Part shown: positions 1 through 64,000 of the stretch, piece after piece | Layout of the letters: every line of letters starts with the position of its first letter | Numbering within the stretch: position 1 is the first letter of the stretch | Source of the DNA: Nitrospinaceae bacterium | GTDB lineage: Bacteria; Nitrospinota; Nitrospinia; Nitrospinales; VA-1 | DNA length: 64,000 bases | NCBI GenBank assembly: GCA_023271875.1 | Contig: JALPWY010000001.1 | Location: 6,091-70,090, forward strand | Direction of reading: 5' to 3' | Program-made: the position numbers and the translations under genes | Notes under the pieces: model-generated | What the model was told of the DNA's origin: nothing | Database searches by the model: none | Seen by the model: only the letters and a program-made list of their open reading frames with translations

Positions 1-1
1 G

Positions 2-241
2 GGGTTAAAACCTGGATATTACAACCTCTTCGGCCTGAAACTGATCTGCGTGGTCGTTGCTTTTTTTTTAAGTATCTATCAGACATTCAACCTGCGGGCT
101 CGAATTGCTAATCTAGACCTATCACCAGAAAACCGAAAAATTGTCCCGGAAACGATCCAGCAAATAAAAAAGACAACTGTTCTCGCCCTGATTGTATTTT
201 CTCTCGCTGTCTTTTTTGGAATCTGGTTGGCAAGGTTCTAA
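2..241 (+). CDS. 3' end of a membrane protein gene cut by the window edge (hypothetical)
   Basis: Frame 2 is open from base 2 to the stop at 239-241, so track ORF 50..241 is only its internal GTG part. C-terminal hydrophobic segment TVLALIVFSLAVFFGIWLA. Confidence 0.4.
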   Translation, partial: GLKPGYYNLFGLKLICVVVAFFLSIYQTFNLRARIANLDLSPENRKIVPETIQQIKKTTVLALIVFSLAVFFGIWLARF

Positions 242-262
242 GAAAATCAAAAAACCAAAGAA

Positions 263-658
263 TTGTTTTATTCTGACTATTTAGTTACTATGTGTAAAAA
301 TAAGGAGGCCTTCTTGAACAATACAAATCCGACCCAAGAACAAAACTCAACCCTCCAGCCGATTACAAAAAATTCTGTCTCAGACAATGAACCCCCATCG
401 ACGCAAGAGGAAACCCCTTTAGAGAAACATCTTGATGAACAAACAATTGATTTGAACGAATTGTTTCCAGATGCTGATACAGATCTCAACAACTTGTTCC
501 CCGATTATGAGGTAAAGCGTCTCCTTAAAAACATCATGAAAAACAAAAAAGATATGGGCTTGATAAAAGAACGTCTCGCTACCGAAAACAAAACACCCAA
601 AGAAACCAAAGAGGGAGAAAACACCGAGGATTCATCGGAACCTGATAAAACAGACTAG
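263..658 (+). CDS. hypothetical acidic low-complexity protein
   Basis: 131-aa ORF. SD AAGGAGG at 302-308 favours a TTG start at 314 (alternatives ATG 290, TTG 263). D/E/T/N-rich with a duplicated motif DLNELFPD / DLNNLFPD. No family recognised. Confidence 0.45.
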   Translation: MFYSDYLVTMCKNKEAFLNNTNPTQEQNSTLQPITKNSVSDNEPPSTQEETPLEKHLDEQTIDLNELFPDADTDLNNLFPDYEVKRLLKNIMKNKKDMGLIKERLATENKTPKETKEGENTEDSSEPDKTD

Positions 659-733
659 ACCCCAACCACCTATATAAGTTTGCCGCGATAACCTATCCAC
701 CCAAAATTTTAACTGGTAATAAATTTGGACACA

Positions 734-1423
734 TTACGTAGCATTATCTTTCTGCTGCCGTTTTAGCTTATGAATCATTGGAGAAATGTTATCGTAACCT
801 AGTGGGTATCCGATTTTTTCAAAGGTTGCCTTTACTTGCAGGAATGCCTCCAAAGCCCTAGAAAACTGCTCTGTTTTTAAAAAATAATGGCCCTGGGTTT
901 CGTATATTTTTGCTTTGACAATATGCGGTTTAGTGCCTTGAACTTGCCTGACCGCCTTACCAAGCCATTCGCCTGCCTTATCGAAATCCGAGTGCTCCAT
1001 ATAAAACTCACCCATCTTTTTCATTGCCCGCCCCTCACCGATTTTATCCTGTAGCTTTTGGTGATACTCAACGGCCGACAGGTAGGCATTTTTTGTTTCT
1101 TTTAACTTATGAGCAAATTTGTAAATATCACCAATTGACTCATATGTTCTAGCGGCGCGTTTGAAGTTTTTTCGTTCTTCAAATAACGCGATGGCTTTTT
1201 TGTAATTTTCTACTGCCTGATCGAATTCGTGGTAGAAAAAATTTTGTGAAGCTATTTGGATGAGTCGGTCAGCTTCATCCTTAGCATCAATGGGTGGGGT
1301 AATTGCTCCGTTGGGTCCCTCATAAAAAACCTTATCCAGACCAATCCTGAAAAATAAACCAAAAACAATTATTAAACTAACGATGAGGGTAATCTTACCC
1401 TTGGACTGTAGTTTTTGTACCAT
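734..1423 (-). CDS. membrane-anchored TPR-repeat protein
   Basis: N-terminal TM helix ITLIVSLIIVFGLFF followed by several TPR-like 34-aa repeats (e.g. FDQAVENYKKAIALFEE, AYLSAVEYHQKL, FDKAGEWLGKAV). Confidence 0.65.
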   Translation of the reverse strand: MVQKLQSKGKITLIVSLIIVFGLFFRIGLDKVFYEGPNGAITPPIDAKDEADRLIQIASQNFFYHEFDQAVENYKKAIALFEERKNFKRAARTYESIGDIYKFAHKLKETKNAYLSAVEYHQKLQDKIGEGRAMKKMGEFYMEHSDFDKAGEWLGKAVRQVQGTKPHIVKAKIYETQGHYFLKTEQFSRALEAFLQVKATFEKIGYPLGYDNISPMIHKLKRQQKDNAT

Positions 1424-1480
1424 GACGCTCGCTGCAGATTATAGAAGGCGCTCTTTAAATGATAACAGCATTCGAGAGGG

Positions 1481-2476
1481 CTAAATTACTTGCACACGGA
1501 GTCCTCTCTGAACAAAACGGAATGGAATTACCTGACCCTTGAGGCGGACCAGCTCCAAGACAACTGACTCTCTTTTTCTAGACGGCACCATGAAAGCAAT
1601 GCACCCTCCTCCACCTGCGCCACAAACTTTGGCAGCCTGTGCCCCTTTTTTCATCGCGCCTGCGATAAGCCTATCCATGTGTGGAGTGCTAATAGTTGGC
1701 GCTAGTGCTTTTCGCGCCTCCCACTCGCGGGCAAACAAAGCAGTCACCTTTTTCATCTGCCCTAAGGTCAATGCTTTATCCATCTCTCTTGCTATCTGCG
1801 CTATTTTTTTCAACTTTTCCATAATTGCGCGATCCTTATCTAAAGCCTTCTTCATGACTTTCCAGTTGTTAATACCAGATCGCCTGGGGTTTCCGGTATA
1901 GCACAAAACCATACTCGCGCTAAGTTTTTGCAAGGAAAAGGGCAAAGTAACCGAATCTACACCATCAAACCCTGGTCGCACCGAGCGAACCCCTCCATAT
2001 AACGGGGGAAAATAATCCTGCCAGCCGGTAGGAACTGAAATGACTTGAGTCTCAATATTCATTGCTGCTTCCAGCATCTGTTTTTTACTGAGACCCTTTT
2101 TCGTAAATGCATTGAGCGCACCATGTAAAGCTATATTCAAAGCTGACGACCCACCAATTCCAGAACCAGGTGGCGCCTTGCTGGATGTCACAATATTCAA
2201 CCCTTGTTTCGGTTGATAATATTTAAGGGTTTTTAAAATGAGGTCCAGGGAGTGGCTCTCGGGCAAAGATACAATCGAGTTGAATCTGGCCTGACATTGA
2301 AGGTCTTTCGATTTCACAAAAACCTTCCGGTCGCTTCTTGGAGTTAACTCGACCGTAGCATAAAGATTAATAGCCGCATTGAGCGTGGGAGGGTTCCCAA
2401 ATTGAAGGTAGAGAGGCCATATATCCAAGGTCCCCCCGGCCAAATCGATTCGAGTAGGCGCGGTACTTTTAATCAT
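1481..2476 (-). CDS. GHMP-family sugar/small-molecule kinase (heptose-7-P kinase / fucokinase-like)
   Basis: GHMP ATP-binding motif PPGSGIGGSSALNIAL. N-terminal RIDLAGGTLDIWP motif. C-terminal GAGGGG motif. Confidence 0.8.
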   Translation of the reverse strand: MIKSTAPTRIDLAGGTLDIWPLYLQFGNPPTLNAAINLYATVELTPRSDRKVFVKSKDLQCQARFNSIVSLPESHSLDLILKTLKYYQPKQGLNIVTSSKAPPGSGIGGSSALNIALHGALNAFTKKGLSKKQMLEAAMNIETQVISVPTGWQDYFPPLYGGVRSVRPGFDGVDSVTLPFSLQKLSASMVLCYTGNPRRSGINNWKVMKKALDKDRAIMEKLKKIAQIAREMDKALTLGQMKKVTALFAREWEARKALAPTISTPHMDRLIAGAMKKGAQAAKVCGAGGGGCIAFMVPSRKRESVVLELVRLKGQVIPFRFVQRGLRVQVI

Positions 2477-2596
2477 GCAATCAAATTTAGGACACCTGAA
2501 AAAGGAAGTCTCGAGTGAATGATGGATAGGAAAAAAGACCCATCCTGTCCGTCTAACTCTCCATAGGTTGTCGAAGTGGTCAGATATTAATCTTTA

Positions 2597-3229
2597 CTAT
2601 AATTTTTCGGACTTTTCCGACCCTTGCTCTATCTGGTTTATTTTATTTGTCAACTTTTGAACTAAGACCTCATAGGAATCCTTGCGGATAATTTTAGTAA
2701 ACTGAGAGCGGTAATTGCGGATCATACTGACACCTTCAATAACAAAATCATATACCTTCCAATGCCCATTTTCTTCGATGAGCTTATAATCAACCCCAAT
2801 AGTACTGCTTCGACGAACTACCTCCGTCTTAATAAGGGCATATTTCCCCTTGATTATTTCATCAAGGTAGTTGATTTTTTCATCTCTGTAAGCTTCAAGT
2901 TTATTGGCATAGGAATTCTCAAGCAACGATTTAAATAACACAATAAATTCCTGTCGTTCCTGATCCGAGCGAGCATCCCAGTTTTTAGCAAGTGAGCGCA
3001 TCACCATTTGGCGATAGTTAAATCGCTCGTCGATGGTCTTTCGCAAAGCTGCTCTACGAGCTTGGTGATCATTCTTCATAGCCTCATCTTTGACAATTTT
3101 AATCACCTTGTCGATGGTGCTTTTTAATTGACTTTTAATTTCTGAATCTGCAAAACAGACGGTCACCATAGATAAATAAATCATCAAACCGACCACAACT
3201 AAATGCATGTAAAACCGTTGTCGTTTCAT
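2597..3229 (-). CDS. MlaC/Ttg2D-like periplasmic phospholipid-binding protein
   Basis: Signal peptide. Core resembles the toluene-tolerance Ttg2D/MlaC family (NWDARSDQERQEFIVLFKSLLENSYANKLEAY, WKVYDFVIEGVSMIRNYRSQF). Confidence 0.7.
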   Translation of the reverse strand: MKRQRFYMHLVVVGLMIYLSMVTVCFADSEIKSQLKSTIDKVIKIVKDEAMKNDHQARRAALRKTIDERFNYRQMVMRSLAKNWDARSDQERQEFIVLFKSLLENSYANKLEAYRDEKINYLDEIIKGKYALIKTEVVRRSSTIGVDYKLIEENGHWKVYDFVIEGVSMIRNYRSQFTKIIRKDSYEVLVQKLTNKINQIEQGSEKSEKL

Positions 3230-3399
3230 CTGAATTTATAACCCTTTCAATACAGAAATAAATAGTTTCACTTTTAACCAAGCTAAGGTAACTCTAACAA
3301 ATATGGAAAACTCTATCAAGTATCCATAGCTAAACTGTCCTTTGAAAGCCCATGCCATGAAGCAAATATTCCTAAGCCTAAAAATATCCTTCGCCCGGA

Positions 3400-3434
3400 A
3401 TTCCTGATGCTACTAATTCTTGAAAATCAGGAAT
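3400..3434. repeat. perfect 9-bp inverted repeat (ATTCCTGAT N17 ATCAGGAAT) in the RND-mlaC intergenic region
   Basis: Arms at 3400-3408 and 3426-3434 are exact reverse complements. No U-run follows on either strand. Confidence 0.5.
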
Positions 3435-3482
3435 ACTTATCATCATTAGTGAAGATAAAAAAATAAAAAAATATTTCGCTGG

Positions 3483-5984
3483 TTATTTAACTTCTGGTCC
3501 GAGAGGCTTAAAAACTACAATAAGTAAAGGCAATAAAGTTAAATTACTTAAAAGTGCTACGGCCATGGCAATCCCAGTGAGGAAACCAAAATATATCGTG
3601 GGAATAAAATTGGATAAGGTCAAGACGGAAAACCCAACAGTTACAGTGATGGAGGTATAATAAATGGCCCGACCAATACTCCCGTGGCAAAGCATAATAC
3701 CTTCCCTATAGTTTGGGTTTCTGGAAAACTCCCGTTTAAACCTGTGCACGTAATGAATCGCGGCATCTACAGCAATACCTATAGTGATAGCCGCGATGGT
3801 AATTGTCATCATATCGAGCGGAATCTTCAACCAACCCATCAGGCCAAGAATTACGCCTGCCGAAAGAATGTTAGGGATAATTGCGAACACAGCCAAACCA
3901 ATGTTGCGAAATAAAATGATAAACATAAAAAGAATCGCAACAAACACTACCCCGAGTGTCATGATTTGCGACTGGTAAAGACTGCGCAGCATGTTGTTAT
4001 ATAAAACTGCCATTCCCGTGAAATGGATCCTTTCTTCAGCAACCTTCAATTCGTCCACTAAGTGCCGCTTGATCTTTTCCATTAATTCCCCACGATTTAA
4101 AGTAGGGTTGGTTTCCTCTATGCGTAGTGTAATGCGGATCTGATTTGCATCAGCAGACAAATATGGGTTAAGAAATGTTTTTTTTGCCTCTTTTGGGAAA
4201 AGCTTCCTATAAAGAGTCAAGTCATAATCATCGGGAACCTGACCATCGTTCAGCAACCTAACCACCTTCAAGGTCGTTGCTATAGAGAGAACTTTCCCAA
4301 TCTGCGGTTGAGTTTCAAGGTAGTCGTGTATTTTTTCAACTTCTAACAATTTTTCGGAATTAAACCAGTAGTTTTCCTCTTCGTATTCTTCAACCTCGCT
4401 AAACGGGTCATCGGATAAGTCTATTGCCAATCGGTCTTTTTCCACTTCTTTTAAATAAGTAAAAAAATCTTTCTCCGCATCAATAATGATACTCAAGGGC
4501 GTGGTTCCTCCAAGCTGGGTATCAATGACGCTCATCCCTTGGTAAATTTCTGTGTCTTTTTTGAAATAGTCAATAAATCGATTATCCACCTGCAATTGAA
4601 ATACTCCCGCAACGCTCATTAGAGCAAGAATAGCTGATATGAAAAGAATCTTATTTCTGTTGCCAAGGGCAAACAATCCGATACTGCTAGTTAAACGTTT
4701 GGTAATATCGTGACTGGACACTGCTTGCTTCGGACTCATTAACTTTAGGAACGATGGGAAAAAAATAAAAGAAATAACAAACGCATATGTGATTCCAATC
4801 GTCATGATCCAGCCAAAATCAATTACCGGTCGTATTCCGCTTACCATCAAGGAAACAAATGCCACAATGGTTGTGATCGCGGTATAGAAACAGGGTTGGA
4901 ACATCAGCCTAGTGGTGGTAGAAACTAATTCGGCTTGACCCATGTTGGGGTTTCCAGCATGCAGTTCTCCGTATCTGACTATCAGGTGAATCGTTAGCGC
5001 GATAGTAACAATCGTAAGAATGGAAATAAAATTAGAGGATATCACCGTAACCCTCCAATCCAACCACCCTAAGAAGCCCAACATGATCCAAGCTGCAAAA
5101 GCACAACAGAGCAAAGGAAGAACAACCCATCTAATTTTTCTAAAAAAGAACCACATTGAAACGATCATGAGACCAAATACCCCGACACCAAACACATAAA
5201 GATCGCTTTCTATCAAGTCGACCATGTCAGATGTGATCATAGGTAGACCGCCCAAAAATATCTTTGCCTTATTTCGATATTTATCCAGAATGGAACGGAC
5301 TTTTTTGATCTCCTCTCTTTGGATATCCTGTATATGTGCAAGGTGCTTTTTATACTCAAGAGAAGTTTGGTGTAATTTTATTTCTTCTTCTGACGTCAAA
5401 GACCCCTGGCTTCTCTTTTTTTCTCGCAGTTCATCCCTTCCCTCCATGAGGGAATAATATTTTTTATCTCGCTTGTAAAATGCCAATAGAGAAGTGGTTT
5501 TCCCATCGGGACTGACCAAAAGTTTCTTATAAATGGGGCTAGTCGTAAATTCTTTCTGAGCTAGTTTCTTATCCAACTCAGGAGTATCCAAAGTCCTTTT
5601 ATTGCTTTCCAACTCCGATATTTTAATCCTTGGACTATCTAACAAAGGGACATCCAAAATGCTCACCACCGACTCAATTCTTTCTAACTTAGAAAGATCT
5701 TCCTTCAATCCCCGTAAACCATCTAATGAATCCTTCGACAAAAGTTCTCCGAACGGGGCATAGGTGATAATCAGAAAATCCTCCGTGCCATAGGCCTTCC
5801 CGATCGTTCGGTGGTAACGCAAGTCCTGATCATTTTCAAGAACCAACGAGTCCGCAGACGCATCCAATCTGAAATTTTTTACATAAATCCCAGATACTCC
5901 TAAAGCCAAGGCAATAAAGACCAGCCATACCTTGGGATAAGCTAACACCAGTTGATTGTAAAGGTTCGATGGTATGGGTTTCAT
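3483..5984 (-). CDS. RND-superfamily MMPL/SSD-type exporter (HpnN-like architecture)
   Basis: 833 aa with two hydrophobic multi-TM blocks, each preceded by a large soluble loop. This is typical MMPL/RND topology. It lies adjacent to the mlaC-like gene. Confidence 0.75.
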   Translation of the reverse strand: MKPIPSNLYNQLVLAYPKVWLVFIALALGVSGIYVKNFRLDASADSLVLENDQDLRYHRTIGKAYGTEDFLIITYAPFGELLSKDSLDGLRGLKEDLSKLERIESVVSILDVPLLDSPRIKISELESNKRTLDTPELDKKLAQKEFTTSPIYKKLLVSPDGKTTSLLAFYKRDKKYYSLMEGRDELREKKRSQGSLTSEEEIKLHQTSLEYKKHLAHIQDIQREEIKKVRSILDKYRNKAKIFLGGLPMITSDMVDLIESDLYVFGVGVFGLMIVSMWFFFRKIRWVVLPLLCCAFAAWIMLGFLGWLDWRVTVISSNFISILTIVTIALTIHLIVRYGELHAGNPNMGQAELVSTTTRLMFQPCFYTAITTIVAFVSLMVSGIRPVIDFGWIMTIGITYAFVISFIFFPSFLKLMSPKQAVSSHDITKRLTSSIGLFALGNRNKILFISAILALMSVAGVFQLQVDNRFIDYFKKDTEIYQGMSVIDTQLGGTTPLSIIIDAEKDFFTYLKEVEKDRLAIDLSDDPFSEVEEYEEENYWFNSEKLLEVEKIHDYLETQPQIGKVLSIATTLKVVRLLNDGQVPDDYDLTLYRKLFPKEAKKTFLNPYLSADANQIRITLRIEETNPTLNRGELMEKIKRHLVDELKVAEERIHFTGMAVLYNNMLRSLYQSQIMTLGVVFVAILFMFIILFRNIGLAVFAIIPNILSAGVILGLMGWLKIPLDMMTITIAAITIGIAVDAAIHYVHRFKREFSRNPNYREGIMLCHGSIGRAIYYTSITVTVGFSVLTLSNFIPTIYFGFLTGIAMAVALLSNLTLLPLLIVVFKPLGPEVK

Positions 5985-6444
5985 AACTTGTAAGGGTAAA
6001 GAGTATGTTGGAGATTCGATTAAAACCGCGTCAAGAAAACAAGCTCTTTTAAAAACCCAACTCTACGAAAGAGGAGGTCTTAAAATTTCGAAAAGGCACG
6101 TCTCTGTAGCTATCTTTTATACCGTTTGTCTAGCTAATTAAGGAAATAGTGTATGCAGAATCGGAAATTACTGCTACACGTTAAGAGAAGACATGAATAA
6201 CGCGGCGAAATTATCACGAAACCTTTCACGAGTCAATGTGGGTTGCCGTCAAAAAAAATAGCAACGTATTGATGCTATTGTATACTTCAGGCACCAAACC
6301 GAAGTTTTTTTCTCTTCCATACTGTCGCACCGCGCAGTTCCTCTTTTAGTTAATACTCATATGAACAACTTAAACACGCAACTTATTTGGTTTTAAAAAG
6401 GGTACCTTAAAAAAATCTATTGACGCCTATAATTCAATACTTTA

Positions 6445-6453
6445 TGATATAAT
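6445..6453 (+). promoter_or_regulatory. candidate extended -10 promoter element (TGATATAAT) for the lipoprotein operon
   Basis: TGnTATAAT match about 35 nt upstream of the 6488 start. It is part of the recurring TATGATAWAAT motif. There is no well-spaced -35. Confidence 0.35.
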
Positions 6454-6487
6454 ACCATTTAATGAACCGCTTAAAGTAAAGATACCG

Positions 6488-7459
6488 ATGATAAAGTCTT
6501 ACCCAAGCAAAAAATTTACATGCGCAATTGCCCTAACTCTAGTAGCTTTAATTGGTGCAGGCTGCGGCAAAGCCAGAGTCGATGTTTTTCACGAGGCTGG
6601 GGACAATTGGGATTATCCCAAATCCGTAGCTATACTTCCTTTCTCTTTCGATTCTGCGGTTGAGGAAAATAAATCTACTCATTCAATTCTACGTAAAACA
6701 TTTTTTAATTACTTTAGTTACTTGGGATACAACGATATACCTCTTAACACAGTCGATTTAAAATTAGACCCTATAATTGAAACTGGCGTTAGCGTTGATG
6801 ATATATCCACCAGTCAGTTGATGAAAGTTCTTGAAGTCGACGCGGTCATCCGGGGACACGTTATAAACTCCACCAACTTCACTGCTGGAATTTACGCTGA
6901 AACAAGTATCGAAGCAAAGTTAGAAATGATCGACTTGCGAACAGACGCAGTGCTATGGGACACCAAACACAATGAGCTTAACTCTTCTGGTATTACTACG
7001 CCCTCACTGGTAGACATGATTCACGACCAAACAGAAAACTCTAATGTGAACAAGGCCTACCATCGGGTTGCGGAGTCCTTTGCTCTGAAAGTGCTTGCGA
7101 AAACCCCCGATCCCGCAAGCTTACGTCATAACGAAGTTCGCCTGCCCCAAATCGCATCCGTTGAAACGAATATAAAAGGAAATTATAAATTGCGGCCCAA
7201 TGACCTTATATACGTAAGCATTAAAGGAGAACCCGATTTGGTTGGTCACTTTGACATTGGAAGCTTCAAGACAGGAATACCGATGAAGGAAGTCTCGCCG
7301 GGTCTTTACACGGGAAACTACCGCGTTAAAAAGGGAGACAAAATTGATAACGCCCTGATCGTTGCAAACTTGTCCAATAAAGAAGGTTTGACCGCGAAGA
7401 AGTTCTATAAAAAAGCATTGGCCATCAAAGAAACACACGCAATACCGGAGAAAAAATGA
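6488..7459 (+). CDS. lipoprotein with LpoB/DUF799-like N-terminal domain and an unknown C-terminal domain
   Basis: Lipobox LIGAGC. N-terminal domain motifs AILPFSFDS and VDAVIRGHV resemble the DUF799/LpoB/CsgG-like fold family. ATGA overlap with the next gene. Confidence 0.65.
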   Translation: MIKSYPSKKFTCAIALTLVALIGAGCGKARVDVFHEAGDNWDYPKSVAILPFSFDSAVEENKSTHSILRKTFFNYFSYLGYNDIPLNTVDLKLDPIIETGVSVDDISTSQLMKVLEVDAVIRGHVINSTNFTAGIYAETSIEAKLEMIDLRTDAVLWDTKHNELNSSGITTPSLVDMIHDQTENSNVNKAYHRVAESFALKVLAKTPDPASLRHNEVRLPQIASVETNIKGNYKLRPNDLIYVSIKGEPDLVGHFDIGSFKTGIPMKEVSPGLYTGNYRVKKGDKIDNALIVANLSNKEGLTAKKFYKKALAIKETHAIPEKK

Positions 7460-8709
7460 ACACTAACTTTATTAGCTTTACACAGAGCTTTGGACACGCT
7501 GTTAAAGTAGCGCTTGTTCTCATGCTGACTTTAACATTCACCGCCTGCACAACCAGTTTACAGTCTAAAGTGGCGGGAAACTTAAATCAAGTCTCTGCGC
7601 AACAACAATCTATGGCGATCCTTCCTGTCGAAATCCTAAAAAAAGACCAGAAAGAAACAGCGAGGATGCTTCGCCAGGGACTTTACGCCCATCTCAAGAA
7701 ATCTAATTTCAACCTTATCGAACGCTATGTTGTGGATGGTCTTCTTAAACAACACGACCTGAATAACCCAGCAGATTTTCTTAAAATAAACCCAATGCGA
7801 TTCGCTGAGATTCTTGGTGCCGACGCTGTATTGATTTCTCGTGTCAATAAGGTTGAACGCTCTTACGTTGTCGTCCATTCTTCAATAGAAATCGGAGTCT
7901 CTGCACAACTGGTTGACACACGAACAGGAGAAATTTTATGGCGTGCAGAACAAACCGAACAGGATTACCAAGGCATTGCTAAGATCCCGACTGGCATTTC
8001 AGCCGCCGTTCTAGGGCCAATCAGATTCGTAACTAACAAACTCAACCTGCGCCGCTTAACTTCCAAACTCGTGGAAAAGCTGACCGCAATCGTTAAAAAT
8101 CCAGAGGGCGCAGAAAAAAGAGAAACTTTTGAAGAACCTCTGATCGCCTCAACAACAACCCGTGACCTTGATAAAATTAAAACGGTCAATGCCCTAGAAA
8201 CCGAGTGGGCTAAAGATTCCGCCACTTATACTAAACTTCCTTTTCCTAGTAAAACTCAAAGGAGCTTTCAAGAAGGATCAAGCTCAACCCGACAACGATT
8301 CGTGCCAGAGGTTGAAGCAACACTTCCCAGTCATGTCAACTGGGTACCCAGAAAAACGAATTTACAAACTGTGACGCCAGAGCAACGAACAGAAATCCTG
8401 GATCAGTCGAATATTTTCACTACGGTCCCAGCAAGCATTACGTCGACCCAAAAGTCAACTCGAAGCGAACCACCTCAATACACGATTCAGGTGGGTGCCT
8501 ATAAAACAGAGTCAAACGCCAAACAAGTGGTCAGCAACTTATTAGAAAAAGGGTATCGAGCCCACGTCAGTTCTGATCTGAAAGATGGTGCACCACTGTT
8601 TAAAGTTCACATAGATGAATTCAGCAATAAAAATGAAGCCCGCAAACTTGCCAAAAAATTAACTACAAAAGAAAACCTTCCAAGCTTCGTCACCACCAGC
8701 ATAAACTGA
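7456..8709 (+). CDS. lipoprotein with LpoB/DUF799-like N-terminal domain, disordered linker and C-terminal SPOR domain
   Basis: Lipobox TFTAC. MAILPVE and ADAVLISRV motifs parallel the upstream paralog. C-terminal SPOR-like YTIQVGAYKTESNAKQVVSNLLEKGYRAHV...FKVHIDEFSNKNEARKLAKKL. Confidence 0.75.
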   Translation: MNTNFISFTQSFGHAVKVALVLMLTLTFTACTTSLQSKVAGNLNQVSAQQQSMAILPVEILKKDQKETARMLRQGLYAHLKKSNFNLIERYVVDGLLKQHDLNNPADFLKINPMRFAEILGADAVLISRVNKVERSYVVVHSSIEIGVSAQLVDTRTGEILWRAEQTEQDYQGIAKIPTGISAAVLGPIRFVTNKLNLRRLTSKLVEKLTAIVKNPEGAEKRETFEEPLIASTTTRDLDKIKTVNALETEWAKDSATYTKLPFPSKTQRSFQEGSSSTRQRFVPEVEATLPSHVNWVPRKTNLQTVTPEQRTEILDQSNIFTTVPASITSTQKSTRSEPPQYTIQVGAYKTESNAKQVVSNLLEKGYRAHVSSDLKDGAPLFKVHIDEFSNKNEARKLAKKLTTKENLPSFVTTSIN

Positions 8710-8771
8710 ATTTCAAAACTCGATTTTTTTTAACGTGGAGCCAACGAGTTTACTCAACTGCGGTTTCCAGT

Positions 8772-9905
8772 TCACAAAAAACTATCCAGCAAATCAAAAA
8801 ATCTATCGGCTTCGTCCTTACTGTTGTAGTAATGCGGCGAAAGTCGAACTAACCCATCACGCACGGTCAAAGACACATTGTTCTCCAGCATGTAAGTGGA
8901 AAATTGTTGCGGTTCAGCTTTCAGCTCATAAGATATGATCCCCGATCTTTCCTTTTGGACTTTCGAATTGAATATTTTAATCCCCCGTTTTTGTAGACCT
9001 TCCATCAAGTAATCTCCCTGCGATAGGACACTGGATTGAATCGAATCAATCCCTATTTCCCCCAACAGGTCAAGCGCTGCGCCCAACGCGTAAATACTCA
9101 TAGTATTAAAACTACCTTCCTCAAAGCGTTTAGCATCTGGACGAAAAGTAAAATCATAATTCATAAAATCCCATGCATCCACCACGCTATCCCATCCGAC
9201 ACTAACTGGATAAATTTTCTCTAACACGTTCTTCGAAATATAAAACCCGCCTAACCCTTCAACACTCAACATCCATTTGTGACCATCAGCGGAGAGAAAA
9301 TCAATGTTATCGCGTTTCACATCCATTTCTAAAATCCCCAAACTCTGAATAGCGTCGACGCAAAACAAAATGTTATTTTCTCTACAAAAGGCACCTATTC
9401 GATTCAAATCATTTTTAAAACCACTATTACACTCGACCGAACTAACGGACACAATACGTGTTCGTTTATCGGTTTGCTCAATCAAGTCATCGAACACTAC
9501 ACGACCATCCTTTGACTTCACCATACGTGTTTCCACTCCAAAACGCTCCAAGTTCCACCACGGATAAACGTTGGCAGGAAACTCAATGTCCGGAATCACC
9601 ACATTATCGCCTGGGTTCCAATCTAACCCGTTCGCGACAATAGAGATTCCTTCCGATGTATTTTTAACAAATGCCACTTCATCAACATCTCCATTTATTA
9701 GCCAAGCAAATTTTCCACGCACTCTTTCCACTTCCTCCATCCATTTCTTATAATTTTTTGTTCCATTCTCACAGGCATCATTAGTAAACGCGTTTACTGC
9801 ATCGCGAACCCTTCGAGGCAATGGTGAAACCTTGGCATGATCAAAAAATATCCGGGTGGCTTTAACTGGGAACTCCTGTTGCAACTGTTTTTCGTGTGGG
9901 TTCAT
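8772..9905 (-). CDS. class V (fold type I) PLP-dependent aminotransferase / cysteine desulfurase-like enzyme
   Basis: PLP-lysine context LSADGHKW. The family-typical N-terminus starts at ATG 9905 (MNPHEKQLQQEFPV...FDHAKVSPLP). The track ORF runs further upstream into the lexA-like remnant. Confidence 0.8.
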   Translation of the reverse strand: MNPHEKQLQQEFPVKATRIFFDHAKVSPLPRRVRDAVNAFTNDACENGTKNYKKWMEEVERVRGKFAWLINGDVDEVAFVKNTSEGISIVANGLDWNPGDNVVIPDIEFPANVYPWWNLERFGVETRMVKSKDGRVVFDDLIEQTDKRTRIVSVSSVECNSGFKNDLNRIGAFCRENNILFCVDAIQSLGILEMDVKRDNIDFLSADGHKWMLSVEGLGGFYISKNVLEKIYPVSVGWDSVVDAWDFMNYDFTFRPDAKRFEEGSFNTMSIYALGAALDLLGEIGIDSIQSSVLSQGDYLMEGLQKRGIKIFNSKVQKERSGIISYELKAEPQQFSTYMLENNVSLTVRDGLVRLSPHYYNSKDEADRFFDLLDSFL

Positions 9906-10149
9906 ACGCTTGTCTCGCCTATTTAAAATGTCTATAGATCCCTTACCAACGACTTCGATTGCACGGTTTCTGCTGTGATGTTTGCGGATCAGTCTTTTGC
10001 ACTCGAGATGAACTAGATGTTTATGCACTGTCGCCGAAGAACCAAGCTTGAACTGTTTCCCAATTTTAGCAATGCTTATCGCGTAAACTTCCTTGTATAT
10101 GTTTTTTCAGAAACTCATAAATTTCCTTCTGACGTTTAGTTAGAAACAT
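9906..10149 (-). pseudogene. lexA: LexA-type winged-helix DNA-binding domain remnant; frameshifted, with no S24 peptidase domain
   Basis: ATG at 10149 gives MFLTKRQKEIYEFLKK, then stops after 27 aa. A 1-nt shift in the A6 run (T6 at 10102-10107 on +) continues as ...YAISIAKIGKQFKLGSSATVHKHLVHLECKRLIRKHHSRNRAIEVV, a typical LexA N-terminal domain. That frame then runs in frame into the aminotransferase. Confidence 0.55.
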
Positions 10150-10304
10150 AAAATTTCTCAATATCTGAATGAATTAGCTGCTAGTAAAGTATTTTCACGA
10201 TAGACGAATAAAAATAAAAATCAATGCTCACATACACTTACAAGTAACAATTACAGAGGCTTTTCTCTAACTTTTTCCTAACCAATATATGCACTATTCA
10301 CAAA

Positions 10305-10661
10305 ATGAGCGTTAAATTTAAAAAGTAAAGTTATTGAACCCTATTCAGCGGTAATCATTGCACACGGACTCAACACACTTACAGTTGCCGTAATGGGATA
10401 GGAGGGGATAGGCATTCCCCACTACTCTTCTAAAGATGTTGGACCTGTGATAGATATTCCTTTCGATCACGTGATCACCGTGTGTAGTCACGCCGAACTA
10501 TCTTGTCCTGTTTTCCCGGGAAAACCCAAGTCTCTCATGTCAATTTTGATGACCCACCCAATCTTGCAAAATCTGCAAAAAGTGAAGAGGTGGCTTTATC
10601 TTACTTTCGCCGCGTGAGAGACAAAACTCGTATCTTCATAGAAACATTACCATTAAAATAA
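10305..10661 (+). pseudogene. arsC: arsenate reductase (LMW-PTP/thioredoxin-type ArsC) pseudogene
   Basis: Recognisable YSAVIIAHGLNTLTVAVMG*EGIGIP...FDHVITVCSHAELSCPVFPGK and HVNFDDPPNLAKSAKSEEVALSYFRRVRDKTRIFIETL. The N-terminal CX5R P-loop is missing, there is an in-frame TAG at 10399-10401, and a frameshift lies near 10518-10535. Confidence 0.65.
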
Positions 10662-10815
10662 TTTAAAAAATTCCTTTACCACACCGCCACATGATTCATT
10701 GATGATTTGCAAAAGTCTTTATCTTACGTTACGCTCAAAATTATAAATAAACTAATGATTCGTGTCCGTGGGTATGAGTTCAAAAAAACTGTGCCGCGTG
10801 AAAATCATTTAGCTG

Positions 10816-11979
10816 ATGAAACTTATGAGGGGATTCCTAGCGAAAAAATTCTATTCCACGTTACTGATTCCAGTTTTACATGTGGCCTCAATATCTTTTG
10901 CGGTGGACGCCTTAGCGGAGCCTTCTACCGAGAATTATCGTGATACCCTGCATGTTGGAGTGGTTGGAGATACCGGAATTGGCGAGCGGGCTTATCACCC
11001 AGGCTTTATAGCAGTAGCCACGGCTTTAAAAAATCATCGCCCCGATCTACTATTACATCTTGGAGACTTTCTTTATCAATCCAAAATATTTCCCAAAGCC
11101 TGCCCAGAGCGACACCTCCCTGAAATAAAAAAAACCCTTACTGACCCTTTCAAATTTAAATTATTTGTCCCTGGCGATAATGACCTGCCTCCAAACAAAA
11201 AAAAACCAAAAGGCTCAGGGTGTTGGGAAAAAATTGACGCGATGGACAGTACTTTTGATTCTTATCCAACATCCACCCATGAACCAAGAGCCTACGAAGG
11301 GACCATGACCATTGGCAACACTTTCTTTGCGATTCTCAATACATACCCATGGGAAGATCCAACAGCTTGGCTCGGTCCTCGAATCAAAAAAGCAAAAAAA
11401 CAAGGGTTCTGGACTATTATTGCCTTGCACGAGCCCGCCATTACCACAGCATGGTATCTTGAAAAACGAGACACGGTGTTAAAACAACTTACTGCACTTA
11501 AGCCAGACCTTGTGTTTGCAGGCAATCAACACTCTTATGAACGATTTCATCAAATTAAGGAACCCAAACAAGATGGGTCAATTCCTTTTGTATTATCTAA
11601 ATCAGGGGATTATTTAAAAGGAGATGGAACCATTTTTGTGGTTTCAGGCGGGGGTGGCGCTTATATCAAACCGTTCGCTGATCAACAAGGATTTAAAAAA
11701 CGAACCGCACCGAAGGCGGTTTTTGACGCACTCGCCAAACGCGCCCTCATGAACCATTTCTTAATTCTCGAAATAGCACAAGAAAAACTACAAGCAACAA
11801 CCTATCGAGTCTGTCTAGAAAAAAATACAAAGGACAAGAGAAATCTAAGATGGAAACCAGATAAACCTATGTGGGATTCTATTACACTAGAATGCGAAGG
11901 ACAAAAAACGGGTATCACCGCCTCCGACCAATTTCAAATCCAACTCAAAAAAAGGCCTACACAAAAAAGAATTAACTAA
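10816..11979 (+). CDS. secreted calcineurin-like metallophosphoesterase
   Basis: Signal peptide. Metallophosphoesterase motifs GDTGIG, LGDFLY, GDND, LHEP, GNQHSYERF. Confidence 0.75.
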   Translation: MKLMRGFLAKKFYSTLLIPVLHVASISFAVDALAEPSTENYRDTLHVGVVGDTGIGERAYHPGFIAVATALKNHRPDLLLHLGDFLYQSKIFPKACPERHLPEIKKTLTDPFKFKLFVPGDNDLPPNKKKPKGSGCWEKIDAMDSTFDSYPTSTHEPRAYEGTMTIGNTFFAILNTYPWEDPTAWLGPRIKKAKKQGFWTIIALHEPAITTAWYLEKRDTVLKQLTALKPDLVFAGNQHSYERFHQIKEPKQDGSIPFVLSKSGDYLKGDGTIFVVSGGGGAYIKPFADQQGFKKRTAPKAVFDALAKRALMNHFLILEIAQEKLQATTYRVCLEKNTKDKRNLRWKPDKPMWDSITLECEGQKTGITASDQFQIQLKKRPTQKRIN

Positions 11980-11983
11980 CGAG

Positions 11984-12946
<963 letters not shown>

Positions 12947-13258
12947 TTAAGATCAATTTAAAAAATTCTTCTGCCTTGACAACCAACCCCAAGTCAACTC
13001 TCAATCCAAACTATTTTGTCAAGATATCCCATAGCTGACTAATTTAAAAAAAATATTTTTTCAAAAGTTTTGATTTTTAATTTTAAAGTTTGACATGAAA
13101 AACGGAGCAAAACTTAACGTGCTAATCAGTTTACAAATCTATATAGTTTCTAACTATAGGAATATAGCTTGCTGGTAGATTGGGGTAAGGTAAATTAGAA
13201 TATTACTCCCTAATTTGTCAAGCGATTTTGATTAGCAAGAATAAGGATTATCTAAACT

Positions 13259-15968
13259 ATGGATTTTACAAACCCAAAACACTCATTTGGAATTGATTTC
13301 AGTGTCATTCCATCTATTTCAGATAACCTAGCAGAACTAACAAAACCTATTTCTGTTTTAAAAAGCCTGATCAAGGTCGAACAGGATAAAATAAAACAGT
13401 TTCACCGTTCTGGTGCTGGGGGACGCGAAGTGGTTCAGGTTCACACTTCTCTTATAGACTCAGTTATATGTCACTTAATAGAAGAATTAGCGGCCTCTAG
13501 AAAAAAACCTTCTCCTAGCACTCTTTTGGAAGAATTTTCTTTAATCGCCGTGGGTGGTTACGGACGTGGGGAACTAAATCCTAGTTCAGATATCGATCTT
13601 CTTTTTTTAACATCAAAAAATATTCGCCGATCGACCGATTTGCTTATTCAAGATTTTATCCCAATCTTATGGGATCTTGGGTTAGAAGTGGGATCAAGCT
13701 GTCGGACCCTGCAAGAATCCTTACTCCTAGCTGAAAAAGATATTACTGCCAAAACTTCGATGATTGAAACGCGCTTTATGATTGGAAGCCAAATAAAGTA
13801 TAAAAAGTTTTTCCAATCCATTGAAAAAAATTCATTAAGAAAAAATATCAAAGGGTTTCTTGACGAAAAATCTAAGGAAAAAAACCTTCGCTACAAGGAG
13901 GGAGTTGGGCCAGCTAGTGACCCAGAACCGAACATTAAAGAGGGTGTAGGAGGGCTGCGAGATTATCACACTGCATTATGGGCTGTGGCCATCAGATTTG
14001 GGTGCCTATCTTTCCGAGAAATACCTCGCAACGATATTATCACATCAGAAGAAATAGACATTCTAAACCTGTCTATCGACTTCACTTTAAGAGTCCGCAA
14101 TGAACTCCATTATCTGAAAAACAAAAAACAGGACGTCCTTACTCATGATTTGCAAAAAGAAGCAAGCACCAATTTAGGATATAAAGAAACGAACGAAGCA
14201 CTCAGGGTCGAAGAGTTCATGCACAACTATTTCATTCACGCAACTAATATCCACCAATATTCGGAAATTATATTTCAACGGTGTATCGAGACTAGACGAA
14301 CCGTAAAAAAGGTGCTTTCCTCATTGGTAAAAAAGAACCTGGGATATGGGTTCCATGCATCCGGAGAAAACTTAACAATCGAAGAGGAGGGTTCTGATGC
14401 TCTGTTTAGGGAAAATCCAAGTCTGATCCTAACTGCATTCGAATTATGCCAAACACACAACCTTGAACCTACATATCAAATCAAACGATTAATAAAAAAA
14501 CAAATCCATTCATTAGGCGAGGTGCTTGCTAAAGAAAGTAAAATTAAAAGTTTTATTTTAAATAGTCTAAAAAATTCTAATTCAGAGAAATCCCTTCGTG
14601 TCATGCATGAAGTTGGAGTCTTAGGTTTGCTTTTACCCGAGTATGGGCGCTCTCATTGCAGGGTGAGTTACGACTTTTACCACCACTACACAGCTGATGA
14701 ACACTCCCTGCGCATGATTCGTTTTCTTGAAGAACTTGAAAACAAACCAAGTAGCTTTAAGGAATTTTCCGAAAGCTACAAACAGTTAAACTCTAAAGTT
14801 TTGCTCAAGTTATCGACCTGCATTCAACCTATCAGAGAAAAAAAAGATTCAGAAACCACCAAAGAACATTCGAAAATTCTTTCACTGGCAACTGCGCACC
14901 TCGACTTAAATACCGAAGAATTAGAAACTATAGGGTTTTTAGCAAGTAATGCTTATCTAATGATAGAAACAGCTCTTCACGATGATATCCGTCAGCCAAG
15001 AGTTATAGAAAATTTTGCAAAAAAAATGGGTTCCATCGAAAAACTGGACTTGCTATATTTGCGTAGTTACGCCGAACTTCGGGCTGTCGCTCCAGGTACT
15101 TTGACCTCATGGAAAAAAGTCCTTATTTCTGAGTTACATCAGAGGTCACGAGGTTATTTCAAATATCCTGAATCACTGCGCTCACGACCACTCACAACCT
15201 GGGTTGAAGTCTATAAAATTCTGCACTGGGAATTCCCCCCAGAAGATCTAGAATTTCATTTTAATAATATCCCTGAGGACTATTTAGAAACGGTTGAAGT
15301 AGAAGAAGCGGCTCTACACATGCGATTGATACGATCCTTGAAAGACAAATCTTTTATATTTAACCATAGCTACAATGATGAAGGGAAGTTTCATCAACTT
15401 ATTCTTTGTTGCCCGGTAAAATTTGATGCTTTCAAAATACTGGTAGGCACCCTCACTGCCCAAAGTATAAACATATTGGGAGCTAAAATTTTTATAAGAA
15501 AAGACGGAATAATTATTATCAGTGCTAACATTGAGGAAACCGAAAAGACAATTGCAGGAGACTTAGAAATATGGAAAAACCTTAAGCAAAACCTGAGTAC
15601 TATCTTCGAGGGACATGAAAACTTGTCGAAGCTTTTAGCTCAAAGAACTCGATATATCTCAGAAAAAAAAATAACCACAGCAATAACTCCAAAAGTTAAG
15701 GTGGACAACGCAAGTGACCCGCATTTTTCCATCGTTCGCATTGAAGCCCGTGACCATTTGGGGATGTTGTATAAAATATCAAAGGTCTTCTCTGAACTCG
15801 ATATCCGAATACATAGCGCTAAAGTTTCTACTCAGGGGGGGGCGAGGTATTGACGTGTTCTACGTATCCCATCAAAACAAAAAAATTCTTTTCGAAAAAC
15901 TAGTTCGCCGCACTAAGGAAAAAATTATCTCCGCTATGATGGTCAAAAATCCAGAAGAACTTGGCTAA
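13259..15968 (+). CDS. glnD: [protein-PII] uridylyltransferase/uridylyl-removing enzyme GlnD, interrupted by a 1-nt frameshift
   Basis: NTase motif GGYGRGELNPSSDIDLLFL and HD motif HHYTADEHSL. The last ACT domain continues in ORF 15714..15968 (RGIDVFYVSHQ...). The frames join if one G is removed from the G8 run at 15835-15842. Confidence 0.85.
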
Positions 15969-15975
15969 ATAACCT

Positions 15976-16350
15976 ATGCCCTCCTGCAAAAAAATCATAA
16001 GAAATACATTGGGCTATTTAATCCTAGCCTTAAACACCGTAGCAGCTAACCATCTCATTCCAATTAGTGAAGTTCCTTTAGGGGAAAAAATTTACCATGA
16101 CCGTTGTGAAGTCTGTCATGGGAGTCAAGGTGACGGAAAGACATTTGCGGCAAATGCTCTCTTCCCACCACCAAAAAACTTTACAGCAGAAGCTACCAAA
16201 AAGGCTCTACCTCGAGAGCGAATGATACGTTCCGTTACAAGAGGGCGACCTGGCACCGCCATGATGCCCTGGGAAAGTATTCTTAGTAAACAAGAAATCC
16301 ATTCCGTAGTGAACTACATTCGGCAAATTTTGATGGGCCTGCAAAAATAA
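15976..16350 (+). CDS. class I c-type cytochrome (monohaem), exported
   Basis: Signal peptide. Haem motif CEVCHG. Distal Met context GTAMMPW. Confidence 0.75.
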   Translation: MPSCKKIIRNTLGYLILALNTVAANHLIPISEVPLGEKIYHDRCEVCHGSQGDGKTFAANALFPPPKNFTAEATKKALPRERMIRSVTRGRPGTAMMPWESILSKQEIHSVVNYIRQILMGLQK

Positions 16351-16370
16351 AATAACTAACCAATAAGTGT

Positions 16371-16387
16371 GAGAAGGTTGCCTTCTC
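16371..16387. terminator. GC-containing hairpin between convergent genes (possible bidirectional terminator)
   Basis: GAGAAGG-ttg-CCTTCTC is a perfect 7-bp stem located between the cytochrome c stop and the MTH1187-family stop. The flanking U-runs are weak. Confidence 0.3.
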
Positions 16388-16409
16388 TCCAGAGAAACCT
16401 AACCGAGGG

Positions 16410-16718
16410 TCACACCTTCAACCTCTTCCCTAATTTATCTTCTACCGAGGCTATTTTTGATGTCAGCCGACCTTTTTCCCCCTCTCGATAATCGATTTTC
16501 ACGGAACAAGTGATACGCTTGCAGTCGGACCTCATTGTTTCATAACACCTCTTTACTACAGTCATAACCTCATCCCATTCTCCCTCAAGAACTGTACCCA
16601 TGGGGTTGAGGCGGTAATCAACTCCACTTTCCGAAATTATCTTAAGTGATCTGCTTACGTAATCACTTACACTTTCTCCTTTGTCCATGGGAGACATACT
16701 AAATTCCAAAAGCACCAT
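16410..16718 (-). CDS. MTH1187/YkoF-family (UPF0045) small ligand-binding protein
   Basis: 102 aa. The N-terminus VLLEFSMSPMDKGESVSDYVSRSLKII...GVDYRLNPMGTVLEGEWDEVM is typical of the family. Confidence 0.7.
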   Translation of the reverse strand: MVLLEFSMSPMDKGESVSDYVSRSLKIISESGVDYRLNPMGTVLEGEWDEVMTVVKRCYETMRSDCKRITCSVKIDYREGEKGRLTSKIASVEDKLGKRLKV

Positions 16719-16937
16719 ACTTTTTACCCTCCACAGAGTTTATCAATTTAGATTATTTAGCTACATCTTGTTATTTGATGAAGAGCTCTTGCTCTCTCAT
16801 TAAACAACTGTGCCTAAAATAGGGTACCTTATCATAAAAAATTACTTGCATTTTAGACCCATGATATGAAAATATGAGCAAATCCATTCGAAATCCAGAC
16901 GGGTTGTCGGAAATCCAAGTAAAGGCGGTATGGCTCT

Positions 16938-18020
16938 TTGGCCAAGATTCGTGATATTCGTAACAACATAGATCAAATCGATGATCAGTTGCTCAAGCTG
17001 ATAAACAGACGTGGTGAACTTGCCATAAAAATTGGCCAGGAAAAATCCCGGGAAAATAGTTCAAAGCATTTTCACGTCCCACACCGAGAACACTCAATCA
17101 TTGAGCGGATCACGCAAAACAGCAATGGGCCATTTCCCGATGAATCTCTGAAGTCTGTATTTCGTGAAATCTTTTCAGCAACTCTTGCCCTTGAAAAACC
17201 GCTCCGGATAGGTTTTCTCGGTCCCGAAACAACTTTCAGTCATCAGGCCGCGATTAAACAATTCGGCCATTCATCGAAATTCGTAGCAAGTCCTAATATT
17301 GAATCTATCTTTCGCCAAGTCGAAAAAGACGAGTGTGATTATGGCGTGGTTCCGGTTGAAAATTCCATTGAAGGAGTAATCAACTTAACTTTAGATTGTT
17401 TTGTAGATTCGCCCTTATTAATTTGCGACGAAATAAAAAGTACTATCTCGCTTTACCTGCTTTCCAAAGCTAAAGACCAAAAAAAAATAAAAACTATATA
17501 TTCTCACCCTCAGCCCTTAGGGCAATGCCGACAATGGCTAAATCTTAATCTACCAAACGCACTGCAAATTCCCACTTCTAGCACCGCTAGTGCCGCGGAA
17601 ACGGTGGCCAGAAAATCAACTTGTGCTGCTATCGCGGGCATACTCGCTGCAGAAACATATAATTTGAGTATCCTTGCAGAAAATATTCAAGACAGAGTCG
17701 CAAATCACACCCGTTTTTTAGTTATCGGCAAAGACGCAGCCAAGAAAGTAAAGCAGAACAAAACATCAATTATGTTTTCTATTCGAGATGAAGCAGGGTC
17801 CCTCCTCAAGGTCCTGCAACTATTCGCTCGCAACAAAATAAACCTAACAAAAATTCAATCGCGTCCACTTAGAGACCGACCTTGGGAATATCTGTTTTAT
17901 GTAGATCTGGAAGGACACATCCAAGATTCAGCAGTAAAAAATTCCGTGGAAACACTTAAAAAAATGAGTCTATTCTTGAGGCTACTGGGTTCCTACCCAC
18001 AGGAAGGCTTGAAAAGATGA
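16938..18020 (+). CDS. pheA: bifunctional chorismate mutase / prephenate dehydratase (P-protein)
   Basis: N-terminal CM helix IRDIRNNIDQIDDQLLKLINRR. PDT motif RIGFLGPETTFSHQAA. ACT region TKIQSRPL. TTG start with SD-like AAGGCGG upstream. Confidence 0.9.
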   Translation: MAKIRDIRNNIDQIDDQLLKLINRRGELAIKIGQEKSRENSSKHFHVPHREHSIIERITQNSNGPFPDESLKSVFREIFSATLALEKPLRIGFLGPETTFSHQAAIKQFGHSSKFVASPNIESIFRQVEKDECDYGVVPVENSIEGVINLTLDCFVDSPLLICDEIKSTISLYLLSKAKDQKKIKTIYSHPQPLGQCRQWLNLNLPNALQIPTSSTASAAETVARKSTCAAIAGILAAETYNLSILAENIQDRVANHTRFLVIGKDAAKKVKQNKTSIMFSIRDEAGSLLKVLQLFARNKINLTKIQSRPLRDRPWEYLFYVDLEGHIQDSAVKNSVETLKKMSLFLRLLGSYPQEGLKR

Positions 18021-18889
18021 ATCCATTTGAACGCGTGTCCATTATTGGAGTTGGCCTTTTAGGGGGATCACTTGCTAAGGTTTTGCGTAAACTAAGTTTA
18101 GCGAAGTCAATTATTGGGTACGGACGCAACAAAGCTAATCTGAATGAGGCGAAAAAACTAAATATCATAGACGATGTAGCACCTGATATTCAATCTGCAG
18201 CAAAGGATACAGATTTAATTGTTTTTTGCTCTCCAGTGCAAACCATTGCGCAACTCGCAATGGAGATGGGTCCACATATCAAACCTGGTTGTTTAGTGAC
18301 TGATGTAGGGTCAACAAAAGAAACTCTTATTTCGGAAATAGAAAAGGTTTTTCCGGAAGGCATTTCTTTCATTGGCGCGCACCCAATTGCAGGCGGAGAG
18401 ATGTCGGGATTCCGTTTATCATCAGATACTTTATTCGACGGCGCCCATTGTATTCTCACTCCAACAGGTAAAACAGATCCGGAATCTTTAAAAAGAGCCA
18501 TCGAACTTTGGAAAACTATTGGAATGCAAGTATCCATAATGGATCCCAAAGAGCACGATTTTATTTTTGGAGCAGTTAGCCATTTGCCACATGTTTTAAT
18601 TTTTGCATTGATGAACACTCTTGGCGGTATGAAGTCTGAAAATTATGACCGAATAACATCTTTTTCAGGCTCCGGACTCAGGGATATAACTCGGATAGCT
18701 GCCAGTGAACCTGCAATGTGGAGAGATATTTGCGTCTCAAACAAAGATTTTATTTTGTATTTTCTGGACCAATTTCAGGAAACCCTTAGCCATCTTAGAT
18801 CGGGCATTGAACAAGAAAACGGCACTCTATTGACCCAGCAATTTAAAATTGCAAATCAACACCGGCTCAATCTTGTTAGCAAAACATGA
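18017..18889 (+). CDS. tyrA: prephenate/arogenate dehydrogenase
   Basis: Rossmann VSIIGVGLLGGSLA. FIGAHPIAG motif. 4-nt overlap with pheA. Confidence 0.85.
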   Translation: MNPFERVSIIGVGLLGGSLAKVLRKLSLAKSIIGYGRNKANLNEAKKLNIIDDVAPDIQSAAKDTDLIVFCSPVQTIAQLAMEMGPHIKPGCLVTDVGSTKETLISEIEKVFPEGISFIGAHPIAGGEMSGFRLSSDTLFDGAHCILTPTGKTDPESLKRAIELWKTIGMQVSIMDPKEHDFIFGAVSHLPHVLIFALMNTLGGMKSENYDRITSFSGSGLRDITRIAASEPAMWRDICVSNKDFILYFLDQFQETLSHLRSGIEQENGTLLTQQFKIANQHRLNLVSKT

Positions 18890-19551
18890 TTATTGCTATA
18901 GATGGACCTGCGGGAAGTGGCAAAAGCACCATCGCAAAGATAGTCGCAGAAAAATTAAATTTTCGATACATAGACACGGGGTCCATGTATCGATCGGTTG
19001 CCTGGAAAAGCTTGCAAAAAAATACTGCTCTCAAGGATGAAGATGCAGTTGCTGATATTGCTTCTAAAGTCCAAATCGAACTTGTTCCCGGAAATAATGG
19101 ACAACTGGTATTCGTCGATGGAAAAAATATTACTGACCAATTGAAAGTGGAAGAAATTAGTCGTGGAGCAGCGATTGTGGCAGCACAACCAATGATTCGA
19201 AAAATCATGACAACCAAGCAACGAAAACTGGGCAAACAAGGTAACGTTGTTATGGATGGTAGAGATATCGGGACAGTCGTTTTTCCTCAAGCTGAAAAAA
19301 AGTTTTTCCTGGATGCCGATCCAAAAGAACGTGGGCGCCGTCGATTTATTGAGCTAAAAGAAAAAGATCAGGCCAAAAACACTGACCTTTCAATCATAAT
19401 TGAACAAATAGTTCAAAGAGACCATGAAGATCGCAATAGAAAAATAGCACCTCTCAAACAAGCGAAAGATGCCATGCTCATCGACACAACTTTTCTCAGT
19501 ATCGATCAGGTGGTTAAAGAAATCATAAAAACCATTAATCCGAGTTCGTAA
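18886..19551 (+). CDS. cmk: cytidylate kinase
   Basis: P-loop IAIDGPAGSGKST, YIDTGSMYR, GRDIGTVVFP. Confidence 0.9.
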   Translation: MIIAIDGPAGSGKSTIAKIVAEKLNFRYIDTGSMYRSVAWKSLQKNTALKDEDAVADIASKVQIELVPGNNGQLVFVDGKNITDQLKVEEISRGAAIVAAQPMIRKIMTTKQRKLGKQGNVVMDGRDIGTVVFPQAEKKFFLDADPKERGRRRFIELKEKDQAKNTDLSIIIEQIVQRDHEDRNRKIAPLKQAKDAMLIDTTFLSIDQVVKEIIKTINPSS

Positions 19552-19624
19552 TTTTTTTAACGACTCTATTATCAACTTAAGCTTTTGCAAATGCTTTATT
19601 AATTCAAGAAAGAATTTTTTTATC

Positions 19625-21340
19625 ATGACTAAATCTAAAATCAAAACAACATTTGAAGATGACTTCGATGAAGAAGAAAAACTTTCTTCTGAGGACCAGG
19701 TGGCTTGGGATGAAATGGAAAAATATTTTTCTGAGAGTCTGCACCAATTTAAAGAAGGCCAGATTATTCAAGGCACCGTAATAGAACTAGCCAAAGGTGT
19801 GGCGACAATTGACATTGGGTTTAAATCTGAAGGGGCCATCAATTTACACGAGTTCCCGAATAATGGTCAAGATATGTCTGTGGGGGACGAGGTAGAAGTT
19901 TTTCTAGAACGGTCAGAAGATAATGAAGGGAACGTTGTTCTATCCAAAGAGAAGGCAAACAAAATTAAATTATGGGACGAACTGGTCGCCAAACATGAAG
20001 CCGAAGAAATTATCGAGGGCACTATTATCGCGAAGGCAAAAGGTGGGCTGACTGTAGATATTGGTCTCAAAGCATTTCTTCCTGGTTCTCAAATTGACTT
20101 ACGTCCCATACGAAATCTGGAAAAATTGATTGGTGAAGTTTTCCAAATGCGCATTATTAAGATGAACAAAAAACGCGGCAATATTGTCCTATCCAGAAGA
20201 GCTTTACTCGAAGAGAAACGCCTGCATAGTCGCACTGAAACCCTACAACAATTAGAAGAAAATAGCCTTATTGCAGGTGTTGTCAAAAATATCACTGAAT
20301 ATGGCATTTTCGTCGATTTGGGTGGTATTGACGGATTACTCCATATCACAGACATGTCTTGGGGACGTGTTAACCACCCCTCCGAAATGTTTTCAATGGG
20401 CGATAAATTAGAGGTAATGGTACTCAAATTCGACAAAGAAAAAGAACGCGTTTCACTCGGACTGAAACAAATCACCCCAGACCCCTGGGTTAATGTAGAT
20501 GAAAAGTACCCCGTTAATAAACAGATAAAGGGGAAAATTGTTAGCATTACTGATTACGGTGTTTTTGTTGAATTAGAAAAAGGGATTGAAGGCCTAGTTC
20601 ATATATCTGAAATGAGTTGGAGTAGACATATCAAGCATCCAAGTAAAATAGTTTCTATTAGAGATGAGGTTAATGCTGTGGTTCTTACTCTCGACAAAGA
20701 AAAGAAACGTATTTCACTTGGGATGAAACAAATGGAATCTAATCCATGGGAGGATATTGAAGGGAAGTACCTTGTTGGTGCTGAAGTCACTGGCACAATT
20801 AGAAATTTGACTGATTTTGGTGCTTTTATTGAATTAGAAAATGGAGTGGATGGTCTTATACACATTTCAGATTTGAGCTGGAAAAAAATTAAACACCCAT
20901 CGGAAATCCTTAAGAAAAAAGATGAGGTTAAAACGATTGTACTTAACATTGATAAAAGCAATTGCCGCATTTCCCTTGGTGTTAAACAACTGCAGCCGGA
21001 TCCTTGGGATGATATTGCCAAAAATTATTCTGTCGGAATGAATATTGAAGGAACAATTATTAAAATAACCGGGTTTGGTGCGTTTGCTGAGTTTGGAGAC
21101 GGCCTAGAAGGTTTGATTCATATAACACAGCTGGATTCAAAAAATGTTTCTCAACCAGATAAAGCCCTTGAGGTTGGCCAAAAAATTCAGGCCAAAATCA
21201 TCAAGGTAGATGTGAGCAATAAAAAAATTGCTCTGAGTATCAAAGCTTATAAAGAAAATCTAAACTTGGAAGCTATCAAGCAAGAACAAAATCGCTTGGA
21301 AGCATTCAAGGAAGAAGAAAACGAACAAACAACTGATTAA
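19625..21340 (+). CDS. rpsA: 30S ribosomal protein S1
   Basis: 571 aa with six tandem S1 domains (repeated G.V..I...G.FV.L..GI.GL.HIS motifs). Conserved cmk-rpsA synteny. Confidence 0.95.
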   Translation: MTKSKIKTTFEDDFDEEEKLSSEDQVAWDEMEKYFSESLHQFKEGQIIQGTVIELAKGVATIDIGFKSEGAINLHEFPNNGQDMSVGDEVEVFLERSEDNEGNVVLSKEKANKIKLWDELVAKHEAEEIIEGTIIAKAKGGLTVDIGLKAFLPGSQIDLRPIRNLEKLIGEVFQMRIIKMNKKRGNIVLSRRALLEEKRLHSRTETLQQLEENSLIAGVVKNITEYGIFVDLGGIDGLLHITDMSWGRVNHPSEMFSMGDKLEVMVLKFDKEKERVSLGLKQITPDPWVNVDEKYPVNKQIKGKIVSITDYGVFVELEKGIEGLVHISEMSWSRHIKHPSKIVSIRDEVNAVVLTLDKEKKRISLGMKQMESNPWEDIEGKYLVGAEVTGTIRNLTDFGAFIELENGVDGLIHISDLSWKKIKHPSEILKKKDEVKTIVLNIDKSNCRISLGVKQLQPDPWDDIAKNYSVGMNIEGTIIKITGFGAFAEFGDGLEGLIHITQLDSKNVSQPDKALEVGQKIQAKIIKVDVSNKKIALSIKAYKENLNLEAIKQEQNRLEAFKEEENEQTTD

Positions 21341-21367
21341 CTTTAATAATGCAATTTTAGGATATTT

Positions 21368-22267
21368 GTGGAAATGGTAGATTCAGAGAGAAAAAAATCA
21401 CCTTTGGCTAAAAGATTGTTATTTCTCGCACTCATACTGCTCGCTCTTGTCGGTATTTCATCTATTACCTCAGAATGGGTGCAACAAGGAACCAAAAATA
21501 GGATTGGTATCGTTGATATAACTGGTCTCATTAGCGACTCCCAGTATATTGTCAATCAAGTTAAAAAATTTCGCCAAGATAAACGCATTCGGGGAATCAT
21601 CCTTAGGATCGATTCCCCGGGTGGCGCTGTCGGTCCATCTCAGGAGATTTACAATGAGGTTCTCAAAACCCGCGAGAGTGGTAAAACCATCTACGCTTCA
21701 ATGGGCGCACTAGCTGCATCGGGAGGCTATTATATCGCTAGTGCTGCCGAAAAAATTTTTGCAAATCCAGGAACCTTAACCGGTAGCATTGGCGTAATCA
21801 TGGTATTCTCTAACGCTAAAGGATTAATGGAAAAAATCGGCCTTCAACCTGAAATTGTTAAAGCAGGCGAATACAAAGATATAGGCTCTCCCGCTCGTGC
21901 CATGAGTGAAAAGGAAAGGAATCTCCTCCAAAGCGTGGTGACTGATGTACATCAACAATTCATAGAAGCGGTCGCTAGTGGACGCGATATTAGTGTTGAG
22001 AAAGTCACCAAAATAGCCGATGGAAGAATTTTAACTGGGCGCCAAGCATATTCTCTTAACTTGGTAGACCAAATGGGTGGACTTCAAGTTAGCATTGATC
22101 AAATTGCACATAAAGTTGGGATTATAGGGGCCCCAAAAATTATTAAAGAAACACCGCGTGTTGGATTCTTAGACTGGGTTCTCAAGTCTACAGTAAATCA
22201 ATCACTTATAAATCGATCTTCAATCCCATCCCTGCAATATACATGGCATTTCAATAGCTTACACTAA
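21368..22267 (+). CDS. sppA: signal peptide peptidase SppA (36K type)
   Basis: N-terminal TM helix. RIDSPGGAV and the serine-nucleophile context LAASGGYYIASAA. Confidence 0.85.
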   Translation: MEMVDSERKKSPLAKRLLFLALILLALVGISSITSEWVQQGTKNRIGIVDITGLISDSQYIVNQVKKFRQDKRIRGIILRIDSPGGAVGPSQEIYNEVLKTRESGKTIYASMGALAASGGYYIASAAEKIFANPGTLTGSIGVIMVFSNAKGLMEKIGLQPEIVKAGEYKDIGSPARAMSEKERNLLQSVVTDVHQQFIEAVASGRDISVEKVTKIADGRILTGRQAYSLNLVDQMGGLQVSIDQIAHKVGIIGAPKIIKETPRVGFLDWVLKSTVNQSLINRSSIPSLQYTWHFNSLH

Positions 22268-22361
22268 TTCTTACCATTCTATCTCGTCTAAAACTCTTAC
22301 AACCAACATGAACTCTAAGCCCAATGTGGCCCGCTCCCTTAAAGTCATTTAAAATAATGGG

Positions 22362-22389
22362 TTGACTTACTTCTCATCTATGATAAAAT
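22362..22389 (+). promoter_or_regulatory. candidate sigma70 promoter of ihfB (TTGACT-N16-TAAAAT with TG extended -10)
   Basis: -35 TTGACT at 22362-22367. TGa-TAAAAT at 22381-22389. About 60 nt upstream of ATG 22450. Confidence 0.45.
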
Positions 22390-22449
22390 CGCTGAAAAAA
22401 ATGCTATCATTTCATCATTTCATCACTTTATTTTCCGGGGGAATTGAGA

Positions 22450-22731
22450 ATGACAAAGGCAGAATTAGTCGAAAAGGTTTCCACTCAGATTAATTTGACT
22501 AAGAAACAAACTGAAGTTGTTGTAAATACTGTCTTTCAAAGCATCACGGATTCCCTTAGTAACGGAAAGAAGGTGGAACTCCGCGGTTTTGGTAGTTTTA
22601 GAATTCGTGAGAGAAATGCACGTATTGGAAGAAACCCAAAATCTGGTGTTCAGGTAGATGTGCCTGCCAAAAGGGTCCCATTTTTCAAGGCTGGGAAAGA
22701 GTTGCGAGAATTGGTAGATAAAAACACTTGA
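22450..22731 (+). CDS. ihfB: integration host factor beta subunit / HU-family DNA-binding protein
   Basis: MTKAELVEKV...ELRGFGSFRIRERNARIGRNPKSG..V.VPAKRVPFFKAGKELR. Position downstream of rpsA as in proteobacteria. ATG at 22450 is preceded by GGGGGA. Confidence 0.85.
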   Translation: MTKAELVEKVSTQINLTKKQTEVVVNTVFQSITDSLSNGKKVELRGFGSFRIRERNARIGRNPKSGVQVDVPAKRVPFFKAGKELRELVDKNT

Positions 22732-23072
22732 TTCCCCCATAATGTAAGTGTTAATAAAGGCTAGCCCCCTCTCAAAAAATCCTCACATATCCCCCCTTTG
22801 GATCATTATTCAATATTAAGGGAGAACGTGGATCGATTTCTTCTCAGAACCTTGTTGGCGCGATGTGTCATTTAGTTGAATTATTTTTTCTATACCACCT
22901 AAAGTTTTATAGTGGTTCATCGACAACTTTAAAAAATTGTTATCGACTTCGGTCAGACTACCCCTATTTTATTTTATTTTTAACTCGTTATTATATCTAA
23001 AAGTTCTTTTCCTTTTTGCTTGTAACATTGTACAAAATAAAATTCCCCCTAATTTAAAGAAAGTAAATTGGC

Positions 23073-24143
23073 ATGTCTGGAAATTCATACGGAACTCTTT
23101 TTAAAATTTCCACATGGGGTGAATCGCACGGCGAGGGTGTTGGTGTAGTAGTTGATGGCTGTCCTGCAGGACTTTCTCTAAAAGAAGCCGACATCCAAAA
23201 GGAACTTGACCGCAGAAAGACAGGTCAAAGTAAAGTAACCACAACGCGAAAAGAAACTGACCTCATACATATTCTTTCCGGTATCTTCAAGGGCAAAACA
23301 ACAGGAACTCCCATCGCGTTGTGGGTTAAAAATCAGGATGCTGATTCTTCGAAATATGAAGAAATTAAGAATATGTTTCGACCTGGCCACGCGGACTTTA
23401 CTTATTTAATGAAATATGGGTTTCGTGATTATCGTGGTGGCGGGCGCTCCAGTGCACGTGAAACCGTAGGTCGGGTTGCCGCTGGGGCAATTGCAAAAAA
23501 GCTCCTTGCGCGCAAACGAATAAAAATAATTGGCTACACCAAACAGATTGGCCCCTACATTGCCCAGAAGATAGATTTTAAGCAAATAGAAAAAAATATC
23601 GTGCGGTGTCCGGACAAAAAAATGGCCCAAAAGATGGTTGATCACGTACTCGATGCCCGGAAAAAAGGCGACTCTGTTGGAGGGGTGGTGGAACTTATAG
23701 TAAAAGGTGTACCAGCAGGATTAGGGGAACCAGTATTTGACAGGTTGGATGCCGACCTCGCTAAAGCCATGATGAGTATTCCTGCAGTAAAAGGAATTGA
23801 AGTCGGCGTTGGTTTCGACGCTGCAACAATGTACGGTTCGGAATGTAACGACCACTATACAGCTAAAAGAAAAAGAATAACTACCAAAACGAACCACGCA
23901 GGTGGAATTCACGGCGGAATTTCTAACGGATCAGACATTATTCTTCGATTGGTCGTAAAACCAACCTCTTCTATTAACAAAACACAAAATACTGTAACAA
24001 CCGATGGGGAAAAAACTAAGATCCGAGTCGAGGGACGCCACGACCCATGTGTTTCGCCACGTGCTGTCCCCATCGCTGAAGCTATGGTAGCATTGACTTT
24101 AGTCGACCATTTGATGCGAAATCAGTTTTCCAAGCTTAAATAA
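23073..24143 (+). CDS. aroC: chorismate synthase
   Basis: WGESHGEGVGVVVDGCPAG, RPGHADFTY, GGGRSSARET, RHDPCV. Confidence 0.95.
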   Translation: MSGNSYGTLFKISTWGESHGEGVGVVVDGCPAGLSLKEADIQKELDRRKTGQSKVTTTRKETDLIHILSGIFKGKTTGTPIALWVKNQDADSSKYEEIKNMFRPGHADFTYLMKYGFRDYRGGGRSSARETVGRVAAGAIAKKLLARKRIKIIGYTKQIGPYIAQKIDFKQIEKNIVRCPDKKMAQKMVDHVLDARKKGDSVGGVVELIVKGVPAGLGEPVFDRLDADLAKAMMSIPAVKGIEVGVGFDAATMYGSECNDHYTAKRKRITTKTNHAGGIHGGISNGSDIILRLVVKPTSSINKTQNTVTTDGEKTKIRVEGRHDPCVSPRAVPIAEAMVALTLVDHLMRNQFSKLK

Positions 24144-24207
24144 TTCTTTTTCCTGAAAATAAACCAAGACAGCCTAACCTTTTCCAATAAGAAAGAGTAT
24201 TTGTGTA

Positions 24208-24999
24208 ATGCGAGTTGGCTTTATACAGAATAACCCTGTATTCGGCGAAATTGGATACAACTTATCAAAAATTGAACCTTCACTATCTCAATATACTGTT
24301 GATTTAATGGTCTTGCCGGAACTATTCAGTACTGGCTACCATTTCCTGAATCAAAAAGAAGCATTGAGGTTCAGCGAACCTATCCCCGAAGGACAGACAA
24401 CTCAAACACTTATCCGTATTTGTAACAAAAATCACACTTCAATTATTGCAGGAATAGCAGAACAAGATGAAAACCGATCCTATAATTCAGCAGTGGTAAT
24501 TGGGCCAAATGGCTACCTAGGAAAATACAGAAAAATTCACCTTTTTGGCACCGAAAAAAATTGCTTCGACCCAGGTAACTCACCTTTAAAAGTTTTTGAT
24601 ATAGGCTCAGCTCGCGTTGGTGTTATGATTTGTTTTGACTGGCGTTTCCCAGAAACCGCCCGCACCCTTGCTTTAAGTGGAGCCGACCTAATTGCGCATC
24701 CATCAAACCTCGTTCTTCCAAACTGCCCCCAAGCAATAATTACCCGTTGTTTGGAAAACCGTATTTTTATAGTTACTGCCAATAGGGTCGGCACCGAGAA
24801 ACGCACCCCAAGCAATTCACTTAATTTTATCGGGCAAAGCCAAGTAGTTGACCCTGATGGTGATATTCTTTACAGAGCATCTGAAACAAAAGAAGAAATA
24901 AAAATTATTGAGATTGACATTGGAAAATCGCGTAACAAATCTATTAATTCTGGAGATAATTTATTCACAGATCGGCGCCCCGATCTTTACAGGCTTTAA
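24208..24999 (+). CDS. carbon-nitrogen hydrolase (nitrilase superfamily)
   Basis: Catalytic triad contexts LPELF (Glu), YRKIHLF (Lys), VMICFDWRFPE (Cys). Confidence 0.85.
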   Translation: MRVGFIQNNPVFGEIGYNLSKIEPSLSQYTVDLMVLPELFSTGYHFLNQKEALRFSEPIPEGQTTQTLIRICNKNHTSIIAGIAEQDENRSYNSAVVIGPNGYLGKYRKIHLFGTEKNCFDPGNSPLKVFDIGSARVGVMICFDWRFPETARTLALSGADLIAHPSNLVLPNCPQAIITRCLENRIFIVTANRVGTEKRTPSNSLNFIGQSQVVDPDGDILYRASETKEEIKIIEIDIGKSRNKSINSGDNLFTDRRPDLYRL

Positions 25000-25059
25000 T
25001 AAATTCTGTTATTCTAAATAATAAATAAACTCAACAAAGAATAGAGGCCCTCTATACTT

Positions 25060-25485
25060 ATGGAAAAAGAAAAGTCTAGATTTTTAAAAAATGCGGACGG
25101 AACTATATATGACTCTCAAACTAGCCTTACATGGATGACAAATGATTCTAGAATAGACCTCAAAAAAGATGTTTCTTGGGATGAAACAGAAGGATACATC
25201 AAAGAAATGAATGGGAAATCATTTGGAGGACACAGTGATTGGAGGATACCTTCAGGACAAGAAGCTCTATCACTTTTCGACAAAAATAAGCTTAATAAAG
25301 ATTTTAAAGGAGGAGACATCCACTTAGATTCTGTTTTTTCGCCTGGGGCAGGAAATACCACATGGACTTCTGAAACGAGGGGTCGTGAAGCTCAAATTAT
25401 TTTTTATATCAATGGACTCCCTTATTGGTACGAAAAAGATGACAAAACTCTTTCTCACTCTGTTCGACTTATACGGCGTGACTAA
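25060..25485 (+). CDS. DUF1566 (Lcl C-terminal domain-like) protein
   Basis: SLTWMTND...VSWDETEGYI...GGHSDWRIPSGQEALSLF matches the DUF1566 signature (W-rich, DWRLP...EL..L). No signal peptide. Confidence 0.6.
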   Translation: MEKEKSRFLKNADGTIYDSQTSLTWMTNDSRIDLKKDVSWDETEGYIKEMNGKSFGGHSDWRIPSGQEALSLFDKNKLNKDFKGGDIHLDSVFSPGAGNTTWTSETRGREAQIIFYINGLPYWYEKDDKTLSHSVRLIRRD

Positions 25486-26036
25486 GGATTCTCTATGAGT
25501 TTCGGATTATCCAACAAAAGACCAAATGCCTTTACCTTTTTTTGCTGCATCGTGAGTTGACGGTAAGCTGCTTGAAATTTTTGGGTGTCTAGTGAAGTAT
25601 CCATGAGTTTCGTGAGTTGGTCTTTAGTGACGGGCCGAAAAGAGCTCTCTGCAAATAGCGACGTACCTACTCCTATCCAGTTGGAAGAAAAAAAACCTTG
25701 GTGCACTAATGAGCTAACTCCGCCTGAATATTCTATAGCCATTCGAAGTATATGGCGGCCAATATAAGCGGGAACACAACTACCGATAGCCACGATCTTT
25801 GATGGGTTTTTTGTTGGGTAGACCCATAAGGTTACTCGTGTATTTCCCATTGCAGAAAATTCATTGCGTATTTGCCGTAAGCTTTTTTCATATTGCTTGG
25901 ACATCCAAGCCTCAACCTTAACAGACTTTTCCTCTACAGGAGAACAATCTGGGTTCATGGCTGTGCTAGTTGAGACCCATAAAAACAGAGCAAAAAAAAC
26001 GGACACAAAAAATATTAGAAGCCAACGACTAACCAT
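25482..26036 (-). CDS. secreted protein of unknown family (paralog A)
   Basis: Signal peptide. Aligns end to end with the neighbour 26072..26641 (shared MGNTR, CVPAYI.RH, GGV.SLV.Q.F, WIG.GT, C-terminal NP). Confidence 0.6.
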   Translation of the reverse strand: MVSRWLLIFFVSVFFALFLWVSTSTAMNPDCSPVEEKSVKVEAWMSKQYEKSLRQIRNEFSAMGNTRVTLWVYPTKNPSKIVAIGSCVPAYIGRHILRMAIEYSGGVSSLVHQGFFSSNWIGVGTSLFAESSFRPVTKDQLTKLMDTSLDTQKFQAAYRQLTMQQKKVKAFGLLLDNPKLIENP

Positions 26037-26071
26037 AATGCCAGAAAGATTATTTTAGGAAACACTCTTTG

Positions 26072-26641
26072 TTAAGGATTCAAGAGAGTATTATTTGTGT
26101 TACCAGGAATTTTTGCGTTAGGAACCTTAAGTCCAAAAAAAGGGACAAGTTCATTTTGTTTTGAAAGTTTTTGGTAAAGTGTATGAAATTCTTTATCATC
26201 AAGATCTGGATTGAGCAATTGATTTACCTGAGCGGTTGTTACCTTCCGCTGAGAAGGCTCATCAAACATAGTAGTGCCTATTCCTATCCAGTGGCTATGA
26301 ATAAAATTCTGAGTCACTAAACTCCCCACTCCACCAGTGTATTTTATCGCTGTTGTCAAAACATGCCGAGCAATATATGCAGGTACGCAACGACCCACTG
26401 CAACAACATCCGAACTTTTTCCCATAGGGAAAGCCCTAAGCGCTGTACGCGTGTTCCCCATTTCAGTAAACTCTTTAGCTATTTTTCTTCTCTCTTTCCG
26501 GAATTTCTTCGAAATATAGCCTTCCACTTTAATTTTTTTCTTTTCAACTATTTGGCATGGAGTTTCCGCCTGAGTAGCCATCGGCTTAAGAACAAACAAA
26601 AACACGCCCAAAACCACGTAAATTATTAGACTTTTAAACAT
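26072..26641 (-). CDS. secreted protein of unknown family (paralog B)
   Basis: Signal peptide ...MATQAETP. Same conserved blocks as paralog A. Confidence 0.6.
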   Translation of the reverse strand: MFKSLIIYVVLGVFLFVLKPMATQAETPCQIVEKKKIKVEGYISKKFRKERRKIAKEFTEMGNTRTALRAFPMGKSSDVVAVGRCVPAYIARHVLTTAIKYTGGVGSLVTQNFIHSHWIGIGTTMFDEPSQRKVTTAQVNQLLNPDLDDKEFHTLYQKLSKQNELVPFFGLKVPNAKIPGNTNNTLLNP

Positions 26642-26787
26642 GCCAATTCCTTGGGAAAACTAACAAAAACGAACAATCAAAGTTGATTTTTCTAAAAAAT
26701 CATACAATTGACTACTAAATCTAAAGCAAATACACTATTGGGGTATCAACCAGAAATAAATAATATTCTGGGTGTGTGTTTATAATT

Positions 26788-27027
26788 TTATTCTTTTATA
26801 GAGGAATATTCATCAGCGCATTTTTTACTGCAAAAGAAATATTCCTTGCCCTGCACTGATTTAGTAATAGACTGTTTTTTAGGCACATATGTGCCACAAT
26901 TAGGATCCTGAGCCATGTCAGCGGTCTCTGTTGGATCGTCCCGGCTAGGGCTCGCCCCACCGAACAACGATCGGTATAACATTATGAATCCGGCTACAAG
27001 CGCTAGTATAATGATTAGTCTAGCCAT
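26788..27027 (-). CDS. membrane-anchored YHS/TRASH-type metal-binding domain protein
   Basis: N-terminal TM helix LIIILALVAGFIMLY. C-terminal DPNCGTYVP...GKEYFFCSKKCADEY is YHS-domain-like. Confidence 0.65.
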   Translation of the reverse strand: MARLIIILALVAGFIMLYRSLFGGASPSRDDPTETADMAQDPNCGTYVPKKQSITKSVQGKEYFFCSKKCADEYSSIKE

Positions 27028-27113
27028 TAGTTCATTCTAAATTTGAACAATATATAATTCAAGAACTATATAAGGTTAGGTTTTTAAAAAATCACAAGTT
27101 TTTTATTTTAATT

Positions 27114-28097
27114 ATGAATGACAATTCGACAGAGAAAGATACTTCTAAAATAGAAGTAGAAATAGTTGACCCCGATGAGATAAAACCGCTTGAGCCAAAG
27201 GAGCTCGACCAAGAACCCTCATCCTTACTACCAGCGGTAACTCAAGATGCTAGTATTGCCCGAATTGACCCTCTGACGGCATATCTTAATGAAATTCGGC
27301 AGTATGAAAATTTAACCGAAAAAGAAGAGCATGAATTGGCAATTCAACTGCGGGAAACAAGTGATTCTAATGCCGCTTATAGGCTCACTACCTCACACCT
27401 TATGCTCGTAGTTCGTATTGCAATGACCTTTCGTAGGCAGTGGCAAAACATGATGGATCTTATCCAAGAAGGTAATGTCGGCCTTTTAAAAGCAGTGAAG
27501 AATTTTGACCCTTTTCGCGGTGTGCGGTTATCTTCTTATGCTACTTGGTGGATTAGGTCTTATATTCTTAAATATATGCTGGATAATTGGCGGCTTGTGC
27601 GTGTTGGCACAACTAACGCACGGCGAAAATTGCTCTACAATTTACGCAAAGAAAAGGAAAAACTTGAAAGCCAAGGCTTCACACCCACACCAAAACTTTT
27701 GGCTGAGCACTTTGGTGTTAATGAATCTGATATAATCGATGTCCAAGCCAGCTTAGGAGCTGCAGACGTTTCGGTTGACACCCCTATGCGCGAGGGTGAT
27801 GAATCCACACCCGCAATGTTTCTCTCTGACAATACCACCGCATCACCAGAAGAAAATGCTGAACGGAATCAATTCCTCCGATCCCTTAAACAAGAAATTG
27901 ATGGCTTTAGAAAAGGACTCAAACCTGTCGAACAAAAAATTTTATCGGAACGCATTCTTAGCGAAACCCCGCGCTCCCTTCAAGAAATCGCTGATGATCA
28001 GAACATAACTCGCGAAGCCATTCGTCAAACAGAGCAGCGTATTTTAAAAAAATTTAAAACCTACGTTTCTAAAAATATGCCTGATTTTTCCACATAA
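27114..28097 (+). CDS. rpoH: RNA polymerase sigma-32 (heat-shock sigma factor) with an acidic N-terminal extension
   Basis: Region 2 DLIQEGNVGLLKAVKNFDP...YATWWIR. RpoH-box-like ARRKLLYNLRKEK. Region 4 SLQEIADDQNITREAIRQTEQRILKK. Confidence 0.85.
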   Translation: MNDNSTEKDTSKIEVEIVDPDEIKPLEPKELDQEPSSLLPAVTQDASIARIDPLTAYLNEIRQYENLTEKEEHELAIQLRETSDSNAAYRLTTSHLMLVVRIAMTFRRQWQNMMDLIQEGNVGLLKAVKNFDPFRGVRLSSYATWWIRSYILKYMLDNWRLVRVGTTNARRKLLYNLRKEKEKLESQGFTPTPKLLAEHFGVNESDIIDVQASLGAADVSVDTPMREGDESTPAMFLSDNTTASPEENAERNQFLRSLKQEIDGFRKGLKPVEQKILSERILSETPRSLQEIADDQNITREAIRQTEQRILKKFKTYVSKNMPDFST

Positions 28098-28206
28098 ATC
28101 GATCTAACGATATAAAGAGTACCCCTTAACAACTGCTTTCGCAGTACGACCTGCATCAATAAGTTAAGATTATTTTTTTCTAAAAGCCACACCTCTCAGG
28201 ACTTTA

Positions 28207-28215
28207 TGATAAAAT
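28207..28215 (+). promoter_or_regulatory. candidate extended -10 element (TGATAAAAT) upstream of fumC
   Basis: Same TATGATAAAAT string as upstream of ihfB. About 75 nt upstream of the fumC start. No convincing -35. Confidence 0.3.
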
Positions 28216-28288
28216 CCATTTAATCATTCCAGGCGAAATATTTCATAGAAAATACAAACTAGTTTACATTTTTTAGGAGGACTCTTTG

Positions 28289-29674
28289 ATGATGCGGATC
28301 GAAACTGACAGCATGGGTAAAATTGAAGTTCCTTCGGACCGCTATTATGGAGCCCAAACCGCTAGGTCGCTCATCCACTTTGACATAGGAACGGAAACCA
28401 TGCCTCGAGAAATTATACGCGGCATGGGCATTCTAAAAAAAGCTTCAGCACTTGTTAATTCAGAATTAGGCCTTTTACCAAAAGATAAAAAAGATCTTAT
28501 CATCCAATCCGCTAATGAAGTGATCGCTGGAACTCTGGATGATCATTTCCCTCTCCGCGTGTGGCAAACAGGAAGTGGGACTCAATCTAACATGAATACT
28601 AATGAGGTCATCGCTAATCGAGCTATCGAGATTGCAGGAGGGCAGCTGGGATCAAAGGATCCTATCCACCCAAATGATCATGTCAATATGGGACAATCTT
28701 CTAATGATACGTTTCCCACCGCCATGCATATTGCCGCAGTCGAAAGAATTTACGATCACCTACTGCCGGAACTTACGCGACTGCATGACTCAATTAAAAA
28801 AAAATGTTCCGAATTTCAAGGCATTATTAAAATTGGGCGAACTCATTTAATGGACGCAACGCCTCTTACTCTTGAGCAAGAATTCAGTGGATATGTGCAA
28901 CAATTAATTAATGGGATCGAAAGAGTAAAGAGTTGCCTTCCTAGACTCAGTCAAATAGCACTTGGTGGTACAGCGGTAGGAACCGGGCTCAACTCACACC
29001 GTGATTTTGCGGTGAACGTAGCAGAAAAAATCAGTTCGCTCACAAAACGAGATTTCATAACAGCCCCCAATAAGTTTGAATCGCTCGCATCACATGATGC
29101 TGTGGTCGAGGCTAGTGGAGTTATGAAAACACTTGCCTGCTCTCTCATGAAAATCGCTAACGATATAAGGTGGCTTGGATCTGGACCTCGATGCAGCATA
29201 GGCGAGTTAACCCTACCAGCGAACGAACCGGGAAGTTCAATTATGCCAGGCAAGGTTAACCCTACGCAATCTGAAGCAATGACGATGGTTGCAGCTCAGG
29301 TAATTGGTAATGACACTGCAATCGCTGTTGGCGGTTCTTCAGGTAATTTTGAACTTAATGTATTTAAACCAGTTATGATTTACAATTTACTTCAATCTAT
29401 TCAACTCCTCGGCGACTCATGTCGTTCTTTTAATGAACATTGCATTTCAGGAATCAAACCTAACAAATCTCAGATTGACGCCCACTTAAAAAACTCTCTC
29501 ATGCTCGTAACGGCACTCAATCCTCATATTGGATATGATAATGCTGCTAAAGTCGCTAAAAAAGCGTACGAAGAAACCACCACTCTGAAAGAAGCGGCTG
29601 TTTCCCTTAAGTTACTTACTGCTGAGGAGTTTGACGATAAGGTTCGTCCTGAAGAGATGACGGGCCCTAAATAG
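28289..29674 (+). CDS. fumC: class II fumarate hydratase
   Basis: Signature [17 protein letters not shown]-terminus [32 protein letters not shown] 8 nt upstream of ATG 28289. Confidence 0.95.
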
Positions 29675-29707
29675 CCATCCAAAATTCGGAGCTCAACTAA
29701 CTTACGA

Positions 29708-30724
29708 TCAACCTTCCGCGTATGAAAACATTTTTTCTACGCAACTTAGAGCATTCTTTTGAACCTTAGAATCAAGTTCAATGACATTATAGGAAGTTGG
29801 TTTTTCAAGTGCATTAAGAATATTCTCTAAAGAATTAGCCTTCATGTATCGGCAGGTAGTGCAGGTGCCTACAAATTGCTTGTCTGGAAATTCTGATTCC
29901 AAAATTCCCGTCAATCCACATTCTGTTAGTATAAAAAAAGTTTTTCGGTCAGATTCACGCACATAACTTAGCATACCACTAGTTGATCCTACGTAGTCAG
30001 CCTTGTCTACCACATCAGGTCTACATTCTGGATGTGCCAAAATTTCTACCCCCGAGAAATTCTTCCTCACTTGGTCAACGCTTTCTGGTTGGTACTCTTC
30101 GTGGACATAGCAGGTTCCGTCATACAACTCAATGTCTTTTCGCACTCCATTTTTCTTTAAATATTTTTTTATATTTTCGCCCATCAACCGATCTGGTAAA
30201 AAATAAATCTGATCATTTTCAATCCGCTCTATTACCTTATATACATTGGATGAGGTAACGCATGTATCACATAGTGCTTTTACTTCAGCCGTAGTATTTA
30301 TATAACAAACAAATGTGTGGTGCGGAAATTTTGCACGCAAATTTTTAACATCTTCAGCAGTGATTCCATCTGCTAAAGTACAACCTCCATCAGGATTTGG
30401 GTCTAGCACTACCTTGTCTGGATTTAGAATTTTAGCTGTCTCCGCCATGAAACGAACCGATGCAAAAACAATCACTTCGGCATTTGACTCCCGTGCCTTT
30501 TTAGCTAAACCGTACGAATCACCCATATGATCCGCTACACCGTACAGGATTTGGGGTGCAACATAATTGTGCGCCAAAATGATGGCATTTTTCTCCTGTT
30601 TGAGTGTCTCGATGCGTTGAATTATCGTTAAGAGCTCCTCACAACTCTGTTCAGTAAATCGACAAAACGGATTCCCCACTTGAATATCTTTAAGCTTGGC
30701 GTAAAGTTGTTGAGAGGTAATCAT
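29708..30724 (-). CDS. nadA: quinolinate synthase
   Basis: ILAHNYVAPQILYGVADHMGDSYGLA and conserved Cys positions typical of NadA. The likely start is ATG 30724 (MITSQQLYAKL), because the longer track ORF overlaps the HIT gene. Confidence 0.9.
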   Translation of the reverse strand: MITSQQLYAKLKDIQVGNPFCRFTEQSCEELLTIIQRIETLKQEKNAIILAHNYVAPQILYGVADHMGDSYGLAKKARESNAEVIVFASVRFMAETAKILNPDKVVLDPNPDGGCTLADGITAEDVKNLRAKFPHHTFVCYINTTAEVKALCDTCVTSSNVYKVIERIENDQIYFLPDRLMGENIKKYLKKNGVRKDIELYDGTCYVHEEYQPESVDQVRKNFSGVEILAHPECRPDVVDKADYVGSTSGMLSYVRESDRKTFFILTECGLTGILESEFPDKQFVGTCTTCRYMKANSLENILNALEKPTSYNVIELDSKVQKNALSCVEKMFSYAEG

Positions 30725-30729
30725 TGGGA

Positions 30730-31074
30730 TTAACCTGGCGGCCACTTTAAAGAGCGCCCACCCAAAAGGTGATAATGAATATGAAAAACCGACTGTCCGG
30801 CTTCCACTCCACAATTAACTACTATTCGGAATCCAGTCGTATCTAATCCCTTTTGCTTTGCGAGCTCGTTAGCCACAGAATAAATTGAGCCTATGAGCGC
30901 GTGATCATCTTCTTTGATTTCTAATATAGTGGAGAAATGTTTTTTAGGGATAATTAGAAAATGGATTGGAGCCTGCGGATTAATATCCTTAATGGCAAAA
31001 ATGTTACCATCATCATAAACTTTTTCTGCAGGGAGATCCCCCTTATCAATCATGCAAAACAAACATTCACTCAT
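30730..31074 (-). CDS. HIT-family (HinT-like) nucleotide hydrolase
   Basis: Histidine triad HIHYHLLGG and C-terminal LKWPPG. Confidence 0.85.
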   Translation of the reverse strand: MSECLFCMIDKGDLPAEKVYDDGNIFAIKDINPQAPIHFLIIPKKHFSTILEIKEDDHALIGSIYSVANELAKQKGLDTTGFRIVVNCGVEAGQSVFHIHYHLLGGRSLKWPPG

Positions 31075-31111
31075 AATTCAATTTTTTTCACTTTGAAAAA
31101 TTTTTCGTTAG

Positions 31112-32584
31112 CTAGTAGGTTCCTTTATAGGGAGTTGATTCTTGGCCTCCGTGTTTCTCCATATTTTGAAGGTAGTTTCGTATTTCCTCTTTGTAGGAAA
31201 TAAAAGGATCAAGCATTAAAAATGGTGCTTCATTCCTGCCAAACCGAAATCCTATCCAATCTATAAGATATAAAGACTCACTATTCACATCTACAAGAGT
31301 CTTGACTAACTCGCCTCTCCCATCAGCACGCGTACCCCTTGGAGGAATAGTCTTTGCATACTCTATAGCACCATCGTTTGTTTTTCTTACAGCTTCTCCT
31401 GTGCCTTCCAGACTCCAGTAAAGGCCACTGTTCTTATTAATATTATGATATTCCAAGTCAAGACTCTTCAGCCATGGATCATGCCAATCTAAGTTTTCTT
31501 CTTTCCTAAATTCGGAGAGCATCCAATATTTTGTCGCCCAATCAACACGGCCTATTAACGCTTCAGGTCCTTTAGACAAATCATTCAACACCGAATCCCA
31601 CTCATGTATAATCCAGTCCGTCTCACGATTCATTCCAGCTAGGTGCTTCCTCGCAGTTTGCATCATATCTATTTGTAACTCGAGTGCCGTTGTGTGGCGT
31701 CCATTTCTTAAAACTAATTCCCATTTAAATTCTTGATCTCGTGATATCGCCCGCATGGTCTCCACTGATTCGGCCAGTATCCAGTCAGGATTGGCAATAT
31801 CCTGCTCCATGAGCTCAAGCATAAGAGTGGTGGTTCCCATTTTCATAGCGGTTGCAAACTCGCTCATATTTGAGTCACCAACTAATAAATGGATCCTTCG
31901 GTACTTACTGGGGTCTGCCAGCGGTTCATCGCGAGTGTTGACTATAGAGCGGTTATACTGAACCCATCGGTAGAACTCATTTGGGATATGATCTGCCCTT
32001 TGAGAAATCTGAAAATCAACATTAGCTTCTGCTTCCTCGACAAAGTTGCCCTCCCAGTCGCGAAAAGGATGAGGGTTACACGCGCCAATTCTCCCTGCGC
32101 CGCAATAAATTTGTCGGGTAACTAAAAATGCTGACAGCAATTTCAGGTTTTCGCGTTCATCAAAGGGAAACCCTCGGCCAACCAAATAATTCTCATGACA
32201 ACCAAACGTCGCGTTAGTTTCAAGATCGACATTGTTTTTAATAATGCCTATTGAGTCTCTCCAACCGAGCTCTTCCACCGCATCTTGAATCAGTGTATCC
32301 CCCGCGCGATCATAGGTAACGAGATCGGTCAGAGTAAAGCATTCTGGCGAAGCGTATTCCAAGTGACCCATATCTAGATATATACGCCCGGCATTTAATA
32401 AGAAACCGCCGTTTTCAGGTGGTTCATCGTTGGCTCGGTAGTGCTGATCGAGAACCCCAAGTCTTGATGTTTTAAAGATGTGGTCTTTGATTCTAATTGC
32501 CGCTTCCACCGGATCAAGCTTAAATTCATTATCTTTGATCAGTAGGCCATATTCAGTTTCGATACCATAGATTCGATTTCTCAC
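31112..32584 (-). CDS. pafA: PafA-like modifier ligase (Pup/UBact ligase family)
   Basis: GIETEYG N-terminus, FLLNAGRIYLDMGHLEYASPEC, INTRDEPLAD, YRRIHLLVGDSNMSE. It lacks the ~30-residue insertion seen in the upstream paralog. GTG start 2 nt after the prcA stop. Confidence 0.8.
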   Translation of the reverse strand: MRNRIYGIETEYGLLIKDNEFKLDPVEAAIRIKDHIFKTSRLGVLDQHYRANDEPPENGGFLLNAGRIYLDMGHLEYASPECFTLTDLVTYDRAGDTLIQDAVEELGWRDSIGIIKNNVDLETNATFGCHENYLVGRGFPFDERENLKLLSAFLVTRQIYCGAGRIGACNPHPFRDWEGNFVEEAEANVDFQISQRADHIPNEFYRWVQYNRSIVNTRDEPLADPSKYRRIHLLVGDSNMSEFATAMKMGTTTLMLELMEQDIANPDWILAESVETMRAISRDQEFKWELVLRNGRHTTALELQIDMMQTARKHLAGMNRETDWIIHEWDSVLNDLSKGPEALIGRVDWATKYWMLSEFRKEENLDWHDPWLKSLDLEYHNINKNSGLYWSLEGTGEAVRKTNDGAIEYAKTIPPRGTRADGRGELVKTLVDVNSESLYLIDWIGFRFGRNEAPFLMLDPFISYKEEIRNYLQNMEKHGGQESTPYKGTY

Positions 32585-32586
32585 AA

Positions 32587-33381
32587 CTATTGAATCACCT
32601 CTAATTTTAAAGCAGAAATTTCACTTTCACTCAATGTGCGATAAAGACACTTGCGTCCCGTATTATTGTTGAGAACTGCCGCTTCAAGGCTCCAACTGTC
32701 AAATGCTTCTTTTAGATCAGTTGGAATGTCTTCCGTTTCCTCCTCAGCCTGATCATTGTCTTCAACTGATGAATTTGCATCTTCTTCTAGTTTAGGTTTC
32801 TTACGGCCTTCCTCCCACATACGCAACGCTGATTGAATTGATTTATCTAAATCCAATAACATAAAATCGGTGCTTTCTATTGCTTTTTGTATTCGTTCTC
32901 TCACTTTACTATCACCCGCAATAACGGTTCCTTTTTTAAATTTTTCCCAGTAACCGTCATAGTTGACTCGAAAAAATTCGGCACTCCCTTCATGGTTTAT
33001 TTCAGCAAGTAACATTTGAATCAGATAAGGGGCCCGTTGAATTTCTTCGAAGTTTTGCTTGAGTGCCGGTGCGAGTCCAAATTGTAGAAGCCTTCCAATG
33101 GTTACGTCCTCTGATGAACGGTTGAATCCTTCAGCATGTGCCATATCCAGAAGTGTCATACGCAAACGTTCGACATCTGCAGGGTGGCCTAACCCACCTA
33201 GAGCAATACGATCATAAATTTCAAAAATTTTTCCAGGTTGCGGAGAAAACCCGATAATAAGCGCCCCTTCATTATAAGGAACCCCTATAACTGGCTGTCC
33301 CTTAAACAGCTTTTCACGAACATAACTATGGCGCGTAGAAATCGCTTCCATCCAACGAAAAGGCTCTTCAAACATTTTCAA
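32587..33381 (-). CDS. prcA: 20S proteasome alpha subunit
   Basis: Alignable by eye to actinobacterial PrcA (…IFEIYDRIALGGLGHPADVERLR…YLIQMLLAEI…FFRVNYDG). The start is TTG 33381 or ATG 33375, immediately at the prcB stop. Confidence 0.85.
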   Translation of the reverse strand: MKMFEEPFRWMEAISTRHSYVREKLFKGQPVIGVPYNEGALIIGFSPQPGKIFEIYDRIALGGLGHPADVERLRMTLLDMAHAEGFNRSSEDVTIGRLLQFGLAPALKQNFEEIQRAPYLIQMLLAEINHEGSAEFFRVNYDGYWEKFKKGTVIAGDSKVRERIQKAIESTDFMLLDLDKSIQSALRMWEEGRKKPKLEEDANSSVEDNDQAEEETEDIPTDLKEAFDSWSLEAAVLNNNTGRKCLYRTLSESEISALKLEVIQ

Positions 33382-34178
33382 CTCCTGCTCATAGAAGATT
33401 CGTAAATAGACTCCATATGATCGTCTGAAATAAACTGATACCCATCTTTAGTAATCTTCGCAATGATAGGGTAAAGTTTGTCTTCGGGCCGGGCTTGCCC
33501 TGTGGCTGAATCAAATTGAGCAGCTGTCTGTAGTAGACGTATTGATAAAGAGGTCGCTTCTTCCTCTGACCTTTCTCCTAATGGGCTACTACCCCAAAGA
33601 TTCTCGTGTTCTAAAACACCCTTTATCATAGGAGATCCAGACCCTGTTGCGACATAAGTCAGTATCTGAAATTCAGCTCCCAGCATATCGTAAAAATAAA
33701 GAAATACTTTTTTCTGTTCTTTATCATAAATAGCAAAAAGAGGGCTCACCCCACCCACACCCTGCAAAGCCATCCCCACATTATCTTTGAGCAGTTTTGA
33801 CAAAGCACGGACTTTGCCTTCCGTGCTCATGGTCCGCAATTGTGAACGCCTATAATATTCAAAGTTATGTGATAGGATGCGTGCCATTTCGAATGCTGTA
33901 GCCGGAACCCCTGCGATAGCCATTAATGAAAAATCATCTATGGGGATTACTTTATCGCAACGATCATACATGATCGCATTTCCAGCAGTAGCTCTGCGAT
34001 CACCCGCCACAATTATTCCATCTTTATAATGGAAAGCCAGGACTGTGGTTCCTTGAGGGATTTCTAAAGCCTTATTTTCAAAAATACCTGAAGACACTTT
34101 CTGTGGATAGTGACCTGATTTTTTAAGGAGCTCGAGAAAGTCGCCAGAAGTGTGGATTCGTTCAAGGTTTTCTGTCAT
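33378..34178 (-). CDS. prcB: 20S proteasome beta subunit with propeptide
   Basis: Propeptide followed by the catalytic-Thr context PQG/TTVLAFHYKDGIIVAGDRRAT. ATG overlaps the stop of the small modifier ORF (ATGA). Confidence 0.9.
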   Translation of the reverse strand: MTENLERIHTSGDFLELLKKSGHYPQKVSSGIFENKALEIPQGTTVLAFHYKDGIIVAGDRRATAGNAIMYDRCDKVIPIDDFSLMAIAGVPATAFEMARILSHNFEYYRRSQLRTMSTEGKVRALSKLLKDNVGMALQGVGGVSPLFAIYDKEQKKVFLYFYDMLGAEFQILTYVATGSGSPMIKGVLEHENLWGSSPLGERSEEEATSLSIRLLQTAAQFDSATGQARPEDKLYPIIAKITKDGYQFISDDHMESIYESSMSRS

Positions 34179-34345
34179 TGGCCGGTTCGTTGTTTGTAGT
34201 TTTCTGATTGTTTAGGGTCAACCCGTTTCATTCGCTTGAGAATATCATCACGACCCGGTCGTTCAACATTCGGACTAGATGGTCCTGATTCCTTGCGGTC
34301 GGGAGTAGGATCCTTTTTTTCTTCTCTTCTTAATGGATCGTTCAT
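34175..34345 (-). CDS. 56-aa UBact/Pup-type prokaryotic ubiquitin-like modifier (not in the ORF track)
   Basis: Read by hand: MNDPLRREEKKDPTPDRKESGPSSPNVERPGRDDILKRMKRVDPKQSENYKQRTGQ*. ATGA overlaps at both ends (dop-like stop, prcB start). C-terminal Gly-Gln. Occupies the position of pup in the canonical mpa-dop-pup-prcBA order. Confidence 0.75.
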   Translation of the reverse strand: MNDPLRREEKKDPTPDRKESGPSSPNVERPGRDDILKRMKRVDPKQSENYKQRTGQ

Positions 34346-35829
34346 AACCATGGGAATTGCTCCTTTTTGGAATTAATCAAATGTTCTACGTCAGCCGAGC
34401 TGACAACTTGAGAAAGATCTATAAAGTCACCGCCCGTAAACTCGATACCCGTCCAGTGAATATTTTTTATCTGATCCTCGCTGTTTGTAACGGCCAAGCC
34501 ACGCACCAGAGCCCTCGTATCTTCAGGTGGCTCTTTTATAGCGCGCTGAATTTCATCTTCAGAAAACATGGAGTATACATCACCTGCTTGCTCAAGTCCT
34601 CGGTACAAGCCTCTTTCTGGATCAAGATTATGATACTCTAAATCTAGGCTTTTTATCCAAGGATCATCCCAACCCACCCCTTCTGATTCAGTAAAACGGG
34701 TAAAAATATCTTTTTTTATTGCCCAATCAATTCGATCAGCTAGCTTTTCAGGGTGGTGTTTGAGTTCATTCAAAGTACGTGCCCATTCGCGGATAATCCA
34801 ATCCCTCTCTTTGCATTGCCCTGATAGATTTTTATCTGCTGCGTCAAGATAGAATTCTTGTATTTCAAGTGATGTTATCGTTTTGCCATTCCTACATTTC
34901 AAAGCAATAGTCCCTGTCTGGTCTCGAGAAATATTTTTAATATCATCAACTGGATTCTCTAGGGCCAAAGGCGATTCTAATTTATCTTCTCCAATTAGAG
35001 TCAAGATCAATCGAGTTGTTCCAACCTTCAAAGCAGTTGCATAAGGGGACATATTTGCATCACCTAGAATAAGGTGAAGTCGACGGTACTTGTCTTGTGT
35101 CGCATGGGGTTCATCCCGAGTATTAATAATAGGTCGTTGGGTCATCGTCTCTATACTCAATACCGTTTCTATAAAATCGGACCGCTGTGCAAGCTGGAGT
35201 CCACTAAATGAATTATCATCTTTAAGTTCAGTTCCGACCTTGCCAGCTCCTGCGTATAGTTGGCGAGTTATAAGAAACGGAACCAAACGTTCTACCCAAT
35301 GCTCAAAGGGAAGTCGACGTGATATGAGATAATTATCATGCGTACCGTAGCTATGCCCTAGATAGTCGGTGTTATTCTTGAATACGCAAACCCTACCAAC
35401 CTTGTCGTCTTGATTTCTTAGGTGAGCACACTCGGAAACAATGCGTTCACCGGCCAGATCATGCACCACTAATTGAAAAACACTGCCACATTCGGGGGTG
35501 CTATATTCTGGATGCGTGTGGTCATTATAAAACCTTGCTCCGTTTTCAAGTACCCGGTCGCGTTTCATCTCCCAATAACTGTAGGGACGTTTACGATCCT
35601 CAACGCAAAAAGCATCTTCTTCCTCGTCCTGTGCCAGAGAAGGCACATTAAACCCTCGCATATCCTGATGAGAACGTTCTCGAGAATAAGCCCAATTACA
35701 AAATTCACTTTTCATCTCACAGCGACGCACTAGGGCCATTGACTCCTCTACGACATCGTAACTTTCTACCTCATTGCGCACGATCCCATATTCTGTTTCT
35801 AGGCCTAACAAAGGAACTGAAGAACTCAT
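34342..35829 (-). CDS. dop: Dop-like deamidase/depupylase homolog
   Basis: LETEYG, NGARFYNDHTHPEYSTPEC, INTRDEPHAT, YRRLHLILGDANMS. It carries an extra ~30 residues between ETEYG and NGAR (WAYSRERSHQDMRGFNVPS...), resembling the Dop-specific loop. It lies directly upstream of the modifier gene. Confidence 0.8.
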   Translation of the reverse strand: MSSSVPLLGLETEYGIVRNEVESYDVVEESMALVRRCEMKSEFCNWAYSRERSHQDMRGFNVPSLAQDEEEDAFCVEDRKRPYSYWEMKRDRVLENGARFYNDHTHPEYSTPECGSVFQLVVHDLAGERIVSECAHLRNQDDKVGRVCVFKNNTDYLGHSYGTHDNYLISRRLPFEHWVERLVPFLITRQLYAGAGKVGTELKDDNSFSGLQLAQRSDFIETVLSIETMTQRPIINTRDEPHATQDKYRRLHLILGDANMSPYATALKVGTTRLILTLIGEDKLESPLALENPVDDIKNISRDQTGTIALKCRNGKTITSLEIQEFYLDAADKNLSGQCKERDWIIREWARTLNELKHHPEKLADRIDWAIKKDIFTRFTESEGVGWDDPWIKSLDLEYHNLDPERGLYRGLEQAGDVYSMFSEDEIQRAIKEPPEDTRALVRGLAVTNSEDQIKNIHWTGIEFTGGDFIDLSQVVSSADVEHLINSKKEQFPWL

Positions 35830-37445
35830 ATGATCGATCGGTTGAGAGTTTCAGCGGCAGCCTGGTCAGACTGGTTGGGTCGACGCACCCTTACCACATC
35901 GCGCGGATCTAGGTCAAGCAATTGAAGCCAATCCTCCAGATTTGATTCTGCGGGAAGCAAGTTGCCATCCGTAAACTCAGTTTTTAGACATTCTGTTAAA
36001 TCTTTGGACAAAATTTTTAACTCTTTTCCATCGATGGCTCTTTCAATTGCTTTTTCTTTGGTTCTTTTGACTATCCCCTCAATAATCGCACCAGAAATAA
36101 AGTCCTTCCAGTAAAGATTTTTGAGTTTACCAGTGCGTAGGGTAAGAACCAAAACCTTCTGTCGAGAGCTCTTCCTAAATAGGGCATCGAGAAATGGCTG
36201 AGTCATTTGATCAAGGTTTTCGTGCTCTCGAGGTAAATTAGGTTTAAGATAAACCCTAAGTATCGCATTGCAATCTTCACGATTGGGACGACCCACTTTT
36301 ATCTTTCGATCGATTCGGCCAGGTCTCAAGATGGCAGGATCTATCAGGTCGGGCCGGTTAGTGGCGAGAATAACAACAGCTTCTCGAAGCGATTGGATTC
36401 CATCCATCTCAGCACAGAACATAGGTACCAGCGTATTGCTGATATTATTTCCACGCATGGCCTGCCTTGTTCCAAGAATAGATTCTGCTTCATCAATAAA
36501 AATAAAAGGCACTTGGCCCTTTTCCTTATAATCACGCGCCTTTTTAAAAATTTCCCTTACTTTACGCTCCGACTCCCCAAGCCACATGTTAAGAATTTCG
36601 GGACCTTTGACATGGATAAATCGACCTTCGAGATCTTGATTAGATTCTTTTTCCTTAAGTTGACGAATGATGTCTGAAAGAATAGCTCTGCCAATGAGGG
36701 TTTTACCACAACCCGGAGGTCCGTAAAATAAAAAACCCTTTGGCAATTGGTATTCCATGGTTTTAAGAATATCCTTATGTAAAATAGGGTACTCGATAAC
36801 CTTGCGCACTTCCTCAATAACTTTAGATTGCCCTCCTACCTCGGACCAGTCGATTTGAGCCAAATCGTCTTCGATAACAACGCCAGACGTTCTCTTAGGT
36901 AGCCGAGCCAAAATAACCCGTTGGTTCGGGTCGAGAATGACCTCATCACCCACCTTCAATGTCTCTGTTTCCAGATCGGGGTGATTCGAGGCTAAGGTTT
37001 CGCTGTTGGCAGCTTGCCCGGTTATCAACCACTGTCCATCTGTTAATCGCGTGGTGATGCGAGCAATCGGCCCTTGCTCAGGCTTAGGCAACTTAGCTAT
37101 AGCAACAAACCCCTCGTTGAGCGCAACTTGATCACCAGGCTGAAGAGTTTCTTCTTCAAGAATTTCTGGAGAGACAGCAGCCTGATACTCTGTACCTCCA
37201 ACTACTAAACGATAAAGACCTCCCTTTCCCAGTCCCAACACAGTTCCAATACGGTGGGCAGGGGACTTTAACTTAGCAACGGTTTCCTCGAGATTTTTAA
37301 TTTTTAAAGCATATTGCTGTGATACCTGTTGCGCCTGAAATAATGCGTCTCGCAAATCAAAAATCTTCTCTTGGAGCTTAGGATTATCAGCCGTTTCACC
37401 CAAAAGTTGGTCAATCAGTTCGATAATATGGGGTTGGTCACCCAT
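35826..37445 (-). CDS. mpa: proteasome-associated AAA+ ATPase (Mpa/ARC family)
   Basis: N-terminal coiled coil, OB-like region, Walker A GPPGCGKTLIG, Walker B FIFIDEAES. ATGA overlap with the dop-like gene. Confidence 0.9.
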   Translation of the reverse strand: MGDQPHIIELIDQLLGETADNPKLQEKIFDLRDALFQAQQVSQQYALKIKNLEETVAKLKSPAHRIGTVLGLGKGGLYRLVVGGTEYQAAVSPEILEEETLQPGDQVALNEGFVAIAKLPKPEQGPIARITTRLTDGQWLITGQAANSETLASNHPDLETETLKVGDEVILDPNQRVILARLPKRTSGVVIEDDLAQIDWSEVGGQSKVIEEVRKVIEYPILHKDILKTMEYQLPKGFLFYGPPGCGKTLIGRAILSDIIRQLKEKESNQDLEGRFIHVKGPEILNMWLGESERKVREIFKKARDYKEKGQVPFIFIDEAESILGTRQAMRGNNISNTLVPMFCAEMDGIQSLREAVVILATNRPDLIDPAILRPGRIDRKIKVGRPNREDCNAILRVYLKPNLPREHENLDQMTQPFLDALFRKSSRQKVLVLTLRTGKLKNLYWKDFISGAIIEGIVKRTKEKAIERAIDGKELKILSKDLTECLKTEFTDGNLLPAESNLEDWLQLLDLDPRDVVRVRRPNQSDQAAAETLNRSII

Positions 37446-37484
37446 GAGTATAAATCCCTATAATTAAGTTGATATTAATATCTA

Positions 37485-37514
37485 ATTCTAAATCGAAAAA
37501 AAATTGCACGTCAA
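37485..37514 (-). promoter_or_regulatory. candidate sigma70 promoter of the proteasome operon (TTGACG-N18-TAGAAT)
   Basis: On the minus strand, -35 TTGACG lies at 37514-37509 and -10 TAGAAT at 37490-37485, about 40 nt upstream of the mpa ATG. Confidence 0.35.
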
Positions 37515-37655
37515 GTTAATTTAACTATATCAAACTATTACTTTCTTCCTTATGGCGACCAATGGTGAGTATTAAAAGGTCTTTTTTGGCCATTTCGTCC
37601 TTTGAAGATTTTCTGGTACAATTTCCCTTTTAAAACATTGATTAATCTATTTTGG

Positions 37656-37680
37656 CATACAATAAGCCAGCTATTGTATG
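37656..37680. repeat. perfect 9-bp inverted repeat CATACAATA-N7-TATTGTATG (candidate operator)
   Basis: Exact reverse-complement arms at 37656-37664 and 37672-37680, in the divergent region between the mpa operon and gene 37750. Confidence 0.5.
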
Positions 37681-37749
37681 TTAGAAAGTCGATTTCATCA
37701 AAGTAGGATCGACGCAAAGTAATTGCTGCTTTACTTTTTTACCTTTTTT

Positions 37750-39075
37750 ATGGACCACATTAGGCCTTCAGCCAGTATCGATAAGTGCATCTTAAGCTTC
37801 AGCCATGATCGGTACACTTCACGAAAAAAGGCAAACGCTGCCGCTATTGCAAAAGCCGAACGTGAAATTGCATCTAACAGCAATGGTGTTAGCCACCTTA
37901 TCCTGCGAGCAACTGATGACAAAATAGACCATCTAAAGTTTCTCTTCCTTATCAACGGTATTCCTGTCATGTGTTACGCGCTAGGGAACCTACTAATTTC
38001 CAGCCTCAAAGAAATCGTCATCATAGGTTCCGAAGAAGTGGAGCAAGTTGCCACTAATTTTTTAGAAACAGTGGGGACGCAAGGGAAAAAAGTATCGTTT
38101 GTCAGAGAAGACTCAAATAAGTTAAACCTTTTTAACACTATGCAGTTAGGAAAACACCGGTTGAATATTGAGCCAAATGAATTGATTTTATTCCAACCTG
38201 GCGACCTACCATTCATGTTCGATATTGAAGAAATCCTGAACGATAGCGACATTCAAAATTACAATTTGATTCTTTGGCTTAACTCCAGACAAATGATGTT
38301 CCCGAATCACCAGCATAATCCAGACAGCGAATTTGTTCGGCGTAACTATCACTACCGCGCCCTTTGTAAAGAAACAAACGAACTACATGAAGTCAAAGAA
38401 CCCAACATTTATCCAATCAACCTGTCCGCAGTAGATTCAGACATCATTGACCATCTGCACTCAACAAGAAAAGATGGAAATATAATTAAGGCCGGTATCC
38501 GAAAAGCACTTTCTATGCCATCAAGAATATTAAAACTACTTCCCATAATGGCACACCACGCACTACACTTCAGGTCTGATTTAAAGCAATTTCGCAAGGA
38601 AGATAAATACCTGTTTGGAATGCAAAGAGATAATTTTGATCGCGCTGTTTCGGTTTTATTAGATACTGAATTCATAACCAAATTCCATAGCGCCCCAGCA
38701 TTTGTTTCTGATGTAGACGCGCTGGAAGATTGGGAAGACTTTGAATCCCTTACACATTATGCCAATCTTAAACATGGGGAGGAAGGCCTAGCACATATTC
38801 ATCCTTTTGGTGAAGAATTACTCCGCTTTCGTGAAGAACAAATGCCTAGCCTGAAAACCAAAATAGATATGTACAATAATTTCCCAGCCTACATCAATTC
38901 ATTTTACCAATCCCTCAAAATGAACCGTGTGCCTTTCCCGAATGGAAGTCGATACGTCCCACATAAGACTAACCATGAAAAAAACGGGTCTGCTCAAAAA
39001 ACAAAACATGCTTTTTCTTGGTATTCCAATAAATGCAACGCCGTTAAACTAGGGCGTGTTAGTCAAATTATTTAA
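37750..39075 (+). CDS. MobA-like/GT-A-fold nucleotidyltransferase-family protein with long C-terminal extension (hypothetical)
   Basis: INGIPVMCYALGNLL...EIVIIGSEE, LFQPGDLPFMF and VSDVDALEDWEDF resemble NTP_transf_3-type motifs, but the canonical G-x-G-x-R loop is not evident. Likely start ATG 37750. Confidence 0.45.
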   Translation: MDHIRPSASIDKCILSFSHDRYTSRKKANAAAIAKAEREIASNSNGVSHLILRATDDKIDHLKFLFLINGIPVMCYALGNLLISSLKEIVIIGSEEVEQVATNFLETVGTQGKKVSFVREDSNKLNLFNTMQLGKHRLNIEPNELILFQPGDLPFMFDIEEILNDSDIQNYNLILWLNSRQMMFPNHQHNPDSEFVRRNYHYRALCKETNELHEVKEPNIYPINLSAVDSDIIDHLHSTRKDGNIIKAGIRKALSMPSRILKLLPIMAHHALHFRSDLKQFRKEDKYLFGMQRDNFDRAVSVLLDTEFITKFHSAPAFVSDVDALEDWEDFESLTHYANLKHGEEGLAHIHPFGEELLRFREEQMPSLKTKIDMYNNFPAYINSFYQSLKMNRVPFPNGSRYVPHKTNHEKNGSAQKTKHAFSWYSNKCNAVKLGRVSQII

Positions 39076-39083
39076 ATAGTTTT

Positions 39084-40004
39084 ATGGCAATCACTGAAAT
39101 ACGAAAATTAGATCTGTTGGCTCGATTTTCTCAAACAGAATTTTTTTCCCATGGCAGTAAACTCAACTATGCCAAGCTAGAACGGTTTATACTCATTTCC
39201 TTTTTACTTCATTTTTCGGTTGTGATCTTTGGTTTAGTTGCTCCTTTAAATACTAAAAAACCTCTAACGCCACCACCAATTAAAGTAAAATATGTCAATA
39301 CCCAAACACCCGTACCCCTTAAACAAAAACAAACACCCGCTGACTCCCTAAAACCAAAAATAAGTCAGAAGAAAAAAACAAAACCACCTGGGTTGCTAGC
39401 AAGAACGAGCCACAAGACATTTGTAAAAAAACAATATCCTAAACAAAAAAAACACCGCCAAATAAAAACGACCACTTCAAAAACCCAGAACATTCCTAGC
39501 ATCATTCACCAATCAAGCCCCCAAGTTACGAAAAAGAAAAAAGGGGAGAACCAACAAAAAGTACATCCTGTCCCTTCCAAATTTATGGGCTCAAAAGGAA
39601 CTCTGACTATGCTTGATGAGTTGAACCAAGAAAAATACGCCCCAGAAAACCCACAAGTTGAAGAAAAAGAAGAACTGGACGAGGATGAACCCATTTCTCT
39701 TGACACTAAAGAAGCAAAATATGTTTCATATTTCAGTCGCATTAAACAACAAATTCAGCGTGTCTGGGTTTACCCATCCCAAGGAATAAAGAGAACCCTT
39801 AGTGGAGAACTCACGCTTAAATTTGAAATTTCGAAGGATGGAAACCTTCTTGGCCTACGATTGATTAATAGCTCAGGCTCCAACATCCTTGATGCTAATG
39901 CCATTAAGGCAGTGAGGGGGGCCGCGCCCTACTATCCATTTCCAAAAACAATCACCAAAAAAAAGCTTTCTATACTTGCAACATTTGTATACAACTCCAA
40001 ATAA
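39084..40004 (+). CDS. TonB-family protein (TM anchor, Lys/Pro-rich spacer, TonB C-terminal domain)
   Basis: TM helix FILISFLLHFSVVIFGLVAPL. K/P/Q-rich linker. C-terminus GELTLKFEISKDGNLLGLRLINSSGSNILDANAIKAVRGAAPYYPFP. Confidence 0.7.
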   Translation: MAITEIRKLDLLARFSQTEFFSHGSKLNYAKLERFILISFLLHFSVVIFGLVAPLNTKKPLTPPPIKVKYVNTQTPVPLKQKQTPADSLKPKISQKKKTKPPGLLARTSHKTFVKKQYPKQKKHRQIKTTTSKTQNIPSIIHQSSPQVTKKKKGENQQKVHPVPSKFMGSKGTLTMLDELNQEKYAPENPQVEEKEELDEDEPISLDTKEAKYVSYFSRIKQQIQRVWVYPSQGIKRTLSGELTLKFEISKDGNLLGLRLINSSGSNILDANAIKAVRGAAPYYPFPKTITKKKLSILATFVYNSK

Positions 40005-40270
40005 TATTTACTGGGGCGCACAATAGAAACCTTACCCAAAAAGCGAGTCCACCTCAAACCCCTACCATCAGAGTAGCCCCTTAATAGTAAAAACACGCAG
40101 TTTTTGCTTCGGATTAAAATTGATGGCCTTTCGCCCCTTAAACGCTTATTTTTTAAAACTACAACTTGCCTGTAGTTTGGGAATAGGCTCCACCCATACC
40201 TCAAACCTTTATTTACATTCCCACTCCGTGTTGATAGTCTTACAGAATATAGTGAGAGTTCCATCCTAAA

Positions 40271-41500
40271 ATGTACAAAATTGATTCTAATATATCTGTT
40301 TCAATGGACTCAGAAAATACCTGCGTAGTCCTTCCCTTATCTCGCCCTCCTTCGAACTGGTCGATGGTTGACTGGTATTGGAAAAAAATTTGCGGCATTC
40401 CGTTTTTATTGAGAAATATTTTCAGTCTTCAGCGATCCGGGGTCAACTCGCTAATTATTTATAGCAATACTGAGAATACTGCTCTTCACAAAAAGCTTTT
40501 CAAGGAAAATAAATTAACCCTTAAGTTAACTTTTGAAACCAATATTACGGAAGTGGTTAGAGTTACTAAAAATTACCCCACCTTGGTTTTAAATGGCGGA
40601 GCGCTTCATACAAAGCAAGAAATTGAGTCTGGCATGAACTTCACAAATCAACCTGATGAAGCATTGGTCTATCCTATTGATCGCACAATCATGACCGAAA
40701 CCCTTAACCAAATAATCATGGGTAATAAGGTTTCCTTGACTCAATCATCCAATTATCAAGAATCCCTCATTAACTTTTTACCGGGGAAAAATGACTCCCA
40801 TATAAACAAGCCAGAGGATTTTCTTATTCAACACAAAAACCTTTTACAAAGCAGTGGACTGAGCAATGATAGCTTTATGGATAAAACCATCACCCGATTT
40901 TTCTCTCGTCAACTCACAAGGTTTTTTTTAGAAACTCCTCTCAGCCCTAACATGATCACTATTTTGAGTCTTTTTATCGGCTTAATTTCAGCAAAATTTT
41001 TTCTTCAAGGTACTTATGAAAATAGCATAATTGGCGCTGCGCTCCTTTTGCTCTCTGCATGGATTGACTGCACAGACGGAGAAGTGGCCCGACTTAAATT
41101 TTCTGAATCAAAAATTGGGGGGAAGTTGGATATTCTTTGCGATAACCTGGTTCATTTTTCAGTATTTTTTGCGATTGGCATGGGGTTATATAAATCCACC
41201 GAGAATAATATTTTTATATTTTTTGGCGCACTTGCTGTGTTTGGAAGTTTTGTTTCCTTTCTCATTCTTAGTTCATCAATTATCGATAAAAAAGAAAAGG
41301 TTTCTGCAAATGCAGTTGATCTAAAAAAGAAAAATACGCTAACTGATAACATGGCAAACAGGGATTTTATTTATTTTCTTTTTTTTATGTCACTGATTGG
41401 TAGGGTTGATATTTTTATATGCATTACTGCTTTTGGCTCGAATATTTTTGCAGCCTATCTTGCCTACTCTAAAATCAAGCCCCTCTTGCATGCAAGTTGA
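40271..41500 (+). CDS. fusion of a degenerate nucleotidyltransferase-like domain and a CDP-alcohol phosphatidyltransferase membrane domain (IPCT/DIPPS-like architecture)
   Basis: CDP-OH-P motif DCTDGEVARLKFSESKIGGKLDILCDNLVH (D-x2-DG-x2-AR...G-x3-D-x3-D) within a multi-TM C-terminal half. The N-terminal ~190 aa resemble an NTP-transferase fold (CGIPFLLRNIFSLQRSGVNSLIIY). Confidence 0.7.
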   Translation: MYKIDSNISVSMDSENTCVVLPLSRPPSNWSMVDWYWKKICGIPFLLRNIFSLQRSGVNSLIIYSNTENTALHKKLFKENKLTLKLTFETNITEVVRVTKNYPTLVLNGGALHTKQEIESGMNFTNQPDEALVYPIDRTIMTETLNQIIMGNKVSLTQSSNYQESLINFLPGKNDSHINKPEDFLIQHKNLLQSSGLSNDSFMDKTITRFFSRQLTRFFLETPLSPNMITILSLFIGLISAKFFLQGTYENSIIGAALLLLSAWIDCTDGEVARLKFSESKIGGKLDILCDNLVHFSVFFAIGMGLYKSTENNIFIFFGALAVFGSFVSFLILSSSIIDKKEKVSANAVDLKKKNTLTDNMANRDFIYFLFFMSLIGRVDIFICITAFGSNIFAAYLAYSKIKPLLHAS

Positions 41501-41525
41501 TCCTTTCTTAATAAAATTCAATTTT

Positions 41526-43520
41526 TTACTCCTCCATCAAAACTTTTGCTTCCAATTTCGAGAAAAAGTTTTTCACCTGAACTAAGTCTTCCACCACCTC
41601 GCAAGAAGGTAATGAATCTAAAAACTGTTTACCATAACCTCGATGGATCATTCTTGAGTCTAAGATAGAAACAACCCCTGTGTCTGATTGTTTTCGTATC
41701 AACCTACCAAACCCCTGTTTCATTTGAATGATGGCGCGTGGTATCTGGTAATGTGAAAACGGATCAATTGACCGTCTGTGTAAATCTTCTATACGTGCTT
41801 CTGTAAGAGGTTCGCTTGGCACATCAAATGGAAGCTTTGTGATTATGACACTCTTAAGGGCATCTCCCGGGATATCGACTCCCTGCCAGAAGGAATTGGT
41901 TCCAAAAATCACACTCGGTGTTTCCTTGAAACGCCGTATCATTTGACCCGTAGGAATTTCTCCTTGCCTAAGAAGAGACAGTTTGCTGGACAAATGTTGC
42001 AACCGATCATACACCTGATCCATTAAGGCATAACTAGTAAATAGTATGAAAGTTCTTCCTTGGGATATTTCCACTAATTCCCCACATCGTCTTGCCATTG
42101 CAGATACATATTTTTCCATTTCCTCGGAAGGTTCAGGCAAATCTCCTGAAATATAAAGAAGTGCCTGGCTAGGGTAATCAAACGGGGAGTCTAGAATGCT
42201 TTGTTCCTGCGGTTTAAACCCAATTCTCTCCTGAATAAACTCAAAACCTCTATGCGTCGTCAATGTAGCTGACGTCAATACAACTCGATCTATTTTTGAA
42301 AATACTTGCTCTTGTAATTCTCCCGCTGCATTCACTGGAACTCCTTGGAGAACGACTCGATTAAATCTTTTTTTCTCAGTAATTTCCAACCAGTAAACAT
42401 ATTCATCAAGATGCTGATTAAGAAAAGCCGGGATAGCGTTGTTAAACTCAATACAACGATTTGCCGCGGATGTGATTTCTACACGATCTTCTTCTGATTG
42501 CACCATTCCTTCAAAATTTTTTAAACTTTCATGCAATTCTTTCATGGGAAAATAAATCGAATTATCAATTGCGATCGGCTTATAAAGGCGAAGAACACGA
42601 TCTTTCCCCCCGTATTCCTCAACAATACAAGTAAAAAAAGTCTCAACTGCTTTTCGAACCACCCCAACCAGGTTACGTAAATGGAGGACATAATCGTGCT
42701 CAATGCGGGAAAGCAAACCCTTTCGAGTTCGTGAATGGTAAAGTCGGTCCAAAAAATAATATAAATAAGAGTTAGATATTTTCAGCCCAAGGAATGACGT
42801 TGCTGACTCTTCTATATTCTGCGCCTCATCAAAAATAACGGCATCAAACCTTGGAAGCACTGCCCCATTACTAGCAACGTTAGCGAAAAAAAGATGGTGA
42901 TTAACTATTAGCAAATGTGCACTAAACCACCGTTTTCTCTCTTTGAAATAATAGCAAGTACTGTAGGTTTCGCAGTTTTTGCCGAGACACAAATCTTTTT
43001 GCCTACCCACATCCTCCCATACTGAAGGAAGTGGCTCAAAGGGCAAATCTCCCTTCGTACCATTTTGAGTTTCACCTACCCAATCAAAAATAGCTGCCAT
43101 CTGTTCATCTTCCTCTACCGTGGCGAAAAGACCCGCTTGGCTTGCACGTTTCAACCTTCTCAAAGAAAGATAGTTTTCATGACCCAAACAAAGCGCATAG
43201 CGAAATGGGATTTTTAATTTTTCATGAATGAGTGGAATATCGTGATAAAGAAGTTGCTCCTGTAAAGCTTTACTATAAGTTGAGACCACAACCTTTTTGT
43301 TATGTTGTACCGCCCATAAAATCGCTGGGATTAGGTAAGCCAAGCTTTTGCCTGTGCCAGTTCCTGCCTCCACAATCAAATGGTGTTTATCATCAAAAGC
43401 TCTCCCCACAGCTTCTGCCATAGCAATTTGTTGGGGCCTACGCTCAAACTCTTCTATGGCGTCAGACAAAAAGCCATCTTTATCTAGGTATTTCCCTACC
43501 TCTTTCTCAATCATAGTCAA
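41526..43520 (-). CDS. dinG: DinG/Rad3-family ATP-dependent DNA helicase (Fe-S type)
   Basis: Walker A AGTGTGKSLAYLIP, DEAH-variant VIFDEAQNIEE, Cys cluster CLGKNCETYSTCYYF, C-terminal helicase motifs QGFGRLIR. Confidence 0.85.
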   Translation of the reverse strand: MTMIEKEVGKYLDKDGFLSDAIEEFERRPQQIAMAEAVGRAFDDKHHLIVEAGTGTGKSLAYLIPAILWAVQHNKKVVVSTYSKALQEQLLYHDIPLIHEKLKIPFRYALCLGHENYLSLRRLKRASQAGLFATVEEDEQMAAIFDWVGETQNGTKGDLPFEPLPSVWEDVGRQKDLCLGKNCETYSTCYYFKERKRWFSAHLLIVNHHLFFANVASNGAVLPRFDAVIFDEAQNIEESATSFLGLKISNSYLYYFLDRLYHSRTRKGLLSRIEHDYVLHLRNLVGVVRKAVETFFTCIVEEYGGKDRVLRLYKPIAIDNSIYFPMKELHESLKNFEGMVQSEEDRVEITSAANRCIEFNNAIPAFLNQHLDEYVYWLEITEKKRFNRVVLQGVPVNAAGELQEQVFSKIDRVVLTSATLTTHRGFEFIQERIGFKPQEQSILDSPFDYPSQALLYISGDLPEPSEEMEKYVSAMARRCGELVEISQGRTFILFTSYALMDQVYDRLQHLSSKLSLLRQGEIPTGQMIRRFKETPSVIFGTNSFWQGVDIPGDALKSVIITKLPFDVPSEPLTEARIEDLHRRSIDPFSHYQIPRAIIQMKQGFGRLIRKQSDTGVVSILDSRMIHRGYGKQFLDSLPSCEVVEDLVQVKNFFSKLEAKVLMEE

Positions 43521-43585
43521 GCATGTTATGTGGACAGAGTCCCCTGGTAAAGTAATTTCTCATCTTGACAACATAATTCATTGGG

Positions 43586-43614
43586 TTGACCTTGAGCATT
43601 AAATTTTCTATGCT
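43586..43614 (+). promoter_or_regulatory. candidate sigma70 promoter (TTGACC-N17-TATGCT) for the SYLF gene
   Basis: -35 at 43586-43591, -10 at 43609-43614, about 120 nt upstream of ATG 43734. Confidence 0.4.
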
Positions 43615-43733
43615 AGCTAAGGTATTTCTCACTCCTCAATATAGGTATTGGATTTACACTTCATTTCTAAACCCACAACTTTTAGGCCAAGCCAACGAAA
43701 CATAAGATAGATTTTTATATTTGGAGAGTTTTT

Positions 43734-44426
43734 ATGAAAAAAATCGCCTTGATAATATTACTTCTTTCTTTTTGTTCTATAAATGCTGAAGCCAAAGAGA
43801 ATAACGAACAGACTCTCAAAGATTCATTGGCTGTAATAGATGAAATAATGAATTCCCCCGACCAAGAAATACCAAGTAAGTTAATTTCTCAGGCAAAAGC
43901 TATACTTATTTTCCCAACTTTGGTCAAAGCGGGGTTTCTCGTTGGAGGTAGGTATGGTGAAGGAGTCGCTTCAATGCGAGCCAAGAAAACCGGTAAATTC
44001 GGACCTCCAACATTTCTAACCCAAGGAGGATTGAGCTTTGGTTTTCAAATCGGAGCGGAAGCGGTGGACCTTGTTCTGTTGGTTATGACGCAACGGGGGT
44101 TGGAAAGTCTACTTAAAGACGAATTCACTTTAGGAGCTGATGCAGCTGTTTCCGCAGGACCCATTGGTCGCCATGCCGAAGCGGCAACCGACTTAGGGAT
44201 GCGAGGTGAAATCTATTCTTACTCAAGAAGTAAAGGTGCTTTTGCCGGTGTTTCCTTAAAGGGAACGGTAATTACGACCGATGAGGAAGCCAATTTTGCT
44301 TATTACGGCCGATTTTTTAAAGCCAAAGATATACTGATAAGAGACAAGGTTAAAAAGATTCCCGCGTCAGGCCAGCAGTTTATTGAAGGGTTAAATTTTT
44401 TAGCCCCGCCAAAAAAAAGAAAATAA
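43734..44426 (+). CDS. secreted SYLF (DUF500/Ysc84-like) lipid-binding domain protein
   Basis: Signal peptide. GGLSFGFQIGAE, YSYSRSKGAFAGVSLKGTVI are typical of the SYLF domain. Confidence 0.8.
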   Translation: MKKIALIILLLSFCSINAEAKENNEQTLKDSLAVIDEIMNSPDQEIPSKLISQAKAILIFPTLVKAGFLVGGRYGEGVASMRAKKTGKFGPPTFLTQGGLSFGFQIGAEAVDLVLLVMTQRGLESLLKDEFTLGADAAVSAGPIGRHAEAATDLGMRGEIYSYSRSKGAFAGVSLKGTVITTDEEANFAYYGRFFKAKDILIRDKVKKIPASGQQFIEGLNFLAPPKKRK

Positions 44427-44461
44427 CCTGAATTTGTTGACAAGTTTTAGTTTTATTTTAG

Positions 44462-45631
44462 TCAAGCAGCGATTTTCCCACGCAGCTTAGCGCTAACCAT
44501 ATCCAGAATAGTGACCACCACGGCAATTGCGAGAAGAGCAGTTCCTGCCTGGTTATACTGCAATAGATTGATCCACTGTTGAAGTAAAAATCCGATTCCT
44601 CCGCCACCCACAAACCCGATTATTGTCGACATACGCACATTTATATCCCAACGATAAAAACTTAACGCCAAGAATTGAGAAAATACCTGTGGCACCACGG
44701 CAAACAAAACTACTTGCATCGCTGTTGCTCCTGTCGCGGTAATAGCCTCTACAGGGCCAAAGTCGATACTCTCTACTTGCTCTGAAAATAATTTTCCTAA
44801 TGCCGCAATGGAGTGAACCGTTAGCGCTAATACGCCTGCAAAGGGACCTATCCCCACCCATACTGCGAACAAAATCGCCATAATTAAAGGCTCGACAGAT
44901 CGTAATACATTAAATATCGTACGGACCGAATAATAAATGGCAGCACCCGTCGGGTGAGAAGTCATTATATTGCGTGCGCCTAAAAAACTCATCGGAACAG
45001 CAATAAGAACAGCAAAAGTCGTTGCCATTAATGCAAGGAAAATCGTTTCAATTATCTTTGCTATTGTTAACTTTAGGGTGTCACTAAACCACCACTTTCC
45101 TGTTCTCCATTCTAAAATAGTTCGAATTTTTTGCACATCTCCTCGTGCGATTGGAGGAACAATAATGTCGCTATGGAAATTACCTCCCGCATCTGTTTCA
45201 AACAAACCCAGAGGATATTCTTGCTCTATTGAATTGATCCACACGATTCTTCCAATCTCATTGGGCCTAAAACCTTTTCCTGACACCTCTATAGTATTTC
45301 CTATTTGACCTGAATCAGTTGATAGAGTTAGAACAGGCCCTTGGACATCTTTCTCAATTTGACCAAGCGGCAATTGCTGGCCTGACAAAACAAAATAGGC
45401 ATCGGCTGATTCTGTTTCCGTTTCAAACGCAAAAAGATCGGGATGCAAAAGGTCTCGAATCAGGGGCTTGACCAAGTGGGAATCTCGAACCAATTCCCCT
45501 AATTCAATCTCTGTAACACGCCAACCATAGCTATAAATAGAAATTAGCAGAAGTGCAAAAAACAAAAAACGCGTTCTAGCGTAAAAGGGACGCCTGTAGG
45601 AAATATCAATTGATGGCTTAAAATCTACCAT
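44462..45631 (-). CDS. PhnE-like ABC transporter permease with a ~150-aa periplasmic insertion after TM1
   Basis: EAA-loop EAITATGATAMQVVLFAVVPQV and C-terminal MSTIIGFVGGGGIGFLLQQ are typical of PhnE. Beta-rich insert LTLSTDSGQIGNTIEVSGKGFRPNE. No cognate ATPase or binding-protein gene nearby. Confidence 0.7.
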   Translation of the reverse strand: MVDFKPSIDISYRRPFYARTRFLFFALLLISIYSYGWRVTEIELGELVRDSHLVKPLIRDLLHPDLFAFETETESADAYFVLSGQQLPLGQIEKDVQGPVLTLSTDSGQIGNTIEVSGKGFRPNEIGRIVWINSIEQEYPLGLFETDAGGNFHSDIIVPPIARGDVQKIRTILEWRTGKWWFSDTLKLTIAKIIETIFLALMATTFAVLIAVPMSFLGARNIMTSHPTGAAIYYSVRTIFNVLRSVEPLIMAILFAVWVGIGPFAGVLALTVHSIAALGKLFSEQVESIDFGPVEAITATGATAMQVVLFAVVPQVFSQFLALSFYRWDINVRMSTIIGFVGGGGIGFLLQQWINLLQYNQAGTALLAIAVVVTILDMVSAKLRGKIAA

Positions 45632-45662
45632 GGGAACATGAGACCTAATTATTCCAATAAGA

Positions 45663-46127
45663 TCAAAGCTTCAATCCTATAGCACTAAACCATAAGAGTC
45701 CAAGGCCTGCAAATAACACAGTTCCATTTAACTTAACTGCCAAAGAATGAATTTTTTTAAATTTCACCTCATATGATTTTTTTTCTTCTGCGGAACTAGC
45801 CGACTGTCTAAGAACTTTCAAATTTCTTGACTTAGGACTTACAACCAAACCGGCATAAAACCATCCGACTATCATAATGAACAGAAGTATTTGCTTGGGA
45901 CCAAAGAGTTCTTGAGTGCTAACCAGCAGGGAAAGCAAAGTCATCACAGCGCACACATAACCCAAAAAATAATACCTAGGGAAAATGACACCCACCACTT
46001 CCCCAGCTTTTTCACGGTCCAATAACTTGAAAATTACCGGTGCAGTAAAAAATGAAAAAAAAACAATACTACCAACCCAACACACCAAACTAAGAATATA
46101 AACAAAATGAATAAAATCCATCAACAT
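45663..46127 (-). CDS. DUF4149 (TMEM205-like) four-TM membrane protein
   Basis: FFTAPVIFKLL...AGEVVGVIFPRYYFLGY pattern and four hydrophobic helices. Confidence 0.6.
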   Translation of the reverse strand: MLMDFIHFVYILSLVCWVGSIVFFSFFTAPVIFKLLDREKAGEVVGVIFPRYYFLGYVCAVMTLLSLLVSTQELFGPKQILLFIMIVGWFYAGLVVSPKSRNLKVLRQSASSAEEKKSYEVKFKKIHSLAVKLNGTVLFAGLGLLWFSAIGLKL

Positions 46128-46194
46128 GTTACAAACCTATGTTTTTACAGAATTAATCTTGAGTTAGTTCTAAATTCTTAATAAAAATACTACT

Positions 46195-46923
46195 CTAAGC
46201 ACTAAGAGCTGATTTGATTTCCTCAACAATCTTCAATGCAGCTATATTAGGATCCTTGGCATCACGAATAGGTCGGCCTACAACTATAAGGTCAGCGCCG
46301 TTAGATATTGCATCTTTAGGTGTAACGATGCGGCTTTGATCATCCTTTTTGACGTCCGCCCATAACGGGCGGATTCCAGGAACCACTACCTTGAAGTGAT
46401 TACTGAATGTGCGCTTGATTAAAGCGACTTCTTCACCAGAACAAATAACTCCAGCGCATCCTGATTCTTTAGCTACATTAGCTCGATCTAGTACCAATTG
46501 TCTCAAGCTAAGGCTTTCTTTATAACCCAAATCCCCAAGCTCTGATTCTGAAACGTTGGTAAGAACGGTAACAGCTAAAACTTCCAGCCCCAAATCTTTG
46601 ACTTCGGTCGCGGTTTGTAAGATTGAGCTGCCATCCGACCCATGAACGGTAATGAATTGAACTCCATGCGTGGCGGCCGACCTCAGTGCCGAACGAACTG
46701 TAGCTGGGATATCATGTAACTTAAGATCTAAAAAAACAGATGCGGAACTGTTTTGCTTCACTGTTTTGAGAACATCAGGCCCTTCCTTAATAAATAACTC
46801 AAGCCCGACTTTAAAACAACCGACTGTATCGCCGAGTGCACGAACATACCTTTCGGCCTCTTTTCGGTTCGGAACATCCAGCGCGAAAATCAGCCTATTC
46901 TTTGCAGATATGGATAGATTCAC
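46195..46923 (-). CDS. pyrF: orotidine 5'-phosphate decarboxylase
   Basis: LIFALDV, FKVGLELF, FLDLKLHDIPATV, VVGRPI. Confidence 0.9.
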   Translation of the reverse strand: MNLSISAKNRLIFALDVPNRKEAERYVRALGDTVGCFKVGLELFIKEGPDVLKTVKQNSSASVFLDLKLHDIPATVRSALRSAATHGVQFITVHGSDGSSILQTATEVKDLGLEVLAVTVLTNVSESELGDLGYKESLSLRQLVLDRANVAKESGCAGVICSGEEVALIKRTFSNHFKVVVPGIRPLWADVKKDDQSRIVTPKDAISNGADLIVVGRPIRDAKDPNIAALKIVEEIKSALSA

Positions 46924-47054
46924 GTGAGATTCAAGATAAAAACAACGCTCTAAGCAAAGACCTTATAACGACATTTTGTCTATTTTTTATACGCCACATT
47001 TCGTTAGATATTAGAGTTTTTAAGTATGTTTGTCTAGTTAGAGAAAATGTGATT

Positions 47055-47999
47055 TCAAGAATCAAATATCGCATCATGAAAACGAGACATTGTAGATCCA
47101 TCCATCACAAAATTAGATTTCATTTCAACCGATTCTCCTACGAGTTCTTGAAGCATCATTTCAGGAATATTTGCCCCCGCATGAATGGTATGTAAAACAC
47201 CACTGCCAAAACGTAAATTAATATCAGTAAACAAAAATTCTCCCGATTCCTCTAAAAATCCTTGTAAATTAGCAGGGCCGCGCAGTTGAAGTCGAGTGCC
47301 TAGTCTTTTAGCGGATTCAATAATGTCAGGAATCAATTCAATTCGACTTACCATCACCTCGCCCGCTCGCGCTACCAACCTTTCTCGAGGGACTACCACA
47401 ACGGGAAGACCTTTTTTATTTGAAAACCAGTCAATACTAAATTCCCTACCTTGAACAAATCGCTGAAAAATATGATTTGGTAATTTTTTTGAATAAAAAT
47501 CAAACTCGGTCTGATCTTCTATTTTGAAACAATTCCTTCCCCCTTCCCCGTATGGATCCTTGGCAATCAAAGGAAATCCGGGAAATGGCTTCTTAGGATC
47601 AATCAAATCTGGTGAAGCAAAATTGTTCTGTGTAAAAAATTCTGCAAGCCTACACTTATTATTACTAATTTGAATTAGAGTATGAGCTGCTAAGTAAAGT
47701 AATAAGTCCCCCTCATCAAACCCAGCGCGGTTTTTATCCATAAAGTCAATGGCTTTGTTAGTCATAGGAAGAATGGCATGAATATTTTCCTTGGCACAAA
47801 TAGCTTGTATTTTTTCGACGCATTTTGGTTCCGAAAATTCAGGGATCACGTAGCTTTTATCCACAACGTTTAATGCTGCAGAGTGAGAATCGCTATCCGC
47901 TCCAACTATAAAAATTTTTATAGCAGTTGACTTTTTAAACGAGCGGAGCAGTGAAACTCTCCAATTAGGCGCCAGAAAAAGAATACGAATATCTTTCAT
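47055..47999 (-). CDS. ATP-grasp domain enzyme (carboxylate-amine ligase type, specificity unknown)
   Basis: FPLIAKDPYGEGGRNCFKI, FQRFVQGREFSIDWF, ANLQGFLEESGEFLFTDINLRFGSG. Confidence 0.7.
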   Translation of the reverse strand: MKDIRILFLAPNWRVSLLRSFKKSTAIKIFIVGADSDSHSAALNVVDKSYVIPEFSEPKCVEKIQAICAKENIHAILPMTNKAIDFMDKNRAGFDEGDLLLYLAAHTLIQISNNKCRLAEFFTQNNFASPDLIDPKKPFPGFPLIAKDPYGEGGRNCFKIEDQTEFDFYSKKLPNHIFQRFVQGREFSIDWFSNKKGLPVVVVPRERLVARAGEVMVSRIELIPDIIESAKRLGTRLQLRGPANLQGFLEESGEFLFTDINLRFGSGVLHTIHAGANIPEMMLQELVGESVEMKSNFVMDGSTMSRFHDAIFDS

Positions 48000-48026
48000 T
48001 CAGTCAGACCTCTATCACCAAAGCCA

Positions 48027-48635
48027 TCAAATGGAACGAAGGCATTCTATTTCCCGTAGAATCTTTGCCGAAGCTCCCCAAACACAGTTGGTACCATGCC
48101 AATACACATACTTACTTTCTCGTACCTTGCTAGAAAGATTTCTTTGTTTAGTGGAAAGTAGCTCGAGCAGCGGTATCTCAAATACACTCTCAACCTCATC
48201 GCTCAATTCACCAATCCTTGGAAGAGTCTGCAAAATAGCAACATAAGGAGTTACTTCGTATCCTGTAAGGGTTGTCACAACAGGAAGGGTGGCGTTTATC
48301 AAAACATCATCCAACTCCAATCCAATCTCCTCCTTCGTCTCTCTGAGCGCAGTCGACAATAAGTCGCCATCCTCATCTTCGTACCTTCCTCCTGGAAACG
48401 ACATTTCTCCAGGATGGATTTTTAAGTGTTTAGAGCGGAGAGTCATCAAAACAAAAATCTTATCATCACTAAGATACAATACCACCATGACCGATGCTAT
48501 CTGCGGACTCCGTACCACTGGTCCTCGAACAACGGGATGATGGTTTTCCATCTTAGTTTTTAAAGAGATTAAGTCCACAGCAAACCATTCACAGTTTAGT
48601 CTTTGATAAAAACAGTTTTGCTCTTTTAAGACCAA
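48027..48635 (-). CDS. Nudix hydrolase, CoA pyrophosphatase-like
   Basis: Nudix box GGRYEDEDGDLLSTALRETKEEIGL, preceded by LMTLRSKHLKIHPGEMSFPGG (NuCoA-type motif). Start uncertain (TTG 48635 or ATG 48551). Confidence 0.75.
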   Translation of the reverse strand: MVLKEQNCFYQRLNCEWFAVDLISLKTKMENHHPVVRGPVVRSPQIASVMVVLYLSDDKIFVLMTLRSKHLKIHPGEMSFPGGRYEDEDGDLLSTALRETKEEIGLELDDVLINATLPVVTTLTGYEVTPYVAILQTLPRIGELSDEVESVFEIPLLELLSTKQRNLSSKVRESKYVYWHGTNCVWGASAKILREIECLRSI

Positions 48636-48970
48636 ACCTCTTTATACTCAATTTCATCAAAGCCTACAGTTATTCGATTGCCATCAACTACAATTGGACG
48701 CTTAACTAATCTACCATTACTGGAAAGTAGCTCTATTGCTTGAGCTTCGGTCATAGCACCTATTTTGTCTTTAATTCGGAGCTTTTTGTACTGCTCTCCA
48801 CTGGTATTGAACAACTTTTTCATGCCCCTAGCCTTGATCGCTTTTTTTAAAACGGATTTTGGAGGCGGGGTTTCTGTGATATCTATTTCATCATAGGAAA
48901 CTTTGTATGCATCAAGAATTTTTTTTGCTTTGCGACAAGTCCCGCATTTATTGTAGGAAAAAAACTTCAT
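48626..48970 (-). CDS. ArsC/Spx/YffB-family thioredoxin-fold protein
   Basis: 114 aa. N-terminal CGTCRKAKK motif. C-terminal LVKRPIVVDG. Confidence 0.8.
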   Translation of the reverse strand: MKFFSYNKCGTCRKAKKILDAYKVSYDEIDITETPPPKSVLKKAIKARGMKKLFNTSGEQYKKLRIKDKIGAMTEAQAIELLSSNGRLVKRPIVVDGNRITVGFDEIEYKEVWS

Positions 48971-49237
48971 CTGTGGCCGACTTCTAGAATTACGTTAAGT
49001 GGCATTTAATTTCAACCTATTGTATATCAATTGTGTAAAACACTAGCCAAAATCCAGCTTTTAAGCCCTATGGCCCTTGAATAAACTTATCGGAACAACC
49101 ACAATATGTTGCGGCTATCAAATTTTATACCCCTAGAAGTGGTGTAATTTTTCCTTTACAACCCCCTTTGAATGGGCTAATCTTATATTCACAAAAGAGT
49201 TTAAAAGCCTTTGAAACCATTGAAGATACGGGTTCAC

Positions 49238-52200
49238 ATGCTATTAAAAAGTCTGGAATTAGACGGCTTCAAGTCATTTGTCGACGGAACTCACATCGAT
49301 TTTACCTCCGGGTTTACGGCTATCGTGGGTCCAAACGGATGCGGAAAAAGTAATGTTTCCGATGCCATCCGATGGGTAATCGGGGAGCAAAGTTCTAAAT
49401 CGCTACGTGGAACAAAATCCGAAGACCTTATTTTTAACGGTAGCTCCACCAGAAAGCCTGTTAACAGGGCCGAAATCTCACTAACCCTTAGCAGTGTTCC
49501 ACAAGGAATACGAATTGCGAACGTACCTAACGTTGCAGATGAAGTTAAGGTCACCCGTTGTTATCACCGTTCCGGCGAAAGTGAATTTTATATCAACCAA
49601 GTGCCATGCCGTCTGAAAGATATTACTGACTTCTTGCTGGATGTGGGTATCAGCCCAAAAGTCTTATCTGTAATCGAGCAGGGACATATTCAAGATATAA
49701 TCGCCTCGAAACCGGAAAACCGACGCATCTTGATAGAAGAAGCCGCTGGTATTTTAAAATTCAAACATCGCAAAAACGAGGCGCTACGCAAGCTAGATAC
49801 TTCAACTCAAAACCTTGAACGCATTAGTGATATCGTGCAGGAGTTGGGTCGTCAGGCAGAATTCTTAAAACGCCAAGCAGCAAAGACTGAACGCTATAAA
49901 AAATTCCAAGGAGAAATCAAAGAACTCTCCCTAAAATTGTTTGCCAAAAAAATTCGCCAATATACAGCTGACCTAAAAGTAATAGAAGAAGAGATCTCGA
50001 CCCAAGCTGAAAATAAAACCGCGAAAAATACTCGGGCTTCTTTTTTGGACAATCAAATCACTCAATTGAGCATTGAAATTGAAGAAACTCTCGGATTACT
50101 GAATGAAAAAAAAGAAAACGTGTATCAGTTGACGAATAAAATAAGTAAAAACGAACATACTATTGAACTAAAAAAATCACAGATTGATCAGGCGGAAACA
50201 GATATTCGCTCTGCAAAAAATGATGTCACTCATCTGCAGAAAGAAATAGCTGACCAAGCGGATCAAGCTAAAAATCAACGCGCCCAACTAGGAATTTTAT
50301 CTGAAAAAATAAGCAGTGTAGAAAATAAACTGGAAGAGTTGGAGAAACTAAAAAATTCCCGACAGTTACTATATAAAAGTACAGAGCAAAAGCGCCAACA
50401 AGTAGCATCGGGAACAGACCATTTGAATTTACTTAAGGAAGATTATCTAACGCAATCATCTTTACTGACATCGCTTAAAGAGTTGCGAAACAAATTCGAA
50501 GGATTTGAAGATGGTGTTCGATCATTAATGAACTATAACGAAAACGGTGGTCGCTTGAACGGACTCCGGAAGGTCTTGGCAGATGTCTTAAAAACACCTG
50601 TAGAATACGAAGCGGCTATCACGGTAGCGCTTGGAGAAAAACTTCAAAGCGTAATCGTTAATTCTTATGACGATTCTGTTGAAGCAATAACATATTTAAA
50701 AGAAAGCTCCTCGGGTCGAGGCTCTTTTATTCCTTTAAATATGAAGGCAAACCAAGACCCACCAGTCCATTTAAATGGCAATCCGGGCATACTCGGAAAA
50801 GCATTAAATTTCATAGAATGCGAGAAGGAGTATAAACAGGTCATTGAAATGTTGCTCCACAACGTGGTGCTCGTCACCGACCTTTCAACAGCAATACAGG
50901 TTTTTCAAAATCCAGAGTTTAACGGGACAGTAGTCACTCGAAATGGCGAAATGATTGATACTAAAGGAATGGTTTTTGGTGGTTCAGTTGATGAAAAAAA
51001 TACCTCCAACTTGCTTTCTCAGAATCGTGAAATGGAAGAACTTGCAACCAGGGTAAACCAATTGAACGAAAAATATCAAAATGCCCTTAAGGTTTTAGAT
51101 GAAAATAAAAACGTTTTGGAAAAAATGGAACTGGAAGTTGAAGAAAAAAGCCAGGCTATTCATCAGCTTGAATTAGCTTTAAAAGTTCAAATAGCGTCTC
51201 TAAAAGGGAAAAAAGAGAACACTTTAACCGAAATCAATCGACTAGACCTCCAACAAGATAACCATCGACACCAGATCAGCAAACGGGAAAATAACACGGA
51301 AGAAAGTCAGCAAAAAATAAATGACACTCAACAAGCAATAGGGATAATTGAAAAGGAAATTCTTGAGAGTGTGCGAGAAAAGGACCGACTTGAAGAAGAA
51401 GCTATAACCGATGAGGAAACCCTAAGAGAAAAAGAAGAATCTGTTAAGGGGATGGAGCAAGAATCAAAAGATCTTTCAAGAAAAATTCAAGAGCTTACGG
51501 AAACAATATCAAAAATTGAACTCAAGCAGTCTGAAATTAAAATGCAACTCGCTCATATTGAAGAGCGCACATTCGAAGATTTTAACGTGACGCTTCCGGA
51601 ATTATTGAACCGCTCCCCTGAAGAGTTTGACGTCCAAGAAGTTGAACAGAAAACTCGAGAATTGAAAGAAAAAATAGGGCGCATGGGTGAAGTGAATTTG
51701 GCTGCATTATCAGACTTCCAGACAACAAACGAACGTTACCAGTTTCTAAAAACGCAACAGGAGGACCTAGCCGACTCTATTCAGCTTCTTCACCAGACTA
51801 TTGAACGAATCAACCGCACTACCAAACAAAGATTTCTTGATACCTTTGAGAAAGTTAACGAAAATTTTAAGGAAATTTTTGCCCACCTATTTCGTGGAGG
51901 AAAAGCGACACTTTCTCTAACTGATGAATCTAACCCTCTAGAGTCGGGGGTTGAAATCAGCGCTAATCCTCTTGGAAAACGTATGCAAAATATAACCCTT
52001 CTTTCTGGAGGGGAAAAAGCAATGACCGCGATCGCTCTTGTGTTTTCTGTTTTTAAAGTACGGCCCAGTCCATTTTGCCTTTTGGATGAAGTTGACGCCC
52101 CTCTTGACGAAGCCAATGTCGTTCGGTTTCAGGAAATGCTCAAGCAAATGTCTGAAAAAACTCAGTTCATCCTCATCACCCACAACCAGAAAACCATGTC

Positions 52201-52276
52201 ATTCGCTGATGTGCTATACGGAATCACCATGGAAGAATGTGGTGTATCAAAAGCGGTTTCTGTAGACCTCAACTGA
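49238..52276 (+). CDS. smc: chromosome partition protein SMC
   Basis: MLLKSLELDGFKSF start. Walker A GPNGCGKSNV. Long coiled coils with a central hinge. Signature LSGGEKAMTAIAL. Walker B CLLDEVDAPLD. Confidence 0.9.
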   Translation: MLLKSLELDGFKSFVDGTHIDFTSGFTAIVGPNGCGKSNVSDAIRWVIGEQSSKSLRGTKSEDLIFNGSSTRKPVNRAEISLTLSSVPQGIRIANVPNVADEVKVTRCYHRSGESEFYINQVPCRLKDITDFLLDVGISPKVLSVIEQGHIQDIIASKPENRRILIEEAAGILKFKHRKNEALRKLDTSTQNLERISDIVQELGRQAEFLKRQAAKTERYKKFQGEIKELSLKLFAKKIRQYTADLKVIEEEISTQAENKTAKNTRASFLDNQITQLSIEIEETLGLLNEKKENVYQLTNKISKNEHTIELKKSQIDQAETDIRSAKNDVTHLQKEIADQADQAKNQRAQLGILSEKISSVENKLEELEKLKNSRQLLYKSTEQKRQQVASGTDHLNLLKEDYLTQSSLLTSLKELRNKFEGFEDGVRSLMNYNENGGRLNGLRKVLADVLKTPVEYEAAITVALGEKLQSVIVNSYDDSVEAITYLKESSSGRGSFIPLNMKANQDPPVHLNGNPGILGKALNFIECEKEYKQVIEMLLHNVVLVTDLSTAIQVFQNPEFNGTVVTRNGEMIDTKGMVFGGSVDEKNTSNLLSQNREMEELATRVNQLNEKYQNALKVLDENKNVLEKMELEVEEKSQAIHQLELALKVQIASLKGKKENTLTEINRLDLQQDNHRHQISKRENNTEESQQKINDTQQAIGIIEKEILESVREKDRLEEEAITDEETLREKEESVKGMEQESKDLSRKIQELTETISKIELKQSEIKMQLAHIEERTFEDFNVTLPELLNRSPEEFDVQEVEQKTRELKEKIGRMGEVNLAALSDFQTTNERYQFLKTQQEDLADSIQLLHQTIERINRTTKQRFLDTFEKVNENFKEIFAHLFRGGKATLSLTDESNPLESGVEISANPLGKRMQNITLLSGGEKAMTAIALVFSVFKVRPSPFCLLDEVDAPLDEANVVRFQEMLKQMSEKTQFILITHNQKTMSFADVLYGITMEECGVSKAVSVDLN

Positions 52277-52344
52277 CTCACCCCTTCCTACACAATCTAT
52301 TCTAGTTAAATTTTCGCATTATGGTGCGGATTTCATCGCTTTGC

Positions 52345-52372
52345 TTGATTTCAAGGTAATGATCTGTAAAAT
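52345..52372 (+). promoter_or_regulatory. candidate sigma70 promoter (TTGATT-N16-TAAAAT) for the LRR gene
   Basis: -35 at 52345-52350, -10 at 52367-52372, about 55 nt upstream of ATG 52426. Confidence 0.35.
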
Positions 52373-52425
52373 CTTAAGAATAGAATAAAATTTTAGCAAA
52401 GCTCCTTGCCTGAGTTATTCATTCA

Positions 52426-53775
52426 ATGAAAGAAGCAAAAGATATTGATGACAGCCTTGAATTTTTACGTTCGTTTGAAAAAAACGCAAACAATACTGAG
52501 CTTGGAGAACTCATCCTCCAAAGACTCGACCATCATAATAAAAGCCTCAACTTACAAGGGAACCGGTTTACAGAAACTGAATTTCAAAGTCTATTTTCAT
52601 TCGAATCTCTAAAGCATCTAAAATCAATTGACCTTAGTGAAACAGGGATGAATTCTAAGGCAATTAAACATCTTTGTTCATCTAAGTGGCTACACCACAT
52701 AACATCGCTACCATTAGCCAATAATAACTTAGACGATGAAGGAATATTTTTATTATCCAAAACAAACTGCCTCCCAAAGCTTACGTCTCTAGATTTATCA
52801 AGCAATGAGATTGGGGCATTAGGAGCAAAAGTTCTATCTCTTTCAAAATCACTTAATAGGATTTGCAGCCTAAATATTTCCTACAATCGGATTGAACCCT
52901 TAGGAGTCGACTCTTTAGCAAATTCTGATTTTGGACGACAATTAAAGTTTTTGCAACTTCGCGATACTTGCCTTGGAAACGAAGGAATGAAAAGTTTCTC
53001 TTCCTTCCGTTTAAACGAACTAGAATCACTTGATCTTTCAGACAATGCAATTTCTGATGCAGGATTAGAAACGTTAGCAACATCTAACTCGTTTCCAAAT
53101 CTAAAGAAATTAGTGCTGAACAATAATCACATAGGAGATGATGGTATTTATGCCCTATCCCAATCGAATATGTTTTGCAATCTTGAATCGTTGTTTCTTG
53201 CTAATAACGATTTAACAACTGATAGTGCAATTTCAATATCAGAATCACGTACTCTTACCCAGTTAAAAAGTCTCGACATTAACAATAATGATATTCGTGC
53301 TGAAGGAACAAAAGCGTTATCTGAATCGCCTAATTTAAAATCTATCGAATATCTGGACTTGGGAGAAAATAGATTAGGAACCGAAGGGGCAAAGGCTCTT
53401 GCTCAAAGTCCTAATATGAAAACATTAAAATTTTTGCGCTTAAATAATAATGACATTAAAGATGCGGGGATATCTGAAATGGCTAAATCAAAATATTTCA
53501 CTTCTCTCGAAAATCTTTTTTTAGAAAATGAAAATTGGATTCATTCTGAAGGGGCAAAATCTCTTGCAGTTTCAACTTCTTTCCCGTTGTTACGAATACT
53601 TGTACTTACTTTGAACGCAATAGGAGATGAAGGTGCTTTTCATTTAGCTGGAGAAAATAATTTAAATACTTTGGAGCAACTCAACGTCGCTGGAAATAAA
53701 ATTAGCCCAAGAGGCGAAGATGCCCTTAGAAACTCTCCTTATCTTCAGCACCTTAAAAATCTAGAACTGGTCTAG
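52426..53775 (+). CDS. ribonuclease-inhibitor (RNI)-type leucine-rich repeat protein
   Basis: About 14 tandem ~28-aa repeats of the form L..L.L..N.IGDEGA..LA.S....L (e.g. LKKLVLNNNHIGDDGIYALSQSNMFCN). No signal peptide. Confidence 0.8.
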   Translation: MKEAKDIDDSLEFLRSFEKNANNTELGELILQRLDHHNKSLNLQGNRFTETEFQSLFSFESLKHLKSIDLSETGMNSKAIKHLCSSKWLHHITSLPLANNNLDDEGIFLLSKTNCLPKLTSLDLSSNEIGALGAKVLSLSKSLNRICSLNISYNRIEPLGVDSLANSDFGRQLKFLQLRDTCLGNEGMKSFSSFRLNELESLDLSDNAISDAGLETLATSNSFPNLKKLVLNNNHIGDDGIYALSQSNMFCNLESLFLANNDLTTDSAISISESRTLTQLKSLDINNNDIRAEGTKALSESPNLKSIEYLDLGENRLGTEGAKALAQSPNMKTLKFLRLNNNDIKDAGISEMAKSKYFTSLENLFLENENWIHSEGAKSLAVSTSFPLLRILVLTLNAIGDEGAFHLAGENNLNTLEQLNVAGNKISPRGEDALRNSPYLQHLKNLELV

Positions 53776-53939
53776 ATAGAATTAATGCTGCTGCTTTAAT
53801 ATCAACTAAATTTAATTAATCATCTGGTACTCGTCTACCAAGTATCTATTCCCTCAAAGTAATCAGAAAATAAAACTACTAGAGTGAGGTCAAGAGCACT
53901 ATTTATCAGTCATTTTTTGATAGGAAGTTAGCTAAAATA

Positions 53940-54743
53940 TTACTTCCTGGCTAGGAGATTAAATGTGTTCTGAGTTTTTAAGACACTAGTTGCAAGGAAA
54001 GAGCTGAAGCCAAACCGTCTGGCGCAATATTTCTCAACTTTTAGGACTTTTAACCCTTCTTTGGTGAATAAGTCCGTTAGTCTGTGTGGATCTATTCCAC
54101 CAAATTGTCTTTGATAATCTGCGTGGTGATACTCATTCTCTAAAATCGATATTCTTTGCCGCGTCATTTTTCGTCGATAAAAAGCCTCATCAATATTAGC
54201 TAACGTCTTATGCATACTATAACGAATGGGTGTATTGATATTCTGTTTGAGAGGTTCAAAGAATATAAGAAACACTCCTCCAGGAATTAATCGATCGCAA
54301 TACATTTTTATCACCGATTCAAAATCGTACAGATGATGCAATAAAGCTGAGACGATAATCGCAGAGTATTTCTTATCATCGATATTAGCGAATGTTTCTA
54401 CATCACTGACAACTAATCGCGAACACTTCCTGTAATCCTTTGGGATTCGGCCTTCCAACACTCTTATCATTTCGGTTGATAGGTCGACTCCTGTTATTTC
54501 ATATCCTCGCTTTAAAAACTCGAGATACAAATAACCTGTCCCACATCCCAGCTCTAAAATACTTTCTCCCGAAGGATTCATCTCAAAACAAACACGATCG
54601 ATTGTTTTTCTTAGTATACGAGCTTGATAGAAATTGGTTTGTTCAGGGTGTCTATCAAGATAAAACTGATCTTCAAGTTTGTGGACACGTTTATTTTCTT
54701 CTAAAACCTTTTCTCTAGTCAGCGTCGATTCGGGAATTCTCAT
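53940..54743 (-). CDS. class I SAM-dependent methyltransferase
   Basis: Motif I ILELGCGTGYL, followed by an acidic motif II (GVDLS). Confidence 0.8.
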   Translation of the reverse strand: MRIPESTLTREKVLEENKRVHKLEDQFYLDRHPEQTNFYQARILRKTIDRVCFEMNPSGESILELGCGTGYLYLEFLKRGYEITGVDLSTEMIRVLEGRIPKDYRKCSRLVVSDVETFANIDDKKYSAIIVSALLHHLYDFESVIKMYCDRLIPGGVFLIFFEPLKQNINTPIRYSMHKTLANIDEAFYRRKMTRQRISILENEYHHADYQRQFGGIDPHRLTDLFTKEGLKVLKVEKYCARRFGFSSFLATSVLKTQNTFNLLARK

Positions 54744-54751
54744 TTTATTAA

Positions 54752-55597
54752 TTATTTGCTCAAAGTATTAATAAAAAAACGTTTCTCTGCCTTACTGCTT
54801 TCACACTCGTTACAATTAGCACAAGTATCAGGGAATTCACCTTTTAGATGCTGTTCACGCAGAAGATCCATCTTTTCGTTTTTCCACAAATTTGGGACTG
54901 TTTCATTTTGAGCACTCCCAATCATGAGGTTTGCATTGTAGTCAACGCAACAGGGAATTACTCTACCGTCCCATAGAACAACTAACTTCCCGTAGTCTTT
55001 CCCAAAAGGTTCTGGACAAACTTCGGTGCGAGGACTAGTGATTAGTTTTGGCTGTAAACGAACATGATCTACAATTTTTTCCCAGTGGGTAATATAATCC
55101 TCCGCATCCCCTTCCGTATCTTCTTCAACAGTAAAAACCACACCCATTTTTAATTTGGGACGTCTTTTCTCTTTTACTTTCTTTAGCTTATTAATATTTT
55201 GTTCGATGTTTTGTAGTTCTACCCCTCTTACGCGCTTAAAGGTCTCCGCCGAACCGTCAATCGAAAAACGAATGATATCTAGTTTACTGTCAACAATCTG
55301 ATCAATCATTTTATTCGTAAGGAGGGTCCCGTTAGTATTCATAACTACGTAATTGACCCCTTTGTTTTTGGCGTATTCAATCATCCTAAAAATATCCTTG
55401 TGCAAAAGGGGCTCTCCCCAATTATGCATGCACAAGTGTTCTAGGTCTGGACTGTCATCGATTATTTTTTTAAATAAATCAAATTCCATGAATCCACCTT
55501 CACGAGTCATACCCTCTGTTACAAAGCAAAAGGTGCAACGTAAGTTGCATGTATTTGTCGGTTCTATAATTAGAGATGTTATTTTTTTTACTTCCAT
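54752..55597 (-). CDS. radical SAM enzyme with Cys-rich SPASM/twitch-like C-terminus
   Basis: CNLRCTFCF (CX3CX2C). C-terminal CCVDYN...CANCNEC. ATG 55597 shares one base with the GT2 stop. Confidence 0.8.
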   Translation of the reverse strand: MEVKKITSLIIEPTNTCNLRCTFCFVTEGMTREGGFMEFDLFKKIIDDSPDLEHLCMHNWGEPLLHKDIFRMIEYAKNKGVNYVVMNTNGTLLTNKMIDQIVDSKLDIIRFSIDGSAETFKRVRGVELQNIEQNINKLKKVKEKRRPKLKMGVVFTVEEDTEGDAEDYITHWEKIVDHVRLQPKLITSPRTEVCPEPFGKDYGKLVVLWDGRVIPCCVDYNANLMIGSAQNETVPNLWKNEKMDLLREQHLKGEFPDTCANCNECESSKAEKRFFINTLSK

Positions 55598-56526
55598 CAA
55601 TCGATTACCTTGTGCACGATGTATTCAGGTCGATTTTGTATTTTCAAATGAACCCGACCAAGATATTCACCAAGAAAGCCAATAGACAATAATTGAACCC
55701 CTGCAAAAAAAGAAAATACCGCTGATAATACAACAAAGCCTTCAATTAAAATTCCAGCTACCAAGCGCTGATACAACAGAAACATCATTATAGAAAAGCC
55801 CACACCAGCACCCAATAACCCCAAATAAGTAACCAGGCGTAATGGAAAATTAGAATAACCCGTAATCAAATCCCAGGTTAAGCGAAGGAGTGGCAAGACT
55901 CCGTATTTTGTTTGGCCCATTTTTCTTAAATGATGATCAACTTCCACATGTACAGTGGGAACTGCCATCCAACTCATCAATACTGCCATATAGCGGGATC
56001 GATCTTGACATTGATCAATTTTTTCAATAACGCTTCGACGCATTGCGCGAAAAGAACTCAAATTTAATTTAAAACGGTTTCCAAACAGTACCTGTGCTAA
56101 AGAATGGAGCACCTTCGACCCTAAAATCCTTAATACACTATCCCGACGTTTACGCGGAATAGTTACAACAAGGTCGACTTCATCAGTGAAAGCACCTAAC
56201 AACCTCTTTATTTCTTCTGGTGGATTTTGCAAGTCTGAATCAATTTGAACAACAATATTGCCCCGGCTTTCTCGAAAACCAGCCAGAACAGCAGCTTGCT
56301 GACCAAAGTTCCTAGTAAACTTTACAACACGTATATTAGAATCTATTTTTTTCCATTTGCATATCAATTCGAATGAATTATCCGAACTACCATCGTCCAC
56401 AAATAGCAACTCGTACGATTTACCCCAGCTTTCGGCCTCTTTCTTTAGACGGGGATAAAACTCATGTAATACCAGCTCCTCGTTAAAAACTGGAATAACT
56501 ACTGAGACCTGTAATGAATCCATCAT
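55597..56526 (-). CDS. family 2 glycosyltransferase, polyprenyl-phosphate sugar transferase type (ArnC/GtrB/DPM1-like)
   Basis: SVVIPVFNEE, VDDGSSDNS, QIDSDLQNPPEE, plus two C-terminal TM helices. Confidence 0.85.
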   Translation of the reverse strand: MMDSLQVSVVIPVFNEELVLHEFYPRLKKEAESWGKSYELLFVDDGSSDNSFELICKWKKIDSNIRVVKFTRNFGQQAAVLAGFRESRGNIVVQIDSDLQNPPEEIKRLLGAFTDEVDLVVTIPRKRRDSVLRILGSKVLHSLAQVLFGNRFKLNLSSFRAMRRSVIEKIDQCQDRSRYMAVLMSWMAVPTVHVEVDHHLRKMGQTKYGVLPLLRLTWDLITGYSNFPLRLVTYLGLLGAGVGFSIMMFLLYQRLVAGILIEGFVVLSAVFSFFAGVQLLSIGFLGEYLGRVHLKIQNRPEYIVHKVID

Positions 56527-56663
56527 AAATCCTTAATTTTAACAAAATGCGTGGCACCGAATTCTTCCCGGGAAATCTAATTATTAACTAATGGTTTTGA
56601 TTCTCTTCGGTCAATATATTGCGCTCAAAAAGTGAAGGTACTTTTTTCAGAGCAGACCAAATT

Positions 56664-58082
56664 TTATGTCGGGGCGTTGGTTGGAGCAATTGCATTTCGC
56701 CACAGTAATGCTAGTGGAGTATTTATCATGGATCGCATGATCCACTTTGGTTCAACTGCCCGGAGTACATGTCTAAAGCGTTGTATGCTTAAATAAAATT
56801 TTCGATTTGCTTCTCGTTTTAGTTTGACCAGGTCGTCTCCCTCCACCTCGCTTGCATTACATGATGCAGCATCGAAAGTATACTCAGAGAAATCTTCGAA
56901 GTTACTTTCTCTAGATTCGATAAAAGTCTGTCTTAAATCTGTTCCTGGATTCGGGATTACCAGTGAAAAATTAGCCGTTGTTAAACCCAGATCGCATGCA
57001 AAGTCTATTGTTTCTTTCATCTCGTCCCGAGTTTCAGATGGAAAACCTAACATGAAAAACCCATGGACACTCATTCGAGCACGTGTAAGTTTTTCAACGA
57101 CGTCATATATTATATTTATATCTAAATTCTTTTTTATCATGTCTTGAATTCTTTGAGAGCCGGACTCTATTCCCAATGCCATCCTATACACGCCGGCCCT
57201 TTGCATTTTATCAATCAACTCGTCATCAAAAAAATCTGCGCGTAATCCATTGGGGAACGATATGTGGATATTTAAATTTCTCTGGATGATGGCATCTAAA
57301 ACGATTTTGGCTCTTTTCATATTAACGTTGAATACATCGTCCACAATATGAAACTCTCTAATACCATATTCATTGATCAGGTATTCTATTTCATCAACTA
57401 CTGCCTTTGGTGAACGATACTGAATGGATTTATCAAAAATATCATGGCAGTAGGTGCATTTGAACGGGCATCCTCGTGAAGTCACTAAGGGAAGAAATCT
57501 TTTATTTCTAAAAACAGGGAAGAAATCCATGGAGGATTGAAAATTAAAATATCGTTCTAGATTAATTAAATTATACTCTTGATCAAATTTATCTAGATCA
57601 CGAATAACCGGTCGGTCCGCTGTACGAATATAAGATCCATTTTTTTTGTAAGCGATCCCCGGAACATTTTCAATATCCCTATCTTGTTCCAAGGCATCGA
57701 TCAACTCTACAATGGTAAGATCACCTTCCCCGCTTACCATCAAATCGACATTAGGGTCATTTAGAATAAATTGTGGCTCATGTGAGCAGTGAGGCCCACC
57801 AAAAACAATTTTTACCCCTGGGTTTATTTCTTTAACTTTAGCGGCATCGACAAATCCATATTTACACTCAATGGTCATAACCCCTATTCCGACAACTTGT
57901 GGGTCAAATGACCTCATGACAGACTCTAACTCTTCATCCGGAGAGTTAGAAATTCTAAGATCAAGGATTTTAACTTGGTGTCCAGCTCTTTTTAAGACAG
58001 AACCTATCGCCAATAAACCAAGAGGCAAGACACGTGCCATCGATTTTTTTTCTGCTGCTGGTCTCAATAATAAAACTTTCAT
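56664..58082 (-). CDS. B12-binding-domain radical SAM enzyme (class B-like)
   Basis: N-terminal Rossmann-like B12-binding region (KVLLLRP...GHQVKILD...VVGIGVMT). Radical SAM cluster SRGCPFKCTYCHD. Confidence 0.8.
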   Translation of the reverse strand: MKVLLLRPAAEKKSMARVLPLGLLAIGSVLKRAGHQVKILDLRISNSPDEELESVMRSFDPQVVGIGVMTIECKYGFVDAAKVKEINPGVKIVFGGPHCSHEPQFILNDPNVDLMVSGEGDLTIVELIDALEQDRDIENVPGIAYKKNGSYIRTADRPVIRDLDKFDQEYNLINLERYFNFQSSMDFFPVFRNKRFLPLVTSRGCPFKCTYCHDIFDKSIQYRSPKAVVDEIEYLINEYGIREFHIVDDVFNVNMKRAKIVLDAIIQRNLNIHISFPNGLRADFFDDELIDKMQRAGVYRMALGIESGSQRIQDMIKKNLDINIIYDVVEKLTRARMSVHGFFMLGFPSETRDEMKETIDFACDLGLTTANFSLVIPNPGTDLRQTFIESRESNFEDFSEYTFDAASCNASEVEGDDLVKLKREANRKFYLSIQRFRHVLRAVEPKWIMRSMINTPLALLWRNAIAPTNAPT

Positions 58083-58095
58083 ATATATCTATTCC

Positions 58096-59214
58096 TTATT
58101 TTTCTGATCCAATGTACTCGGACTGGCAACAACCTAGACAACCAGGAAATATTTTTTCGTTTTTAATTCGTTCACGGAACTCGCGCGACCTCTCTCCATT
58201 CCATGGAGAAATATTGCCTTCATTAACAAAACTCCCTAGTCTGTAATGAGGGCAACTAAAAATATCTCCATACGCAGAAAAGGCCATCTTAGTCCATGGA
58301 GTATAGCAACGGTAATTCTTATAAGAACTTTGATTAGAATAGTACCGAACAATTTCATCCGGTGTTATGTAGTTCGGCGAAAATCGTAGCTGAGATGAAT
58401 AGGCTTTCTCTCTTGTTAGCAATAAATCGAGTTGCCCTTTTAAAATTTTTGGATCGATCTCTTCGATTTGTGGCGTTTTTTCTAACAAGTGATTATCTTG
58501 GTCGTAATCTTTTGCATGCCAATAGGTTGCCGGGTTTTGCAAAACAAAGTTACAAACGTTAACTCCTAGTTTTTCAGCGTAATCATAAAGTGGTACTAAA
58601 TCCATCACATTACCCGAGCTAATTACACAAGTAAGGTGTATTAGGGGATATTTTTCACCAAATATTTTTCGTTGACCGACAAGACGTTCTAAACCCGCTC
58701 GTGTTTTTTTATATGAACCAGGAACCACCGTCACCTTGTCGTGAAACTCTTCACGGCCTTCAAGCGAAACTCCCATGTATAGCAATCCTGAACTAAATAA
58801 AGAACGCGTGCGGAGATCGATTAATTGTTTCACCACGTTCTCTGATAAAGACATTCCGTTCGTAATAATGTGAACCTTGTGATTATTGGCAGCATACTTC
58901 AATATATCCATGAAATCTGCCTTCATAAATGCCTCGCCACCAGTAAAGGTGATCAAGGTGGATCGAGGGAGTGATGCAATCGCGCGTTTTATTTGCTCAG
59001 TTGACAGCTCTTTTTTGTAGGTCTTATTATTTTCTGTGTCTTCTATAATTTCAAGAAAGTGGCACATGTCACAACGCAGGTTACACCGATAAGTCACTTC
59101 AAAATAAACATGCGCTGGAGGAAACGCACGGCCAGGATCAAGGTAATAAGGTAAGAAGGAATACAATCTAGGTAAAACCTTCTGTAGGCTTTTTAATGTA
59201 AATAAATTTGTCAT
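58096..59214 (-). CDS. radical SAM enzyme with SPASM-like C-terminal Cys motifs
   Basis: YRCNLRCDMCHF. C-terminal CYTPW...FSCPHY...PGCLGCCQSE. Confidence 0.8.
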   Translation of the reverse strand: MTNLFTLKSLQKVLPRLYSFLPYYLDPGRAFPPAHVYFEVTYRCNLRCDMCHFLEIIEDTENNKTYKKELSTEQIKRAIASLPRSTLITFTGGEAFMKADFMDILKYAANNHKVHIITNGMSLSENVVKQLIDLRTRSLFSSGLLYMGVSLEGREEFHDKVTVVPGSYKKTRAGLERLVGQRKIFGEKYPLIHLTCVISSGNVMDLVPLYDYAEKLGVNVCNFVLQNPATYWHAKDYDQDNHLLEKTPQIEEIDPKILKGQLDLLLTREKAYSSQLRFSPNYITPDEIVRYYSNQSSYKNYRCYTPWTKMAFSAYGDIFSCPHYRLGSFVNEGNISPWNGERSREFRERIKNEKIFPGCLGCCQSEYIGSEK

Positions 59215-59218
59215 TAGA

Positions 59219-59926
59219 TTAATTAGTATTCCAGTTCATTAAAACATCAAGGCTCTTATCACCAGCATTAAACAGAAGATCAACCAACGACATATTTGGT
59301 ATAAATCCAGAATATTGTTGCGAGTATCTCGGGTGATCGTACTCCTGATATTCCAACTCAACTCCCTTTTGTGAAAAGTCATCCCCTGATAAATAATCAT
59401 GGGCAAGACCTCCGGTAAGGTAGTGAGTTGCACCCATCTTTTGACAAAGGTTTAAAATTCGGTCAGCTTTTACCCCTTCCACCGAAATGGTGGATGACTT
59501 AAAAGTCTGAGTAGTTATTTTCAGAACCTCCTTAAGATATCCCGTCGTCTCGTAACATAAGTCTAGCAAAAACTCCCATCGCTTTTGATAAACAGAATCA
59601 AAATAGGGGTAATAGTTTTCAAAAAATGGGGCGTTCGAATAATTAAATCTGATTGCAGCGCAATGTTTTTTACTCCAATTGGTGGAATTATCGATACGCG
59701 TATCCTTGAGTAATTGCGTGTAAAGATTTTTTTGCTGTACAGGAACCGTCAACCAAGCCCAACCTTCATTAGTTCGTATCTTATTACGGTTTCTCCAATC
59801 ACGTCTCGTATATTGAACATCATCGAGATACACGAATTGATCCGCTCGCTCCATCTGCTCAAAATAACCAATCCACGGCAGATAGGATGGCTGCAATATC
59901 ACCACACGATTTGCCGGATAGGTCAC
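59219..59926 (-). CDS. WbqC-family protein
   Basis: VVILQPSYLPWIGYFEQM matches the WbqC N-terminal signature. I prefer GTG 59926 as the start because the track start at 59989 overlaps rfbB by 49 nt. Confidence 0.7.
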   Translation of the reverse strand: MTYPANRVVILQPSYLPWIGYFEQMERADQFVYLDDVQYTRRDWRNRNKIRTNEGWAWLTVPVQQKNLYTQLLKDTRIDNSTNWSKKHCAAIRFNYSNAPFFENYYPYFDSVYQKRWEFLLDLCYETTGYLKEVLKITTQTFKSSTISVEGVKADRILNLCQKMGATHYLTGGLAHDYLSGDDFSQKGVELEYQEYDHPRYSQQYSGFIPNMSLVDLLFNAGDKSLDVLMNWNTN

Positions 59927-59940
59927 TGACTCAACTTCGC

Positions 59941-60972
59941 TTATTTTTGTCCCCAAAGTTCTTTCATCCACAAAAATTTTTCCCACCACTGTTTGTTATT
60001 TTTATAAAATTCAACTGTCCGTTGGAGCCCATCATCTAAGTTGATTTTTGCAGTCCATCCTAGTAAACGGCGCGCCTTTTCAGTTGAAGAAATATGCCGA
60101 GAAACTTGGCCTGGTCTGTCTTTTACATGCTCAATCAAATTCTGAGATCTATCGACAAGGCCCAACACCTTCTGCGCTATAGTAAGGATATCTGTATCTA
60201 TACCTGTGCCTAAGTTTATTGCTTCACCAACTACCTTTTTAGAATCAGCGTGCATAATTAGGTCTAAAGCTTCGCAAGTATCCTCTACAAACATCCAGTC
60301 ACGCAAACTCTTGCCACCTCCATGAACTGTCAATTTCTGATCATTGAGTGCGCTAGTAATAAAATTAGGGATCGCTTTTTCTAAATGCTGAAATGGACCA
60401 TAGTTATTAAACGGTCTTACAATGACAGCGGGAAGTCCATAAGTATGCACATAAGAATAAACCAACCGATCCGCACCTGCCTTTGCTGCTGCGTATGGAC
60501 TCATAGGGTTTAAAGGATGATCCTCGCTCATTGGAGTATTTATAGCTGTCCCATAAACCTCCGAAGATGAAATATGAATAAAACGTTCTACAGGATGGTT
60601 AACTATTGCGTTTGCGAGCACCTGAGTGCCAATGACATCTGTTTCAAAAAATAATGAGTTGTCATAGATCGAGCGAGTCACGTGTGACTCTGCCGCAAAG
60701 TGAATCACAATATCGCTATCCGAAACTAACTGATTGACAATATCAGGTTGTGTTACGTTGCCGTGAGAAAACTGGAAGTGTCCGTTTGATTTTAAATTAT
60801 TTGAAATATTTTCCAGGTTTCCGGCATAAGTGAGCGCATCAAGAAGTTGTATCTTATAATTTGGATATTTCTTATGAATGTAGTTAATAAAATTACTTCC
60901 TATGAATCCAGCGCCACCAGTAACAAGAAGATTCTTTTTATGAGAAGTCATTTTTTTGGAGAGAATTGGCAA
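59941..60972 (-). CDS. rfbB: dTDP-glucose 4,6-dehydratase
   Basis: LVTGGAGFIGSNF, SSSEVYG, YAAAKAGAD (YxxxK), C-terminal WW-containing tail. Confidence 0.9.
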   Translation of the reverse strand: MPILSKKMTSHKKNLLVTGGAGFIGSNFINYIHKKYPNYKIQLLDALTYAGNLENISNNLKSNGHFQFSHGNVTQPDIVNQLVSDSDIVIHFAAESHVTRSIYDNSLFFETDVIGTQVLANAIVNHPVERFIHISSSEVYGTAINTPMSEDHPLNPMSPYAAAKAGADRLVYSYVHTYGLPAVIVRPFNNYGPFQHLEKAIPNFITSALNDQKLTVHGGGKSLRDWMFVEDTCEALDLIMHADSKKVVGEAINLGTGIDTDILTIAQKVLGLVDRSQNLIEHVKDRPGQVSRHISSTEKARRLLGWTAKINLDDGLQRTVEFYKNNKQWWEKFLWMKELWGQK

Positions 60973-61437
60973 AATCAGGTAGTCAGTTGTCTAAAGCCAC
61001 CTGATGATTTTACATTAAAAATGTTTGAGTTACGATAAACGCCCTGATATTACTTTTCGGACAAAAACATCTTTTCCTTTAGGCTCCAAAAGGCCTTTAA
61101 ATTGTTTTAAAATGGTTGTTTAGCCGAAAAAGCCATTGTGCCTCACGGGATATGGAGACTTTTTTACTGGGACTATAACCCTTTTAAAAATAAAAGCTTG
61201 CGGGTAAATGTGGTCTCAGTTTCAAATATTCATAATAGAATTGTGATCGAAGTTGGCTACTCTTTGCTGCCGTAGATAGGACCTTTCTACACATTCTCAG
61301 GCAAAAAGAACCAATAAACCACACCCGATATTTGTTAAATCCGAACCAAAAAATAGCTAAGTATAATTTTAGAACCACCAAAAAAAGGTGGAGTCTGATT
61401 ATGCAACTTCTTAAAGGTCTTCTGGAGTCGAGACTGC

Positions 61438-62103
61438 TTAAACCATCGCTACTAGTTCTCGAACGGTCTCCTCTATACCCTCTGCCACTTCTGAAATACT
61501 TTTACCCAACATGTAAGCAGGAGAGGTGATAATTTTATTTTCCTTATCTATAACAATTTTCTCCACTTCGCAATCTTGATGCTTGCTGCCTAAATTTTCT
61601 ATCTTCTGACTCCAATCTTTGTCATTACCGATTGTCAAGGTGGGAGATGCCGATTCATTTTCAAAAATTTTAGCGTACATAGCTGGTGCAATACATACCG
61701 CAGCCTGTGGTTTTTGTTTATTTTGAAATTCTCTAACAAGACGACTCACATCTGGATGTACTTCAGCATCCTCGCCCTTCACTGCCATAGTGCACAAGTT
61801 TTTTGCCGCACCAAACCCACCAGGAAACATTAAAGCATCGATGTCGTCCACCTTCACCTCACTAATATCTTTTATATCGCCGCGGGCGATACGTGCGGCC
61901 TCGACCAAAACATTTCGCTTTTCTCCTGCAACCTCTTCCCCGGTAAGATGATTCACTACATGCATTTGATCAACGTTCGGCGCCATACATACAGCTTCGG
62001 CGCCAGCGCGATCAATGGCAAGAAGAGTTATGACCGATTCATGAATCTCTGTTCCGTCATAAACCCCGCAACCTGAAAGAACCACCCCAATTTTCTTTTT
62101 CAT
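61438..62103 (-). CDS. elbB: ElbB-like DJ-1/PfpI-family protein (glyoxalase III / isoprenoid biosynthesis protein ElbB)
   Basis: KIGVVLSGCGVYDGTEIHE, LMFPGGFGAAKNLC. Strong SD GGAGGGAAAT upstream. Confidence 0.85.
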   Translation of the reverse strand: MKKKIGVVLSGCGVYDGTEIHESVITLLAIDRAGAEAVCMAPNVDQMHVVNHLTGEEVAGEKRNVLVEAARIARGDIKDISEVKVDDIDALMFPGGFGAAKNLCTMAVKGEDAEVHPDVSRLVREFQNKQKPQAAVCIAPAMYAKIFENESASPTLTIGNDKDWSQKIENLGSKHQDCEVEKIVIDKENKIITSPAYMLGKSISEVAEGIEETVRELVAMV

Positions 62104-62184
62104 ATTTCCCTCCTAATTATGTTTAGGCTAAAAAATAAGACCTCTGATGTTTTGCTGAAAAAATTAAAGACAAAAAATAACAAC

Positions 62185-63996
62185 TTATGGTTCATAGCAA
62201 TTGGTAATAGGCAAACGACGGTCTTTCCCAAACGCCTTAGGTGTAATTTTTATTCCGGGGGGACCTTGTCTGCGTTTATATTCACTATTGTCTACCAATT
62301 TAACTATTTTCTTAACTTCTTTCATGGGAAGTCCCATTCCCCTGAGCTCTTCCATTCCTTGATCTTCCTCTATATATCGGGCCAAAACTTTGTCCAGCAA
62401 TGAATACGGTGGCAGAGAATCTGTATCCTTCTGTCCTGGCCGCAATTCTGCTGATGGTTCTTTCGTAATAATTGTTTTTGGAATTAGGGCATAACCCTCA
62501 TTTTTGTTAATCCATTTCGATAATCGATATATCCATTTTTTTGGAACATCTTTAATAACGGCAAATCCTCCTGCCATATCACCATACAAAGTACAATAAC
62601 CAACACTGAATTCGCTTTTGTTCCCGGTAGTCAACACGAGCCAGCCCATTTTATTCGAAAGAGCCATCATTAAGTTACCTCGAATTCTGGCCTGTAGATT
62701 TTCTTCAGTAGTATCCGAAGGTAAATTTTTAAATACTTTAGAAAGAATTTTATCGTAGACCAGCATAGCTTCTTTTATTGGGAGTGAAATAATACGTATA
62801 CCCAAATTTTTTGCCAAAGCTTCTGAATCGTCAATACTTCCTCGCGAGGAATAACTAGAGGGCATGGTAATACCCACTACATTTTCTGATCCGATTGCCT
62901 TAGTAGCTATTACTGCTGTAAGAGCTGAATCAATTCCGCCACTCAAACCGACGGCCGCCTTACCAAAATCATTTTTTTTCATATAATCTCGGGTGCCAAG
63001 AACCAATGCCTTGAAAACTTCTTCTATCGACTCCATCTTACGGACCCGACGCTTTATGATAACCGGCTTTCTCTTATTGTTTGAAATAGCAGGGACATGG
63101 TATGTTCTGATCGATGAATTTATCAATTTTTTTAAATTTTGTTTTTTAGTCTTAGGATAAATTTTTAAATCCGCATAAATCATTTCCTCTTCAAACGCAT
63201 TGCCTTTTGCTAAAAAAGTCCCGTCCGGAGCGACCACAAGGCTGTGGCCATCAAAAACCAACTCATCCTGACCGCCTATCAAATTGGCATACACCACATG
63301 CGCTTTGTATTGGCGAGCACGTTGGCGAATCATGTTCTCACGTGTTTTACCTCTCCCTTTAAAATAAGGAGAGGATGAAATATTAATTAGAACATCCGCC
63401 TGCCCTTCTTCGCAAACCTTTTGGCCAGGCCCATTCACCTCCCAGATATCTTCACAAATACTTAAACCTATCTTTATTCCATTCATCACAAAGCAAGTTG
63501 GTTCATTACCCTCTATAAAATATCTTTTTTCATCGAAAACTCCATAGTTTGGAAGAATCATTTTTCTATAATTTCCAACAACCTTTCCTTTATGAAGCAA
63601 TGCGGCAGAGTTATATAAGCTTTTTTTTACTTTTTCAACATAACCAACAGCAGCTACAATTCCTTTCACGCTTAACGCCAAATGCTTTAAAAATTTTTTG
63701 TTTTTTGCAATAAAATCATCCTTAAGAAGTAAATCTTCCGGTGGATAACCTGTCAATGCAAGTTCTGGAAATAAAACCAGGTCGGCTCCAAATTTGGTAG
63801 CCTCCTTGAGACAACTTTGAATACGATTTACGTTGTATTTAAAATCTCCCACAACCGCATTCATCTGGGCAACGGCTATACGGAGATTCACCTGAGAAGA
63901 AGTTTGGCTATCTAGAGCCTTTGTCTTCCTCTGAATTTTCTCAGTAGCCCTTTTTTTTGATAGCGATTTTCTTTTTATCTTTCTTTCCCTCTCCAT
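62185..63996 (-). CDS. nadE: glutamine-dependent NAD+ synthetase
   Basis: N-terminal CN-hydrolase domain (FPELALTGYPPEDL, ICEDIW) plus NAD synthetase domain (GLSGGIDSALTA). The start may be GTG 63891 rather than ATG 63996, because the first 35 codons are a K/R-rich extension. Confidence 0.9.
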   Translation of the reverse strand: MERERKIKRKSLSKKRATEKIQRKTKALDSQTSSQVNLRIAVAQMNAVVGDFKYNVNRIQSCLKEATKFGADLVLFPELALTGYPPEDLLLKDDFIAKNKKFLKHLALSVKGIVAAVGYVEKVKKSLYNSAALLHKGKVVGNYRKMILPNYGVFDEKRYFIEGNEPTCFVMNGIKIGLSICEDIWEVNGPGQKVCEEGQADVLINISSSPYFKGRGKTRENMIRQRARQYKAHVVYANLIGGQDELVFDGHSLVVAPDGTFLAKGNAFEEEMIYADLKIYPKTKKQNLKKLINSSIRTYHVPAISNNKRKPVIIKRRVRKMESIEEVFKALVLGTRDYMKKNDFGKAAVGLSGGIDSALTAVIATKAIGSENVVGITMPSSYSSRGSIDDSEALAKNLGIRIISLPIKEAMLVYDKILSKVFKNLPSDTTEENLQARIRGNLMMALSNKMGWLVLTTGNKSEFSVGYCTLYGDMAGGFAVIKDVPKKWIYRLSKWINKNEGYALIPKTIITKEPSAELRPGQKDTDSLPPYSLLDKVLARYIEEDQGMEELRGMGLPMKEVKKIVKLVDNSEYKRRQGPPGIKITPKAFGKDRRLPITNCYEP

Positions 63997-64000
63997 ACAC

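Follow-up and report, generated by a model that had tools for sequence, protein, structure and literature searches.

Proteasomes with ubiquitin-like tagging are rare in bacteria, and the six-gene locus analysed here raises the question of which such system it encodes, the Pup-proteasome system of actinobacteria or a Gram-negative counterpart, and in which host. The window, that is, the whole 64,000-nucleotide stretch of DNA analysed, had been read in the initial annotation as carrying a complete, translationally coupled proteasome and modifier-conjugation operon in a non-actinobacterial diderm. That reading was supported, and the locus is very probably an intact UBact-proteasome locus of Candidatus Nitromaritima (Nitrospinota), which in Gram-negative bacteria corresponds to the Pup-proteasome system of actinobacteria.

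The UBact-proteasome system of Gram-negative bacteria was reportedly described by Lehmann, Udasin, Livneh and Ciechanover in 2017 (BBRC 483:946). Both PMC5751360 and PMC12751074 cite that paper, and homologues of Dop and PafA in Nitrospinae have been noted (PMC7947786). The initial annotation had placed the locus in the sparsely studied Gram-negative proteasome lineages. The system already has the name UBact and curated Pfam and NCBIfam models. As far as the literature found shows, this branch has been described by bioinformatics only, and no experimental demonstration of any UBact biochemical step was found in the open-access literature.

Organization of the locus

All six co-directional ORFs expected over 31112-37445 were found, with family assignments far beyond chance (Table 1), and each gene junction described earlier agreed when it was re-read from the sequence. 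The ARC/Dop and modifier/PrcB junctions are both ATGA, the PrcB/PrcA junction is AGGAGTTGAAAATG, the PrcA/PafA junction is TAG-tt-GTG, and the Dop/modifier junction ATGGTTATGA gives a 10-nt overlap if the modifier starts at its first ATG, and ATGA if it starts at the second. These overlaps are kept within the Nitrospinaceae loci. The TTG start candidate of PrcA is not kept in relatives (TTAA in L004 and L007), and the ATG 2 nt past the PrcB stop is kept together with the AGGAG upstream of it, so that translation of PrcA most likely begins at 33375. Since the genes overlap or nearly abut, the six are most likely transcribed and translated as a single unit. Against a relative with 80% identical DNA, dN/dS was 0–0.13 in all six genes, which points to strong purifying selection on every one of them. 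A promoter-like site lies ~40 nt upstream of the ARC start, within the 277 nt that separate ARC from the divergent gene at 37723, and is only a candidate because promoter and terminator scans returned no more sites than in shuffled sequence.

Table 1. Positions of the proteasome-tagging genes and of flanking features in the window
Feature	Position	Strand	Evidence
Whole six-gene locus	37445..31112	minus	all ORFs present, co-directional
ARC/Mpa-like proteasomal AAA ATPase, 539 aa	35826..37445	minus	profile matches and Mpa alignment
Dop-like enzyme, 495 aa	34342..35829	minus	Pup_ligase 8e-153, Dop model best, Dop-loop
UBact modifier, 58 aa	34175..34351	minus	PF20513 and NF033388 above cut-offs
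PrcB, 20S beta subunit, 266 aa	33378..34178	minus	Proteasome 4.6e-30, 2H6J alignment
PrcA, 20S alpha subunit, 262 aa from conserved ATG	32587..33375 (alternative start 33381)	minus	Proteasome 2.8e-06
PafA-like enzyme, 490 aa, GTG start	31112..32584	minus	Pup_ligase 4.3e-128
HIT-family hydrolase gene	30730..31074	minus	HIT 1.4e-23; 37 nt downstream of PafA
nadA (quinolinate synthase)	29708..30724	minus	NadA 1.4e-105
Promoter-like site TTGACG, 18-nt spacer, TAGAAT	37485..37514	minus	10/12 consensus matches; candidate only
MlaC domain gene	2597..3229		diderm marker
SPOR domain gene	7456..8709		diderm marker
TonB_C domain gene	39084..40004		diderm marker

Identity of the modifier

On its profile matches and its ending, the modifier is UBact, not Pup. 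It scored 72.3 bits against PF20513 (Pfam UBact, cut-off 27.8, E 2.7e-20) and 69.7 bits against NF033388 (NCBIfam equivalog, cut-off 35), and the Pup profile did not match it, UBact being the sole Pfam family at E up to 10. The C-terminus ...KQRTGQ and the length fit the R-[T/S]-G-[E/Q] ending and the ~55-65 aa of UBact, and the final TGQ departs from the GG[Q/E] of Pup. An R[T/S]G[Q/E] ending was present in 89 of 100 UBact family clusters (50% identity), with Q as the commoner last residue, and QRTGQ ended 118 of the 120 closest homologues of the window UBact. Moreover, the gene sits between the Dop-like gene on one side and prcB, prcA and the PafA-like gene on the other. The databases hold proteins 98% identical to the window UBact, and relatives 76-88% identical are named UBact, a name that NCBI also gives to nearly identical proteins of Nitrospinaceae MAGs; compared with the Nitrospinaceae locus L005, the gene has zero non-synonymous change and differs at 40% of synonymous sites. 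A search with the single UBact sequence returned Nitrospinota relatives only, and other phyla came within reach only with a profile built from varied members of the family. The protein is expected to be disordered.

The Dop-like and PafA-like enzymes

The discriminating residues (positions taken from Table 1 of PMC7947786) and the ranking of NCBIfam models agree in calling the upstream paralog Dop and the downstream paralog PafA. The upstream enzyme scored 421.5 bits with the Dop model (TIGR03688, equivalog cut-off 492.3 not reached) against 366.5 with the PafA model, and aligned full-length to Acidothermus Dop 4B0R (2.2e-90), Dop-loop region included; ~30 extra residues, found in this paralog only, match the Dop-loop of 4B0R. 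It carries YNDHTHPEYSTPE at the catalytic-Asp site (D-H-x-H-P-E in Dop), and at 19 discriminating positions it has the Dop-type residue in 10 and the PafA-type in 1. The downstream enzyme has no Dop-loop, favours the PafA model by 24 bits (TIGR03686, 336.7 bits against 312.5 for the Dop model, PafA equivalog cut-off 551.3 not reached) and aligned end-to-end to C. glutamicum PafA 4B0T (9.2e-71). It is PafA-type at 8 or 9 of 22 discriminating positions and Dop-type at 2, the PafA-type residues being A29, F37, F61, L70, G73, A78, H199, and D442. A distance quartet that joined the two window paralogs with Acidothermus Dop and C. glutamicum PafA, both reference sequences being reconstructed from alignments, gave bootstraps of 251/1000 for Dop/PafA orthology and 746/1000 for within-lineage pairing. 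Four long branches cannot decide orthology, and the assignment therefore relies on the Dop-loop, on the residues at discriminating positions and on how the HMMs rank the two enzymes.

Aligned to the solved Dop and PafA structures, both paralogs keep GxETEYG, the catalytic Asp, YG(T/C)H(D/E)NYL, NTRDEP, and RR(L/I)H..GD.NM. The ligase-family active sites, whose possible degeneracy the initial annotation had raised, are therefore intact, with the catalytic Asp and the nucleotide-binding motifs in both paralogs. We predict that the Dop-like enzyme deamidates the C-terminal Gln of UBact and removes UBact from substrates, and that the PafA-like enzyme is an ATP-dependent UBact-protein ligase. The alpha-loop of PafA contacts targets. 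In the PafA-like enzyme this loop is divergent, nine positions matching neither PafA nor Dop, apart from His199, and the motif YLDMGHLE stands where PafA has YLDVGSHPE. Across the sampled UBact lineages the PafA enzymes have YxDMGHLE, NTRDEPLA, and a distinct alpha-loop, and these signature motifs of their own may be a new point.

The 20S core and the ATPase

PrcB scored 105.1 bits with PF00227 (Proteasome, cut-off 22.4) and 163.9 bits with TIGR03690, under its cut-off of 191.9, and its alignment to 2H6J, the beta subunit of Rhodococcus, gave 9.3e-29. The processing site QG/TTVLAF follows a propeptide of 43 residues, and the GTT of this site is conserved with 2H6J, as are GDRRAT and the Lys (CDKV against VEKV in Rhodococcus). 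The protein has the proteasome fold with Thr1, Asp17, and Lys33 after a cleavable propeptide, and the catalytic Thr, which had also been named as a residue that might prove degenerate, is kept. The residue before Thr1 is Gly in the window and L013, and Ala in other UBact lineages. PrcA is divergent (PF00227, 27.6 bits, cut-off 22.4; TIGR03691, 60.8 bits, 1.3e-16, cut-off 139.05), and its best solved relatives are alpha subunits from Rhodococcus and M. tuberculosis (about 1e-10 to 1e-11). Compared with PrcA of other lineages, an acidic stretch in its C-terminal part adds about 16-24 residues.

The ATPase has the Mpa-type architecture, in which a helical region at the N-terminus is followed by two OB domains and a single AAA module (PF17758, PF16450, PF00004; Prot_ATP_ID_OB_N 1.8e-13, Prot_ATP_ID_OB_C 1.1e-07, AAA 8.7e-32), and Walker A GPPGCGKT, Walker B FIFIDEAE, and the pore loop MWLG were read from its translation. 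Residues 44-521 align to M. tuberculosis Mpa 79-585, and the score with TIGR03689 is 368.4 bits, under the cut-off of 504.75; indeed, all five non-UBact proteins of the locus score under the actinobacterial NCBIfam equivalog cut-offs.

In Mpa, the C-terminal GQYL, with its penultimate aromatic residue, docks on the 20S alpha ring (PMC8223512). The C-terminus of the window ATPase, ...ETLNRSII, is conserved in six Nitrospinaceae loci, and the GQYL/HbYX docking motif is absent at this end from the window protein and from these six loci. A penultimate aromatic residue was present in 0 of 4 sampled UBact lineages (NRSII, SAMV, TSMI, GNMI). That UBact-lineage ARCs do without this motif may likewise be a new point, and it makes docking of ARC on the 20S core, for which Mpa uses a GQYL/HbYX-type motif, no more than putative here. 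We regard it as a tentative and rather unlikely idea that UBact ATPases engage the 20S core unlike Mpa, PAN, and Rpt, and that the PafA signature means different target recognition; if both were true, the Gram-negative system would form a branch with a mechanism of its own and not a copy of the Pup system.

Host and flanking genes

The host was held to be a diderm and not an actinobacterium, and the MlaC, SPOR, and TonB genes of the window bear this out, together with the DNA itself, which over 8.9 kb, neighbours included, is 96.7% identical to a MAG of Candidatus Nitromaritima (Nitrospinota). This 8.9-kb stretch is syntenic in seven Nitrospinaceae loci, and the G+C of the locus (~40%) equals that of its flanks.

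The same-strand position of HIT and nadA behind the locus was confirmed, with HIT at the distance first described. For nadA (NF006878, 344.9 bits, cut-off 294) the start is most likely the ATG at 30724, 5 nt past the HIT stop. Between PafA and HIT, the window and L001 have 37 nt, whereas L007 has 128 nt and L005 has 218 nt; HIT followed by nadA is kept in all three of these Nitrospinaceae loci. No HIT gene was called next to PafA in L008, L011, and L013, the three non-Nitrospinaceae loci extending past PafA, and among the loci compared the adjacency is confined to Nitrospinaceae. The longer spacers of other Nitrospinaceae and the missing HIT in these three loci weaken the case for HIT-nadA co-transcription. 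HIT and nadA are probably adjacent housekeeping genes outside the system, although in this genus they may be reached by transcriptional read-through.

UBact loci in other lineages

The order Dop-UBact-PrcB-PrcA-PafA recurs in six further loci (L008-L013), four of which carry NCBI names (Verrucomicrobiales, Methylomirabilota, Omnitrophica, and Nitrospiria). Because this order, often with 4-nt overlaps, which are common in L008-L013, is found in several lineages, the coupled unit is the standard UBact locus, and by gene order the window locus is ordinary for its lineage. The ARC gene is not adjacent to the Dop-UBact-PrcBA-PafA core in 3 of the 6 non-Nitrospinaceae loci. UBact is directly flanked by Dop and PrcB with overlapping stop/start codons in every locus examined except L002, a single-cell genome in which an SMC fragment replaces PrcB after UBact. 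Proteasome loss in L002 was considered and rejected: its contig jumps to window position 51182, on the opposite strand and inside smc, and all MAG relatives keep PrcB and PrcA, so that L002 is probably an amplification chimera. As a genomic finding, the window locus is already known, with UBact annotation in curated databases and the standard gene arrangement.

Comparison with related systems and alternative readings

The locus resembles the actinobacterial Pup system (M. tuberculosis and relatives) in its six protein families, gene order and catalytic residues, and in the predicted chemistry of C-terminal Gln deamidation and ATP-dependent isopeptide ligation via a gamma-glutamyl phosphate. 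It differs in a modifier that is undetectable as Pup and ends TGQ instead of GGQ, in an ARC without the GQYL tail, in a PafA with its own motifs and alpha-loop, and in that no pafBC genes adjoin it. Its pafA lies inside the operon, whereas in actinobacteria the gene is found downstream, in some cases with unrelated ORFs in between (PMC3511204, PMC8223512); the initial annotation had drawn this same contrast, and the literature agrees. With the archaeal PAN-20S system and its SAMP/ubiquitin-like modifiers it shares an OB-domain AAA ATPase serving a 20S core with Thr1 sites, as well as a small tag on lysines. It differs in that the tag here would be a disordered peptide attached by a ligase of glutamine-synthetase fold, whereas SAMP is a beta-grasp protein with E1-like activation, and in that PAN has the HbYX tail that the window ARC lacks.

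By homology to the Pup system, on which every step of the proposed mechanism is modelled, UBact would be made with a C-terminal Gln, which the Dop-like enzyme would deamidate to Glu. The PafA-like ligase would then use ATP to phosphorylate the gamma-carboxylate of this Glu and join UBact to a target lysine. Hexameric ARC would bind the disordered tag via its N-terminal region, unfold the substrate and thread it into the PrcA/PrcB 20S core, where the Thr1 sites would degrade it, and the Dop-like enzyme could also take the tag off.

The domain families match those of the Pup system, and it has been proposed that pupylation genes passed horizontally from actinobacteria into other phyla, Nitrospinae among them (PMC7947786; PMC3511204), so the locus might be an ordinary actinobacterial one, on an actinobacterial contig or recently transferred. 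We consider this extremely improbable: the modifier matches UBact and lacks the GGQ/GGE ending, its five partners stay under the actinobacterial equivalog cut-offs, the base composition is that of the flanks, the stretch with its neighbours is nearly identical to a Nitrospinota MAG and syntenic in Nitrospinaceae, and the PafA, Dop, and ARC signatures are common to the other sampled UBact loci. A recent transfer from an actinobacterium is refuted. There is a small chance that tagging by UBact is mainly a reversible regulatory modification, independent of a proteasome whose core is fed by other routes. Pupylation is retained in some actinobacteria that have no proteasome (PMC3511204), and both the non-adjacent ARC gene in half of the sampled non-Nitrospinaceae loci and the missing docking tail would suit this; but UBact is flanked by Dop and PrcB, with overlapping codons, in all examined loci except the chimeric L002, purifying selection acts on PrcB and PrcA just as on the tagging genes, and such tight coupling speaks for a common function and for co-expression in stoichiometric amounts.

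An operon of eight genes, in which HIT and NadA work within the system, for example by linking nucleotide/NAD metabolism to tagging, would explain why HIT follows on the same strand after a short spacer with no terminator-like hairpin, why nadA follows so closely, and why the adjacency is kept in L001, L005, and L007. This has a very slight probability, since the AT-rich spacers of L005 and L007 leave room for a separate promoter, HIT is missing after PafA in L008, L011, and L013, and conservation among close relatives only (80-97% nucleotide identity) is what plain synteny would give.

As a clean and intact example, strongly conserved, from the major marine nitrite oxidisers of Nitrospinota, the window locus could be a template for heterologous reconstitution. 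It shares with the UBact system as known the modifier family with its R[T/S]G[E/Q] ending, the order Dop-UBact-PrcB-PrcA-PafA with ARC upstream, and non-actinobacterial diderm hosts. Nothing essential differs, and the local details of the window are the 37-nt link to HIT-nadA in this genus, the longer PrcA, and the Gly before Thr1 of PrcB.

Gene order and coupling of the operon

All six ORFs of the operon follow one another in the same direction on the minus strand and the matches of their products to the respective family profiles are unambiguous, which bears out the six-gene proteasome and modifier operon proposed in the initial annotation. Its junctions, too, were the same when read from the sequence: ATGA at ARC/Dop and at modifier/PrcB, ATGGTTATGA at Dop/modifier (two candidate ATG starts for the modifier), AGGAGTTGAAAATG at PrcB/PrcA, and TAG-tt-GTG at PrcA/PafA. 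In relatives, the TTG of the PrcB/PrcA junction is missing (TTAA there) and the ATG and AGGAG are retained, which makes 33375 the most likely start of PrcA. The stop/start codon overlaps are conserved across Nitrospinaceae and were also found in loci annotated as Verrucomicrobiales, Methylomirabilota and Omnitrophica and in one further UBact locus, which argues for coupled expression of the operon genes.

Operon genes and other features of the window
Feature	Position	Strand	Length (aa)	Match
ARC-like ATPase	37445..35826	-	539	AAA and both proteasomal-ATPase OB domains (profile search)
Dop-like enzyme	35829..34342	-	495	Pup_ligase 8e-153
Small modifier (UBact)	34351..34175	-	58	PF20513, NF033388
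PrcB	34178..33378	-	266	Proteasome 4.6e-30
PrcA	33381 or 33375..32587	-	262 (from 33375)	Proteasome 2.8e-06
PafA-like enzyme	32584..31112	-	490	Pup_ligase 4.3e-128
MlaC	2597..3229			profile match
SPOR lipoprotein	7456..8709			profile match
TonB_C	39084..40004			profile match
ORF divergent from the operon	37723..39075	+	450	no Pfam or NCBIfam match
CDP-alcohol phosphatidyltransferase-domain protein	40271..41500	+	409	domain in C-terminal half only
Leucine-rich-repeat protein	52426..53775	+	449	LRR_6, 1.3e-46

Identity of the modifier

Judged by family profiles, the modifier is UBact and not Pup: it passed Pfam PF20513 (72.3 bits, cut-off 27.8) and the NCBIfam equivalog NF033388 (69.7 bits, cut-off 35), and no Pfam family beyond UBact matched even at E up to 10. 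Its C-terminus is ...KQRTGQ, and 89 of the 100 relatives obtained from 1.84 billion cluster representatives end in RTGQ, RTGE, RSGQ or RSGE, with Q the commoner last residue. Further, a profile of diverse UBact members matched 3811 clusters at 90% identity, many of whose proteins carry the NCBI name "ubiquitin-like protein UBact"; the hosts of proteins so named are Verrucomicrobiota, Methylomirabilota, Nitrospiria, Omnitrophica, and Nitrospinaceae.

Integrity of the components

The initial annotation had named degenerate catalytic residues in PrcB or in the ligases as grounds against its reading, and we found neither. Compared with the Rhodococcus beta subunit, PrcB conserves the processing site (QG|TTVLAF vs HG|TTIVAL), Asp17 (GDRRAT) and Lys33. 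Both Pup-ligase-family paralogs can be aligned to the solved Dop (4B0R) and PafA (4B0T) structures and keep GxETEYG, the catalytic Asp, YGxHxNYL, NTRDEP, and RRxH..GDxNM. The translated ARC contains Walker A (GPPGCGKT), Walker B (FIFIDEAE) and an aromatic pore loop (MWLG), and its alignment covers Mpa residues 79-585. Against a Nitrospinaceae relative with DNA about 80% identical (L005), dN/dS was 0.04-0.13 for the five larger genes and 0 for UBact, which shows no amino-acid change with 40% of its synonymous sites differing. An acidic stretch, EEDANSSVEDNDQAEEETEDIPTDLKE, lies in the C-terminal part of PrcA (32587..33375) and accounts for the greater length of this subunit relative to the 237-258 aa of the other UBact lineages sampled.

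Assignment of the Dop and PafA paralogs and the predicted pathway

The upstream paralog scored higher against the NCBIfam model of Dop than that of PafA (421.5 vs 366.5 bits) and the downstream paralog higher against PafA (336.7 vs 312.5 bits). Only the upstream paralog has an insertion of about 30 residues aligning with the Dop-loop. Positions that discriminate the two enzymes were taken from a mutational study (PMC7947786): of 19 in the upstream paralog, 10 are Dop-type and 1 is PafA-type, and of 22 in the downstream paralog, 8 or 9 are PafA-type and 2 are Dop-type. In the downstream paralog, the alpha-loop is unlike both PafA and Dop. Dop-like function upstream and PafA-like function downstream are thus probable, falling short of proven because a distance quartet on four sequences was ambiguous and the paralogs share 39% identity with each other. 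Both also carry DWII(R/H)EW and DPW(I/L)KSLDLEYHN, neither of which occurs in the two sequences of actinobacterial structures used for comparison.

On the model of the homologous Pup pathway (PMC3511204, PMC7947786), we predict that the Dop-like enzyme would deamidate the C-terminal Gln of UBact, and that the PafA-like enzyme would activate the resulting Glu with ATP and ligate it to target lysines. The ARC ring would then recognise the tag, unfold the substrate and translocate it for degradation by the PrcAB core, the tag being recycled by the Dop-like enzyme.

Comparison with other UBact loci and with the Pup system

The UBact family and locus were reportedly named by Lehmann et al. in 2017. 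Proteasome and tagging loci outside actinobacteria have been on record since 2007-2008 (PMC2588565; De Mot 2007, cited in PMC3511204), and Nitrospinae homologues of Dop and PafA are mentioned in PMC7947786. The operon belongs to a system that had been described and annotated before, in a lineage expected to carry it, and the remaining value lies in UBact biochemistry and in the signatures of the ARC tail and PafA.

As had been noted, actinobacterial Pup systems differ in having pafA further downstream, beside pafBC (PMC3511204, PMC8223512). The whole pathway is indeed one coupled unit here, but this is not special to the window: since the core order Dop-UBact-PrcB-PrcA-PafA was constant in six further UBact loci from outside Nitrospinaceae (L008-L013), save three extra genes before PafA in L012, such a unit is, on gene order, the standard UBact architecture. 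The ARC gene is directly upstream of the core in L009, L010 and L012, as in Nitrospinaceae, and not adjacent to it in L008, L011 and L013. The extra L012 genes (7677..10996, between PrcA and PafA) encode a 220-aa ORF, an AAA and TPR protein, and a TPR protein, and may be accessory factors.

All five UBact partner proteins of the window fell under the NCBIfam actinobacterial equivalog cut-offs. Mpa docks onto the 20S core via GQYL (PMC8223512) and PAN does so by the GQYL/HbYX motif, whereas the penultimate aromatic residue was absent from the ARC C-termini of all four UBact lineages sampled: ...ETLNRSII here (35826..35870), kept in six Nitrospinaceae loci (L001-L006), and SAMV, TSMI and GNMI in three other lineages (loci L009, L010 and L012). 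The UBact-lineage PafAs (window, L008, L010, L011, L012, L013) share YxDMGHLE and NTRDEPLA, the Leu of which is His in every other Dop/PafA sequence compared, and their alpha-loop takes the form QRADxIxNxFFxWVQxNR. Among the sequences compared, these ARC-tail and PafA differences are consistent at family level, and they might reflect another mode of docking and target recognition.

Host and genomic neighbourhood

In its Dop-like protein the window shares 97% identity with two Candidatus Nitromaritima genomes and 84-93% with other Nitrospinaceae and Nitrospinota MAGs; its DNA matches a contig of a Nitromaritima MAG (L001) at 96.7% identity across 8.9 kb. G+C is about 40% along the entire window, and the MlaC, SPOR lipoprotein and TonB_C genes cited as diderm markers are present. 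The order of the 450-aa ORF and TonB-like gene, operon, HIT, nadA, fumC and rpoD-like gene is syntenic across Nitrospinaceae.

In a Nitromaritima single-cell contig (L002; SCGC AAA288-L16, AQTY01000020; 9650..10000, compared with window 34170 and 51182), collinearity with the window extends down to the UBact stop, past which the contig picks up within smc on the other strand, starting at window 51182, and PrcB, PrcA and PafA are absent there. The junction probably reflects an amplification chimera rather than a true 17-kb inversion, which would disrupt smc and is the less likely reading.

The HIT gene does follow PafA after 37 nt as described, with the nadA ATG 5 nt past the HIT stop, and a spacer this short and without a hairpin allows read-through into HIT in this genus. 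The spacer is AT-rich and longer in two other Nitrospinaceae loci (218 nt in L005, 128 nt in L007), and PafA has no HIT gene after it in L008, L011 or L013. We regard HIT and nadA as adjacent genes that do not belong to the system.

Six Nitrospinaceae loci (L001-L006) conserve the 450-aa ORF, at 78-98% identity, beside the TonB-like gene. The first ~220 residues of the 409-aa protein have no family match. The 449-aa protein directly downstream of smc consists almost entirely of leucine-rich repeats, which is unusual for a free-living marine bacterium.

Follow-up and report, generated by a model that had tools for sequence, protein, structure and literature searches.

A UBact gene in the proteasome and putative protein-tagging operon of a marine Nitrospinota genome

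RESULTS AND DISCUSSION

A cluster of six proteasome-related genes

The window, by which we mean the whole 64,000-nucleotide stretch of the Nitrospinaceae bacterium analysed here, carries on its minus strand a compact cluster of six genes. In the direction of transcription they code for a proteasomal AAA ATPase, a Dop-type enzyme, a small UBact-type protein, the PrcB and PrcA subunits of the 20S proteasome, and a PafA-type enzyme (Table 1). Adjacent genes either overlap or lie 2 to 3 nt apart; the ATG of the Dop-like gene, for example, overlaps the stop codon of the ATPase gene by 4 nt. Downstream from the cluster are HIT and NadA genes, and the surroundings are made up of housekeeping genes. 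A recent horizontal transfer of the operon was considered and set aside, as there is no compositional island: the GC content is 0.41 to 0.44 over the operon and 0.36 to 0.43 elsewhere in the window, and this uniformity gives no sign of recent acquisition.

About 40 nt upstream from the ATPase ATG there is a promoter-like sequence with 10 of 12 matches to the consensus. Such sites are as frequent in the region as expected from shuffled sequence. This one is a weak candidate, possibly the promoter of the operon. Neither tRNA nor tmRNA genes were found over the region, Rfam searches at the gathering threshold returned nothing anywhere in the window, and terminator-like sites were absent between 34100 and 34400. 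Among the other genes of the window, one at 37723-39075, transcribed divergently from the operon, codes for a 450-aa protein without a Pfam match, and another at 52426-53775 codes for a 449-aa leucine-rich-repeat protein.

TABLE 1 Features of the UBact locus, listed in the direction of transcription (positions counted from the first letter of the window)
Feature	Position	Strand	Size	Evidence and remarks
Promoter-like TTGACG-18-TAGAAT	37485..37514	-		10/12 consensus matches; possible operon promoter, weak evidence
Proteasomal AAA ATPase (Mpa/ARC-like)	35826..37445	-	539 aa	PF17758, PF16450, PF00004; two OB domains; C-terminus ...NRSII
Dop-type deamidase/depupylase homologue	34342..35829	-	495 aa	PF03136, 510 bits
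Shine-Dalgarno-like AGGAG	34360..34364	-		8 nt upstream of ATG 34351, within the 3' end of the Dop-like gene
UBact gene	34175..34351	-	58 codons + TGA	MVMNDPLRREEKKDPTPDRKESGPSSPNVERPGRDDILKRMKRVDPKQSENYKQRTGQ; a 56-codon version begins at the second ATG, 34345
PrcB, proteasome beta subunit	33378..34178	-	266 aa	PF00227, 105 bits; TIGR03690 best match
PrcA, proteasome alpha subunit	32587..33381	-	about 262-264 aa (start approximate)	PF00227, 27.6 bits; TIGR03691 best match
PafA-type ligase homologue	31112..32584	-	490 aa	starts with GTG and closes the cluster; PF03136, 428 bits

The ATPase aligns end to end with the Mpa chains 7PX9 and 5KWA, and its best NCBIfam match is TIGR03689 (pup_AAA), with 368 bits, under the cut-off. 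The two ligase-family paralogues can be told apart to different degrees. For the upstream one, the Dop model is the best in NCBIfam (421 bits versus 366 for PafA, both under the equivalog cut-offs; TIGR03688 for Dop), and so is Dop 4B0R among PDB chains (307 bits versus 255 for PafA). In the alignment to 4B0R (...YNDHTHPEYSTPE...), the D-H beside the catalytic Asp and the S-T-P motif are present. An insertion is found at the position of the Dop-loop, longer than the Dop-loop itself, and the alpha-loop is only partly Dop-like, judged by the residues that discriminate Dop from PafA (Hecht et al., Table 1 of PMC7947786). The downstream paralogue scores best with PafA (337 bits versus 312 for Dop, under the cut-offs; TIGR03686 for PafA) and PafA 4B0T gives its only end-to-end alignment (residues 3 to 479), the alignment to Dop spanning residues 61 to 427. 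It has L-D-M-G at the L-D-x-G motif and is devoid of a full Dop-loop. Its alpha-loop is divergent and fits the consensus of neither enzyme (PMC7947786): only the His of H-x-W-E-G-x-S-S-A-x-x-R-S is kept, and a Pro replaces Ala74. From these sequence comparisons, the assignment of the downstream paralogue as the ligase seems reasonable, although less secure than that of the Dop-type enzyme.

In PrcB, the propeptide is predicted to be cleaved between QG and TTVLAF (in the translation, between ...IPQG and TTVLAFHYKDGIIVAGDRRATAGNAIMYDRCDKV...), and the catalytic residues Thr1, Asp17 and Lys33 are all present. The approximate start of PrcA can be compared with five related loci, in which the orthologue is called at 262 aa.

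To place the cluster in a wider context, we compared it with 80 related loci carrying labels from at least eight phyla (Nitrospinota, Armatimonadota, Verrucomicrobiota, Latescibacterota, Nitrospirota, Planctomycetota, Gemmatimonadota, and Bipolaricaulota). Nearly all of them keep the order ATPase, Dop, UBact, PrcB, PrcA, PafA, as do the five loci just mentioned, and nearly every locus retains two ligase-family enzymes. The modifier gene comes directly before prcB and, in nearly every case, follows a Dop-type gene. This is also the arrangement in the window, in agreement with the original prediction that the small gene sits in the slot of pup in the mpa-dop-pup-prcB-prcA order. Ten Nitrospinota loci show a variant in which prcA, sometimes together with a second prcB-like gene, is located upstream of UBact; even there, UBact directly precedes a prcB gene.

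The small ORF and its start site

The original prediction described a complete minus-strand ORF of 56 codons at 34175-34345 (ATG AAC GAT ... GGC CAA TGA), coupled to its neighbours at both ends. Our translation of this interval is identical (MNDPLRREEKKDPTPDRKESGPSSPNVERPGRDDILKRMKRVDPKQSENYKQRTGQ, with the C-terminus ...YKQRTGQ followed by the stop), and both overlaps can be read in the sequence. The ATG at 34345-34343 shares two bases with the TGA of the Dop-like gene (34344-34342), and the TGA of the ORF (34177-34175) shares two bases with the ATG of prcB (34178-34176), within an ATGA. In the ORF list, however, the same frame extends two codons further upstream, to ATG 34351, and codes for a protein of 58 aa (MVMNDPL...).

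We consider 34351 the most likely true start, judging from the AGGAG located 8 nt upstream, the lengths of the homologues, and the constancy of Met1 compared with the variability at position 3. The AGGAG precedes the UBact ATG in six related loci as well. Among 120 close homologues, 100 are called at 58 aa and Met1 is constant, whereas several have Leu or Ile in place of the Met at position 3 (MDLNDPL, MEINDPL, MVINDPL). The frame originally proposed was correct, and its start is probably two codons upstream from ATG 34345. An ORF on the plus strand (34236-34376, 46 aa, TTG start) was set aside, since both the matches to family models and the distribution of substitutions over codon positions fit the minus-strand frame.

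Purifying selection on the UBact gene

From the local base composition, we estimated that 58 codons in a row without a stop would arise by chance in a given frame with a probability of about 0.03. This is weak evidence for a gene if taken alone, and the comparative evidence is decisive. Some contigs match the window at only about 80% DNA identity over the surrounding operon and still code for exactly the same 58 aa. Over the 177 nt of UBact, those loci have 15 to 16 differences, all of them synonymous and 14 to 15 at third codon positions. When the comparison was extended to 25 Nitrospinota species genomes, synonymous sites were mostly saturated (pS of 0.7 to 0.9) with pN of 0.05 to 0.22, and the dN/dS of the UBact gene was 0.06 to 0.09 where dS was unsaturated and could be estimated. 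By this pattern of substitution, the ORF is a real gene under strong purifying selection.

The product is an ordinary member of the UBact family

The 58-aa protein matched Pfam PF20513 ("UBact") with 72.5 bits (gathering cut-off of 27.8, E = 2.3e-20) and the NCBIfam equivalog model NF033388 ("ubiquitin-like protein UBact") with 69.8 bits (cut-off of 35, E = 1.7e-19). These matches place it, as an ordinary member, within the UBact family of Pup-like protein tags, which the original prediction had proposed from the signature. With a family profile, 141 relatives were found among 1.84 billion representative proteins; 115 of them end in R-[TS]-G-[QE], the rest being truncated, frame-shifted or extended beyond the motif. 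A scan using one genome per GTDB species found a relative in at least 573 genomes. Among ten distant representatives in a cluster look-up, one, from Gemmatimonadota, carries the name "UBact."

Nowhere is the family more conserved than at its very end, R-[TS]-G-[QE], and this is the signature given in the original prediction. In an alignment of 36 sequences across phyla, Y52, Q54, R55, and G57 are invariant, while R40 and D45 are conserved in at least 90% of the sequences. The core L-K-R-M-x-x-V-D-P, which the original prediction gave as DxLKRMxxVDP, is largely conserved in the family and appears as L-K-R-M-K-R-V-D-P in the window peptide. Among the close homologues, 119 of 120 end in RTGQ and a single one in RTGE. 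The homologues are conserved and keep the terminus; a missing homologue or a frame disrupted in relatives, either of which would have spoken against the gene, was not what we found.

In model scores, RTGQ end, core, and operon slot, the window gene is like the rest of UBact and differs from it in nothing of substance. Some features are nevertheless characteristic of its lineage. The C-terminus reads Y-K-Q-R-T-G-Q in the Nitrospinota clade, with Y-R-Q-R at its beginning in most other lineages, the terminal Gln is nearly fixed (119/120), and in the lineage of the window the gene overlaps its neighbours at both ends.

Prior knowledge and annotation

None of this is new as biology. Pup-like genes next to PafA paralogues were reported in nitrospirae, verrucomicrobia, planctomycetes, and deltaproteobacteria by Iyer, Burroughs, and Aravind in 2008 (PMC2588565), and UBact has been described since 2017 (Lehmann, Udasin, Livneh, and Ciechanover, BBRC 483:946, as cited in PMC12751074). 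Hecht et al. (2020) listed Dop/PafA homologues in Nitrospinae. Current databases reflect this, and NCBI names Nitrospinota proteins 76 to 88% identical to that of the window "ubiquitin-like protein UBact." Nitrospinae are reportedly among the phyla that Lehmann and colleagues listed for UBact. Curated databases and the literature already cover the family with its signature and operon, as well as its occurrence in Nitrospinota; the locus adds no new biology and carries little weight as a discovery.

The exact 58-aa sequence is found on at least 834 public contigs, labelled "hypothetical protein" and with a PF20513 tag in the gene table; the contigs from marine metagenomes that carry it number in the hundreds. 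The gene was said to be unannotated, which holds for the initial ORF track and does not hold for public data, where the protein is called. The value of the locus is rather one of annotation, because filters against short ORFs miss the gene and some sources still say "hypothetical protein"; the correct product would be "ubiquitin-like protein UBact," of 58 aa, starting at 34351.

The closest genome is that of Candidatus Nitromaritima sp. SCGC AAA288-L16, with an identical UBact protein and 92 to 93% identity in DNA over the aligning segments, and a second MAG is about 91% identical to the window DNA. One contig of the Ca. Nitromaritima single-cell assembly, AQTY01000020.1, tracks the window up to the UBact stop, where it switches to inverted sequence from the middle of the SMC gene (window position 51182). 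This is most simply explained as an amplification chimera.

UBact and Pup

The resemblance of UBact to Pup is one of context and architecture. Both are small (58 aa here and 64 aa in Pup), end in G-Q or G-E, and share the genomic slot and the partners Dop, PafA, AAA ATPase, PrcB, and PrcA. An AlphaFold2 model of the 58-aa peptide, built with the family alignment (mean pLDDT of 72, pTM of 0.32), leaves residues 1 to 33 without secondary structure and places helices at 34 to 44 and 46 to 56, broken at Pro46, followed by a C-terminal tail. This bihelical-plus-tail layout has been described for Pup (PMC2588565; PMC3511204), so that a disordered N-terminal half and a helical C-terminal half, predicted here and reported for Pup (PMC3511204), appear to be common to both.

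At the sequence level, the picture is different. A Pfam scan of the peptide returned only UBact, and PF05639 (Pup) gave no match at E <= 10. No Pup chain was retrieved from the PDB by the UBact profile at E <= 10, where the matches were chance ones such as titin and Sir3. When the 36-sequence UBact alignment was compared by hhalign with a narrow 22-sequence Pup alignment (Mycobacteriales only), the probability was 0.65% (E = 0.088). Within the limits of this narrow Pup alignment, membership in the Pup family at the sequence level was therefore rejected, as PF05639, PDB, and hhalign were all without a significant match. The charge is also inverted, as had been proposed for the whole peptide: the UBact of the window is basic (pI of 9.8, net charge of +4; the C-terminal half alone has a pI of 10.5 and a net +5), whereas Pup is acidic (pI of 4.05, net -12). 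The termini differ as well, R-T-G-Q in the window peptide versus K-G-G-Q in Pup, and the contrast originally drawn with the GGQ/GGE ends of Pup agrees with the absence of any such end among the 141 relatives from the 1.84 billion representatives.

A real contender, although we lean against it, is that UBact is a divergent Pup, the two names standing for a single family and not for separate kinds of modifier. This is how Iyer et al. regarded the non-actinobacterial homologues in 2008, when PSI-BLAST/HMMer searches gave them "Pup orthologs" in nitrospirae, verrucomicrobia, and planctomycetes (PMC2588565). The shared operon slot and enzyme families, the shared terminal G-[QE] and the similar predicted two-helix C-terminal half all fit this common origin, and the hhalign alignment, non-significant as it is, pairs D-D-[IL]-L and the C-termini (Y-x-Q-[KR]-x-G-Q). 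Against these stand the failure of PF05639 to match even at a permissive threshold, the lack of any PDB Pup chain in the profile search, the missing GGQ/GGE ends, the low hhalign probability, and the opposite charge. The question is one of naming and ancestry rather than of mechanism, and the functional interpretation given below is unchanged by its answer. By every contextual criterion UBact would work like Pup, yet by sequence it does not come out as a member of the Pup family. Since similarity is not detectable and the charge is inverted, the details of recognition are not simply transferable from one system to the other.

The resemblance to ubiquitin and other beta-grasp modifiers (SAMPs, BilA) is limited to the presumed role as a covalent, proteasome-linked tag. 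The window peptide has no predicted beta-grasp fold, and the operon contains no genes of the E1/E2/E3 type. Moreover, those modifiers are attached through the carboxylate of a terminal Gly, whereas UBact would be attached through the gamma-carboxylate of a terminal Glu (mechanism from PMC3511204).

A putative tagging pathway

In actinobacteria, Dop deamidates the terminal Gln of Pup, and PafA phosphorylates the gamma-carboxylate of the resulting Glu and ligates Pup to a substrate lysine. The coiled coil of Mpa then binds the helical half of Pup and threads its disordered N-terminus, and Dop also acts in depupylation (PMC3511204). The UBact ORF of this marine Nitrospinota genome, close to Candidatus Nitromaritima, very probably belongs to a six-gene operon for the proteasome and protein tagging. 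By analogy with Pup, the 58-aa peptide would be made with a C-terminal Gln, which the Dop-type paralogue encoded just upstream would deamidate to Glu. The PafA-type paralogue would next activate the gamma-carboxylate of this Glu with ATP and form an isopeptide bond with lysines of target proteins. The AAA ATPase would bind the helical C-terminal half of the tag, thread the disordered N-terminal half and feed the substrate into the PrcAB 20S core, and the Dop-type enzyme might also remove the tag. A Gln end in 119 of 120 Nitrospinota sequences implies that the deamidation step would be needed, and such a need fits the tight coupling of the UBact gene to the Dop-type gene.

Conjugation has been demonstrated experimentally for Pup, while for UBact we infer conjugation, deamidation, and degradation from the analogy. 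No experimental study of any UBact was found in the literature searched, which does not contradict the earlier remark that the biochemistry of this conjugation system in Gram-negative lineages is unexplored. An alternative is that the peptide is never conjugated and, in free form, regulates the ATPase-proteasome complex, serves it as an adaptor, or helps in its assembly; a small, basic, largely disordered product co-translated with prcB would suit such a role. We find this improbable, as the terminal R-[TS]-G-[QE] is precisely what the family conserves most, the alternation between Gln and Glu at the end is exactly what a Dop/PafA substrate requires, and two ligase-family enzymes are present in nearly every locus. 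The idea that the frame is open by chance, in a spacer between genes or through an artefact of overlap, has the estimated stop-free probability in its favour and is already refuted by the conservation data, in view of curated HMM matches at about 1e-20, the low dN/dS with saturated synonymous sites, the identity of the protein between loci far more divergent in DNA, the Shine-Dalgarno-like sequence at the proper distance, and the number of species genomes with relatives.

A different recognition code?

The tagging role that we favour for UBact would involve an ATPase with a tail unlike that of Mpa. Mpa and Bpa carry a Tyr-containing HbYX motif (QYL/GQYL; PMC4254994), whereas the ATPase of the window ends in the aliphatic RSII and lacks the penultimate Tyr of the QYL docking motif of Mpa. 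The same was observed in all 70 UBact-linked ATPases examined, which end in [IVM][IV] (RSII, GQVI, SQIV, RNVI, and others). Together with the basic binding half of the tag, these aliphatic ends raise the idea that UBact systems use a recognition code orthogonal to that of Pup, a speculative proposal that we regard as rather unlikely on present data. Were both differences functional, the tag would be captured, and the ATPase docked to the 20S core, in ways unlike the actinobacterial paradigm. Such a code, if true, would characterise UBact as a family rather than this locus. The wider question that the locus touches is that of UBact conjugation and proteasome targeting in Gram-negative lineages, for example, in the abundant marine nitrite oxidisers.

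Proteasomal ATPase and PafA-like paralogue

The proteasomal AAA ATPase of the operon ends in LNRSII, and its two final residues conform to an aliphatic pattern, [IVM][IV], found in all 70 UBact-linked ATPases examined (window and the L007-L086 set of scanned loci), with variants such as RSII, RNVI, GQVI, SQIV, NQII and SAII. The actinobacterial Mpa and Bpa, in contrast, carry QYL/GQYL, an HbYX-type docking motif with a penultimate Tyr (PMC4254994), and this Tyr was present in none of the 70. The alpha-loops of PafA and Dop have been reported to discriminate ligase from hydrolase, the PafA consensus being H-x-W-E-G-x-S-S-A-x-x-R-S (PMC7947786, Table 1). That of the PafA-like paralogue, the putative ligase, fits neither the PafA nor the Dop consensus in that table.

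Features of the window discussed in this section
Feature	Position	Strand	Remark
NadA ORF, 368 aa	29708-30814	minus	mechanical ORF call, TTG start
HIT-family gene	30730-31074	minus	overlapped by NadA ORF
PafA-like paralogue	31112-32584	minus	alpha-loop region H-I-P-N-E-F-Y-R-W-V-Q-Y-N
Proteasomal AAA ATPase	35826-37445	minus	C-terminus at 35826-35846
450-aa ORF	37723-39075	plus	divergent from proteasome operon
Leucine-rich-repeat protein, 449 aa	52426-53775	plus	LRR_6, 153 bits

Variation in gene order

Ten Nitrospinota loci (L020, L021, L023, L025-L029, L034 and L035) showed an alternative order: ATPase, Dop, in some a second PrcB-like gene, PrcA, UBact, PrcB and PafA. In these loci prcA precedes UBact rather than following prcB, and a prcB still comes directly after UBact.

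The contig AQTY01000020.1, from the Candidatus Nitromaritima sp. SCGC AAA288-L16 single-cell genome, is collinear with window positions 44352-34170 and, right after the UBact stop, continues inverted as 51182-60839. It lacks prcB, prcA and pafA because of this jump, which lands in the middle of an SMC gene and is most likely a chimera of multiple displacement amplification rather than biology.

Other genes of the window

Neither the 450-aa ORF beside the operon (E ≤ 1e-5) nor its orthologues in related loci, which are followed by a TonB-like gene, had a Pfam match. The NadA ORF and the HIT-family gene share about 85 nt; since NadA orthologues are called at 338 aa, translation of NadA probably begins some 30 codons downstream of the TTG. 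Directly downstream of the SMC gene, the 449-aa protein consists almost wholly of leucine-rich repeats, which looks unusual in a free-living marine nitrite oxidiser.

Follow-up and report, generated by a model that had tools for sequence, protein, structure and literature searches.

The minus-strand gene block at 53940-60972 is probably an operon of marine nitrite-oxidising Nitrospinae whose products assemble a heavily tailored sugar on polyprenyl (undecaprenyl) phosphate for an envelope glycan, a reading we hold with better than even confidence. The block lies in a window from Candidatus Nitromaritima (Nitrospinaceae), by which we mean the whole 64-kb stretch of DNA that was analysed, and as part of the same reading its seven genes are predicted to be co-transcribed as a single operon within the core genome of Nitrospinaceae. 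Several other bacterial groups, most of them uncultured, have relatives of its radical enzymes in similar sugar gene clusters. An earlier note on this DNA had proposed radical tailoring of dTDP-4-keto-6-deoxyhexose, followed by transfer to a polyprenyl carrier. The outline stands, given the ArnC/GtrB-type GT2, the BtrN-like rSAM2 and the glycan contexts of relatives of rSAM1 and rSAM2; the stated sugar is not established.

Gene content and layout

An ORF check recovered seven co-directional, tightly packed ORFs, as the earlier note had described, and Pfam, NCBIfam and PDB assignments matched its gene labels. The features, in order of transcription, are as follows.

60973..61135, minus strand: conserved non-coding block immediately 5' of the SDR gene (alignment of relatives)
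59941..60972, minus strand: RmlB/RfbB-like extended SDR, 343 aa (Pfam, NCBIfam, PDB)
59219..59926 (maximal ORF to 59989), minus strand: WbqC-family protein (PF08889)
58096..59214, minus strand: rSAM1, radical SAM enzyme, 372 aa (weak SPASM match)
56664..58082, minus strand: B12-binding (class B) radical SAM enzyme, accessory, 472 aa (PF02310 and PF04055)
56527..56663, minus strand: non-coding gap of 137 nt, containing the RBS of the GT2 gene
55597..56526, minus strand: predicted ArnC/GtrB/PgfS-family GT2 (PDB alignment, NCBIfam)
54752..55600, minus strand: rSAM2, compact, predicted BtrN-like Twitch radical SAM enzyme, 281-282 aa (rSAM and SPASM matches)
53940..54743, minus strand: class I SAM-dependent methyltransferase, 267 aa (Methyltransf_11/23/25)

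From the SDR to the methyltransferase gene, the intergenic spacings are 14 nt (or an overlap), 4, 13, 137, -1/-4, and 8 nt. The WbqC gene probably starts at the GTG at 59926, giving 235 aa, and rSAM2 probably at the ATG at 55597; the GT2/rSAM2 junction is a TGATG overlap, by which rSAM2 is predicted to be translationally coupled to the GT2 gene. The G+C content of the operon is that of its flanks. Homologues of RmlA, RmlC, RmlD, and aminotransferases are missing from the cluster and from all window ORFs of at least 150 aa, which extends to the full 64 kb the previously noted lack of RmlA, epimerase, ketoreductase, and aminotransferase genes. No nucleotidyltransferase is linked to the operon, no protease, exporter, resistance, or regulator gene accompanies it, and no RRE/PqqD domain is encoded in the cluster. 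Genes for a flippase (GtrA, ArnE/F) or a GT-C transferase were found neither in the window nor, for most Nitrospinae relatives, within 10 kb of the operon. These absences, like that of a linked nucleotidyltransferase, count against the envelope-sugar reading.

Conservation in Nitrospinae

At least nine Nitrospinae lineages carry the operon at one syntenic position (NadE-ElbB ... SMC), and their proteins are 54-98% identical. Since gene order and site recur in lineages with proteins only 54-71% identical, the grouping is not due to chance; this is the outcome of the neighbourhood comparison that the earlier note had put forward as a check. Three lineages (L081, L088, and the P0142 locus) have a six-gene version that lacks the B12-binding enzyme, which is therefore an accessory member of the operon, and the description of the cluster as dominated by three radical SAM enzymes does not hold as a rule. 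Orthologues of this enzyme (at least 60% identity) are confined to Nitrospinae, beyond which identity falls to 38% or less. In every variant with the GT2-rSAM2-methyltransferase module, the methyltransferase gene comes last. Some loci also carry glycan genes nearby: the B12-binding enzyme orthologue of L006 adjoins an 864-aa PMT_2 protein, and in L009 about 5 kb separates a module of SDR, WbqC, rSAM1, and B12-binding enzyme from the gene for a Wzt O-antigen ABC-transporter ATPase in the same locus.

The 137-nt gap and the 465-nt upstream gap contain no conserved small ORF. The only candidates, of 35 and 65 aa, are both broken by indels in close relatives, the 35-aa ORF of the 137-nt gap by frame-breaking single-base indels in L004, in agreement with the earlier statement that no precursor-peptide ORF is present. 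The block at 60973..61135 is near-invariant among the window and L002-L004, where the remaining intergenic DNA is full of substitutions and indels, and was not found in other loci. It has no Rfam match and no covariation, with a folding z-score of -1.6. We regard it as specific to the Nitromaritima clade and as a probable promoter, operator, or 5' leader.

Enzymes encoded by the operon

The SDR is nearest to dTDP-glucose 4,6-dehydratases, with best PDB matches at E values of 1e-55 to 1e-79 (6bi4, E 2.8e-79), and scores 339 bits against TIGR01181, below the equivalog cut-off of 365. The GGAGFIGS and YAAAK motifs are intact. However, SSSEVYG replaces S/T-T-D-E-V-Y-G, so that the Thr-Asp-Glu triad of RmlB has Ser in place of its catalytic Asp; every Nitrospinae orthologue shares this change, as does a homologue in L087 at 61% identity. 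In L007 and L008 a non-orthologous SDR takes its place. We therefore do not take dTDP-4-keto-6-deoxyhexose as the established substrate. From its sequence, we classify the protein as an NDP-sugar 4-oxidoreductase or dehydratase whose active site is atypical and for which 6-deoxygenation is unproven. The WbqC protein (PF08889, 266 bits) has no PDB sequence match, and its AF2 model (pLDDT 86) no significant fold match. It is missing from L005, and on Bacillus plasmids WbqC occurs among DegT, SDR, GNAT, and PIG-L genes. Because the SDR is altered or swapped and WbqC can be missing, the early pathway steps are not fixed, a further point against the proposed pathway.

The GT2 aligns end to end with the ArnC structure 9bhc (E 1.9e-64, residues 6-308) and over its full length with the GtrB structure 5ekp (E 3.3e-50). 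In NCBIfam it reaches 240 bits against NF007986 (cut-off 529) and 203 bits against PgfS. By hydropathy, the C-terminal region at about residues 231-290 has hydrophobic segments that would fit two transmembrane helices. The alignments identify it as a predicted ArnC/GtrB-family polyprenyl-phosphate glycosyltransferase, as the earlier note had recognised in outline. The methyltransferase matches Methyltransf_11/23/25 in Pfam but has no equivalog-level match in NCBIfam.

The best PDB sequence match of rSAM2 is BtrN (E 3.5e-14), which is also the best fold match (4m7t, E 3.6e-13) of its AF2 model (pLDDT 86), suggesting that rSAM2 is BtrN-like in sequence and predicted fold; the matches also include the sugar-acting radical SAM enzymes DesII and BlsE. 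Invariant cysteines across its relatives are C18/C22/C25 and C195/C217/C260/C263, so that the family alignment conserves four auxiliary cysteines only, rather than the seven of the SPASM set; the protein also lacks an N-terminal peptide-binding domain. In rSAM1, CX3CX2C lies at C44/C48/C51 and a C-terminal set at C303-X12-G-X4-C321 ... C359-X2-C362, a putative Twitch-like pattern read from a single sequence; its family comprises 162 clusters (50% identity) at E <= 1e-30. The SPASM-like motifs of the earlier note are better described as four-Cys patterns of the Twitch-like kind. HMM classification, another suggested check, returned B12, Radical_SAM, and SPASM matches but no equivalog-level radical SAM family: the best NCBIfam matches of the B12-binding enzyme (BchE, 206 bits; ApyD; HpnJ; P-methylases) all fall well short of their cut-offs, and the same is true of all radical SAM and methyltransferase matches to characterised families, which counts against the envelope-sugar reading.

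Relatives in other phyla

Seven loci from other phyla were examined, five found via rSAM2 and two via rSAM1. Relatives of rSAM2 (31-39% identity) lie in glycan clusters of a Nitrospiraceae member (L072), Omnitrophota (L016 and L084), Saganbacteria (L083), and a deltaproteobacterium (L085); an ArnC-size GT2 is present in four of these five loci, a PMT_2 GT-C in two, and a B12-binding radical SAM enzyme, methyltransferase, SDR, or DegT gene in most. The rSAM1 relatives (37-38%; L086 and L087) are beside ArnC-size GT2, PMT_2 GT-C, and DegT genes, and L087 further has a methyltransferase, a B12-binding radical SAM enzyme, and SDRs, including the homologue with the SSE-type motif of the operon SDR. 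In all, six of the seven loci contain an ArnC-size GT2 and four a PMT_2 GT-C, and most also have PMT_2 GT-C, sugar SDR, DegT aminotransferase, methyltransferase, or B12-binding radical SAM genes. These GT2-containing glycan clusters support an envelope sugar that is linked to polyprenyl phosphate and tailored by radical chemistry, and disfavour a RiPP cluster, although the function of the relatives may differ, since identities are only 31-39%.

Proposed pathway

From the gene content we infer the following substrates, chemistry, order of steps, and acceptor. An NDP-hexose, supplied by enzymes encoded outside the cluster, would be oxidised at C4 by the RmlB-like SDR; dehydration is possible but not certain. 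The activated sugar would then be modified by WbqC and the Twitch-type rSAM1, and in some lineages the cobalamin-dependent enzyme would alter it once more, most plausibly by C-methylation. The GT2 would move the sugar onto polyprenyl phosphate at the inner membrane face. Just before this or on the lipid-linked sugar, rSAM2 and the methyltransferase may finish the tailoring, most plausibly by oxygen-independent oxidation or epimerisation followed by methylation. Finally, an unlinked flippase and GT-C transferase would carry the sugar to LPS or another periplasmic acceptor.

Alternative explanations

On another reading, the acceptor of the GT2 would be a membrane lipid (a hopanoid polyol, diacylglycerol, or carotenoid, for instance) instead of polyprenyl phosphate. 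The radical enzymes would then remodel either the attached sugar or the lipid itself, as in a ring contraction that yields a cyclitol, which has been proposed for HpnI/HpnK/HpnJ and calditol synthase. Radical SAM enzymes are known to remodel lipid-bound sugars in the case of Cds and have been proposed to do so in that of HpnJ (PMC13459092), and the carbocycle-acting BtrN is the best match of rSAM2. The B12-binding enzyme has sub-threshold matches to HpnJ (166 bits), HpnR, and a lipid-biosynthesis B12-binding radical SAM enzyme, and rSAM1 and rSAM2 weakly match the tetraether synthase Tes (GDGT-MAS). However, the scores for HpnJ, HpnH, and HpnA fall 3- to 7-fold short of the cut-offs, the window has no squalene-hopene cyclase or other hpn gene, the full-length GT2 matches are to users of undecaprenyl phosphate, and homologous radical SAM enzymes are mostly beside PMT_2 GT-C, DegT, or Wzz genes, typical of glycan rather than lipid head-group pathways. 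We consider a lipid head-group product unlikely.

The characterised proteins nearest to the radical enzymes belong to antibiotic biosynthesis (BtrN, DesII, BlsE, AprD4, and the cobalamin-dependent methylases TsrM and TokK), which would suit an aminoglycoside-, nucleoside-, or cyclitol-like soluble metabolite. This is improbable for an operon that is syntenic, core-genome, and of host G+C across the whole family, with a membrane-type GT2, without exporter, resistance, or regulator genes, and with relatives that co-occur with GT-C transferases. Maturation of a ribosomal peptide by the SPASM-type and B12-binding enzymes, followed by glycosylation and methylation, is very improbable, as the earlier note had argued. 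Pfam SPASM matches, sub-threshold NCBIfam matches to peptide maturases (ApyD, 171 bits; PapB; CcpM; WgkB), and CteB and SuiB among the fold matches would fit it, but the cluster has no conserved small ORF in or beside it, no RRE/PqqD (CX3CX2C begins at residue 18 in rSAM2 and 44 in rSAM1), and neither a protease nor an ABC exporter. The lack of a seven-Cys SPASM set in the rSAM2 family, the NDP-sugar SDR and WbqC genes, and the glycan contexts of homologues also argue against it.

Comparison with known systems

The operon resembles several known systems in part. Its first gene is nearest RmlB of the dTDP-L-rhamnose/6-deoxyhexose pathway (RmlA-D, rfbBADC), but the other three Rml proteins are absent and the SDR departs from RmlB in motif and score. 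With ArnC/ArnT (lipid A Ara4N), GtrA/B/C (O-antigen glucosylation), and PgfS it shares a full-length GT2 with hydrophobic C-terminal segments paired with an NDP-sugar SDR, and the related clusters in other phyla add a PMT_2/ArnT-like GT-C and, in some, a DegT aminotransferase. In contrast, the GT2 is under the ArnC equivalog cut-off, none of ArnA, ArnB, ArnD, ArnT, ArnE/F, GtrA, and GtrC is linked to the operon, and its two Twitch radical SAM enzymes, B12-binding enzyme, and WbqC are without counterpart in these systems.

Among radical SAM enzymes of antibiotic pathways (BtrN, SpeY, DesII, BlsE, and AprD4 were compared), BtrN is similar to rSAM2 in size, CX3CX2C and four-Cys Twitch pattern, and predicted fold, and the class B architecture is common to the B12-binding enzyme and enzymes of such pathways. 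GenK and GenD1 are further sugar- or cyclitol-acting examples. Identity is only about 19%, and the five compared act on soluble antibiotic intermediates, whereas the operon belongs to the core genome and includes a membrane GT2. HpnI/HpnK/HpnJ (BHT cyclitol ether) and calditol synthase Cds share the logic of a glycosyltransferase followed by a radical SAM enzyme acting on a lipid-bound sugar (PMC13459092), but the operon misses the HpnJ, HpnH, and HpnA cut-offs widely and has no hopanoid or tetraether context.

On plasmid pBHWA1 of Brachyspira hyodysenteriae, about seven rSAM/SPASM genes are interspersed among rfb genes in a block proposed to shape LOS (PMC4267127). That block has its own genes (rfbF, rfbC, GT1, RgpF, and HAD), lacks an ArnC-type GT2, WbqC, and B12-binding radical SAM enzyme, and is plasmid-borne and strain-variable, whereas the Nitrospinae operon is chromosomal and syntenic. 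It is nevertheless a deoxysugar/glycosyltransferase cluster with radical SAM enzymes 27-30% identical to rSAM2, a precedent that supports the envelope-sugar reading.

Organization of the predicted operon

All seven open reading frames (ORFs) that the earlier note had called between 53940 and 60972 are present on the minus strand, and Pfam, NCBIfam, and PDB sequence searches confirmed the label given to each, with the refinements discussed below.

Genes of the operon (window coordinates)
59941-60972, minus strand: extended SDR, closest to dTDP-glucose 4,6-dehydratases (PDB 6bi4, E 2.8e-79)
59219-59989, minus strand: WbqC-family protein (PF08889, 266 bits; cut-off 21.3)
58096-59214, minus strand: rSAM1, radical SAM enzyme with a weak SPASM match (domain and family searches)
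56664-58082, minus strand: B12-binding radical SAM enzyme, B12-rSAM (PF02310 and PF04055)
55597-56526, minus strand: GT2, aligned end to end with ArnC and GtrB (PDB 9bhc, E 1.9e-64)
54752-55600, minus strand: rSAM2, second radical SAM/SPASM protein (Pfam and PDB searches)
53940-54743, minus strand: class I SAM methyltransferase, MT (Pfam)

The SDR and WbqC genes overlap, or lie 14 nt apart if WbqC starts at the GTG at 59926, a predicted start that the Pfam match and the orthologues favor. Downstream junctions measure 4 nt (WbqC/rSAM1), 13 nt (rSAM1/B12-rSAM), and 8 nt (rSAM2/MT), while the GT2 and rSAM2 genes share a stop/start overlap (TGATG) and 137 nt separate the B12-rSAM gene from the GT2 gene. 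The G+C content of the operon is that of its flanks, and the neighboring genes of the window are housekeeping genes (NadE, ElbB, SMC, an LRR protein, aromatic amino-acid genes, and a Pup-proteasome operon). The reported absence of RmlA, RmlC, RmlD, and a sugar aminotransferase holds for every window ORF of at least 150 aa, none of which is best assigned to the NTP_transferase, dTDP_sugar_isom, or RmlD-type families; nor is there a GT-C transferase or a flippase among these ORFs.

Next to the SDR gene on its upstream side, some 160 nt of non-coding sequence (60973-61135, minus strand) are almost invariant among Nitromaritima relatives, and the remainder of the surrounding 465-nt intergenic region carries many substitutions and indels. 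This block probably serves as a promoter, operator, or leader; a structured RNA was rejected (no Rfam match, no covariation, weak folding with z = -1.6). An Rfam scan of the whole window was empty, with no cobalamin riboswitch upstream of the B12 enzyme, and promoter and terminator consensus scans returned no more sites than in shuffled sequence, the 137-nt gap being empty.

Conservation across the Nitrospinae

When the cluster proteins were searched against comparison loci by tblastn, three loci (L002 to L004) had the identical seven genes in the same order beside ElbB/NadE. WbqC is missing from L005. In L007 and L008 the RmlB-like SDR is replaced by a non-orthologous SDR (27-28% identity) with an SSCSLYG motif. 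In locus L009, about 5 kb separate an SDR-WbqC-rSAM1-B12 module from a gene for a Wzt O-antigen ABC-transporter ATPase, and the search of this locus revealed neither a GT2 nor a methyltransferase homologue, nor a full-length rSAM2. The GT2-rSAM2-MT trio is intact and coupled in each variant that carries it. Three further Nitrospina lineages (L081/L082, L088, and the P0142 contig) have, at the same NadE-ElbB...SMC site, a shorter version of six genes from which the B12-rSAM is missing, with L081 proteins 54-71% identical to those of the window. The conserved synteny, together with the flank-like G+C content, indicates that the family has long carried the operon and passed it on vertically. Six genes (SDR-WbqC-rSAM1-GT2-rSAM2-MT) form its core, to which the B12-rSAM was added as an accessory insertion, and the gap of 137 nt comes right after this insertion.

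An orthologue of the B12-rSAM (68% identity) lies outside the operon in the Nitrospinaceae MAG OFTM324 (L006, 6881-11425), where it is divergent and adjoins an 864-aa PMT_2 (GT-C) protein and a flavin amine oxidase. This PMT_2 protein was the only linked GT-C found by tblastn with nine queries (six PMT_2 proteins and three unannotated membrane proteins of related clusters) against the window and 12 Nitrospinae loci. The Nitromaritima operon has neither a GT-C nor a flippase of its own; these would have to be encoded elsewhere.

Putative sugar-nucleotide enzymes

The SDR had been labeled RfbB. It is closest to the dTDP-glucose 4,6-dehydratases, but its score against TIGR01181 (RmlB/RfbB; 339.2 bits) is below the equivalog cut-off of 365.1. 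The NAD site (GGAGFIGS, GxxGxxG) and the catalytic YAAAK (YxxxK) are both intact. The Thr-Asp-Glu dehydration triad (S/T-T-D-E-V-Y-G) is not, as the SDR has SSSEVYG where 6bi4 and 2hun have STDEVYG. All Nitrospinae orthologues share this Asp-to-Ser change, as does a 61%-identical homologue on an unrelated contig (L087). GDP-mannose dehydratase and UDP-xylose synthase, also of the SDR superfamily, use a T/S-S-E set, so that dehydration by the SDR is possible; by analogy, it could work with a GMD- or UXS-like S/T-S-E set. Its product need not be a 4-keto-6-deoxyhexose.

No PDB sequence relative of WbqC was found, and its AF2 model (pLDDT 86) gave no significant Foldseek match, the best being faint resemblances to TyrRS/cytidylyltransferase-type Rossmann folds (TM ~0.3). 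Elsewhere, the contexts of WbqC are amino-sugar pathways. On Bacillus cereus-group plasmids a PIG-L deacetylase gene flanks it on one side, with two DegT genes, an SDR, and a GNAT on the opposite side, and it is part of a published tRNA-ProX operon with GT4 and LmbE (PMC10404621). In the Nitrospinae no other non-radical enzyme than WbqC is encoded next to the SDR; L087 encodes DegT and an ATP-grasp protein, and WbqC is not detectable there. We read WbqC as a putative nucleotide-sugar tailoring enzyme. Its matches include two proteins on chromosome-sized contigs (3.25 and 3.37 Mb), and cultured Nitrospina strains may thus carry the operon.

Radical SAM enzymes

An alignment of rSAM2 with 28 relatives (29 sequences) has invariant cysteines in the CX3CX2C motif (C18/C22/C25) and at C195/C217/C260/C263, the latter four forming the single-cluster Twitch pattern (C...GX4C...CX2C). 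In rSAM1, read from a single sequence, C44/C48/C51 are followed by a Twitch-like pattern (C303-X12-G-X4-C321 ... C359-X2-C362). The earlier label of SPASM-like is corrected accordingly: the C-terminal cysteines are of the four-Cys Twitch and not the seven-Cys SPASM kind, across the family for rSAM2 and in that one sequence for rSAM1. The best PDB sequence match of rSAM2 is BtrN (E 3.5e-14), which is also the top fold match of its AF2 model (pLDDT 86; 4m7t, E 3.6e-13, TM 0.63/0.72). CteB, DesII, anSME, and BlsE come next, and other SPASM/Twitch radical SAM enzymes score almost as well. With E <= 1e-30 as the limit, 162 clusters (50% identity) fall into the rSAM1 family.

The B12-rSAM has class B architecture (PF02310, 64 bits; PF04055, 88 bits; CX3CX2C at C205/C209/C212). 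None of the NCBIfam cut-offs for characterized subfamilies (BchE, HpnJ, HpnR, PhpK, GenK-like, and others) was reached; BchE was the best match (206 bits versus a cut-off of 481), and all others were further below their own. The protein is 97-98% identical to Candidatus Nitromaritima proteins, and all orthologues at 60% identity or above are from Nitrospinae. At 472 aa it is shorter than most relatives (474 aa), as a CAA-to-TAA change places the stop two codons early (56664-56669 versus L002 11411-11425), a truncation that is probably harmless. Its nearest relatives outside the Nitrospinae (at most 38% identity) occur in tandem arrays of up to seven paralogues (L010, 5519-15979; also L011, L012, L016, and L025) in candidate division LCP-89, Elusimicrobia, Omnitrophota, and others.

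Glycosyltransferase

The GT2 has a PF00535 catalytic domain (101.6 bits) and aligns with ArnC over residues 6-308 and with GtrB (5ekp, E 3.3e-50). Hydrophobic C-terminal segments span approximately residues 231-290, with Kyte-Doolittle windows above 1.6 beginning at 231-235 and 242-268; from this crude scan we interpret two C-terminal transmembrane helices. The earlier assignment to the membrane-anchored, polyprenyl-phosphate type therefore stands as to family membership, on the basis of the ArnC/GtrB alignments and hydropathy, and sugar transfer to undecaprenyl phosphate is the predicted activity. The protein is not ArnC proper (NF007986; 240 bits versus a cut-off of 529), and the Arn partners ArnA, B, D, T, and E/F are absent from the window.

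Gene contexts in other phyla

Comparative context is the strongest functional evidence in this analysis. The cross-phylum argument rests on homologues at 31-39% identity, comprising five loci with rSAM2 relatives (31-39%) and two with rSAM1 relatives (37-38%).

Loci with relatives of rSAM2 or rSAM1, and the genes around them
L072, Nitrospiraceae MAG (rSAM2): B12-rSAM, PMT_2 GT-C, ArnC-size GT2, SDR, DegT aminotransferase, MT, rSAM
L084, Omnitrophota (rSAM2): ArnC-size GT2 (27% identical, full length), three PMT_2 proteins, two B12-rSAMs, several MTs
L016, Omnitrophota (rSAM2): GT2 and GT4 glycosyltransferases, further rSAMs, B12-rSAMs, SDRs, one MT
L083, Saganbacteria (rSAM2): sugar SDRs, B12-rSAMs, one MT, PIG-L deacetylase; no GT2 or GT-C in the locus
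L085, deltaproteobacterium (rSAM2): ArnC-size GT2, two unannotated proteins (about six hydrophobic segments each), another rSAM
L086 (rSAM1): sulfatase-family protein, PMT_2/TMEM260 GT-C, small protein (four hydrophobic segments), rSAM, two GT2s, DegT
L087 (rSAM1): GT2, B12-rSAM, ArnC-size GT2, MT, rSAM, SDR, ATP-grasp, DegT, SSE-type SDR, Wzz-like, PMT_2-CBM60

An ArnC-size GT2 is found in six of these seven contexts, and four have a GT-C too. GT2 and GT-C are together the enzymes by which polyprenyl phosphate is charged with a sugar and the sugar is then passed on in the periplasm. An amine oxidase, as seen beside the L006 orthologue, is also present in the L072 glycan cluster.

Other features of the window

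A PylC-like ATP-grasp protein (PylC-like_N, ATP-grasp_3, ATPgrasp_Ter; 47055-48635, minus strand) is encoded some 6 kb away from the operon, beside a NUDIX hydrolase. The L087 glycan cluster contains the same three ATP-grasp Pfam families, an overlap that may be coincidence. Converging on the operon end is a 449-aa leucine-rich-repeat protein (LRR_6/LRR_4; 52426-53775, plus strand) that is 75-92% identical in L002 to L004; distant Nitrospina loci have at this position a 450-aa protein with no Pfam match on record. An MMPL-family transporter (833 aa) adjoins an MlaC-like lipid-binding protein at 2597-5984 (minus strand), unlinked to the operon, and the two may be a lipid export pair. Four ORFs (323, 184, 189, and 450 aa) at 6488-7459, 25482-26641, and 37723-39075 have no Pfam match at E <= 1e-5. 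The window also holds a complete-looking Pup-proteasome operon (31112-37445, minus strand).

Genes of the Pup-proteasome operon
35826-37445, minus strand: AAA ATPase with proteasomal OB domains
34342-35829, minus strand: Pup-ligase-family protein
33378-34178, minus strand: proteasome subunit
32587-33381, minus strand: proteasome subunit
31112-32584, minus strand: Pup-ligase-family protein

Proposed pathway and alternatives

On balance, we favor a general model in which the operon builds an envelope sugar on a polyprenyl phosphate carrier with radical tailoring; any single step is proposed with much less confidence than the model as a whole. The SDR would oxidize an NDP-hexose, made elsewhere, at C4, with dehydration possible, and WbqC and rSAM1 would then modify the activated sugar. 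In some lineages the cobalamin radical SAM enzyme would make one more change, most plausibly the addition of a C-methyl group. The GT2, whose family membership is shown and whose activity is inferred, would move the sugar to polyprenyl phosphate, and the GT2-coupled, BtrN-like rSAM2 and the methyltransferase would complete the tailoring before or after this transfer. ArnD and DprE1/E2 are precedents for tailoring at the lipid-linked stage.

The Cys-rich radical SAM enzymes might instead be taken for peptide maturases of a RiPP cluster. The earlier note had argued against this from the lack of a precursor-peptide ORF, and the argument is borne out: the only small ORFs in the gaps, one of 35 aa spanning the B12-rSAM stop and one of 65 aa upstream of the SDR, are both broken by single-base indels in close relatives. 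All peptide-maturase models in NCBIfam scored far below their cut-offs, no RRE/PqqD domain was matched in Pfam, and neither a protease nor an exporter accompanies the genes. The radical SAM motif begins at residue 18 in rSAM2 and at residue 44 in rSAM1, and there is no room in either for an N-terminal peptide-recognition domain. We regard RiPP maturation as extremely improbable.

For a hopanoid- or calditol-type pathway to a lipid head group there is a chemical precedent, as calditol synthase remodels lipid-bound sugars by radical chemistry and the same has been proposed for HpnJ (2026 review, PMC13459092). A hopanoid (hpn) cluster was rejected, with HpnH, HpnJ, and HpnA scoring 47, 167, and 54 bits against cut-offs of 225, 578, and 368, respectively, and no squalene-hopene cyclase (shc) in the window; we consider a head-group pathway unlikely. 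A soluble specialized metabolite, to which the resemblance of rSAM2 to BtrN might point, is less likely still.

Relation to known systems

The gene set corresponds to no characterized O-antigen, capsule, or hopanoid pathway, a match that the earlier note had named as refuting its reading, and likewise to no Arn pathway. Every enzyme of the operon misses the curated equivalog cut-offs of NCBIfam. Full-text literature searches returned no characterized pathway joining radical SAM enzymes with polyprenyl-phosphate or nucleotide-sugar chemistry, only general papers on B12-dependent radical SAM enzymes.

The operon may belong to a broad, unrecognized class of envelope-glycan systems in which Twitch and cobalamin radical SAM enzymes tailor a nucleotide- or polyprenyl-phosphate-linked sugar, a proposal that we put forward only tentatively and that would span Nitrospinota, Nitrospirota, Omnitrophota, Saganbacteria, and one deltaproteobacterium. 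Candidate reactions are O2-independent oxidation or epimerization, C-methylation, and even carbasugar ring contraction, chemistry for which antibiotics and lipid head groups are the only documented cases to date. The Nitrospinae are regarded as the main nitrite oxidizers of the ocean, and to our knowledge little is known of their cell surface. If such a class exists, the sugar on their surface would be of a kind as yet unreported from any LPS, and the B12-rSAM would extend it by an additional carbon in particular lineages.

The closest parallel in the literature is on plasmid pBHWA1 of Brachyspira hyodysenteriae, where rfb genes are interleaved with about seven radical SAM/SPASM genes and part of the block correlates with virulence (PMC4267127). 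The products of these radical SAM/SPASM genes share 27-30% identity with rSAM2. In our comparison (L090, 5748-18506), seven radical SAM/SPASM genes lie among rfbF, rfbC, an SDR, and glycosyltransferases, and six of them match rSAM2 at 26-36% identity. In several other phyla, most of them uncultured, relatives of both radical SAM families again occur together with GT2s and in most cases with GT-C; given this recurrence and the virulence-associated rfb genes of Brachyspira, solving one system would annotate many. The operon is tractable by experiment, being small (six to seven genes), with the presence or absence of the B12-rSAM as a natural experiment. A conserved, vertically inherited operon in which a lipid-carrier glycosyltransferase of the ArnC type is combined with two or three radical SAM enzymes points to sugar chemistry performed by no characterized envelope pathway: the known part is polyprenyl-phosphate-sugar envelope modification, and the new element is radical SAM tailoring.
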